Assembly (NCBI RefSeq): GCF_000981785.2
Contig: NZ_CP011304.1
Location: forward strand, 1,770,001 to 1,802,000
Reading direction: 5' to 3'
Length of the DNA: 32,000 nt
Origin: Microcystis aeruginosa NIES-2549
GTDB lineage: Bacteria; Cyanobacteriota; Cyanobacteriia; Cyanobacteriales; Microcystaceae
The notes under the pieces are model-generated. The model was not told the origin of the DNA and ran no database searches. It saw nothing but the letters and a program-made list of their open reading frames with translations. This document shows, in pieces, positions 1 to 32,000 of this stretch (positions within the stretch are counted from its first letter, which is position 1; each line of letters begins with the position of its first letter). Position numbers and translations under genes: made by a program.

Positions 1-1463
1 TGGATGTATCGGGGGGATTACCCGGAATTGCCGTGGTGGGTTTACCCGATACCGCCGTGCAGGAGTCGAAAGAAAGGGTAAAAGCTTCCCTAAAAAATGC
101 CGGATTTGCCTTTCCCATCCGCAAAATTGTCATCAATTTAAGTCCCGCCGATATCCGCAAAGAGGGGCCAATTTATGATTTACCGATTAGTATCGGCATT
201 TTAGGAGCCTCCGAACAGGTAGAAGCCGGTTTATTGGGGGATTTTCTCTTTTTAGGCGAATTATCCCTTGATGGTAGTTTGCGTCCCGTGGCGGGGGTTT
301 TACCCATTGCTGCCGCCGCCGAAAAAATGGGGATCAAGGGTTTAGTGGTTCCCGCCGATAATGCCAAAGAAGCGGCCGTGGTCAAAGGCGTACAAGTGTA
401 TGGGTTTCGTCATCTATCGGAAGTGGTAAATTTCTTAAATGAACCCGATCGCCATTCACCGATGACTTTTAACGCTGCCGAGGAATTTGGGCGATCGCAG
501 GTAAATCTCCCCGATCTCAAGGATGTCAAAGGTCAAGCCATTGGCCGGCGGGCCCTGGAAATTGCCGCAGCTGGAGGTCATAACCTAATTTTTGTCGGGC
601 CCCCTGGGAGCGGTAAAACCATGTTAGCGCGACGTTTACCCGGAATTCTGCCCCAGCTTACCTTTGCTGAATCCCTAGAAGTCTCCCAGATTCATTCCGT
701 CGCCGGATTATTGAAAGATCGAGGTTCCCTGGTGCGCGAGCGTCCTTTTCGCAGTCCCCATCACTCCGCTTCCGGGGCAGCGCTGGTGGGAGGTGGCACT
801 TATCCCCGACCGGGGGAAATCTCCCTTTCCCACCGTGGTATTTTATTTTTGGACGAATTAACGGAATTTAAGCGCAGTGTCTTGGAATATCTCCGACAAC
901 CCCTAGAGGATGGTTATGTGAGCATTTCTCGCACTCGTCTTTCCGTCGCTTTTCCGGCCCGTTTTACCTTGGTGGCGAGTACCAATCCCTGTCCCTGTGG
1001 TTATTACGGCGATTCAGTGCAACCCTGCAGCTGTTCACCGCGACAACGGGAACAATATTGGGCGAAATTATCGGGTCCGCTTTTAGACCGTATTGACCTA
1101 CAAGTGACGGTAAATCGCCTGAAACCAGAAGAAATGACCCAAGAGAGTCGGGGAGAAGCTTCTGAGCAAGTGCGGCAACGGGTGGAAAGGGCCAGACAAA
1201 AGGCCAGCGATCGCTTTCAAAATACCGAGATTTGCTCTAATGCGGAGATGAATTCCGAGCATTTGCGGCGTTTTTGCGCTCTTGATCATAGCAGTCGCCA
1301 TATTTTAGAAGGGGCAATCCGAAAATTGGGTTTATCGGCCCGAGCAATGGATCGCATTCTCAAAGTTGCCCGCACCATTGCCGATTTAGGAGATAGTGAA
1401 ATGCTGAAAAGTTCCCACGTTGCCGAAGCAATTCAGTATCGCACTCTCGATCGTTTAAGTTAG
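1..1463 (+). CDS. comM: ComM/YifB-family Mg-chelatase-like AAA+ ATPase; 5' end lies outside the window
   Basis: Frame 3 is open from base 3, and DVSGGLPGIAVVGLPDTAVQESKERV runs through the tracked start at 33. Walker A GPPGSGKTM, Walker B-like ILFLDEL, and the C-terminal HVAEAIQYRTLDR motif are typical of the family. Stop TAG at 1461-1463. Confidence 0.9.
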   Translation, partial: DVSGGLPGIAVVGLPDTAVQESKERVKASLKNAGFAFPIRKIVINLSPADIRKEGPIYDLPISIGILGASEQVEAGLLGDFLFLGELSLDGSLRPVAGVLPIAAAAEKMGIKGLVVPADNAKEAAVVKGVQVYGFRHLSEVVNFLNEPDRHSPMTFNAAEEFGRSQVNLPDLKDVKGQAIGRRALEIAAAGGHNLIFVGPPGSGKTMLARRLPGILPQLTFAESLEVSQIHSVAGLLKDRGSLVRERPFRSPHHSASGAALVGGGTYPRPGEISLSHRGILFLDELTEFKRSVLEYLRQPLEDGYVSISRTRLSVAFPARFTLVASTNPCPCGYYGDSVQPCSCSPRQREQYWAKLSGPLLDRIDLQVTVNRLKPEEMTQESRGEASEQVRQRVERARQKASDRFQNTEICSNAEMNSEHLRRFCALDHSSRHILEGAIRKLGLSARAMDRILKVARTIADLGDSEMLKSSHVAEAIQYRTLDRLS

Positions 1464-1611
1464 GGTTTGCGGCAAAAAGTTTGTTGGTGGGGTTAGGAGT
1501 CGGTCGTCAGGATTCAGGAGGCAGGAGACAGCTTTTTTCTTCCCACTTCCCACTTCCCACTTCCCACTTTCAAGTCAGAATAACAGAATGACCTCCCACA
1601 CAGCAAAAGCG
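1463..1611. mobile_element. Decayed MITE-like remnant related to the IS at 5471-7152 and the MITE at 13302-13628
   Basis: The left end GGGTTTGCGGCAAAAAGTTTGTTGGTGGGG aligns, by my by-eye alignment with one 1-nt indel, at about 24/30 to the MITE end GGGTCTGCTGAAAAAGTTTCTCGTGGGGG, and matches the IS end GGGTTTGCTGAAAAAGT. It has an internal heptamer array like the 13.3-kb MITE. The right end CAGCAAAAGCG only weakly resembles CAGCAAACCC. TTAAGT is present on both flanks (1455-1460, 1613-1618). Confidence 0.3.
1539..1569. repeat. Heptamer tandem array (CTTCCCA) x4.4
   Basis: Direct reading: cttccca cttccca cttccca cttccca ctt. Confidence 0.95.
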
Positions 1612-1650
1612 ATTAAGTAGGTAGGCGTTAAAAATTATCAGACACCCCCG

Positions 1651-1696
1651 TTATCAAGGGTAGGGTTGATTCATGAATCAACCCTACCTTATCAAG
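1651..1696. repeat. 30-bp perfect palindrome flanked by 8-bp direct repeats, between convergent genes
   Basis: GGTAGGGTTGATTCA|TGAATCAACCCTACC at 1659-1688 is a perfect inverted repeat. TTATCAAG occurs at 1651-1658 and again at 1689-1696. A tandem ATCAAGGGGGG x2 follows at 1691-1712. Confidence 0.9.
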
Positions 1697-1755
1697 GGGG
1701 GATCAAGGGGGGATTAAAGGCAAAATCCATTTTTAATTTAATTATAACCAGCTAC

Positions 1756-3057
1756 TTAATCGGGGGATTCTAAGCGTTTTTGCCATTCTCGATCGATTTT
1801 ATCGGAGCGCTCGATCTCTTGTTCGATATAGTCTTGATCGGTAGAATAACTAATATCAGCATCTGTAATCACTTTTTGGTCAGCGAATTGACGAGAGTAG
1901 GCCAGTTTTTGCTCTAATTCAGGATTATTTTGTGCTAATAGATCTGCTCTTTTTTCTCGCTGTTGATTGCGTTGATTAACTCGCTCATTTCTCCACTGCA
2001 AAAAGAAATAACGACCGAGGGGAATCCCCAAAAAAGCAGCGGCATAACTGAGGAGAAAACCGTAGATCCCTGTGACTATCGACCCCAGAGAACCGCTCAA
2101 ATCGACACTATCACTGTTGAGCAAATATCCTAAAACTAAAGCGAGGATAAAGTTAACCGCCCCTAAACCTAAAGCTAAGATAATTTGACCGCTATCTGCT
2201 TCGCTAAACTTCCAGCGTTTTTCCCTTAGATAGGGTGACAATGCTTGTACTTTTCTCTCTTTGGTTGTCACCTGTAGATCGGGAAAATAATAGATAATAT
2301 CGCCTCGATCGGACACTTCCGGCAACCCATTAAAACGAGTTAAAACTGGGAGTATATAATCTTCTGTCTCCTCCTGACTGGGGTTAATACTATCGAGATA
2401 GGGGGCAATTTGTGGAGCGATAATCGAGCCACGATTATTTTGAATTACTTTACCGATAGTTTGCCAGCGTCTCTCCTCTAAATTAAAATTAGGATCGCCA
2501 TCGCCAAAAAGAAAAGAAAAAACTGACTCGAGAAAATTCATCTTACTAGAGGGTTTTTCTGCCTTAACTTCCCTATCTCTTTTTTCGTAGTAGTTATTAC
2601 CAAAATCAGGATAAAAAATCCAGAAAAAGTCCGTGGGAAAGAAGTTAATATTAATTTTGCTATCTCCAGAATTGTTATCCGAGTCACTATCTTTAAACAT
2701 TAAGCCGATCAGGATTGCCAGAATAGCCAGCAAGAGGATTAAAATCGAAATAATTAAAACAATGCCGAAGGAAATGCGAATAACATAAAAAACTACTTTC
2801 CAGATTTTACTGGCGAAAGCTTTTAACTGCAATTGCCAATATTTATTCAGAAGAATTGAGCGAAAATTTTCAGGGAAAAGATAGATAATCTCCCCCGTAT
2901 CTGCTACCTGTAAATGTCCCCCCGCTTCCGCCGCTAAAGCTAATAATCCCTGTTGTGCAGCGTTAATCTCTAAACCCGATTTTGCCGCCACATCACCCAC
3001 CGTAACCCGATAGCCTAATTTTTCGATCGATTGTAATAGAGACTCTTGGGGATTCAT
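1756..3057 (-). CDS. Conserved hypothetical multi-pass membrane protein
   Basis: 433-aa ORF. It has a soluble N-terminal domain, a long hydrophobic stretch (VVFYVIRISFGIVLIISILILLLAILAILIGLMF), and two further hydrophobic segments near the C-terminus (IILALGLGAVNFILALVLGYLL; IVTGIYGFLLSYAAAFLGIPLG). I recognised no catalytic motif. Confidence 0.7.
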   Translation of the reverse strand: MNPQESLLQSIEKLGYRVTVGDVAAKSGLEINAAQQGLLALAAEAGGHLQVADTGEIIYLFPENFRSILLNKYWQLQLKAFASKIWKVVFYVIRISFGIVLIISILILLLAILAILIGLMFKDSDSDNNSGDSKININFFPTDFFWIFYPDFGNNYYEKRDREVKAEKPSSKMNFLESVFSFLFGDGDPNFNLEERRWQTIGKVIQNNRGSIIAPQIAPYLDSINPSQEETEDYILPVLTRFNGLPEVSDRGDIIYYFPDLQVTTKERKVQALSPYLREKRWKFSEADSGQIILALGLGAVNFILALVLGYLLNSDSVDLSGSLGSIVTGIYGFLLSYAAAFLGIPLGRYFFLQWRNERVNQRNQQREKRADLLAQNNPELEQKLAYSRQFADQKVITDADISYSTDQDYIEQEIERSDKIDREWQKRLESPD

Positions 3058-3249
3058 AGAAAATACTGTTCCTGTCGATTGTCCTATTTTCTAGTTTAGT
3101 TTTGATTTTGTCTTTTTGGCAGCGGCTATCTTGATTGACAGGTGCGCCATTTTTAACTCGATCGAGAAAATATCGTTATAATTGTTCCAATAGTCGCAAA
3201 AAGCAGGGCTAAACTGTATAAATAGTTACTTTATAAGCAATTATCAGAG

Positions 3250-3684
3250 GTGAGCATGAATGCGTCGGAACAGGCAAAAGGATTAGAATTAACGGCAAAG
3301 ATCGCCACACTCGTCAACCTGTTTAAACAACAATTCCCCGATGCAAAGGCAGATCTGAAACCTTGGCGCAACGATCCCCACACAAGGGAGTTAACGGATC
3401 CCGACTCGATCGATATCGCTTTCCATTTTCCAGGCTGGAGTCCCAGAATTCAAGGGCGCAGTATTCTGGTACAAATTCGTTTTCATCTCGATAGCGAGGA
3501 TCAGCATCAGCGTTTGATTGGCTTAGAAATGCAGGCTTTTAACCATCAAGGAACCGCTTGGCGACTATCTACGGTGGAAAATTGGCAATTAGTCGGCAAT
3601 TATCAACCTTCTCCTAAGGTGGCTGATAAGTTAAAATATTTCAGCCGGCAGGTGTTTGAAGTTTTTAAAAATGAGCATCTATAG
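3250..3684 (+). CDS. Hypothetical protein (about 142-144 aa)
   Basis: The ORF has a GTG at 3250. The ATG at 3256 is preceded by GAGG (3247-3250) at SD distance and is the more likely start. No motif recognised. Confidence 0.55.
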   Translation: MSMNASEQAKGLELTAKIATLVNLFKQQFPDAKADLKPWRNDPHTRELTDPDSIDIAFHFPGWSPRIQGRSILVQIRFHLDSEDQHQRLIGLEMQAFNHQGTAWRLSTVENWQLVGNYQPSPKVADKLKYFSRQVFEVFKNEHL

Positions 3685-3705
3685 CTGATTTATCAATAAT
3701 TTAAT

Positions 3706-4290
3706 CTACAATTTTTCTAAGGCTTTTCTCTCTTTTTCAGTCACTTCTCGCCATTGACCGGGTTGTAATCCTGTTAAGCATAATTTATTGTTTTTGTCAA
3801 TAGTAATGGCTGTTCTAATTAATCTTAAAGTGGGATAACCAACGGCAGCCGTCATCCTTCTTACCTGACGATTTCTTCCCTCAGTTAAGGTAATTTCTAA
3901 CCAAGCGGTGGGAACAGATTTTCGATAACGAATCGGTGGCTCTCTGGGGGGTAAATCTGGTTCAAAATCTAGTAAATTAACTATTGCTGGTCGAGTGCGA
4001 TAATCCTGAATAGGAAGACCTTGACGCAATTTTTCTAAAGCGTTTAGGTCTGGAATTCTTTCGACTTGTACCCAATAGGTGCGCGGATGAGCAAATTGAC
4101 GATGACCTAAACGATGCTGTAATTGACCGTTATCTGTGAGTAATAATAATCCCTCGCTGTCCCTATCTAAACGACCGACAGAATAGATATTTGGGATGGG
4201 AATATAATCTTTTAAAGTCGAGCGACCATTTTCATCAGTAAACTGACATAATACATCGTAGGGTTTATAAAAAAGGATATATTTATTCAA
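3706..4290 (-). CDS. Pseudouridine synthase, RsuA/RluE-type without an S4 domain (RluE-like)
   Basis: 194 aa. The catalytic-Asp motif [17 protein letters not shown] and the downstream YWVQV and GRNRQVRRM blocks are characteristic of the RsuA/RluB/E/F family. Confidence 0.85.
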
Positions 4291-4343
4291 GGGAAAAAGG
4301 AGTCAGGAGATAAGTATTTATGCAAAATTAATTTCTTGGTTAG

Positions 4344-4385
4344 AATAGGCAAAAGGCAATAGGCAATAGGCAATAGGCAAGAGGT
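4344..4385. repeat. Heptamer tandem array (AATAGGC-type) x6
   Basis: aataggc aaaaggc aataggc aataggc aataggc aagaggt. Confidence 0.9.
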
Positions 4386-4419
4386 AGTTAGATATGTTTA
4401 ATTAACTTTGCTTAGGTAC
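4379..4419 (-). repeat. 41-bp dispersed repeat, copy A (inverted relative to copy B at 24128-24168)
   Basis: The reverse complement GTACCTAAGCAAAGTTAATTAAACATATCTAACTACCTCTT matches 24128-24168 at 39/41 positions. Confidence 0.9.
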
Positions 4420-4420
4420 T

Positions 4421-4450
4421 TAACTGATAACTGATTACTGATAACTGATT
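4421..4450. repeat. Heptamer tandem array (TAACTGA-type) x4, abutting the permease stop codon
   Basis: taactga taactga ttactga taactga tt. The last base overlaps the stop codon at 4450-4452. Confidence 0.9.
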
Positions 4451-5238
4451 CAATCCCGTTGATGGGAGAATTGATAAGCGCCGACGATTGAGAGAAGAAT
4501 AGCGACGATTAATAAAATGGGGATAGCGAACCAAGGAAATTGATTAATATCGTAGGCTGCGGCTCTTAATCCCAGACTAGCATAGGTGAGGGGTAAAGAA
4601 TAAACAATAATTTTTAATGGCCAGGGTAAGGTTTGGGGATCGAAAAAAGTTGCTCCTAAAAAAGACATCGGCACGATTAAAAAGTTATTATACAGACCGA
4701 CACTTTCGAGGGATTTAACTCGCAATCCGACAATTGCCCCTAAACCGGCAAAGACGGCACAATTTAAGATTAAAACTAATAAAAAGAGGGGATTGAGAAA
4801 ACTGACAAATTTTCCTGTAAATAAGATAGCAACGAGAATCACTGATGCAGAAGTCATTACACCGCGCAAAATTCCCGCGAAAACTTTGCCTAAAAATAAT
4901 GAGAGGGGATGGACGGGAAGTAATAATAATTCCTCGAAGGTTTTACTAAATAAGCGATCGCCACATATCGAAAAGGTGGTTCCCCCGAAACTGATCGCCA
5001 TTGAGGACAGGGCCACCATTCCGGGTAAAATAAATTCTAGATAAGAATCGCCGATCGAGGGTTTCATCGAGCGATCGAGGGCGCTTCCCAACCCCAACCC
5101 GAAACCGATAATATAGATTAGGGGAGAAACTAAACCTGTGGCGGCGATCTGAAGGACTCTCGCGCGTAAATCTAGCCATTCTCCCCAAAATACGGTTAAA
5201 GTGTCTGTTAATATCGTCTGAGCTTGAGCTAGTTTCAC
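4450..5238 (-). CDS. ABC-2 type transporter permease
   Basis: 262 aa with about six hydrophobic segments; length and pattern are typical of ABC-2/NodJ-like permeases. The start is GTG at 5236-5238. No ATPase gene is adjacent. Confidence 0.75.
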   Translation of the reverse strand: MKLAQAQTILTDTLTVFWGEWLDLRARVLQIAATGLVSPLIYIIGFGLGLGSALDRSMKPSIGDSYLEFILPGMVALSSMAISFGGTTFSICGDRLFSKTFEELLLLPVHPLSLFLGKVFAGILRGVMTSASVILVAILFTGKFVSFLNPLFLLVLILNCAVFAGLGAIVGLRVKSLESVGLYNNFLIVPMSFLGATFFDPQTLPWPLKIIVYSLPLTYASLGLRAAAYDINQFPWFAIPILLIVAILLSIVGAYQFSHQRD

Positions 5239-5470
5239 TGGTATTTTGGTTAATTAGTAAATATACTTTTAATAATAATTAATAATTGTCCCCTTTTTCA
5301 AGAGTGGCTCATCCCAGTTTAGTAAAATGTAGGGTGCGTTAGACGGCGACAATCTTTGCTTAAACTTGAATCTAACAATCCGTCGCAACGCACCACACCT
5401 ATCATTAATTTAATTTGGTGCGTTACGCTATCGCTAACGCACCCTACTGGACTGGTATTTTGGTTAATTA

Positions 5471-7152
5471 GGGTTTGCTGAATAATGGTAAAAACCTTAC
5501 AGGAAAGGGCTTTTAGCTTGATTGAGAGCTTCCCAAATGCACTTAAATCTGCTAGAATCTCTTAAAACCCTTGCATCACCCTTGCATCTTCTCTAATTAG
5601 TGCTAATGTACCGTAAAAGCGAGTTACCCTCAACCCCACCAGAAAACTTCGAGCTGCCCTTTGAGGGGAAATTATCCCAAGACAATCGTTGGGTAATTAT
5701 GGCCAACCTCATTCCCTGGTCAGAATTTGAAGCGGAATACGCATCACTTTTTTCAGAAGAAATGGGCACACCCGCCAAAACATTCAGGACAGCACTCGGA
5801 GCATTAATTATTAAAGAAAAATTAGGAACAAGCGATAGAGAAACGGTAGAACAAATCAAAGAAAATCCTTATTTACAATACTTCTTGGGGTTTTCATCCT
5901 ACAGCAATGAACCCCGGTTTGAAGCGTCAATGTTGGTTCACTTTCGAGAAAGAATCACTCTGGAACTAATTAATAAAGTGAATCGCTTTATGGTCAAAAA
6001 TTCGAGAGAAATAAAAGAAGAAGAAAATACCGAAAAAAAGTTAGAGAGCGAAACCCAAAGTCAACCAGAAAATCGAGGTAAATTAATTTTAGATGCCAGT
6101 TGTGCGCCCGCAGATATTAGTTATCCTACGGATTTAAACCTGTTAAATCAAGGAAGAAAACAAACCGAAAAAATTATTGATATTCTCTATGAAACTTTAA
6201 AAGGAAAACTTGTTCAAAAACCGAGAACCTATCGTCTTCTAGCCAGAAAAAGTTATTTAGAAGTAGCGAAAAAAAGAAAACCTACCGTCAAACAAAGACG
6301 AAAAGCTCTGAAAAGACAACTGCAATATCTGAAAAGAAATCTCGACCATATTGAACAACTTTTAGCAGAAGGAGCCTCTCTACAAAGCTTGAAAAAAAGA
6401 GACTATAAGCTGTTATTAGTAGTCACAGAAGTTTATCGCCAACAACTCTGGATGTACCAAAATAACAAACAGAGTATTGAAGACAGAATTGTCAGCTTAA
6501 CTCAACCCCACATCCGTCCGATAGTCAGAGGAAAAGCTGGAAAACCCGTAGAATTTGGGGCTAAATTCTCAGCAAGCTGTATAGATGGTTACATATTTTT
6601 AGACCGAATTAGTTGGGATAACTTTAATGAATCAGGAGATTTAAAAGCACAAATAGAAGCTTATTATGACTATACAGGATACTATCCAGAATCAGTTCAT
6701 GTGGACAAAATTTATCGAACCAGAGAAAACCGAGCTTGGTGTAAAGAAAGGGGAATCAGAATCAGTGGTCCCCCATTAGGAAGACCAGCCAAAAATGTTA
6801 GTAAAGAACAAAAGAAACAAGCTACCGATGATGAGAGGATTCGGAATTGTATAGAGGGCAAATTTGGACAGGGGAAAAGAAGATTTAGCTTAGGTAAAGT
6901 GATGGCTAAACTTCCTCATACTTCCTTTTCAGCGATTGCTATTACTTTTTTAGTCATGAATCTTTCTAACCTGTTGAGGCAGGTTTTTTGGGCTTTTTTA
7001 TGTCTGAAATGGAAAAACAGCACTTTTTCTCGGTCAATGATTAGGATAAGTTATAACTTAAAAATTAATCAACAACTAAAGCTTATGCTTGTAGCTAAGT
7101 GAAATCATTGATTAAGAGACCTGTACTTTTCAATGACTTTTTCAGCAAACCC
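5471..7152 (+). mobile_element. 1682-bp insertion sequence, IS5/IS1182-superfamily
   Basis: Terminal inverted repeats are GGGTTTGCTGAA (5471-5482) and TTCAGCAAACCC (7141-7152). TAATTA is duplicated at 5465-5470 and 7153-7158. The uninterrupted repeat units read ggttaattagtaaat, which confirms a simple insertion. Confidence 0.95.
5600..7102 (+). CDS. IS5/IS1182-type DDE transposase (DUF772-like N-terminus)
   Basis: 500 aa. The N-terminal block LPFEGKLSQDNRWVIMANLIPWSEFE...ALGALIIKEKLGTSDRETVEQIKENPYLQYFLGF and the C-terminal IEGKFGQGKRRF...FLVMNL are typical of this transposase class. Confidence 0.9.
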   Translation: MLMYRKSELPSTPPENFELPFEGKLSQDNRWVIMANLIPWSEFEAEYASLFSEEMGTPAKTFRTALGALIIKEKLGTSDRETVEQIKENPYLQYFLGFSSYSNEPRFEASMLVHFRERITLELINKVNRFMVKNSREIKEEENTEKKLESETQSQPENRGKLILDASCAPADISYPTDLNLLNQGRKQTEKIIDILYETLKGKLVQKPRTYRLLARKSYLEVAKKRKPTVKQRRKALKRQLQYLKRNLDHIEQLLAEGASLQSLKKRDYKLLLVVTEVYRQQLWMYQNNKQSIEDRIVSLTQPHIRPIVRGKAGKPVEFGAKFSASCIDGYIFLDRISWDNFNESGDLKAQIEAYYDYTGYYPESVHVDKIYRTRENRAWCKERGIRISGPPLGRPAKNVSKEQKKQATDDERIRNCIEGKFGQGKRRFSLGKVMAKLPHTSFSAIAITFLVMNLSNLLRQVFWAFLCLKWKNSTFSRSMIRISYNLKINQQLKLMLVAK

Positions 7153-7852
7153 TAATTAGTAAATACACTTTTAATAATAATTAATAATTGTCCCCTTTTT
7201 CAAGAGTGGCTCATCCCAGTTTAGTAAAATGTAGGGTGCGTTAGACGGCGACAATCTCTGCTTAAACTTGAATCTAACAATCCGTCGCAACGCACCACAC
7301 CTATCATTAATTTAATTTGGTGCGTTACGCTATCGCTAACGCACCCTACTGGACTGGTATTTTGGTTAATTAGTAAATACACTTTTAATAATAATTAATA
7401 ATTGTCCCCTTTTTCAAGAGTGGCTCATCCCAGTTTAGTAAAATGTAGGGTGCGTTAGACGGCGACAATCTCTGCTTAAACTTGAATCTAACAATCCGTC
7501 GCAACGCACCACACCTATCATTAATTTAATTTGGTGCGTTACGCTATCGCTAACGCACCCTACTGGACTGGTATTTTGGTTAATTAGTAAATACACTTTT
7601 AATAATAATTAATAATTGTCCCCTTTTTCAAGAGTGGCTCATCCCAGTTTAGTAAAATGTAGGGTGCGTTAGACGGCGACAATCTCTGCTTAAACTTGAA
7701 TCTAACAATCCGTCGCAACGCACCACACCTATCATTAATTTAATTTGGTGCGTTACGCTATCGCTAACGCACCCTACTTATGATAAAATGCTGTCAAGGT
7801 CAGGGAGGGAAAACTTGCAATTATTCACTCAATAAAATAACTGATAGCCGAG

Positions 7853-9979
7853 ATGAAACCCTGTTACTGCATTAATCCCGATTGTTCTCAACCAGACCAT
7901 CCGAGTAATAATAACTCGAATACTCGTTACTGTCAAAGTTGTCGCTCTGAGTTGTTGTTAAATGGTCAATATAGAGTAAGTCGGTTATTGAGTGATAAGA
8001 CCGGTTTTGGGGTTGTTTATGAAGCTTTTGAAGGTTTTACAGCCAAAATCCTCAAGGTATTACAAGAAAGATGGAATAATGACCCGAAGGCAGTGGAATT
8101 ATTTAAACGGGAATATGAAGTTTTATTAGAGTTGAGTCGTCAAAATGTCACCGGTGTTCCTCGCGCAGATGCCTATTTTCAATATTCCACAAGGGAAGGG
8201 AAAATATTACACTGTTTAGTTATGGAAAAAGTGGAGGGGATTAATTTAGAACAGTGGCTAAAGCAGTATGATAAGTTAAGTCAAAAACGAGCCTTAAAAT
8301 GGCTGAGAGAAATTACTTTAATTCTCGATAAAATTCATCAACAGAATTGGCTGCATCGAGATATTAAACCCCCTAATATCATGCTGCGGAATAGTGGCGA
8401 GTTGGTGTTAATTGATTTTGGCACAGCAAGGGAAGAAACCCAAACCTATCATCAAAAGGTCAAAGGTCAACAGGTAACAGGTATTACCTCAGCCGGATAT
8501 ACAGCCAATGAACAACAACATGGTCAAGCAGTGATTCAATCAGATTTTCATGCTTTAGGACGAACTTTTGTGCATTTATTAACCGGAAAACATCCTTTAG
8601 AAATTTATGATCCGATTAATGATGTTTTACCTTGGCGAGAAGAAACGGAAAATATTCACCCGTTATTGTTGGATTTTATTGATGAGTTGATGGGAAGATT
8701 ACCCAAGAATAGACCAGCTAATACTAGGGTTATTTTACAGCGTTTGGATGAGATTGAAAGGCAATTAAAGTTACCTCCTATAACTCCTAATAGACCATCT
8801 CCACCACCACCAAATCCGCTGCCTGTTGTAACTCAAAAACAACCGCCAGTTATTCCTAAGATTAATCCTTCTCCGCCGGTTTCACCCGTAGCTGTACCCA
8901 AAAAAACACCAGCACAACTGGTTAAAAATAATAATCTGAGAAATGGATTAATAGCGCTCAGTGGCGTTTTGTTATTAGGAATAGGAATAACTCAAGGTTA
9001 CGGTTATTTTAAAAGTCAAGAAGTAAATCCTCAAATTGCACCAATAAACTCACCCACCAATAAACTCACCACAAGAAAAAAAATTTCAGAACATAGTTTT
9101 CTCGATAAAACCCTAACTGGTCATTCTAACTGGGTTTTGTCAGTGGTATATAGTCCCGATAGCCGCTATTTAGCTAGTGGGGGTAGTGACAATACTATCA
9201 AAATTTGGGAAGTAGCAACGGGAAAACAATTGCGTACTCTTACTGGTCATTCTCGCGGGGTTGAGTCAGTGGTATATAGTCCCGATGGCCGCTATTTAGC
9301 TAGTGGGAGTGCTGACAAAACTATCAAAATTTGGGAAGTAGCAACCGGAAAACAATTGCGTACTCTTACTGGTCATTCTAGCGGGGTTTTGTCAGTGGTA
9401 TATAGTCCCGATGGCCGCTATTTAGCTAGTGGTAGTTGGGACAATACTATCAAAATTTGGGAGGTAGCAACTGAAAGAGAATTGCGTACCCTTACTGGTC
9501 ATTCTAGCGGGGTTTTGTCAGTGGTATATAGTCCCGATGGCCGCTATTTAGCTAGTGGTAGTTGGGACAATACTATCAAAATTTGGGAGGTGGCAACTGA
9601 AAGAGAATTGCGTACCCTTACTGGTCATTCTAGCGGGGTTTTGTCAGTGGTATATAGTCCCGATGGCCGCTATTTAGCTAGTGGTAGTTGGGACAATACT
9701 ATCAAAATTTGGGAGGTGGCAACGGGAAAAGAACTGCGTACCCTTCCCAGTCATTCTGACAGGGTTGAGTCAGTGGTATATAGTCCCGATGGCCGCTATT
9801 TAGCTAGTGGTAGTTGGGACAATACTATCAAAATTTGGGAGGTAGCAACGGGAAAAGAACTGCGTATTCTTACTGGTCATTCTTACCGGGTTTATTCAGT
9901 AGCATATAGTCCCGATGGCCGCTATTTAGCTAGTGGAAGTGGTGACAAAACTATCAAAATTTGGCGGGTGGGACAGTAA
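7853..9979 (+). CDS. Ser/Thr protein kinase with 4-Cys N-terminal prefix, Pro-rich linker, one predicted TM helix and a 7-repeat WD40 domain
   Basis: The N-terminus has CxxxxxC...CxxC (CYCINPDC...CQSC). The kinase motifs are GFGVVYEA, AKILK, HRDIKPPN and DFG. The Pro-rich stretch is PPITPNRPSPPPPNPLP. The hydrophobic segment is LIALSGVLLLGIGITQGYGYF. Seven LTGHS...SPDGRYLASGS.D.TIKIWEV repeats follow. Confidence 0.9.
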   Translation: MKPCYCINPDCSQPDHPSNNNSNTRYCQSCRSELLLNGQYRVSRLLSDKTGFGVVYEAFEGFTAKILKVLQERWNNDPKAVELFKREYEVLLELSRQNVTGVPRADAYFQYSTREGKILHCLVMEKVEGINLEQWLKQYDKLSQKRALKWLREITLILDKIHQQNWLHRDIKPPNIMLRNSGELVLIDFGTAREETQTYHQKVKGQQVTGITSAGYTANEQQHGQAVIQSDFHALGRTFVHLLTGKHPLEIYDPINDVLPWREETENIHPLLLDFIDELMGRLPKNRPANTRVILQRLDEIERQLKLPPITPNRPSPPPPNPLPVVTQKQPPVIPKINPSPPVSPVAVPKKTPAQLVKNNNLRNGLIALSGVLLLGIGITQGYGYFKSQEVNPQIAPINSPTNKLTTRKKISEHSFLDKTLTGHSNWVLSVVYSPDSRYLASGGSDNTIKIWEVATGKQLRTLTGHSRGVESVVYSPDGRYLASGSADKTIKIWEVATGKQLRTLTGHSSGVLSVVYSPDGRYLASGSWDNTIKIWEVATERELRTLTGHSSGVLSVVYSPDGRYLASGSWDNTIKIWEVATERELRTLTGHSSGVLSVVYSPDGRYLASGSWDNTIKIWEVATGKELRTLPSHSDRVESVVYSPDGRYLASGSWDNTIKIWEVATGKELRILTGHSYRVYSVAYSPDGRYLASGSGDKTIKIWRVGQ
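9113..9976 (+). repeat. 126-bp intragenic tandem repeats (WD40 units) x6.9, nearly identical at the DNA level
   Basis: Unit starts are 9113, 9239, 9365, 9491, 9617, 9743 and 9869. The units at 9365 and 9491 differ at a single nucleotide (gaggtagc vs gaggtggc). Confidence 0.95.
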
Positions 9980-10154
9980 ACTTGTGTTGGGGGTGACAGC
10001 AATAACTTTTGTCTATCAAAAATGAGCGACACTTGCGGGAAACTGCACCGATGTCTTTAAAAATATTGGGTTTTGGCTCAAATTATTGAATCGAGCAGTT
10101 TTTTCCTAAGTATTAAAGCGCTCAACCCAACCGACAAGCTAGAGGGTATCGCAT

Positions 10155-10562
10155 CTACATCAACAAACTATAATCTACATTAAAGAAATGTCCTAATAAT
10201 TTCGCCTGTTCTTGGGTAATTGACCCTTTTCCTTCAATTAAACTAGAAGCAATTTTGTCAGAGCCAAGGATTCTGGCTATGTCTTTCTTATTAACGCTTT
10301 GCTGTTCCATCAAAAACAATAACATAGAATGAGGTGTGGTTGATTCCTGTAGATAAAAGCTTTTTTCAAAATTCCCAATTAAAAAAATTAGAAGCTCATA
10401 AAGTTCATCTTCTTCGGGAGTTCGCTGCTGACGGTGCATTAATTCTTCCACAATAGCCAAAGCTTTTTCATTTTCTGCCTCTGTTTTAATAACTTTAGGT
10501 AAATGGCGAGCTAGTAATTCTTTGTATTTTTCTGGATTAAAAGTAAGGGTCATCGGTGTCAA
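10155..10562 (-). CDS. HigA/YgjM-like HTH antitoxin-family protein
   Basis: The C-terminal block ILGSDKIASSLIEGKGSITQEQAKLLGHFFNVDYSLLM has the layout of the HigA (COG5499-type) HTH domain. The tracked start is TTG at 10562; the ATG at 10553 (MTLTFNPEKY) is more likely. Confidence 0.7.
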   Translation of the reverse strand: MTPMTLTFNPEKYKELLARHLPKVIKTEAENEKALAIVEELMHRQQRTPEEDELYELLIFLIGNFEKSFYLQESTTPHSMLLFLMEQQSVNKKDIARILGSDKIASSLIEGKGSITQEQAKLLGHFFNVDYSLLM

Positions 10563-10573
10563 GGAGATACATT

Positions 10574-10795
10574 TCAGGATTCGGATGCTTCCTCGGCTAA
10601 CGGTTTTAGGGACTGACGGTACTCTTGACCAAACTGCATTGCCTCTTCGTAAACCGGATCGTCAGCAAAAGTGCCGACAATTTTTTCCCACCAGGGAGTT
10701 TCGCTGACAGTAGGTAGCAAACGCTTAAGCAGTGCTACTTCAGCTTCTAAAGCTGCTAGTCTTATCTCTAGATCAGTGCTTAACATGGTTGACAT
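10574..10795 (-). CDS. Small hypothetical protein (73 aa, N-terminal coiled-coil-like segment, acidic tail)
   Basis: The ATG at 10793-10795 is preceded on the coding strand by a strong SD, AGGAGG (complement of 10799-10804). The gene ends 11 nt before the tracked start of the HigA-like ORF (10562) and 20 nt before its ATG at 10553, which suggests co-transcription. Confidence 0.65.
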   Translation of the reverse strand: MSTMLSTDLEIRLAALEAEVALLKRLLPTVSETPWWEKIVGTFADDPVYEEAMQFGQEYRQSLKPLAEEASES

Positions 10796-11251
10796 ATCCT
10801 CCTATTCTGCTCTTGCTCAAAGGTTAGCTTTAAAACAAAAACTGCTAAATCCCAGCCAGAAGCCATAAGATGAACTGATGAAACCATACACAGCACTCCG
10901 GGTAAAATTACCGATGAACGATTGTACACAATTCTGTCTTTAAGTCAAGTGGCTTTACAAAACTTTAAGCAATTTCTTGACAAAATTTAACCTTTTTTCT
11001 CATTTTTGAACCCTCAAAAATTAATTATGCAAGAGGTTTAATCTACTATACACAACTAGGGATACTACGAGAACTAACACTGTCATTGATGACCAACTCA
11101 TGGCTGATGCTCTTAAAGCTACTGGACTCTCCTATTCTTTGTGTGATAAATTTAACTTCTATAGTAGTGATCGATCTTTGTGTCCTTTGTGTCTCTGTGG
11201 TTCGTTCCCCTCACTATTTATTGCCGGCAGTCTTCATTGACTATCTAGACC

Positions 11252-11290
11252 AAAAAAAACCAGTCTTCCCTAATTTTTCGGGAAAACTGG
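11252..11290 (-). terminator. Rho-independent terminator of dxs
   Basis: The minus-strand RNA is CCAGUUUUCCC-GAAAAAUUA-GGGAAGACUGG followed by U8 (A8 on the plus strand at 11252-11259). The stem is 11 bp with one G-U pair. It starts 20 nt downstream of the dxs stop. Confidence 0.8.
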
Positions 11291-11309
11291 CCAAGCTAAT
11301 CTTGAGATT

Positions 11310-13220
11310 TTAACCAACGTTAGCGGTTTGTTTTTGGCTAAAAAATGCCGCTAAAACCTGTTGGGCAATCTGGGGACTGGTTAAACCCAAATCAGCGAAG
11401 GATTCCTCTGGTGTTGCGTGGTCGACTAATTTATCGGGAACCCCGAAACGCTTGACCGGAACTAGAATATTAGCATCCTGTAAAGCTTCCAAAACCGCAG
11501 AACCAAAACCACCCATCAAACAACCTTCTTCTAAAGTCACCACTTTACCAAGACGTTGGGCAAGGGGAAAGATAAGTTCTGTATCAAGGGGCTTGACAAA
11601 ACGAGCATTAACCACTGTGGCTTCGATGCCGTGTTCGCTGAGGATTTCGGCCACCTGTAGGGAAGTGTTGACCATAGTGCCGTATCCTAACAGGAGAATA
11701 TCATCGCCACTGCGGAGAATTTCGCCCTTACCGATGGGTAAAGCTTCCCAACCCTCTTCCATCAGGGGAACCCCTAAACCGTTGCCCCGGGGGTAACGCA
11801 TGGCAATGGGGCCGCTGGTATGATTAATCCCCGTTACGACCATTCTTTGCAGTTCCGCCTCATCTTTGGGGGCCATAATGGTCATATTGGGGATACAACG
11901 CAGGTAGGCGATATCGTACATCCCTTGGTGAGTCGGTCCATCGGCCCCGACAATACCGGCCCGGTCCATGCAGAAGAAAACCGGTAGATTTTGAATGCAG
12001 ATATCATGAATAATCTGATCAAAAGCCCGCTGCAGGAAAGTAGAGTAAATAGTGACAACCGGGCGCATTCCTTCGCAAGCAAGACCACCAGCGAGAGTAA
12101 CAGCGTGTTGTTCGGCAATTCCCACATCGATGTACTGTTTCGGTAGTTTTGCCTGAAATTTGTCTAATCCCGTCCCAGTAGCCATGGCGGCGGTGATACC
12201 GATAATGCGCGGGTCATTTTCCGCTAATTTAGTGAGAGTATGCCCGAAAACTTTAGAATAAGCGGGGGGTTTCGGTTTACTGGAGGGAATCGGTTTACCC
12301 GTGGCTAAATTAAAGGGATTTTGGGCATGATAACCCACTTGATCTTTTTCGGCCCATTCGTAGCCTTTGCCTTTCACGGTGGCAACGTGGACGAAAACCG
12401 GTCCGTGGACCTTATGGGCCTGTTTAAAAGTGGCGATTAATTCGGGAATATTATGACCATCAATCGGGCCAAAATATTTAAAGCCCAATTCTTCGATGAC
12501 TGCGCCAACTTTGGGAACTGCTAACCGTTTCATTCCTTCTTTGACTCGTTCCATTTCCGGAGTGAGGGAGTCACCGAAGAAGGGTAGATTTTTAAATTGT
12601 TCTTCGAGATTATCGGCGATAAACTGGACGGGTTCGCTCAGACGAACTTTATTGAGATAGCGGGAAATTGCCCCGACGTTGGGGGAAATGGACATCTCGT
12701 TATCGTTGAGGATAACCATGATGTTGGTGTTCGGTAAATGTCCAGCATGGTTAATCGCTTCTAGGGCCATACCCCCGGTTAAAGCGCCGTCCCCGATGAT
12801 CGATACTACCTTGAAATCTTCCCCCTTGGCATCCCGGGCTAAAGCCATTCCTAACCCCGCAGAAATGCTCGTAGAGGCGTGTCCAGCACCAAAATGGTCA
12901 AATTTGCTCTCGCAACGTTTTAGATAGCCCGCAACGCCGTTTTTTTGGCGCAGGGTGTGAAAATCGTTATAGCGACCGGTGAGGAGTTTGTGCGGATAAG
13001 CTTGGTGTCCCACGTCCCAAAGGACTTTATCTCGATCGAGATCGAGGGTTTGGTAAAGGGCGATCGTTAGTTCTACGACTCCTAACCCCGGTCCCAAATG
13101 TCCACCGGTAGCGGCGATCGTCTGGAGGTGTTTTTCGCGAATCTGACGGGCAATATCTTCTAATTGACGGAGTGATAAACCATGTAACTGGTTGGGATGA
13201 GTAATTTCACTTAGGTGCAT
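11310..13220 (-). CDS. dxs: 1-deoxy-D-xylulose-5-phosphate synthase
   Basis: 636 aa. Family hallmarks are [25 protein letters not shown], the TPP-binding [13 protein letters not shown]...NDN, and IAEQHAVT. Confidence 0.97.
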
Positions 13221-13301
13221 ATCGGCTTCTTTTTCAAAGTAGTTTATCCCTATACCAACTGTATAGGATTTTCAGCCTGAGATGAGGGAAAATCTAGGCT
13301 A

Positions 13302-13628
13302 GGGTCTGCTGAAAAAGTTTCTCGTGGGGGCAGGGTGTGGGGTGTGGGGTGTGGGGTGTAGGGTTTTACCGATTTTCAGGACGTTCGGCGAAGACTTCGG
13401 CGTGAGCTTTTGTCGAACGCTCAGTCGAACGCTCAGTCGAGTGGACGGTAAGGCTTCGACGGTGAGATCAGCCGAACCGCTTGTCGAACCGCCAAGGTCA
13501 ATTACCTAATTTTCAGGGAAAAAGTCCCAGAATTTTCCCCCCGATCACTCCCATATCCGGTACTTTTTGATTTCCAAAAGGTCTAAAAGTTTTACCCAAC
13601 AAGGTTTTCAGATTTATTCAGCCAACCC
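13302..13628 (-). mobile_element. 327-bp MITE derived from the IS5/IS1182-like family at 5471-7152
   Basis: The left end GGGTCTGCTGAAAAAGT matches the IS right end (reverse complement) at 16/17. The reverse complement of the right end, GGGTTGGCTGAATAAATCTGAAAACCTT, matches the IS left end at 23/28. TAGGCTA is duplicated at 13295-13301 and 13629-13635. There is no transposase; the interior contains a GGGTGTG heptamer array (13334-13364) and a TCGAACGCTCAG duplication. Confidence 0.85.
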
Positions 13629-14398
13629 TAGGCTAGTCTGGCCGCCGTGCGTAAAATTTGGCCGGCTAACATGGCAGCCCCAAAACCATTATCTATATTA
13701 ACCACACCCACACCGACCGCGCAGGAATTGAGCATAGTTAACAAAGGAGCAATACCGCCGAAACTGGTTCCGTAACCGATACTGGTGGGAACGGCGATCA
13801 CTGGGCGATCGACTAATCCCGCTACCACACTTGGTAAGGCTCCTTCCATTCCCGCAACAACAATTAACACATCGGCGGCATCCAGTAGATGGCGATGATT
13901 CAAGAGGCGATGAATTCCCGCTACCCCCACATCCCAAAGACGCTGCACGGAAAAACCGCATAATTGAGCAGTAACCGCCGCCTCCTCCGCTACGGGAATA
14001 TCGGCAGTTCCCGCCGTTAGGATGGAAATTATCCCTTTTGGGGGATTTTCTGGAGCGGCTGCGGCAATGGCACAGATGCGAGCCAAGGGATAATAAACTA
14101 AGTCCGTTACCTGTTCCTGTAGCTGGGCCGCTATCTCTGCTTCAATGCGAGTGGCCATAACCACGGGACTATTTTGACGCAAAACATGGATAATTTGGGC
14201 GATTTGAGCCGTAGTTTTACCCGGCCCCCAGATAACCTCCGGAAATCCCGTTCTTAATTGACGATGATGGTCAATCTTAGCGAAGTCTTCCACCGGTTCA
14301 AAGGCCAGATGTTTAAGTTTATCTAAGGCTGTCTCCGGGTTAATTTCTCCCCTGGCAACGGCGGTCAGCAGCGATCGCAAATCGGCAGCATGGAACAT
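13628..14398 (-). CDS. larB: LarB-type AIR-carboxylase-like protein (nickel-pincer cofactor biosynthesis, pyridinium-3,5-biscarboxylic acid mononucleotide synthase)
   Basis: 256 aa. It has a PurE-like fold signature, ILTAGTADIPVAEEA...VAGIHRLL...VIVVAGMEGALPSVVAGL, with the N-terminal extension typical of LarB. Confidence 0.8.
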   Translation of the reverse strand: MFHAADLRSLLTAVARGEINPETALDKLKHLAFEPVEDFAKIDHHRQLRTGFPEVIWGPGKTTAQIAQIIHVLRQNSPVVMATRIEAEIAAQLQEQVTDLVYYPLARICAIAAAAPENPPKGIISILTAGTADIPVAEEAAVTAQLCGFSVQRLWDVGVAGIHRLLNHRHLLDAADVLIVVAGMEGALPSVVAGLVDRPVIAVPTSIGYGTSFGGIAPLLTMLNSCAVGVGVVNIDNGFGAAMLAGQILRTAARLA

Positions 14399-14400
14399 GG

Positions 14401-14435
14401 TCAGTTATCAGTTATCAGTTATCAGTTATCAGTGG
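14401..14435. repeat. Heptamer array (TCAGTTA) x5, immediately upstream of the larB start
   Basis: tcagtta x4 followed by tcagtgg. Confidence 0.95.
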
Positions 14436-14522
14436 GTAAGTTAACAGTTATCAGATTTGAGTTTTAAGTGAGCAGTATGTGTTAAGTGACCAGTATTAAA
14501 TAGCAGTTTCTTGCCATCTTTT

Positions 14523-14571
14523 CACTGATTACTGATCACTGATTACTGATTACTGCTCACTGATTACTGAT
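14523..14571. repeat. Heptamer array (YACTGAT) x7, in inverse orientation to 14401-14435 and abutting the rnj stop
   Basis: cactgat tactgat cactgat tactgat tactgct cactgat tactgat. ACTGAT is the complement of ATCAGT in the other array. Confidence 0.95.
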
Positions 14572-14572
14572 A

Positions 14573-16321
14573 TTAGGAGGCCATGGTAGCTGCGGGACGA
14601 CGGCGGCGATAAGTACGATTGTTCGCTGGTTCCGTTGCCGCCGCTTGCAAGAGGAAAATCACTAGAGGTTGACTCTGTAACTCCCGTTTGATTAAACGTT
14701 GCAAAGTCGTCTCGATTTCGGCCCGCAAACCGGCCCAATCCGGGGACCCCGTGGCGGTTTTAAATTCACCACTGCGATCGCTTAAACAGCGTTCGATCGC
14801 CCGAATAATTAACTGATTCAGCAGCGGGATTTCCACTTTTGTCACCACACCGCGCAAATTAATCTCTGGAGGTGCGCTTAATTGTCCCTCCCCGTTAAGG
14901 AAGGCCGCGATCGTAATCACACCATCTTCGGCTAATTGTTGTCTTTCCTGCATAATGTGTTCGTGAACCACACCCGCTTGATCAACTAACTCGATTCCCG
15001 AAGGCACTGGTGCACCGAGGCTAATGCGATCGCCAGTTAACTCGATCGTGTCACCATTTTTGACAATTACCATATTTTCGGCGGGAATACCCATACTTTG
15101 GGCCATCTGAGCGTGTTTGACCAGCATTCGGTGTTCTCCATGCACTGGCACAAAAAACTTCGGCCGGGTCAAAGATAGCATCAATTTATGGTCTTCTTGG
15201 GAACCATGGCCGGAAACGTGAATTCCCTTATCGCGTCCGTAAACTACGTTAGCACCCTGCATCATCAGGCGATCAATTGTATTGACCACGGCGATGGTAT
15301 TACCCGGAATCGGATTAGCGGAAAAGACAATCGTATCTCCCTGACGCACGCGAATATGAGGATGTTCACCCTTAGAAATCCGCGTCATGGCCGCTAAAGT
15401 TTCCCCCTGGGAGCCTGTGGTTAAAATAACGATTTTTTCATCGGCTAAATTGCGGGTCGCTTTTAAGGGTTCAAATAGATCGTCGGGACATTTTATATAC
15501 CCCAAATTACGCGCATGAGCGATGACATTTAACATCGATCGACCCACTACCACCACTTTCCGGTTAAATTTCTGGGCCAATTTCAACACCAGATTAATCC
15601 GATGCACCGAGGAGGCAAAGGTAGTGATCATAATCCGTCCCGTTGCTTGGTTAAAAACCCGCTCTAAACCGGGATAAACGGAAGCTTCTGAAGGAGTATA
15701 ACCGGGTACTTCCGCGTTAGTGGAATCACTCAATAAACATAGCACCCCTTTCTCGCCATGTTCGGCAATTTTTTGTAGATCAAAAAATTCGCCATCCACG
15801 GGAGTATGGTCAATTTTAAAATCTCCCGTGTGAATAATTACCCCTAAAGGAGTGTGAATTGCTACACAAAAACTATCGGCGATCGAGTGGGTATTGCGGA
15901 TATATTCCACCGTGAAAGATTTACCTAAACGCACCATTTGCCGAGGAACTACGGTTTCTAATTTGGTACGATTTGCTAATCCTGCTTCTTCCAATTTATC
16001 CCGCAATAAAGACATCGCTAGACGCGGACCGTAGATAATTGGTACATCAAATTGTTTGAGATGGTAGGGAATGCCACCGATATGATCTTCGTGACCGTGG
16101 GTGACGATCATACCCTTAATTTTATGGCGATTTTCCCTTAGATAAGTCATATCGGGAAGCACTACATTCACCCCGTGCATATCATCGGAGGGAAAAGCTA
16201 AACCAGCATCGAGGAGAATAATCTCATCATCGTACTCAAAAACACAGGTGTTTTTGCCGATTTCGTGTAATCCTCCTAGGGGAATGATCTTTAGTTTTGC
16301 TTGGGTTTTATCTTGACTCAT
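14573..16321 (-). CDS. rnj: Ribonuclease J (metallo-beta-lactamase/beta-CASP)
   Basis: 582 aa. It begins KIIPLGGLHEIGKNTCVFEY, carries the HGHEDHIGG zinc motif, and has a beta-CASP region and a C-terminal domain. Confidence 0.93.
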   Translation of the reverse strand: MSQDKTQAKLKIIPLGGLHEIGKNTCVFEYDDEIILLDAGLAFPSDDMHGVNVVLPDMTYLRENRHKIKGMIVTHGHEDHIGGIPYHLKQFDVPIIYGPRLAMSLLRDKLEEAGLANRTKLETVVPRQMVRLGKSFTVEYIRNTHSIADSFCVAIHTPLGVIIHTGDFKIDHTPVDGEFFDLQKIAEHGEKGVLCLLSDSTNAEVPGYTPSEASVYPGLERVFNQATGRIMITTFASSVHRINLVLKLAQKFNRKVVVVGRSMLNVIAHARNLGYIKCPDDLFEPLKATRNLADEKIVILTTGSQGETLAAMTRISKGEHPHIRVRQGDTIVFSANPIPGNTIAVVNTIDRLMMQGANVVYGRDKGIHVSGHGSQEDHKLMLSLTRPKFFVPVHGEHRMLVKHAQMAQSMGIPAENMVIVKNGDTIELTGDRISLGAPVPSGIELVDQAGVVHEHIMQERQQLAEDGVITIAAFLNGEGQLSAPPEINLRGVVTKVEIPLLNQLIIRAIERCLSDRSGEFKTATGSPDWAGLRAEIETTLQRLIKRELQSQPLVIFLLQAAATEPANNRTYRRRRPAATMAS

Positions 16322-16563
16322 TAGGTATCCTTTGATGGTAAGTTATGGTGATTTTTCAGGTTGGTTTTCTAGACAGGAAATCTCAAAAAATGAATAGTCA
16401 GAATGAGTATGACTAGGGGAATAACACCTAGCTAAATTCACTTATATCAATACTTTCTCGCCGTTCTAAACTATATTTCTTTTCTTCTAGTTAAGCTATT
16501 AATATTATAACCTACTTTCTCGAAAAAATCCTAGTTTAGTTAGCCAAATTTTCTAGTATTTTT

Positions 16564-17457
16564 CTAGATTAAAGCCAATTCTTGCATAATTTTTGCTAAT
16601 CCTTCTTCTAGTTCGGGACTTAAGGAACATAAAGGAGATCGCAATCCCCCCACCTCCCAACCGACTAGATTTAAGGCCGCTTTAATTGGAATTGGATTAG
16701 TGGCACAGAATAAACCTTTAAACAGGGGAAATAATTTCAAGTTAATCTCGATCGCTTTGGCCGCATCTCCGGTTAATAAAGCTTGAATCATCCCTTGGAT
16801 TTCTTCTCCCACTAGATGACTAGCAACACTGACCACCCCCACCGCACCACAGGTCATCAGGGGTAAGGTGAGAAAATCATCGCCGGAATAAATAGCGAAA
16901 TTTTCAGGGGTATGACAGTAAATCTTACAGGTTTGTTCTAAATTACCACTAGCTTCTTTTACCGCCACAATATTATCAACTGCTGCCAGTTTAATAATCG
17001 TTTCCGGGGTCATATTTTGACCCGTTCGACCAGGGATATTATAAAGCATCACCGGCAGATCGGGACAAGCTTTGGCAATGGTCAGAAAATGCTCGTATAA
17101 ACCCTCTTGGGGTGGTTTATTGTAGTAGGGAACCACTTGTAAAGAACCATCTAAACCCAGTTTAGCAGCCTGTTGGGTCGCTTCGATCGCTTCGGAAGTG
17201 GAATTAGAACCCGTCCCCGCGATCACTTTTCCCCGACCATTAACCGCTTTTTTGACAATACTAAATAGTTCGTATTCTTCCTGCCAACTTAGGGTGGGTG
17301 ATTCTCCCGTCGTCCCACAGACCACTATACCATCGCTACCGTGAGTAACTAGATAATCGGCCAATTTTTCCACCAGGGCATAATTAACTTGACCCTCGAC
17401 GGTGAAGGGAGTCACCATCGCCGTAATTACTCGTCCAAAATAGGTTGTTTCACTCAT
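16564..17457 (-). CDS. dapA: 4-hydroxy-tetrahydrodipicolinate synthase
   Basis: 297 aa. Motifs are [26 protein letters not shown], and the Schiff-base lysine context VAVKEASG. Confidence 0.95.
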
Positions 17458-17460
17458 TGA

Positions 17461-17500
17461 TCAGTTATCAGTTATCAGTTATCAGTTATCAGTTATCAGC
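17461..17500. repeat. Heptamer array (TCAGTTA) x5.7, immediately upstream of the dapA start
   Basis: tcagtta x5 followed by tcagc. Confidence 0.95.
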
Positions 17501-17708
17501 TTCTGAAGGTAAGAGGCAAAAGAAAGAATCTGGCAATCCGCTTACCTAAAAAGAAGATTACAAACTAAGTACGTCTAAGCTTTTCGCTTAACCAATTAGG
17601 TTTTAGGTTCGGTCTTTGTTATCATTTTTTGAGCGATAAGCAATCAGCTTTCAGACTTTACTTATCCGGTTAATTAGCTATTTTTCTAATTATCATCGTC
17701 TTGATCTA

Positions 17709-17729
17709 GCTGATGGCTGATAGCTTGAT
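17709..17729. repeat. Degenerate heptamer array (GCTGATG-type) x3, next to the asd stop
   Basis: gctgatg gctgata gcttgat. Confidence 0.6.
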
Positions 17730-17731
17730 TA

Positions 17732-18769
17732 TCAAACTGTTGCTAATCTGGAACCGACGAGATTTTTCTTGACTAAAAGTTCCGCAATTTGTACAGCATT
17801 TAAAGCCGCACCCTTGCGAATTTGATCGCCGCATAGCCACAATTCTAGACCGTTAGGATGGGAGATATCTTGACGAATGCGTCCCACTAATACTTCATCG
17901 CGACCGGTAGCATCAATTGGCATGGGAAAATAATTAGCGTCCCAATCTTCCACTAATTTTACCCCAGGAGCAGACTCAAGAATTTCTCTGGCCTTCACCA
18001 CAGAAAAAGGCCGACTAAATTCTAGGTTAACCGATTCCGAATGGGCCCGCAGGACGGGAACCCGTACACAGGTGGCGCTAACCCGCAGTCCTGGACAAGC
18101 AAAAATCTTGCGGGTTTCGTTGACCATTTTCATTTCTTCCTCGCAGTACCCCTGACCATTAATCGGGGTATTGTGGGGAAAAAGATTAAAAGCGAGGGGA
18201 TAGGGGAAGGAATTAGTGGGAGGTAGCCGATGCTCAAGAATTGCTTGTGCTTGCTCTTTCACTTCCTCCATGGCCCGCGCTCCAGCACCACTGGCGGACT
18301 GATAAGTAGAAACTACTACTCGCTCGATCGCCTGTACTTGGTGGAGAGGCCAGATCGCCACTCCTAAAAGAATTGTCGTACAGTTGGGATTAGCGATAAT
18401 GCCCCGGTGATTGTCCACACTGTCGGGATTGATTTCCGGGACAACTAGAGGCACTTCGGGATTCATGCGAAAAGCGCTGGAGTTATCGATAATCGTCGCA
18501 CCCGACTCGACAATAGTTTTCGCCCAAGCTTTCGAGGTGGACCCCCCCGCAGAAGCAAGAACGATATCCACGTCCTGAAAAGAGCGCTCGTTTACCGCTT
18601 CGATTAGGAGACTTTCGCCCTGAAAATCGAGGGTTTTTCCAGCAGAACGCTCGGAAGCGAGTAATTTTAGACTAGCGAGAGGAAATTGACGACTAGCTAA
18701 TAACTCTAGTAATTCCGTTCCCACGGCCCCGGTGGCCCCTAAAATAGCGACCCGTACTTTTTGACTCAA
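17732..18769 (-). CDS. asd: Aspartate-semialdehyde dehydrogenase
   Basis: 345 aa. It has the NAD-binding VAILGATGAVG, the active-site context IANPNCTT, and SASGAG. Confidence 0.95.
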   Translation of the reverse strand: MSQKVRVAILGATGAVGTELLELLASRQFPLASLKLLASERSAGKTLDFQGESLLIEAVNERSFQDVDIVLASAGGSTSKAWAKTIVESGATIIDNSSAFRMNPEVPLVVPEINPDSVDNHRGIIANPNCTTILLGVAIWPLHQVQAIERVVVSTYQSASGAGARAMEEVKEQAQAILEHRLPPTNSFPYPLAFNLFPHNTPINGQGYCEEEMKMVNETRKIFACPGLRVSATCVRVPVLRAHSESVNLEFSRPFSVVKAREILESAPGVKLVEDWDANYFPMPIDATGRDEVLVGRIRQDISHPNGLELWLCGDQIRKGAALNAVQIAELLVKKNLVGSRLATV

Positions 18770-19093
18770 ATTGTGTGACCTCCTGACGAGTTGGGTGATG
18801 ATAATGATCCGAAGAAATCGTTAAAGTAAAAAATCTTTTTTGTCCACCGAGTTATTCTAAAACTTGGCTTGATCGGCTTTTGATCGCCAAAAATTTCTGA
18901 TTGGGCCTGACCGCCCCGAGGACGGAATAAATTAAATATACCCCATTGACCGCTAAAATAAAAAGATTGTGACAGCTTGGGGAACAACTGCAGCTATTCC
19001 CCTAGAATATCATGAGCGGGACGGATCCACCGCAGGCGCGAACACCGCTCACCCTATTATAAACGTTCCTTGTCGTAAGAGCTAGAAAAATCA

Positions 19094-20491
19094 ATGAAAG
19101 TTATTCAGGAAAAGCTTCCTGCCAGTCAGATAGGTTTAGAAATTGAAATTCCCGCCGAAACCACGAAAAACACCCACGAGAAAGTGGTAAATAATTTAGC
19201 GAAGTCGGCCAATATACCCGGTTTTCGCCCCGGCAAGGTTCCCCGTCAGATTCTTCTGCAAAGATTGGGTTCTAAAGCTGTAAAAGCGGCGGTAATTGAG
19301 GAATTAATCGAAAATTGTCTCGAATCTGCCCTAAAACAGGAGGGGATCGAGTCCCTGGGTACTCCGCAGCTATTGTCTCAGTTTGAGGATTTGATCGCTG
19401 CCTATGAACCGGGTAAAGCTTTGACTTTTTCAGTTTCCGTGGATGTGGCCCCGACAATTATTCTCGGAGATTACGAAAATCTGAGCGTTACTGCCGAAGA
19501 AACCGTTTATGATCCCGAATCCGTGGAAAATTGGTTTAAAGAGCGTCAAGAACAGTTAGCGACATTGGTTCCCGTGGAAGATCGCGGGGCGCAGCTGGGA
19601 GATGTGGCGATCGTTGATTATCGAGGAAAATCCGCCGAAACTGGCGAAGATATCCCGGATATTGACGGCGAAGATCTGCGGGTGGATATGGAACCAGGAC
19701 GCTTTATCGAGGGGATGGTAGAAGGAATTGTCGGCATGAAACCGGAAGAAGTCAAAGAGATGACTTTAACTTTCCCGGAAGATTATCCCAAAGAAGATGT
19801 GGCAGCAAAAGCGGTAATCTTTACCATTACGATGAAAGAGTTAAAAGCGAAGGAATTACCAGAGCTTGACGACGATTTTGCCCAAGAAGTCAGCGATCAG
19901 GAAACAATCGCCGAATTAAGAGCAAGTTTAGAGAAACGCTTCCAAGAACAAGCGGAGAAGGAAACCAAAGACAGCATTTATGATGCTTTAACTCAGGAAT
20001 TAGTCAAGGGTGCGACTTTAGATTTACCGGAGACGCTGATCGAAAAGGAAGTGACGCATATTTTGACCCAAAGCTTCATGCAGTTCCAACAAATGGGGCT
20101 AGATGTCAACCAGTTGTTTACAAAAGATAATATTCCCAAAATGCGGGAAAGCGCTCGTCCCGATGCGCTCGAAAGTCTGAAACAGACTCTCGTGGTGCAG
20201 GAATTGGCTAAAGTCGCGGGCATTGAAGTCAGTCCCGAAGCGGTAACGGAAAAAATCGCTAAAATCATGGCCCAATTGTCCGATCGCGACATAGATAGGC
20301 AGCGTCTGGAACAGGTGATCACCGAAGAAATCCTGGCGGAAAACACCCTGGAATGGCTGAAAGGAAAAGCTACTATCACCCTCGTCCCCAAAGGTTCCCT
20401 AGAGGAGGAAGCAAGCGAGGAGGAGGAAACAGAAGAAACCTTCGCATTCACCGAAGTGGAAGTGTTGGCAGCCGAGGCTGAGGAAGAATAA
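19094..20491 (+). CDS. tig: Trigger factor
   Basis: 465 aa. It carries the ribosome-binding signature GFRPGKVP, a central FKBP-like domain, and an acidic C-terminal tail. The tig-clpP-clpX order is conserved. Confidence 0.95.
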   Translation: MKVIQEKLPASQIGLEIEIPAETTKNTHEKVVNNLAKSANIPGFRPGKVPRQILLQRLGSKAVKAAVIEELIENCLESALKQEGIESLGTPQLLSQFEDLIAAYEPGKALTFSVSVDVAPTIILGDYENLSVTAEETVYDPESVENWFKERQEQLATLVPVEDRGAQLGDVAIVDYRGKSAETGEDIPDIDGEDLRVDMEPGRFIEGMVEGIVGMKPEEVKEMTLTFPEDYPKEDVAAKAVIFTITMKELKAKELPELDDDFAQEVSDQETIAELRASLEKRFQEQAEKETKDSIYDALTQELVKGATLDLPETLIEKEVTHILTQSFMQFQQMGLDVNQLFTKDNIPKMRESARPDALESLKQTLVVQELAKVAGIEVSPEAVTEKIAKIMAQLSDRDIDRQRLEQVITEEILAENTLEWLKGKATITLVPKGSLEEEASEEEETEETFAFTEVEVLAAEAEEE

Positions 20492-20510
20492 CCCTTGGCT
20501 ATCTTGAAGT

Positions 20511-20546
20511 CGTCAGCCTTTTAGCCGTCAGCCGTCAGCCATCAGC
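20511..20546. repeat. Heptamer array (CGTCAGC/CATCAGC), degenerate
   Basis: cgtcagc at 20511, then cgtcagc cgtcagc catcagc at 20526-20546, followed by T6. Confidence 0.8.
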
Positions 20547-20570
20547 TTTTTTCTCCCGATATCCCTGTTC

Positions 20571-20654
20571 ACTGATGGCTGATAACTGATAACTGATCAC
20601 TGATAACTGATAACTGATCACTGATAACTGATCACTGATAACTGATAACTGATT
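20571..20654. repeat. Heptamer array (ACTGATA/ACTGATC) x12
   Basis: actgatg gctgata actgata actgatc actgata actgata actgatc actgata actgatc actgata actgata actgatt. Confidence 0.95.
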
Positions 20655-20782
20655 GCTGCCAACCGGGGGAAACTTAGGGCATAATAGATGGACAGAAGTG
20701 CTAAAGATGCTTAACATTTGCCAGTAAAAGCTCCACAGCCAAGCAAAACCCCTAAGATTGTGATAGCGGAACCGAAAAAATT

Positions 20783-21484
20783 ATGCTCGAATCGAGATCA
20801 CCTGACTACCCAATTACCAGTAATTGTCGCCCTGCTATCTACGCCAACACGGGGAGAAACTCCCTAGCTAACGTTTTACCCGTGGTAATCGAACAGTCTG
20901 GCATGGGTGAACGGGCTTTTGATATCTATTCTCGACTCCTGCGCGAGAGAATTGTCTTTCTGGGAACCCCCGTCGATGATCAGGTCGCTGATTCGATCGT
21001 CGCCCAACTCCTCTACTTGGAGGCAGAAGATCCCGAAAAGGATATCCAACTTTATATCAACTCCCCCGGTGGTTCCGTTTATGCCGGACTAGCTATCTAC
21101 GACACCATGCAACAAATTCGCCCCGACGTGGCGACAATTTGTTTCGGTTTAGCCGCTAGTATGGGAGCATTCCTGCTTTGTGGTGGCGCGGCAGGTAAAC
21201 GGATGTCCCTACCCAGTAGCCGGATCATGATTCACCAACCCCTCGGCGGCGCCCAAGGTCAAGCTAGTGATATCGCCATCCAAGCCAAAGAGATCCTCTA
21301 TATTAAACAGAGACTCAATACCATGCTGGCTCATCACACCGGTCAACCCTACGATCGCATCGCCAACGACACCGAACGGGACTTTTTCATGTCCGCCGTC
21401 GAAGCTAAAGAATATGGGTTAATCGATCAGGTGATTTCCCGTCCCGAACTGCCCGATCCTACCGTTCCCGTTACTTCCCTGTAA
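20783..21484 (+). CDS. clpP: ATP-dependent Clp protease proteolytic subunit (ClpP2-like, with N-terminal extension)
   Basis: 233 aa. It has [19 protein letters not shown] and the triad contexts GLAASMGAF (Ser), MIHQPLGG (His) and ERDFFMSA (Asp). The exact start is uncertain. Confidence 0.93.
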
Positions 21485-21494
21485 ATAATAAACT

Positions 21495-22829
21495 ATGTCT
21501 AAATACGACTCCCACCTCAAGTGTTCATTTTGCGGCAAATCCCAGGAACAAGTGCGAAAATTAATCGCCGGGCCGGGGGTCTATATTTGTGACGAGTGTG
21601 TGGAACTGTGTAACGAAATTCTCGATGAGGAATTGATGGAACCGCCCAGTCCGGTCGCCCCAGTGGAGGAACGTCCCAACAAACGGCGATCGGGCCAAAA
21701 CAAAACCACTTGGGAACAAATTCCCAAACCAAGAGAGATTAAAAAATACCTCGATGACTACGTTATCGGTCAAAATGAGGCGAAAAAAGTGCTTTCTGTG
21801 GCCGTTTATAACCATTACAAACGCCTCAAAGATATCCAAACCCAAAAAGCCGGTGGCGGTAGTCCAGAAGATAGCATCGAACTGCAAAAATCCAATATTC
21901 TGTTAATCGGGCCGACGGGATCGGGAAAAACCCTTCTAGCTCAAACTCTTGCTAAAATCCTCGATGTACCTTTTGCCGTCGCCGATGCCACCACTTTAAC
22001 CGAGGCCGGTTATGTGGGGGAAGATGTGGAAAATATTCTCTTGCGTCTGTTGCAAGTGGCAGATTTAGACGTGGAAGAAGCGCAGCGGGGCATTATCTAC
22101 ATCGATGAAATCGATAAAATTGCCCGCAAGAGCGAAAATACCTCGATTACCCGGGATGTGTCCGGAGAAGGGGTACAGCAAGCTTTACTGAAAATGTTAG
22201 AGGGAACGATCGCCAATGTTCCCCCCCAAGGCGGCCGCAAACACCCCTATCAGGATTGTATTCAGATTGACACCAGCAATATCCTGTTTATCTGCGGTGG
22301 GGCGTTTGTCGGTTTAGATAAGGTGATCGATCAGCGTCTCGGTAAAAAATCCATGGGCTTTATTCAACCGGGAGATGGCCAAGCTAGTAAGGATAAGGTA
22401 GCGGCAGGGTTATTAAAACAAATGACTCCCGATGATTTAGTCAAATTTGGCATGATTCCAGAGTTTGTCGGTCGGATTCCCGTCCTAGCGGCGCTTTCAC
22501 CCCTGGATGAGGAAGCTTTAATCGCTATCCTGACGCAACCCCGCAACGCTTTGGTGAAACAGTATCAAAAACTGTTGAAGATGGACAATGTACAGTTAGA
22601 GTTTAAATCTGATGCCGTCCTAGCGATCGCCCAAGAGGCCTATCGTCGCAAAACTGGGGCCCGGGCCCTACGGGGTATTGTCGAGGAATTAATGCTCGAT
22701 GTCATGTACGAATTGCCCTCGCGCAAGGACGTGAAACGCTGTTTAATCACCCGCGAAATGGTGGAAAAACGTTCCACGGCAGAGCTATTGGTTCATCCTT
22801 CCTCTCTACCTAGTCAAGAATCCGCTTAA
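21495..22829 (+). CDS. clpX: ATP-dependent Clp protease ATP-binding subunit ClpX
   Basis: 444 aa. It has the zinc-binding CSFCGK...CDEC, Walker A GPTGSGKT, Walker [10 protein letters not shown], and the IGF-loop-type region. Confidence 0.97.
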
Positions 22830-22850
22830 GGGGAAAAATCGAGGTTAACC

Positions 22851-23060
22851 ATGCTGAACACCGTTCCTGCGATCATCAAAGAAGGCCGGATCGAACTCCT
22901 CGAATCCGTGCCGATTCCAGAGGGTACTAGGGTTTTAGTCACCCTCATCCCGGAGGAGACAAACTCGGATTTCTGGCAAAAAGTCAGCGAAACTGCACTG
23001 GCTAAGATTTGGGATAATCTGGAAGACGACATCTATCATGAAAACTCAAATAATCGATAA
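22851..23060 (+). CDS. Small antitoxin-like protein (DUF104/AbrB-like N-terminal beta-hairpin motif)
   Basis: 69 aa. AIIKEGRIELLESVPIPEGTRVLVTLIPEE resembles the short antitoxin-family fold. A second block is ALAKIWDNLEDDIY. The gene overlaps the next gene by 23 nt. Confidence 0.55.
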   Translation: MLNTVPAIIKEGRIELLESVPIPEGTRVLVTLIPEETNSDFWQKVSETALAKIWDNLEDDIYHENSNNR

Positions 23061-23895
23061 AACAGTCACTGTCCGCGGTGTTCCCCACTATTACGAGTGG
23101 ATTCGACAGTCGGAATCTGCCCAGAAAAAGCCAGTCATGGTGTTTATTCATGGTTGGGGAGGATCGGGACGCTATTGGCGATCGACGGCTGCGGCAATTT
23201 GCGATCGCTTTGATTGTTTATTGTACGATATGCGCGGTTTTGGTCGGTCTAAATTGCCGGAAAAATCCCCCGATCTTTCCTACGATTTAGAAGAATATGC
23301 CCTTGATTTAGCATTGTTTTTAGATAGTTTGGAAATTGAAAAAATCTATCTAAATAGTCACTCTATGGGGGCATCGGTGGCGACTTTTTTTATTACTATG
23401 TACCCCGAAAGAGTGGTCAAAGCAGTTTTAACCTGTAATGGCATTTTTGAGTATAATAAAGCGGCTTTTGCTGCCTTTCATAAATTCGGTAAGTATGTGG
23501 TACAGTTTCGTTATGATTGGTTTTTAAAAGTCCCTTTTGCCGATCAATTATTTATGGCGAGATTTTTGCATCGATCGATCCCAAAATCAGAAAGAATTGC
23601 TTTTTTAGAAGATTTTTTAGCGGCAGATTACGAGGCCGCCCTAGGCACAATTTATACATCTGTGAGTGAAAAGGCAGTGGAAATTATGCCTGGTAAATTT
23701 GCAGAGATTAAGGTACCAACTCTTTTAGTATCAGGGGAAAAAGATATTATTATCCCTGCCAAAATGGGCAAAATGGCGGCGGATTTGAATAATAATATCC
23801 AGTATGTGGAGATGGCTAATACCGCTCACTTTCCCATGTTAGAAGATGCCCCTACTTATCTACAAAAATTGCAAGATTTTTTAGAAATTAATTAG
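23038..23895 (+). CDS. Alpha/beta-fold hydrolase
   Basis: 285 aa. It has HGWGGS, the nucleophile elbow NSHSMGA, and a C-terminal His context (NTAHFPMLE). The G of the stop TAG at 23893-23895 is also the first base of an IS-end-like GGGTTTGCT. Confidence 0.85.
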   Translation: MKTQIIDKTVTVRGVPHYYEWIRQSESAQKKPVMVFIHGWGGSGRYWRSTAAAICDRFDCLLYDMRGFGRSKLPEKSPDLSYDLEEYALDLALFLDSLEIEKIYLNSHSMGASVATFFITMYPERVVKAVLTCNGIFEYNKAAFAAFHKFGKYVVQFRYDWFLKVPFADQLFMARFLHRSIPKSERIAFLEDFLAADYEAALGTIYTSVSEKAVEIMPGKFAEIKVPTLLVSGEKDIIIPAKMGKMAADLNNNIQYVEMANTAHFPMLEDAPTYLQKLQDFLEIN

Positions 23896-23904
23896 GGTTT
23901 GCTA

Positions 23905-24135
23905 GGGGAAATGAGTTTCTATGATGTGACTGACAAGTATATTGAGGATAAAGAGTTACGCCGTCAGGGTGGATATTTGGGGGTACAGCGTCGCCAGGAT
24001 TTAAGACCAGAAATATCTGCTGCTGTGTTTGCTACGAAACCTCCTCAGTTGCTTAAACCTATTGTGAAAGCTAAAGGGATAAGCTTGATTTTAGTGGAGG
24101 AAATTATACAGCGGAATTGGATGATAAGTACCTAA
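23905..24135 (+). pseudogene. 5'-truncated, frameshifted fragment of a parvulin-type PPIase paralogous to 31171-31908
   Basis: EMSFYDVTDKYIEDKELRRQGGYLGVQRRQDLRPEISAAVFATKPPQLLKPIVKAKGISLILVEEII aligns with residues EMSFYDVAHQYIQDVELRRQGGYRGILSRKDLKPEISAAVFATTPPEVLKPIVTSKGVHLILVEEIL of the intact gene. The match continues in another frame (AELDDKY vs SELDNKL). There is no N-terminal half. Confidence 0.85.
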
Positions 24136-24168
24136 GCAAAATTAATTACACATATCTAACTACCTCTT
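24128..24168 (+). repeat. 41-bp dispersed repeat, copy B
   Basis: GTACCTAAGCAAAATTAATTACACATATCTAACTACCTCTT matches the reverse complement of 4379-4419 at 39/41. Confidence 0.9.
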
Positions 24169-25074
24169 ACCTTCTGGGCTCTTCTCAAATTTGTGTGATA
24201 ATTTTTGCTTATGTAAGGTTAAATGTTTACTGGTCAGGACTTTTAGGACTATTTTGAAAGAAGAAACTATCAGTATAGACCTCGTTTCCACACAGAAACC
24301 AGAAGAGCCATAAATGAACAACACTATGTTAAGGAATGTAAAAGAGGCGGTTTTCGCTGCTGCATACAGCTTTCTACCCTATTTACAAAACTTTATACAG
24401 CAGCGAAAACTTATGTCCGACTACTTAAACCAGAAGTATCTGGTATAATGCTCAAAAAGCATGGGCGACATACACCGTGCTAACTGCCCACCATCTGTTC
24501 TACGAGTACGAGGTAATACCCGTGTCTAATTGATTTATACCGCAAATACGCAACGCCAAATTTTGTTTTGCAAAGATGTCGCAGATTGTCCAAAATCCTC
24601 TAATGTCAATGAGTATCAGCTTATGAAATCATCTCAAATTGGTATTAATTTTCCCAATAACTCTGGTCGATTTCTCAGTGCTTTTCAGAGAAAACACTTA
24701 GAAAAAAGCCTAGAAAAAGGGTTGTCTAAGCGCCATTTTCAACGAATTCAAATTATGCTGCTGGCAGATGAGGGTAAAACCCAAACCCAAATTTGCCAAG
24801 AGTTGGGCTGTTCCCATAGTACAGCACGCCATTGGATAACCCTCGCCAAGTCTGGTCAGGCTCACCAGTGGAATATTGGCCCAATTGGCAGACCTCAAAC
24901 TGTAGACGAGGAATGCTTGCAGCGTTTGAGGAAGTTAGTCAGTCAAAGCCCTAGAGAAGTTAAAGTCCCTCACCGTGATTTTAGTTATTAGACCTCTCCA
25001 AAAATTTATAAGTCAGTCACAGCAAGGAAGAGAGGCAGATTAGACCAAGAGTCAAAATTAGCTCTCAAAACCGA

Positions 25075-26305
25075 TTAATCAGGGTTTGAAGAGACAAAAT
25101 CCAATTTTGACGGAAAACTATGGCTAATTATAACGTCAATTACTTCCCCTGATTGCTCCCCTTCTATTACTTCTAAAATTAGCGCACTAATTCTCAACCT
25201 TACTAAGCCACAAACGGTCAGTAAAACCGATTTATATCGACTTTTATTTAATCTAAATCTTTCTTGAACTACTTTAAATACTTTGACAACTCGAATTAAA
25301 TGCTCAACAAAAATTCGCCGAGATGATAAAACTTTATTTTCTTTAATTTGATTCTCGGTTAATTCTCCATTCTTAGGTTTTTTATCAGGAGTTCTGATTT
25401 GATTTTCTCCTAGGTAAGCTTTATCTCCAATAAAAGTTTGTTGAGAATCGAATTTGCTTAAAGTTTGCCGACAGATTTTTATGTCGCTCGTCGGACCAGG
25501 TTGACCAATAACTACATCAACAATATCTTCAGCTTTTGGCAAGACAATAAATTGACTTTTTAAAGTATGTCTTTTTTGCTTTCCCGAATAATATATTTTT
25601 TGTTCTTGATAATCGGTCGGCCTCTCCACGGGCTGTTCTGCGCTATCGACAATCAACTCATAATCCCTTAATTGTTCAATTATTATTTCCTCTTCTTGGC
25701 ACTTCTTTATTTGTTCTAACAAACTTGGCGGTAACTCTCCTTCAAAAAGTTTTTGCCAATAGGTAAAGATATTATGAGCCGTTGATTCACTCACTTGAAA
25801 TATTAGTCCTAAGATTTGAAAGCTTAGATGATGTCTTAAATAAACCAACATTAGAACAATTTGTTCCTCTTCTGATAATTTACTGACAGGGGGACAAGAC
25901 CTCTCAAAGCATTGTCCACAAAGGTTTTGAGGCTCCTCAGTTACAAACAGATACATCGCTTTCAGCCAAAAAGCTAACGAAATAATCAGGGATTTGGGCG
26001 AGCTTACTAGAAATATTTATCAACAACGGGGGGTGAGCTGCATCGAACTTTTTCGCTCCAACACCCCAAAAAGCTTGTGATGTAAGGAGTTCAGCCAGCT
26101 TGTCCCCCTGTCAGGATAATTTAGGAGGTGTTCCGCTTCCTGGTTGATTAATCCTAATTTTGGTTTTTTCGATTTCTGATTGGTTTTTCCGATGTATAAG
26201 TTTTCCAAGTGCCATCAGTTGTTCTAGTTGTTGGTAGTCAATTCCTAATAGTCTTTTAGTTTGTTTCGGATATTTTTGAATGTATTCCCAAGTGTAGTTT
26301 TTCAT
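25075..26305 (-). pseudogene. Harbinger-type DDE transposase, interrupted by a MITE
   Basis: The N-terminal part at 26305-26113 ends ...GSGTPPKLS. After removing 25883-26123, the frame continues SEEEQIVLMLVYLRHHLSFQILG... DDE contexts are LIVDSAEQPVERP, FIGDKAYLG and RRIFVEHLIRVVK. Confidence 0.85.
25883..26114. mobile_element. 232-bp MITE with 16-bp perfect terminal inverted repeats and a 9-bp target-site duplication
   Basis: The inverted repeats are CTGACAGGGGGACAAG (25883-25898) and CTTGTCCCCCTGTCAG (26099-26114). GATAATTTA is duplicated at 25874-25882 and 26115-26123. Confidence 0.92.
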
Positions 26306-26648
26306 GGCTTTTTTGAGTTACTATTTGTTTTATTATATCCTATATATTGTGATTTAATTAAATTATGGAGAGGTCTATTCGGCTTCCCGATGGACTGCTA
26401 AGAAACTCAGCGAGCACCTGAGCGCAGAATTAGGAATTAAAATCAGCGATCGCCATATCAACAGACTACTCAAACAAATGGGTTTATCTACCAGACCAAA
26501 ATCGAATAACCTTGAAAAAAATGAGCCGAAAAAATCCAGTAAAAGCGGCATTGTGATTAGGGACATTCCAGAGGAGGTGGCATTTTCTTAATCATCATGA
26601 AAAATCTATTAAGTGCTATTAAGTGTTGGCAACACTATCGAGGGAGAA

Positions 26649-29363
26649 ATGACTACCAAAGAATATCTATCTGGTCTAATCGGTCAATTTTTATCAGAAG
26701 AGGATTTAGCCAGTTTAGTTGAGTCGGCTGAATTTTCAAAACCTAACCCCGGTTTGTTGTTGGAAAGTATCTCAGCATCCGATGGCTTATATATTTTGGT
26801 CGCTGGCAAAGTAAGACTGGTTAACAGTAGCCTGGACTTAATTAGCACCCTGCATCCGGCTCAACTATTTGGGGAATGTACTTTGTTTCCTGAAGCCGGT
26901 TTTTTAGATTATGCTGTCAGGGTTTCGCCTCAAGCAGAGCTATGTTATATTCCCGGTAAAGTTTTGCGCTCTATCATTCATAAAAATTCCCGATTTAAGG
27001 AGTATTTGTACAATTTAGCTACCGCTAAAGATAATGAACAAAAAAGGAAATTTTCCATAAATACTCAACTAGATTTATCCGTAAACGACGACCAGGAACT
27101 AATTGCGGGAATTAGCACAATCAAAGATGAAATATATCTAAAAACCCACAAGCAAAAAGTTAACAAGGCTTATTTCCCTAGCCCCACTCAGCGCGTTACT
27201 CATCTATGGCAGCATATTACTAGACGCTATCCTTTTTTTGAGCAACAAAGTGGTTCTGACTGTGGTGCTGCTTGTTTAGTAATGGTTGCCCGTTATTGGG
27301 GCAAAAAGTTTAGTGTCAACCGCATTCGAGATATTGCTAATGTAGATGCCAATGGGGCTTCTTTGCGAGGACTATCCGCTGCGGCGGAAAGTATCGGATT
27401 TTCCACTAGACCAGTTAAAGCCAGTATTGACCAACTAGCTAAACAAAAATTACCCGCAATCGCTCACTGGGAAGGCAAACATTATATCGTAGTTTATGAA
27501 ATCACTCGCAATCAAGTCATTGTTGCTGACCCTGCTATTGGTCAACGGAGTTTAACATATCCAGAATTTAAAACAGGTTGGCAGGGTTATACACTACTCC
27601 TACAACCGACAGCTTTAATCAAGGAACTCAAAAATCATACTACCCCATTTTGGCAATTTTTTAATTTAGCCAGTCCTCACGGTCAAGTATTACTAGAAGT
27701 ATTTATTGCTTCCTTAGTCATTCAAATTTTCGGATTAGTTACCCCACTATTTACTCAGTTACTCCTCGACCGGGTAGTTGTTCAAGGCAGTACATTAACC
27801 TTAACGGCTGTGGGATTAGGGTTAGTCATTTTTGGTTTATTTCGGGTTGCTTTGACCGGATTACGACAATATCTCCTCGACCACACTGCCAACAAAGTAA
27901 ATTTAGCCATGATTGTGGGATTTATTACCCACACTTTCCGATTACCCCTGCGTTTTTTTGAGTTTCGCTATGTGGGGGATATCATGGCCAGGGTGCAGGA
28001 AAACCGCAAGATTGAGAGATTTCTAACGGGTGAAGCCCTATCTATTGTATTAGATTTACTCACGGTCTTTATCTATGTGGGACTTATGTTCTGGTATAGC
28101 TGGAAAATGGCTTTACTGGCATTAGTCATTGTGCCACCTTTTTTCCTGCTTGCTATCATTGCTACTCCTTTCCTACAAAAGATATCCAGAGAAATATTTG
28201 CGGCCTTAGCGGAAGAAAGTGGTTATTTAATCCAATCTTTGACTGGTGTACGCACGGTCAAATCTCTGGCAATTGAGCAAGTAGTGCGCTGGCGTTGGGA
28301 GGAGTTTCTCAACAAGTCAATTCGCAAAAACTTTTCTGGGCAGATTATTAGCAACCGACTCCAAGTATTTAGCTTAACCATTGAATCTTTAGTGACCACT
28401 GGGCTGCTTTGGTTTGGGGCTTGGTTAGTGATTCAAGGAGAATTAACCATCGGGCAGTTGGTGGCTTTTAATATGTTAATTGGCAATGTAATAAACCCTT
28501 TTCAGCGGTTAACGGTTCTATGGAATGAGTTACAGGAGGTAATTATTGCAGTGGAGCGAATTAATGATGTGATTGATACCGAACCAGAGGAAGATTTGCA
28601 ATCTCAGGCTCGTTATTATTTAACAGATTTACGAGGAGATATTATTTTTGACAAGGTGACATTTCGTTACCACCCAGAAAGCGAAACTAATGTTTTAGAG
28701 AATCTCAGCTTTGAAATCAAAGCCGGACAGACTGTAGCTTTAGTGGGGCGTTCTGGTTCAGGAAAAACTACTATTTCTAAGCTAGTTTTGGGGCTATATA
28801 CCCCTACAGATGGGAAGATTTTCATTGATGGTCATGACATAACTAGCATTTCTTTATCTTCTTTGCGTCAAAGGGTTGGTGTTGTTGACCAGGATACTTT
28901 TTTATTTGGTGGCACAATTCGGGACAACTTGACCCTAGCGCGACCTTCTGCAACTCAGGCGGAAATTATCGAAGCCGCTCAATTAGCAGGTGCTGACGAG
29001 TTTATTCAAAAGTTACCGATGAGTTATGAAACCCAGATTGGTGAAGGTGGAGGGTTATTGTCTGGTGGTCAACGGCAAAGATTAGCCATCGCTAGGGCGT
29101 TATTAGGCAATCCTCGTCTATTGATTTTTGATGAGGCAACTTCCCACTTAGATGTGGAGTCGGAGCGAATTATTCAGACTAATTTGAATAGAATTCTTAA
29201 GGGACGTACTACATTAATTATTGCCCATCGCTTATCTACCGTTAGAAATGCTCATATAATTTTAGTTTTAGATAGAGGAGTATTAATAGAGCAAGGAAAT
29301 CACGAGCAGTTAATGGCAAAAAAAGGGCATTACTACTATTTAAATCATCAGCAACTTAACTAA
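26649..29363 (+). CDS. Peptidase-C39-domain ABC exporter (PCAT) with an N-terminal cyclic-nucleotide-binding-like domain
   Basis: The ATG at 26649 is preceded by GGGAGA; the tracked alternative start is GTG at 26613. The cNMP-like block is LYILVAGKVRLV...LFGECTLF. The C39 motif is QQSGSDCGAACLVMV, with the Cys codon at 27261-27263. A six-helix TMD follows. The NBD has Walker A GRSGSGKTT, signature LSGGQRQR and Walker B LLIFDEATSHLD. Confidence 0.92.
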   Translation: MTTKEYLSGLIGQFLSEEDLASLVESAEFSKPNPGLLLESISASDGLYILVAGKVRLVNSSLDLISTLHPAQLFGECTLFPEAGFLDYAVRVSPQAELCYIPGKVLRSIIHKNSRFKEYLYNLATAKDNEQKRKFSINTQLDLSVNDDQELIAGISTIKDEIYLKTHKQKVNKAYFPSPTQRVTHLWQHITRRYPFFEQQSGSDCGAACLVMVARYWGKKFSVNRIRDIANVDANGASLRGLSAAAESIGFSTRPVKASIDQLAKQKLPAIAHWEGKHYIVVYEITRNQVIVADPAIGQRSLTYPEFKTGWQGYTLLLQPTALIKELKNHTTPFWQFFNLASPHGQVLLEVFIASLVIQIFGLVTPLFTQLLLDRVVVQGSTLTLTAVGLGLVIFGLFRVALTGLRQYLLDHTANKVNLAMIVGFITHTFRLPLRFFEFRYVGDIMARVQENRKIERFLTGEALSIVLDLLTVFIYVGLMFWYSWKMALLALVIVPPFFLLAIIATPFLQKISREIFAALAEESGYLIQSLTGVRTVKSLAIEQVVRWRWEEFLNKSIRKNFSGQIISNRLQVFSLTIESLVTTGLLWFGAWLVIQGELTIGQLVAFNMLIGNVINPFQRLTVLWNELQEVIIAVERINDVIDTEPEEDLQSQARYYLTDLRGDIIFDKVTFRYHPESETNVLENLSFEIKAGQTVALVGRSGSGKTTISKLVLGLYTPTDGKIFIDGHDITSISLSSLRQRVGVVDQDTFLFGGTIRDNLTLARPSATQAEIIEAAQLAGADEFIQKLPMSYETQIGEGGGLLSGGQRQRLAIARALLGNPRLLIFDEATSHLDVESERIIQTNLNRILKGRTTLIIAHRLSTVRNAHIILVLDRGVLIEQGNHEQLMAKKGHYYYLNHQQLN

Positions 29364-29396
29364 TGTTCATAAATCTGAGCAAGATTTTCATAAATT

Positions 29397-31091
29397 ATGA
29401 CCCAGTTTAATGAGATTAACCAAGCAGACTTAAATGGTCGTAAAAGCGACCAAAATCTACCAGGAAGTAACCTAAATTCTTCGGCGGATTGGTCTTTTGC
29501 CACAAAGGAACTGTTGGATGCGTTACCTCAGCGGTGGACGCGAGGACTGCTCTATTTTTTAATCGTTTTTGTGGCGATCGCTTTGCCCTGGGGAATGTTG
29601 TCTCGGGTAGATGAAACGGGTAGTGCTAGGGGACGGTTAGAACCGCAAGGTGGTACAATTAAGCAAAAGCTAAATTTAACCTATACATCTGCGGCTCTTA
29701 ATTCCCAAACGGCTAAAGTTGAAATGCTAAATATTGAAGAAGGAGACATGGTAAAAGCTGGGGATATTTTAATGGAACTGGACAGTCTCCCTATTCGTGA
29801 GCGAATTACCCAACTGCAAATTCAACTACAAAGTCAAAATAATCGGCTGAATGCACTAAAGCAACAAAAAAATCAGCTAGAAACCGAACTGCGTACCCAA
29901 GAACGGCAAAATCAGTCCCAACAATTAGAGAAACTATCTCAGGTAGAACAAGCTCGACAAACCTTTCAGTCTCTTAAGACAACATACAATTTGCAAGAAC
30001 AGGAAAAACTGACTCAAATTGCTCAAGCGGAGCAAAATCTGGCAGCACTCAGAAGAACCTTAAATTTACAAAGAGAAGAGAAACTGACTCAAGTTGCCCA
30101 AGCCAAACAACAGTTAGAGGATAGCAACACCGCTTATAATTTAGCAGAATTGCGCTTACAAAAAGCCTTGAGGGAAGTCGAACGTTACCAGAATCTTTTC
30201 CATAATGGGGTGATAGCGGAAGTTCGGGTCGTTGAACAGGAAAATATCGCCGATGAAAGACAAAGTATTTGGAAGCAAAGTCAAGCAGATATTGAGCAAG
30301 CCAGACTGCGATTAGAAGAGCAGAAAAGCAGTTATGAGAGAATTGTTAATCAAGGGAAGGCGGATATTGAGCAAGCGGAGTTACGATTAATCGAACAAAA
30401 GAGGATTTATCAGAGAATTGTTAATCAAGGGGAAGCGGACATTGAGCAAGCGAAGTTGCGTTTAGCCGAGCAAGAGAATAGTGTTCAAACCCTTACTCAT
30501 GCGGGGGAAATTGCTCTGTCTAAAATTCAAGAACAGCTAAAAAGTTTGGATAGCCAAATCAGTAGTCTTAAATCTGAGGTGACGCAAACAAAGAAAGAAA
30601 TTGATTCTTTGAAGTTTGAGTTAGAGAAACGGATTGTTAGAGCCCAAGAAGGAGGCACTATTTTTAGTTTGCCGATTACTGGGGTGGGAGATGTGGTACA
30701 ACAAGGAGGAATGATTGTAGAAATAGCGCCCCAAAAAGCGGATATTTTATTGAAAGCAGAAATGGCCACTACACAAAGTGGTTCATTACAGAAAGGAATG
30801 GCGGTTAAGATGAAGTTTGATGCTTATCCTTTTCAGGACTATGGGGTAGTTGATGGAAGTTTAATTAAAATTTCCCCAACCACCAAAATGCAAGAAACAT
30901 CTCAGGGACGAGTAGCAATTTATGAACTAGAAATTGAGTTAAATAAAACTTGTATTCCTAGTGGAAATGACTGTATTCCATTACGTCCGGGAGATACGGC
31001 TACGGCTGAGGTGGTGGTGCGTCAGCGTCGCGTTATTGATTTTATTCTTGACCCATTCAAGAAGTTACAAAAAGGAGGTTTAGAATTTTAG
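29397..31091 (+). CDS. HlyD-family periplasmic adaptor (membrane fusion protein) with an expanded repetitive coiled coil
   Basis: 564 aa. It has an N-terminal TM segment (LLYFLIVFVAIALPWGML), a lipoyl-like half (VKAGDILMELD), a long Q/E/L-rich coiled coil, and a C-terminal beta-barrel block (GMAVKMKFDAYPF...LRPGDTATAEVV). Confidence 0.9.
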   Translation: MTQFNEINQADLNGRKSDQNLPGSNLNSSADWSFATKELLDALPQRWTRGLLYFLIVFVAIALPWGMLSRVDETGSARGRLEPQGGTIKQKLNLTYTSAALNSQTAKVEMLNIEEGDMVKAGDILMELDSLPIRERITQLQIQLQSQNNRLNALKQQKNQLETELRTQERQNQSQQLEKLSQVEQARQTFQSLKTTYNLQEQEKLTQIAQAEQNLAALRRTLNLQREEKLTQVAQAKQQLEDSNTAYNLAELRLQKALREVERYQNLFHNGVIAEVRVVEQENIADERQSIWKQSQADIEQARLRLEEQKSSYERIVNQGKADIEQAELRLIEQKRIYQRIVNQGEADIEQAKLRLAEQENSVQTLTHAGEIALSKIQEQLKSLDSQISSLKSEVTQTKKEIDSLKFELEKRIVRAQEGGTIFSLPITGVGDVVQQGGMIVEIAPQKADILLKAEMATTQSGSLQKGMAVKMKFDAYPFQDYGVVDGSLIKISPTTKMQETSQGRVAIYELEIELNKTCIPSGNDCIPLRPGDTATAEVVVRQRRVIDFILDPFKKLQKGGLEF

Positions 31092-31170
31092 AAAGCTTTT
31101 GTTCGAGGGCCTGTCATTCCCGCGAATTGCGGGAATCCATAAAAATGTTTTGATTACCCGGAGAAAGATT

Positions 31171-31908
31171 ATGTCACAATCTGTTGCCATTACTGCTGAA
31201 GATATTCTGAAACAAGTTAAGCTATCTCTTCAAATTCCCGATATAATCGAGTCTATTATTAGTCGTCAGATTATTACTGATGCAGCTACGGAAGCCGGGA
31301 TAACTGTGGATAATGAGGAACTTCAGCAAGCGGCGGATACTCTTAGACTTCTTCAGAAACTTCGTGGCGTACAAGAAACTTTTGCTTGGCTAGAGAAACA
31401 CCATTTGTCTGTTGATGATTTAGAAGAAATTGCCTACATCACCGTTATTTCCGAAAAGTTGATGACTCATCTATTTGCCGAGAAAGTTGAGCCTTACTTT
31501 TATGAAAATCAATTAGATTATACTGGGGTAGTGATGTATGAAGTGGTGTTAGACGATGAAGATTTAGCGATGGAATTGTTTTATTCTATTCAGGAAGAGG
31601 AAATGAGTTTCTATGATGTAGCTCACCAATATATTCAGGATGTAGAATTGCGTCGCCAAGGAGGATATCGGGGAATATTGTCTCGTAAGGATTTGAAACC
31701 AGAGATTTCTGCGGCTGTTTTTGCGACGACACCACCAGAAGTTCTTAAACCGATTGTGACTTCTAAGGGAGTGCATTTGATTTTGGTGGAGGAGATCCTT
31801 CAGTCCGAGTTAGATAATAAGTTACGCTGTCAAATTGTTTCAGAGTTGTTTGGCGAGTGGGTTATCAATCAAATTGAGTCAGTGTCAGTTGTCACCAATT
31901 TGGGATGA
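31171..31908 (+). CDS. Parvulin-type peptidyl-prolyl cis-trans isomerase (PpiC/SurA-like)
   Basis: The ATG at 31171 is preceded by GGAGA (31160-31164); the tracked ORF begins at 31099. The rotamase block is FYDVAHQYIQDVELRRQGGYRGILSRKDLKPEISAAVF...PIVTSKGVHLILVEEI. Confidence 0.8.
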   Translation: MSQSVAITAEDILKQVKLSLQIPDIIESIISRQIITDAATEAGITVDNEELQQAADTLRLLQKLRGVQETFAWLEKHHLSVDDLEEIAYITVISEKLMTHLFAEKVEPYFYENQLDYTGVVMYEVVLDDEDLAMELFYSIQEEEMSFYDVAHQYIQDVELRRQGGYRGILSRKDLKPEISAAVFATTPPEVLKPIVTSKGVHLILVEEILQSELDNKLRCQIVSELFGEWVINQIESVSVVTNLG

Positions 31909-31924
31909 ATAGCACTAACACGAA

Positions 31925-31958
31925 TATCATCCAGTCAGGTCAACCTAACTGGATGATA
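31925..31958 (+). terminator. Stem-loop downstream of the PPIase gene (possible terminator)
   Basis: The stem pairs TATCATCCAGT (31925-31935) with ACTGGATGATA (31948-31958): 11 bp perfect, with a 12-nt loop. Only a weak T-rich tail (gagatatttt) follows. Confidence 0.4.
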
Positions 31959-32000
31959 GAGATATTTTAGTAAAAACTGGGCTAGTTTCTTAACAAGAAC

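Follow-up and report, generated by a model that had tools for sequence, protein, structure and literature searches.

A probable REP cluster between divergent permease and kinase genes of Microcystis aeruginosa: tandem copies of a promoter region with a RAYT-associated GTAG REP dimer

In the window, by which we mean the whole 32-kb stretch of Microcystis aeruginosa DNA analyzed here, a tandem array lies between two divergent genes, one for an ABC-2 permease and one for a protein kinase, both in agreement with a first-pass annotation of this DNA. The array consists of four head-to-tail 214-bp units spanning 5237-7778, with copy 2 interrupted by an IS5-family insertion sequence of 1.68 kb. The genes and units are as follows.

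4450..5238, minus strand: ABC-2 type transporter permease gene; the array begins at its GTG start codon
5237..7778, unstranded: entire array of four 214-bp units; repeat sequence 854 nt, insertion 1688 nt
5238..5451, unstranded: unit copy 1, with T5264 and T5356 against C elsewhere
5452..5471, unstranded: left part of unit copy 2, as far as the IS target site
7153..7353, unstranded: unit copy 2, right fragment
7354..7567, unstranded: unit copy 3
7568..7778, unstranded: unit copy 4, adjoining the conserved kinase-proximal flank TTATGATAAAATG
7781-7789: possible extended -10 TGATAAAAT for the kinase, just outside the array, proposed from the sequence alone
7853..9979, plus strand: Ser/Thr protein kinase with WD40 repeats, divergent from the permease

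The first-pass description of four near-identical tandem units is borne out by three approaches. Tandem Repeats Finder reports a period of 214 with 100% matches (score 1252) over 7153-7778, a separate repeat search finds a further copy at 5237-5471, and an alignment of the four copies with the insertion taken out gives a mean identity of 99%. Without the insert the array is 854 nt, or 4 x 214 minus 2, and its periodicity runs over 5237-7778. The sole internal differences between copies are indeed the two substitutions originally noticed, T instead of C at 5264 and 5356, both in copy 1; the final 3 nt of copy 4 also deviate, because the array ends there. The copies had been judged too similar for old decay, and we concur: since 0-2 substitutions separate them, the amplification is very recent. 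All inter-repeat sequence is itself repeated identically, so there are no unique spacers and CRISPR was rightly rejected.

At the level of short motifs, the 9-mer GGTGCGTTA has 12 exact occurrences in the window against 0.13 expected (0/100 shuffles), and the fourth site of each unit is a one-mismatch variant, CAACGCACC; the earlier count of 16 copies thus holds for the degenerate (T/C) form but not for exact matches. The 14-nt outer arms proposed to form a helix, GTAGGGTGCGTTAG/CTAACGCACCCTAC, match exactly. The hexamer TAAAAT at 7439-7444 adjoins the core directly, rather than lying 1 nt before it as first described.

Each unit is composed of ~70 nt of the native permease upstream/promoter region and a 119-nt inverted dimer of GTAG-tagged repetitive extragenic palindromes (REPs), made up of a long form of 66 nt and a short one of 31 nt.

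5238..5306, minus strand: native ABC-2 permease upstream region, conserved in alleles without REPs
5452-5471 plus 7160-7208, 7354-7422 and 7568-7636, minus strand: repeats of the permease upstream region
5301..5272, minus strand: promoter-like site TTGAAA-18-TATTAT, a sequence match
7203..7174, 7417..7388 and 7631..7602, minus strand: promoter-like sites in the other copies
5307..5328, plus strand: 22-nt linker gctcatcccagtttagtaaaat
5329..5394, plus strand: long-form REP; other copies at 7231-7296, 7445-7510 and 7659-7724
5395..5416, unstranded: 22-nt dimer spacer ACACCTATCATTAATTTAATTT, related to (A)CCTCTATCATTAAATT
5417..5447, minus strand: short-form REP, inverted; other copies at 7319-7349, 7533-7563 and 7747-7777

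The division of the unit into an AT-rich half and a GC-richer core, as first drawn, corresponds to two real parts; what it missed is that the AT-rich half is not part of the element at all but belongs to the ABC-2 permease gene, as its native promoter and 5' leader. The long-form REP of the core combines the GTAG tag and the 9-nt arm GGTGCGTTA with a 5-bp extension (GACGG/CCGTC) that has one bulged G, an AT-rich loop of 31 nt and the 3' arm CAACGCACC. The short form, read on the minus strand, is GTAG-GGTGCGTTA-GCGATAGCG-TAACGCACC, a hairpin of 9 bp, a bulged G, 2 bp and a tetraloop; its base stem and bulge are the same as those of the 66-nt form. Both REPs of every unit in the window bear the GTAG tag, and no further REP copy occurs elsewhere within the 32 kb. 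The array's spacer is related to (A)CCTCTATCATTAAATT, the conserved spacer of other Microcystis REP dimers. The 3' part of the linker, AGTAAAAT, also flanks long REPs of the array's subfamily elsewhere in Microcystis, among them the copy that lies upstream of a RAYT gene.

Two mutually exclusive folds had been proposed for the core, and both can be computed: with RNA parameters the outer-helix fold reaches -43.2 kcal/mol and the two local hairpins -35.8 kcal/mol. The minimum-energy fold, both as RNA and as DNA, is the 14-bp outer helix plus the inner helix. Compared with shuffles, the core folds much more stably (z = -6.9 for the plus and -7.1 for the minus strand), as expected because an inverted REP dimer gives a strong fold automatically. 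As DNA, the short form alone folds at -11.1 kcal/mol (z = -6.0), and GTAG is unpaired in the DNA fold. At the family level, it is the two-hairpin fold that is backed by covariation. In 116 distinct long REPs, collected by demanding a GTAG head, the five positions past the 9-bp stem pair in 91-97% of sequences, with 3-6 pair types and one bulged G required. Shuffled arms pair at 51-95% on average; at positions 2-5 their mean pairing is 51-74%, with maxima of 62-79%, and position 1 of the extension, nearly always G:C, does not differ from shuffles.

The motif GTAG-GGTGCGTTA...TAACGCACC is dispersed in Microcystis, in many other cyanobacteria and in some giant sulfur bacteria. Its F..R..F pattern was found at more than 120 loci, mostly cyanobacterial among the matches listed, with several loci per genome; among the same matches, one Microcystis MAG alone contributes five (L010, L043, L099, L117 and L121). 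A census of the short form comprised 214 oriented scans over both strands. The GTAG head appears in 101 of these; each hairpin is counted twice because both strands were scanned, so a tag on one side scores in half of the scans, and the tag is indeed on one side only. The window's loop, GCGATAGCG, is the second commonest in this census. GTAG-tagged hairpins also occur singly, while the same dimer architecture with its conserved spacer is found at other Microcystis loci and tandem arrays of REP plus flank in L046, L058, L105 and L117. TAAAAT is part of the flank that moves with the long-REP subfamily at other loci. According to passages of PMC3733652, cyanobacteria have GTAG REPs, the commonest dimers of which carry GTAG on the outside. 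The supplements for the published GTAG-12/15/16 families contained no match to the motif, the palindrome reported around Anabaena variabilis GTAG-15 dimers was not found in the collected loci, and a literature search for the 9-mer strings returned coincidental primers only.

RAYT, or TnpA-REP, is a single-strand-DNA HuH enzyme that recognizes hairpins of this kind. RAYT-like ORFs adjoin REPs in L064, L071, L091, L099 and L119. In five Microcystis loci (L099 and L133 to L136) a RAYT gene is directly preceded by a long REP and followed by REPs or REP dimers; by eye, the upstream REP in L099 and L133 is much like the window's long REP and has the AGTAAAAT flank in common. With NCBIfam NF047646, "REP-associated tyrosine transposase", the Microcystis protein reaches 187 bits where the cut-off is 80; it also matches Pfam Y1_Tnp and aligns with E. 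coli TnpA-REP 4ER8 at E = 8.6e-36. Its 90%-identity cluster has members that include AKE64410.1 and AOC52808.1 and that occur on a 4.29-Mb contig. Its motifs, DHFH...WE...YIHYNP, fit the subclass 2.2 signature tabulated in PMC6006769, a paper in which cyanobacteria with long 5'-GT[AG]G REPs are reported to have TnpA-REP subclasses. An IS200/IS605-derived element with end hairpins was rejected, as the Y1 protein reaches 187 bits as a RAYT and only 27 bits as IS200 (cut-off 55). Integron attC sites, with their GTTA...TAAC boxes, bulge and variable loop, were also rejected: the units have no cassettes or ORFs, the gene calls looked at include no integrase-like family, and the family has a 13-nt conserved arm, a GTAG tag and a RAYT gene.

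Alleles of the locus differ in copy number. The ~70-nt permease upstream block is found in all of them, including three (L001, L004 and L006) that keep the AT block and have no REP. One dimer is present in L005, L130, L131 and L132; indeed most natural alleles have one dimer, of which the second REP is often degraded or truncated. Four copies, equal to the array here minus the IS, are present in L002 (NIES-2481; complete genome CP012375), where the array is identical over 900 nt with 0 mismatches. As for the gap that split copy 2 in the first-pass annotation, it is real; the gap, 5472-7152, was not recognized there as an IS5-family insertion sequence with a target duplication.

5472..7152, plus strand: IS5-family insertion sequence (DDE_Tnp_1_2, DUF772; NF033578 IS5 family, 485 bits)
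IS terminal inverted repeats: (G)GGTTTGCTGAA / TTCAGCAAACCC
5465-5471 and 7153-7159: IS target duplication TAATTAG
5600 (GTG) or 5606 (ATG) to 7102, plus strand: IS transposase ORF

Given the REP identity of the hairpins, their association with RAYT, the hairpin covariation, the native AT half and the allelic copy numbers of 0, 1 and 4, all directly observed, the array is probably a REP cluster: a tandem-amplified permease upstream region with a RAYT-associated GTAG REP dimer, later invaded by an IS5-family element. Of the three roles listed in the first pass, none of them preferred there, the evidence favors the last, an amplified REP/MITE-like module, more exactly a GTAG-tagged inverted dimer tied to RAYT and not a TIR/TSD MITE. 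The feature, though real, is unremarkable: a promoter region and a REP pair were duplicated in tandem, recently and in a strain-specific way. A recently amplified REP cluster that carries flanking DNA with it is already described in the REP literature. In a NIES-2481-like M. aeruginosa lineage, the permease upstream region and the REP dimer would have been amplified in tandem to four copies, perhaps through slippage during replication, through unequal exchange, or with RAYT assisting strand transfer at the REP ends, and the IS5-family element would have entered copy 2 still later. The array itself may be selfish or neutral DNA, though it may have gained a function later; its most likely side effects would be on how the divergent permease and kinase promoters are spaced and insulated from each other. 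From the three additional permease promoters, transcription would pass through REP hairpins on its way to the permease gene.

Comparison with known systems places the array close to the GTAG REPs and their RAYTs (E. coli REP/BIME, 4ER8; GTAG-12/15/16, PMC3733652, this family being compared by description only). Shared features are an unpaired 5' GTAG beside a bulged, imperfect palindrome; dispersal, here over several loci per genome among the matches listed; inverted dimers, common and head-out, at distances of 20-100 bp; clusters of dimers reiterated in tandem with flanking DNA; and a Y1/HuH transposase gene, presumably the cognate one, with these REPs on its flanks. What differs here is the long form of 66 nt, with a 5-bp covarying extension and a ~30-nt loop (AT-rich in cyanobacterial copies), beside a 31-nt short form. 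Classical REPs are 20-40 nt long and usually lie downstream of genes. Several points count against the REP-cluster reading: the window contains no REP outside the array; the long form, with its 31-nt loop, exceeds the classical length; the dimer is asymmetric, unlike textbook REPINs; the cluster sits between divergent promoters, not downstream of a gene; and simple microhomology does not account for the junction between units. With REPINs (Bertels and Rainey 2011, PMC3116915) the array shares two inverted REPs and a spacer that form one long hairpin, and the dimer with its conserved spacer recurs as a unit at several Microcystis loci, but the arms are unequal (66 nt vs 31 nt).

The REPs of E. 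coli BIME-2 are reportedly reiterated in tandem in alternating orientation, with a copy number that varies between strains. The same alternating reiteration and strain-variable copy number are seen here, whereas the linker, 95 nt taken over from the promoter region of a gene, is unlike the short motif that serves BIMEs as a dedicated linker.

We consider unlikely a regulatory array of variable copy number kept by selection, in which REP hairpins would bind a host protein, much as IHF and gyrase are bound by E. coli BIMEs, and promoter copies would tune the permease and/or the kinase. Each unit does contain a complete minus-strand promoter-like site (10/12 matches), the array separates two divergent promoters, copy number varies among strains (0, 1 or 4), and REP/BIME protein binding is established in E. 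coli according to passages of PMC2817692 and PMC3479197. However, near-identical copies and an IS in copy 2 suggest recent unconstrained change rather than a maintained device, the prevailing allele has one dimer with an often decayed second REP, and promoter-like sites are not more frequent in the region (9) than in shuffles (7.4 +/- 2.9). We regard as equally doubtful a joint reading in which a single REP/RAYT system, whose recognition core of 13 nt, GTAGGGTGCGTTA, is invariant and which has a previously undescribed long-form REP, spread horizontally among many cyanobacterial orders, giant sulfur bacteria (Thiomargarita, Beggiatoaceae-like MAGs) and a Desulfobacteraceae MAG, and in which its tandem amplification can capture whole promoters, giving in Microcystis arrays of promoters and hairpins whose variable copy number would work as a heritable switch of permease and kinase expression. 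Both parts of it exceed the evidence.

Very unlikely is a battery of small structured RNA genes arranged in tandem, one of the first-pass candidates, in which every unit would have its own TAAAAT -10 promoter and encode an sRNA of ~120 nt. TAAAAT does stand directly 5' of a core with strong folding z-scores on both strands and two stable alternative folds, and tandem sRNA arrays have a cyanobacterial precedent. Against this, no plus-strand promoter-like site in the units reaches 9/12 consensus matches, the only promoter-like sites being on the minus strand and facing the permease; the units contain no terminator-like site and no T-run follows the core; and no Rfam match reaches the gathering or E-value thresholds (best 19 bits vs a gathering score of 65). 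Moreover, TAAAAT and the core belong to a dispersed REP subfamily that is also found upstream of the RAYT gene, the inverted dimer explains the fold, and conspecific strains have 0 or 1 copy at the locus. The precedent itself, the NsiR1 tandem sRNA array of Anabaena, is said to have been described by Ionescu et al. in 2010. Like it, the array is a cyanobacterial intergenic tandem array of short structured units upstream of a gene; here, in contrast, there is no per-unit promoter or terminator signal, the array is neither conserved at the locus among relatives nor a member of a known RNA family, and the units are REPs.

Still less probable is a classical MITE, a deletion derivative of a DDE-transposase IS that moved via its 14-bp terminal inverted repeats and was then duplicated locally. 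The inverted repeats are perfect, and Microcystis is rich in MITEs and IS elements by the passages of PMC3184786 citing Kaneko 2007. However, neither the array nor the single-copy alleles (aaaat|GTAG...CTAC|tgga or tactac) show a target-site duplication beside the core; each inverted repeat is an independent GTAG-tagged hairpin of a type that also exists singly; and, among the matches listed, the only gene recurrently flanked by array-type REPs is the Y1/HuH RAYT, not a DDE transposase. The MaeMITEs of Microcystis (Kaneko 2007 via PMC3184786), listed in that passage at 150-435 bp and defined by TIRs and target duplications, are likewise small structured non-coding repeats of the same genus, but the core here is 119 nt, without target duplication and RAYT-associated. 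An assembly artefact, a collapsed or expanded repeat, is scarcely credible: short-read contigs L003 and L007 to L009 do end inside the core, but two independent records carry the identical four-copy array, one with and one without the IS, copy 1 has private substitutions, and the IS supplies unique anchors.

On the REP-cluster reading, the locus should be annotated as a REP cluster plus an IS, not as an sRNA or CRISPR-like locus. The array explains why short-read Microcystis assemblies break here. A metagenome scan for the tandem junction CGCACCCTACTGGACTGGTATTTTGG gave 0 matches, probably because short-read assemblies cannot span identical 214-bp units, and therefore says nothing on frequency. 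The array is a very young case (0-2 substitutions) of a REP dimer amplified with a complete promoter region, and the natural alleles of 0, 1 and 4 copies, with a datable later IS, form a usable natural series for REP cluster growth and neighbor expression. The family data add a cyanobacterial case to a REP/RAYT literature dominated by proteobacteria, and with it a covarying bulged stem, long and short forms, and occurrence in giant sulfur bacteria.

The junction CTAC-TGGA-CTGG is not accounted for by simple microhomology. For the first duplication a microhomology origin may be considered, as ACTGG is present at both ends, yet both of its copies are retained in the junction (ACTGGACTGG) and TGGA is missing from copy 4. 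TGGA fits the extended REP head TCCA-GTAG of other loci.

The array between the ABC-2 permease gene (minus strand) and the Ser/Thr kinase-WD40 gene (plus strand) is a recently amplified cluster of the REP/RAYT type (repetitive extragenic palindromes and their associated tyrosine transposases) that has captured a promoter segment and carries an inserted IS. The feature is real and had been accurately described in the first-pass annotation, which recognized four near-identical 214-bp units in tandem. Indeed, Tandem Repeats Finder reports a period of 214 bp with 100% matches over 7153-7778, a repeat search places a further unit copy at 5237-5471, and the periodicity spans 5237-7778. When the four copies are aligned with the inserted DNA removed, only two internal substitutions are found, both in copy 1 (T5264 and T5356, with C in the others). 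Copy 2 is interrupted by the following element:

5472-7152, IS5-family insertion sequence with terminal inverted repeats and a TAATTAG target duplication

Its transposase has DDE_Tnp_1_2 and DUF772 domains and scores 485 bits against NF033578. A separate tandem periodicity at 9110-9964 (126 bp, 6.8 copies, 92% matches) lies within the kinase gene and corresponds to its WD40 repeats; it is coding, not a non-coding array.

Each unit consists of an AT-rich half and a 119-nt core, in which a long REP (66 nt) is followed by an inverted short REP (31 nt). Sixteen copies of one 9-mer had been counted across the array; 12 are exact occurrences of GGTGCGTTA, against 0.13 expected, while the fourth site in each unit is the variant CAACGCACC. 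The outer arms, 14 nt each, match exactly. On both strands, the computed fold of the core is much more stable than those of shuffled sequences (z about -7), and the two alternative folds proposed for it, an outer helix around an inner one (-43.2 kcal/mol) or local hairpins (-35.8 kcal/mol), are each stable by computation.

Each core is a dimer of REPs from a family associated with a RAYT. Scanning species-representative genomes with the pattern GGTGCGTTA-N30-60-AACGCACC-N10-40-GGTGCGTTA gave at least 120 loci. Among the matches listed, nearly all are from cyanobacteria (Microcystis, Microcoleaceae, Spirulina, Okeania, Dapis, Trichodesmium, Coleofasciculus, Nostocales and others), the remainder being Thiomargarita, Thiotrichaceae or "Gammaproteobacteria" MAGs and one Desulfobacteraceae MAG. 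In the collected loci, the two arms are either 10-11 nt or 46-52 nt apart, forming two sharply separated size classes. Members of the short class read GTAG-GGTGCGTTA-GCGAYAGCG-TAACGCACC, with GTAG on one side only; as DNA they form a stem of 9 bp plus 2 bp, with a bulged G between the two parts and a tetraloop on top, while GTAG stays unpaired. Second commonest among the loops of this class is that of the window's short REP, GCGATAGCG. According to two published accounts, an unpaired GTAG tag beside a bulged palindrome is the mark of RAYT-recognized REPs (PMC3733652, PMC3479197). The evidence bears out the REP part of an earlier suggestion that the array is an amplified REP/MITE-like module.

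The long class continues from the same base as the short class into an additional stem and a ~30-nt loop, AT-rich in cyanobacterial copies. Across 116 distinct long REPs, five positions past the 9-bp stem are paired in 91-97% of copies, with 3-6 pair types per position, but only if one bulged G is placed beside the 3' arm. When arms were shuffled between copies, positions 2-5 paired in only 51-74% (maximum, 79%); at position 1, almost always G:C, pairing in the 116 copies was no different from that in the arm shuffles. This covariation favors the first of the two proposed folds: local hairpins are what the REP family conserves, and the outer 14-bp helix is the automatic result of setting two such palindromes head-out.

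The GTAG-GGTGCGTTA REPs are also present in sulfur-bacterial and Desulfobacteraceae loci (L012, L013, L031, L036, L037, L040, L050, L067, L087, L094, L110, L113, L123 and L127; MAGs labeled Thiomargarita, Thiotrichaceae/Thiotrichales, "Gammaproteobacteria" or Desulfobacteraceae). GC-rich sequence (e.g., GGCGCGC...) makes up their upper stems and loops, whereas the cyanobacterial loops are AT-rich, a difference that argues against simple bin contamination. These REPs fit the reported gene exchange among cyanobacteria, Beggiatoaceae and Desulfonema (PMC4679880, PMC6390638).

A search for HuH and Y motifs identified six RAYT-like ORFs in the fetched loci, five of them directly adjoining palindromes. 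The Microcystis protein (locus L099) scores 187 bits against the NCBIfam model "REP-associated tyrosine transposase" (cut-off 80), whereas its IS200 score is only 27 bits; further matches are Pfam Y1_Tnp and, at E = 8.6e-36, Escherichia coli TnpA-REP (4ER8). The 90%-identity cluster to which it belongs comprises 57 proteins, among them AKE64410.1 and AOC52808.1; the 15 members listed all come from Microcystis, and several of these are named REP-associated tyrosine transposase. In L099 and L133 to L136, a long REP lies immediately upstream of the RAYT gene, and REPs or REP dimers lie downstream. In L099 and L133, AGTAAAAT precedes the upstream REP, which on visual comparison is very similar to the window's long REP. 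The TAAAAT hexamer, previously read as a -10-like element of the unit, is therefore part of the repeat's own flank. In L133 to L136 (four of four), a HicA_toxin Pfam gene and a 72-residue gene without a Pfam match adjoin the RAYT gene on its upstream side, with very large RHS or lectin/He_PIG repeat protein genes beyond; L133 also has a further small palindromic repeat (GTTGGGTTTCGTTCCTCAACCCAACCTAC) and HIP1-containing "CAAGATCGGCGATCGCACTA" motifs alongside its REPs.

Microcystis aeruginosa assemblies, the complete genome CP012375 (strain NIES-2481; L002) among them, encode an identical permease protein. CP012375 carries the four-copy allele, with 0 mismatches over 900 nt against the window array and no IS. 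Single-core alleles (L005, L130, L131 and L132) often have the second palindrome degraded, truncated or loop-inverted, and zero-core alleles (L001, L004 and L006) have unrelated sequence where the core would be. About 70 nt beside the permease GTG (5238-5306) are conserved in all alleles and contain a minus-strand promoter-like site, TTGAAA-18-TATTAT, directed at the permease gene. Since this block is common to all alleles and the core is not, the AT-rich half is the permease gene's own upstream region, native DNA with a putative promoter recognized by sequence, and the core, richer in GC, is an insert that varies among alleles.

In L131 (VYLJ01000286.1), the sequence past the second GGTGCGTTA joins the kinase ATG directly (GGTGCGTTActactATGaaaccctg); the short-REP 3' arm and the entire kinase upstream region, including the putative -10 TGATAAAAT, are deleted. 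Comparison of L132 with the window's short REP at 5417-5447 shows the loop inverted, GCGATAGCG in the former and CGCTATCGC in the latter, with the arms and 3' CTAC unmoved, resembling a hairpin-loop flip. In the REP-less allele L001 (GCA_009811855.1), positions 9590-9940 are occupied by other tandem repeats, a ~39-nt unit (CCCCCTTGATAAGGGGGGTGCCGATAGGCGGGGGGAT) in about three copies and a ~60-nt unit in two, ending in TAACGCCTAC, which may be a REP remnant. Repeats seem to turn over especially readily in this intergenic spacer.

The four-copy state is very young and specific to one lineage, and the IS insertion came later, since CP012375 has the same array without it. Slippage, unequal exchange or a RAYT-assisted transfer of strands at REP ends may account for the first duplication and the later expansion. 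At the unit junction, an extended REP head (TCCA-GTAG, read CTAC-TGGA) is followed at once by the first base past the permease start codon; TGGA is absent from copy 4, and no simple microhomology model could be derived from the junction. The array adds three extra copies of the putative permease promoter, which would read through REP hairpins, and has moved the putative divergent permease and kinase promoters apart by 0.64 kb, to which the IS adds 1.7 kb.

That these units form a regulatory array maintained by selection is unlikely. More doubtful still is the initially listed candidate, a battery of small structured RNA genes, one per unit: no per-unit promoter or terminator signals were found in the units, no Rfam family matched, and the array is not conserved among the strains' alleles. 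A classical MITE is very improbable, given no target duplication and an associated gene that encodes a Y1 enzyme. An assembly artefact is scarcely credible, because CP012375 carries the identical four-unit array, giving two concordant records; the ending of four short-read contigs (L003 and L007 to L009) inside the core is the expected effect of a repeat.

The amplified REP cluster is thus a further case of a known repeat type, REP clusters with flank having been described before. Elsewhere in Microcystis, a unit recurs in which a long REP is joined through a conserved spacer ((A)CCTCTATCATTAAATT) to an inverted short or long REP; it is a REPIN-like (inverted REP) dimer with GTAG outside. REPs with some flank are in tandem at Microcystis loci L046 (42 bp, three copies), L105 (90 bp, three copies), L117 and L058, and in other taxa at L031, L032, L060, L075, L106 and L125. 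Such dimers and arrays are exactly what Di Nocera et al. describe, preferred dimers being 20-100 bp apart with GTAG outside (PMC3733652). Quentin et al. list cyanobacterial TnpA-REP subclasses with long GT[AG]G REPs (PMC6006769). The window also has many intergenic tandem heptamers (TAACTGA, ACTGATA, AATAGGC, CTTCCCA and others):

1539-1569, 4344-4384, 4421-4449, 13324-13364, 14401-14454, 14524-14571, 17460-17499 and 20571-20653, tandem heptamer repeats

These are the same phenomenon as the TAACTGA-type repeats described in Microcystis and marine Beggiatoaceae (PMC4679880).

Follow-up and report, generated by a model that had tools for sequence, protein, structure and literature searches.

A probable export arm of a cyanobacterial small-peptide locus: peptidase-containing ABC transporter, HlyD adaptor and parvulin protein

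In the 2011 survey by Wang, Fewer and Sivonen, group I was the most common type of cluster, with 57 clusters found in all surveyed genomes but one (PMC3140520). Only 0.35 precursors were counted per group I cluster, a helix-turn-helix gene is absent from the description of these clusters, and a rotamase gene occurs in groups I, II and VI, all of which have the long-type transporter (PMC3140520). HetC of Nostoc PCC 7120, a paralogue of the exporter described here, has an active peptidase and an essential cNMP domain; this domain bound ppGpp in vitro, the only ligand shown for HetC, and responded to neither cAMP nor 2-oxoglutarate (PMC10986499). In Synechococcus elongatus, the catalytic Cys of PteB is needed to secrete the adjacent small double-glycine proteins EbfG1-4 (PMC4997328). 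"Type-B" candidate precursors, found in cyanobacteria only, adjoin LanK/LanY enzyme pairs (PMC9486802).

The window, the 32-kb stretch of DNA analysed here, carries at 26649-31908 three co-oriented genes, which ORF and Pfam calls identify as an ABC exporter, a HlyD-type adaptor and a parvulin protein. In our judgement they probably encode the export side of a peptide locus of the RiPP or bacteriocin type that is conserved in cyanobacteria. Its core module comprises, besides the transporter with its peptidase domain, the HlyD adaptor and the cytoplasmic PrsA/SurA-like parvulin protein, a domesticated helix-turn-helix protein of IS630 type as the fourth member. This module forms half of a peptide-maturation locus that has more than three genes.

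The exporter module and its upstream gene

The three genes and the hairpin that follows them are:

26649..29363, plus strand: peptidase-containing ABC transporter, 904 aa (Pfam, NCBIfam, structure alignments, motif positions, AlphaFold)
29397..31091, plus strand: HlyD-type membrane fusion protein, 564 aa (HlyD_3, 7.7e-14)
31171..31908, plus strand: cytoplasmic PrsA/SurA-like protein, 245 aa (Rotamase, 3.8e-09)
31925..31958, no strand: perfect hairpin with a 15-bp stem, 3' of the parvulin gene (terminator scan)

Pfam matches agree with the domains that a first-pass annotation had assigned to all three proteins. Two of its start codons were revised: gene callers and homologues favour ATG 26649 over GTG 26613 for the 904-aa exporter, and the parvulin gene begins at ATG 31171 (245 aa), not at TTG 31099.

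The exporter matches ABC_membrane (1.4e-48), Peptidase_C39 (4.7e-41), ABC_tran (2.5e-36) and cNMP_binding (2.6e-06), the last at 27.7 bits, marginally over the cut-off of 27.5. A cNMP-binding-like sensor domain (residues 1-135) and a low-confidence linker (136-190) precede the C39 peptidase (about 190-335), the transmembrane domain and the ATPase, whose motifs are in place (Walker A at 700, signature at 804, Walker B at 824, H-loop at 858). Residues 190-899 align end to end with the PCAT1/ComA structures (E 1e-129). The catalytic set Gln199, Cys205, His278 and Asp294 is intact and aligned to that of the active PCAT1 peptidase; Cys205 (codon 27261-27263) lies in the SDCGAAC context already recognized as catalytic. 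Foldseek matched the AlphaFold model of the N-terminal domain to cNMP domains with TM scores of 0.7-0.76. In an hhalign alignment with E. coli CRP, however, Leu86 and Asp87 take the places of Arg82 and Ser83, so that the Arg and Ser that contact cAMP are missing, as the earlier suggestion of a non-canonical phosphate-binding cassette had anticipated. Because this domain diverges fast within the exporter family (30-39% identity, versus 65-78% for the whole protein), the identity of the HetC ligand is not transferable.

The adaptor has a single N-terminal membrane helix (residues 47-72; Kyte-Doolittle 19-residue mean 2.26), and its coiled-coil hairpin is lengthened by tandem 25-residue repeats encoded at 29981-30110 and 30261-30472 (repeats D7 and D8). 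Its TIGR01843 score, 179.6 bits, is below the cut-off of 208.65.

In the parvulin protein a single parvulin domain lies between a helical N-terminal domain and a C-terminal helix. Its AlphaFold model (pLDDT 69) is matched by Foldseek to PrsA and SurA (E 1e-6, 211-270 columns), and it has more than 2100 homologues. It reaches the cut-off of no curated family; the best NCBIfam match is TIGR04500, "putative peptide maturation system protein", at 68 bits. Hydropathy revealed neither a signal peptide nor a membrane helix (highest Kyte-Doolittle 19-residue mean 1.06). Since a lipobox is also absent, the protein is predicted to be cytoplasmic, like NifM, which bears out the initial view of a cytoplasmic PPIase lacking a cleavable signal peptide. 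Its first beta strand contains no histidine, and catalysis is therefore uncertain.

Upstream of the exporter gene the window contains:

23899..24135, plus strand: C-terminal remnant of another parvulin gene, one base deleted (Rotamase, 5e-06; direct repeat D5)
24129..24215, no strand: MITE-like element, 87 bp, with 27-nt terminal inverted repeats (inverted repeats, L097 alignment)
24623..24989, plus strand: helix-turn-helix gene, 5' part, about 122 codons (Pfam HTH_23/HTH_29/HTH_28)
24990..26375, minus strand: IS5-family insertion sequence, 1386 bp (DDE_Tnp_4, 1.6e-29; HTH_Tnp_4, 5.4e-19)
26376..26591, plus strand: helix-turn-helix gene, 3' part (alignment to L001 588-912 at 99.7%)

This region had been read as the product of nested insertions, with an "IS630-like" ORF as debris. 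Instead, it holds one insertion sequence (24990-26375) inside one conserved gene of the module. In 67 of 80 related loci the gene immediately preceding the exporter gene belongs to the helix-turn-helix family, and in two of them (L092, L093) there is a 4-nt overlap between its stop and the start of the exporter gene. An intact allele of 192 aa is present in contig L001 (99.8% identical). The family has 1218 homologues of about 175-245 aa, and none of the homologues listed has a DDE domain. The gene is thus a conserved fourth member, made of IS630-derived DNA-binding domains without the DDE domain. In the window its 5' part ends at a TAG created by the insertion junction, while its own stop codon (26589-26591) is retained 57 nt ahead of the exporter ATG. 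The IS5-family element is bounded by terminal inverted repeats of 10 bp without mismatch (AGACCTCTCC); a target duplication of 3 bp was read directly at the junctions, and the transposase ORFs of the element occupy 25075-25956 and 26111-26305. It is missing from L001, L003 and L096, whose flanking helix-turn-helix gene is otherwise 99.3-99.8% identical, and because it is polymorphic in this way the insertion appears to be recent.

The parvulin remnant further upstream (repeat D5, 74% identical to 31596-31803) is broken at about 24129 by the MITE-like element, which is related to sequence at 4309-4422 and forms the left edge of a block that the window has and L097, a contig of a closely related strain, lacks. 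The remnant is 99% identical to that in L097. This strain keeps the precursor, lyase and kinase genes described below and lacks the exporter block at the locus, indicating that the exporter is not strictly required in cis.

The set of related loci was assembled from matches to the parvulin protein, and its members are not phylogenetically independent. Among the 68 with enough upstream sequence, 63 have the exporter, adaptor and parvulin genes co-oriented and adjacent, while the genes flanking the module on either side vary widely. The proposed three-gene export module is thereby upheld, as is the linkage of the PPIase to the transporter genes, whose absence from other genomes would have told against it. 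In three loci (L021, L025, L083) the helix-turn-helix and parvulin genes stand side by side with no exporter or adaptor, so these two proteins may have a role beyond export.

Cargo precursor and modification enzymes

Two leader HMMs built from the related loci and a generic double-glycine-leader regular expression, applied to all six frames of the whole 32 kb, found no cargo gene. The earlier remark that none was in sight holds for the window, which stops 92 nt after the parvulin gene, and fails just beyond it. Metagenome contig L096, 98.7% identical to window 26376-32000, extends past the window end (position 32000 corresponds to L096 7106) and carries at 7118-7303, on the minus strand and convergent, a precursor gene for 61 residues with a leader ending in GG, followed by genes for a HopA1-like lyase and an LxmK-like kinase. 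The same gene order is found in L086-L094. The downstream extension that had been recommended thus yields a precursor through this contig and none inside the window. Judged from the near-identical contig and from synteny, the missing cargo gene almost certainly starts about 12 bases past the window end in this genome as well, and for this reason we regard the module as a largely ordinary representative of a common type of cyanobacterial small-peptide locus. The hairpin at 31925..31958, kept in L086-L088, L092, L096 and L097, is likely a two-way terminator between the parvulin gene and the convergent precursor gene.

Of 69 related loci, 45 have a precursor gene no more than 3 kb downstream and 54 have one at any position in the locus; in most relatives it is convergent and just 3' of the parvulin gene. 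The leader HMMs gave 125 matches in 63 loci, and GG falls exactly at the end of the leader model in 104 of 116 unique leaders. The precursors are about 60 residues long, with hypervariable cores (median about 25 residues) and a leader in two parts. The classical amphipathic double-glycine motif, L-x-[DE]-x-E-[LIM]-x-x-[TVI]-x-G-G, makes up the C-terminal half. The N-terminal half has the pattern M-A-x-I-x-I-x-D-L-x-P-x-G-x-[DE]-L-F-x-D-S-E-S-[FY]-L and occurs together with the kinase and lyase pair: full-module leaders are found in 38 of 40 loci with the HopA1 and kinase pair and in 2 of 17 without it (Fisher p 7.6e-10, phylogeny ignored). To our knowledge no product of this cyanobacterial precursor family has been isolated. 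The kinase scores 75-87 bits against the LxmK model, far under the cut-off of 315, and no LanX-type cyclase or decarboxylase was seen; with the kinase so far below the cut-off and no cyclase identified, the label "lanthipeptide" is unproven.

The first-pass annotation had held that a double-glycine precursor directly downstream, together with a canonical cNMP pocket, would make this an ordinary bacteriocin-type exporter. The precursor is present in L096 and the canonical pocket is lacking; by that measure, and with the pocket excepted, the exporter is of the ordinary bacteriocin type.

Proposed mechanism and alternative readings

We propose that, once the precursor is made, the kinase and lyase would dehydrate Ser and Thr of its variable core, as expected by homology to class V lanthipeptide enzymes. 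The parvulin protein, to judge by linkage and fold, may hold or present the precursor in the cytoplasm. The C39 domain would then cut after Gly-Gly, and the ABC core would pump the peptide out by way of the HlyD adaptor and a TolC-type channel encoded elsewhere, as the intact catalytic residues and the solved relatives suggest. The N-terminal cNMP-fold domain, lacking the cAMP contacts, might gate this activity on some other ligand.

It is highly unlikely that the module instead secretes a large RTX or S-layer protein encoded elsewhere, as a type I system of the Sll1180/Sll1181 kind, and that the absence of a small cargo is real. The best NCBIfam match of the exporter is indeed the HlyB-type subfamily TIGR01846 (646.8 bits, under the cut-off of 725), HlyB structures match it at E 8e-149, and Synechocystis Sll1180/Sll1181 are S-layer exporters according to the title of the paper that describes them. 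However, HlyB fits the C39 region weakly (E 1e-6, versus 5e-21 for PCAT1), the residues Gln, Cys, His and Asp line up with those of an active peptidase, and both L096 and most relatives have double-glycine precursors beside the module. There is also little likelihood that the parvulin gene is a bystander, placed beside the exporter by chance or shared ancestry. Its tie to export comes from linkage and fold, not biochemistry, the loci are from related filamentous cyanobacteria, so that linkage may partly reflect descent, and the gene stands without an exporter in the three loci named above. Yet the adjacency persists although flanking genes differ widely, and the rotamase gene of groups I, II and VI always accompanies a long-type transporter (PMC3140520). 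Moreover, in 13 loci the kinase and lyase genes have a second parvulin paralogue beside them, and for the paralogues scanned, from two of these loci, TIGR04500 is again the best family match.

Somewhat less improbable, and still unlikely, is a decaying relic, in which the insertion silenced the operon and the locus is heading for loss as in the strain without the exporter block. The insertion splits the conserved helix-turn-helix gene and sits between a candidate extended -10 promoter (TGGTATAAT, 24443-24451) and the exporter gene, the L097 allele exists, and a remnant of another parvulin gene adjoins the locus. Against this, none of the three ORFs (exporter, adaptor, parvulin) is disrupted, they share 98.7% identity with insertion-free L096, the insertion is polymorphic and hence recent, and a putative promoter could come from the 57-nt gap before the exporter or from the insertion itself.

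Comparison with known systems

The module corresponds to group I of Wang et al. (2011), confirming that the arrangement had been catalogued: both combine a long-type transporter (CAP_ED (cNMP), C39 and ABC) with a HlyD protein and a SurA-like rotamase (PMC3140520). Unlike group I as described, the helix-turn-helix gene is here a fourth conserved member, a specific leader family adjoins the module in most loci, and the kinase and lyase pair usually comes after. HetC shares the domain order, cNMP-like, C39 and ABC, but has no adaptor gene nearby and no known substrate, and belongs to the group II clade. PteB is likewise a cyanobacterial C39-ABC exporter; its EbfG cargo acts in biofilm formation and gave ordinary tryptic peptides when the medium was analysed, and neither a kinase and lyase pair nor a parvulin partner was reported (PMC4997328).

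PCAT1 of Clostridium thermocellum and ComA, both solved peptidase-containing ABC transporters, have the catalytic Gln, Cys, His and Asp in common with the window protein, which adds the N-terminal cNMP-fold domain of about 135 residues and a linker, and works with a HlyD adaptor, as expected for a two-membrane cell. The parvulin protein resembles the PrsA, SurA and NifM-type parvulin chaperones, in which a helical chaperone domain wraps one parvulin domain; NifM is cytoplasmic, as is predicted here. Finally, as in the LanK/LanY systems (cacaoidin CaoK/CaoY, lexapeptide LxmK/LxmY), an APH-fold kinase adjoins a HopA1-family lyase, and short precursors with many Ser, Thr and Cys residues adjoin the enzyme pair (PMC9486802), whereas here both enzyme genes are located beyond the window and have no known product.

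A peptidase-containing exporter and the genes around it

The module is encoded on the forward strand at the end of the window, and a single insertion divides the gene that precedes the exporter:

24623-24989 and 26376-26591, +, helix-turn-helix gene, in two parts
24990-26375, single IS5-family element of 1386 bp, with perfect 10-bp terminal inverted repeats and a 3-bp duplication
26649-29363, +, exporter
29397-31091, +, HlyD adaptor
31171-31908, +, parvulin gene

Gene calls on identical or near-identical contigs, together with the starts of homologues, place the exporter start at ATG 26649 (904 residues) and not at GTG 26613, as had been proposed in the first-pass annotation. The domain content claimed there, a cNMP-like domain joined to a C39 peptidase and an ABC transporter, is borne out by Pfam matches to all parts: ABC_membrane (1.4e-48), Peptidase_C39 (4.7e-41), ABC_tran (2.5e-36) and, just at threshold, cNMP_binding (27.7 bits against a cut-off of 27.5). 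The alignment to PCAT1 and ComA, two peptidase-containing ABC transporters of solved structure, spans residues 190-899 from end to end. The core has a six-helix transmembrane domain, and the Walker A, Q-loop, signature, Walker B and H-loop elements of the ATPase were all located.

A search with the N-terminal 215 residues returned only 15 homologues, all fragments, and the model built from this shallow alignment is good for the cNMP domain and poor for the C39 part (pLDDT <55). The C39 residues were therefore judged by sequence alignment to solved structures. Gln199 (oxyanion), Cys205, His278 and Asp294 all align with the catalytic set of PCAT1, and the entry for the C21A mutant (7n87) differs precisely at the Cys aligned with Cys205. 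An HlyB-type protein with a dead C39-like domain, which we also considered, is ruled out by these four intact residues. Taken with the PCAT1 and ComA alignment, they identify the exporter as a true peptidase-containing transporter.

Residues 1-135 are predicted to adopt a cyclic-nucleotide-binding beta-roll (pLDDT ~80-90), and Foldseek matched the model to the domains of PKG, PKA-R and CRP (target TM 0.7-0.76, rmsd 2.7-3.5), which supports the cNMP fold. The Arg and Ser/Thr of the cAMP phosphate-binding cassette, sought by hhalign against the sequence of E. coli CRP, are absent from the exporter. In this alignment Glu81-Arg82-Ser83-Ala84 of CRP stand opposite Phe-Leu-Asp-Tyr (residues 85-88), with Leu86 and Asp87 at the positions of Arg82 and Ser83, in columns that vary across the family. 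The earlier observation that the canonical phosphate-binding motif is lacking thus holds. The N-terminal domain also evolves faster than the rest, at 30-39% identity versus 65-78% for the whole protein.

The second gene had been called an HlyD-type adaptor, and its HlyD_3 match (52.8 bits, Pfam cut-off 22.2, residues 414-532) agrees. TIGR01843 scores 179.6 bits, under the NCBIfam cut-off of 208.65, the match being split into three stretches by a lengthened coiled coil. A single hydrophobic segment (residues 47-72) provides one N-terminal membrane anchor. With Biotin_lipoyl_2 at 105-129 and PF26002 (Beta-barrel_AprE) on an identical product, the protein has the adaptor layout of anchor, then lipoyl, coiled-coil hairpin and beta-barrel parts. 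The coiled coil is extended by tandem 25-residue repeats (window 29981-30110 and 30261-30472), and adaptors of close relatives measure 564, 578, 605, 630 or 682 residues. Two loci with an identical parvulin protein, L092 and L093, have adaptors that differ by exactly 25 residues (605 versus 630); among more distant relatives the length runs from ~460 to 682 residues, by longest-ORF calls that exclude genes obviously split.

The region upstream had been read as destroyed by nested insertions; a dead IS630 was considered as well. We find one insertion only. ORF 24530-24991 could be taken for the start of an IS630 transposase, but it belongs to a conserved helix-turn-helix gene, of which it is the 5' portion. 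Two contigs 99.3-99.8% identical to the window (L001 and L003) lack the IS5-family element, join 24989 straight to 26376 and encode an intact protein of 192 residues. The family has more than 1200 members of ~175-245 residues, many of them annotated 'transposase', with no DDE domain among the matches listed. In the window its stop codon lies 57 nt before the exporter start; L092 and L093 show a 4-nt overlap of the two genes. A promoter scan gave no enrichment (12 sites versus 19 expected); a candidate promoter, TGGTATAAT at 24443-24451, was picked by eye and is weak evidence.

Three repeat-rich features were seen elsewhere in the window. A Ser/Thr kinase is fused to WD40 repeats (7853-9979 / 8984-10039), the last of which are near-identical 126-nt tandem copies (88-91%). 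A 500-residue ORF at 5600-7102, transposase-like in appearance, is accompanied by 214-235-nt repeats that are 92-99% identical, one copy upstream (5237-5471) and three in tandem downstream (7139-7801). Arrays of the heptamer ACTGATA and its complement, of a type common in filamentous cyanobacteria, lie between housekeeping genes at 4423-4470, 14398-14585, 17444-17507 and 20557-20674.

The parvulin protein and its linkage to the exporter

To follow the module in other genomes we fetched 80 loci through the parvulin protein (57-79% identity), from Nostocales, Oscillatoriales and some Pleurocapsales. At least 5.4 kb of upstream sequence was available in 68 loci; 63 of them have the exporter and adaptor immediately before the parvulin gene and co-oriented with it, and two of the five exceptions still have both within 10 kb. 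Since the genes outside this core vary widely between loci, the linkage is not simply frozen synteny, and the three-gene association suspected from the window alone recurs in these parvulin-selected loci. The helix-turn-helix family is found upstream of the exporter in 67 of the 80, making this transposase-derived gene, so often annotated 'transposase', a stable member of the module. In three loci of Lyngbya/Limnoraphis type (L021 900-2350, L025 9234-10732, L083 196-1700) the helix-turn-helix gene is followed directly by the parvulin gene; neither exporter nor adaptor intervenes, and there is no precursor close by.

As for the exporter, gene calls and homologue starts put the beginning of the parvulin gene at ATG 31171 (245 residues); the TTG at 31099 chosen earlier is not supported. 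No hydrophobic segment was found along the sequence, so the protein is cytoplasmic, as had been surmised from the apparent lack of a signal peptide. Its parvulin domain matches PF00639 (37.8 bits, cut-off 21.7) only from profile position 20 onward, and the best curated family, below its cut-off, is TIGR04500, a PpiC-related 'putative peptide maturation system protein'. A search of solved structures with the family profile gave marginal sequence matches only, and a fold comparison was needed to assess the relation to PrsA and SurA. The AlphaFold model, of moderate quality (pLDDT 69), has a single parvulin domain between a helical N-terminal domain and a long helix at the C-terminus, and it matches PrsA and SurA; the parvulin domain superposes on those of Par10, Pin1 and PrsA (target TM 0.5-0.65).

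The first beta strand (residues 120-127, VVMYEVVL), where one of the two active-site histidines would lie, contains no histidine, which makes catalysis uncertain. Met122-Tyr123-Glu124 are nearly invariant in the family, and the second parvulin histidine (GVHLI) is kept in most members. The paired histidines are not strictly needed for catalysis by Pin1. Judged from these residues, a chaperone role would be at least as likely as catalysis. We also considered whether the N-terminus (MSQSITIT-EDIL) mimics the leader of the cargo peptides (MANITISDL), and dropped the idea at leader HMM E values of 0.5 or worse.

Probable cargo genes past the window edge

The first-pass annotation saw no cargo gene, and within the window this is correct: two leader HMMs and a generic leader pattern, run in six frames over all 32 kb, found no double-glycine precursor. 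Exact look-ups of the parvulin protein with both start codons gave no match by which to extend the window, and every contig with an identical HlyD breaks off within the parvulin gene, in a region resembled by a remnant copy. A scan of metagenome contigs for exact occurrences of a 31-mer taken from the very end of the window led to L096, which is 98.7-99.3% identical to window 24001-24989 and 26376-32000, lacks the insertion and runs on for 4 kb. Window position 32000 corresponds to L096 7106, and a precursor follows:

L096 7118-7303, -, precursor gene, MANITISDLRPAGADLFSDSESYLTDLTESEMLGTLGG then AGSASICWQNDKTQIRSITICWA

Two small ORFs are next, followed by genes for a HopA1-family protein (367 residues) and for an APH-fold kinase whose best curated match is LxmK. 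The same order recurs in relatives further removed (L086-L094) and in Arthrospira platensis PCC 7345. In L096 and its relatives the HopA1 member of this class V-like pair matches PF17914 at 9.4e-65, and the kinase scores 75-87 bits to LxmK against a cut-off of 315; no cyclase was found at loci of this type. From L096 and its relatives, the cargo gene of the source genome almost certainly starts ~12 nt past the window edge, as a predicted convergent ORF of ~61 codons with the start MANITISDLRPAGADLFSDSESYL..GG. The puzzle of an exporter without cargo arises because the window stops where it does. In L096, 30 nt of the parvulin gene (~6730-6760) fit the upstream remnant (window 23925-23955) better (29/30) than the parvulin gene of the window (31615-31645; 25/30); this stretch may be a short gene-conversion tract, and it may explain why short-read assemblies break there.

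Clustering of small ORFs from the 80 loci gave one dominant family, with 158 peptides in 63 loci; a leader HMM finds 125 genes in 63 loci, with Gly-Gly exactly at the end of the model in 104 of 116 unique leaders. In 45 of 69 loci a precursor gene, mostly on the opposite strand, is reached within 3 kb on the downstream side of the parvulin gene, and 54 of 69 have one at some place in the locus; among the rest, several have shorter leader variants that the HMM does not detect. No Pfam or NCBIfam family was found for the precursor or for either small ORF after it, although one of these ORFs carries a precomputed DUF6972 match, and a text search of the literature for the leader motif found no paper. 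Core regions are hypervariable (median ~25 residues, ~18% Ser/Thr), and many are hydrophobic, Cys-rich or built of Thr repeats. At L050 15173-17068, L060 12550-14018 and L068 18339-18812 some cores are near-pure alternating Thr/Ile/Val/Leu repeats, for example LLGITLTITVTITITITL; some of this type finish in Trp-Thr repeats, and several are encoded in tandem.

The leader is in two parts. Positions 24-38 form a classical double-glycine export motif, which would serve the C39 domain, and positions 1-23 form an extra conserved module with an X-Pro-X-Gly motif (Pro in 79 and Gly in 94 of 108 leaders). Leaders with the full N-terminal module go with the HopA1/kinase pair in 38 of 40 loci and are present in only 2 of 17 loci without the pair (Fisher p 7.6e-10, with loci treated as independent despite their relatedness), a co-occurrence that points to the module as a recognition element for the kinase and lyase. 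Several points may be of use to those who mine cyanobacterial peptide clusters: most loci of this type carry one recognisable leader, modelled by neither Pfam nor NCBIfam, and its N-terminal half tracks a class V-like kinase and lyase pair. The stable helix-turn-helix gene and the variable presence of the exporter block may be useful in the same way.

Further genes were noted around these peptides. In L018, L026, L029, L045, L046, L050, L053, L057, L058, L060, L062 and L084 the HopA1 and kinase genes adjoin two others: one for a second parvulin paralogue, divergent at 27-33% identity, and an aldo/keto-reductase-like one, whose product might act on dehydro-amino acids. Beside the tRNA methyltransferase gene TrmB, 5-9 kb downstream of the parvulin gene, many Nostocales loci (L010, L012, L022, L030, L032, L049 and others) have a second peptide set. 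Precursors with a Nif11 leader are encoded there together with a 'nif11-class radical SAM maturase 3' and a conserved protein of 146 residues. The set also includes a second family of double-glycine leaders, QIEINDLIDDAVKNAV..SDEEAKxVAGG, with 36 genes spread over 27 loci.

The exporter itself varies between strains. L097, a metagenome contig of 230 kb, shares ~97% identity with window 17685-24129 and carries an alpha/beta hydrolase gene, a 105-residue C-terminal parvulin remnant (2480-2797, -) and then the precursor, HopA1 and kinase genes. It has no helix-turn-helix, exporter or adaptor gene and no parvulin 5' half at this locus. Between the alpha/beta hydrolase gene and the module, the window holds a fragment of a second parvulin gene (23899-24135) that is 99% identical to the L097 remnant over 112 nt (24001-24112) and stops, at 24129, at a MITE-like element (24129-24215, 27-nt terminal inverted repeats). 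This element sits on the left boundary of the exporter block and has a related copy, 20 kb off, at 4309-4422. In L097 the sequence turns from remnant type to parvulin-gene type at the very point that the element occupies in the window. From the shared switch point, a 7.7-kb exporter block was either gained in the window or lost in L097, and it is present or absent between strains whose flanks are ~97% identical.

Proposed route of export and known systems

In the route that we envisage, the kinase and lyase would dehydrate the precursor, the parvulin protein would chaperone it, the C39 domain would cut after Gly-Gly, and the pump would export the product through the adaptor and a TolC-type channel. 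The cNMP-like domain would gate export, and the helix-turn-helix protein would regulate the locus. A tentative and rather unlikely elaboration is that the cytoplasmic parvulin is a dedicated leader-binding holdase or prolyl isomerase, handing kinase/lyase-modified precursors to the exporter, with the domesticated helix-turn-helix protein as locus regulator and the degenerate cNMP domain gating export on a stress nucleotide. If true, this would be chaperone-assisted, ligand-gated peptide export of a kind undescribed for any RiPP system, and the exporter cassette could be swapped between strains independently of the precursor and its enzymes. The locus would allow a role for a cytoplasmic parvulin chaperone in peptide export to be tested.

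As a finding about the window the arrangement carries little weight, having been catalogued in 2011, as the first-pass annotation had supposed. Group I of Wang et al. (PMC3140520) comprises a long-type transporter (CAP_ED, C39 and ABC), an HlyD protein and a SurA-like rotamase, all of which are present in the window; group I occurred in all but one surveyed genome, with 0.35 precursors per cluster (PMC3140520). By the yardstick of the first-pass annotation, with precursors directly downstream this is an ordinary bacteriocin-type exporter, save that its pocket is non-canonical. Some residual interest lies in what the cytoplasmic parvulin would do, in a helix-turn-helix gene that had been overlooked and in a leader family without a model.

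For the modifying enzymes, the comparison is with the LanK/LanY class V pair of Liang et al. 2022, who list cyanobacteria-only 'type-B' class V precursor candidates (PMC9486802). Nostolanthin (bioRxiv 2026) was set aside as a related system, being the product of a class II LanM cluster. The sole experimental precedent for the cNMP-like domain of such exporters is HetC of Nostoc PCC 7120, where the domain is indispensable, is insensitive to cAMP and to 2-oxoglutarate, and in vitro binds ppGpp (PMC10986499). The window system is of the catalogued group I kind and, by analogy, would work like HetC and like PteB/EbfG of Synechococcus elongatus (PMC4997328).
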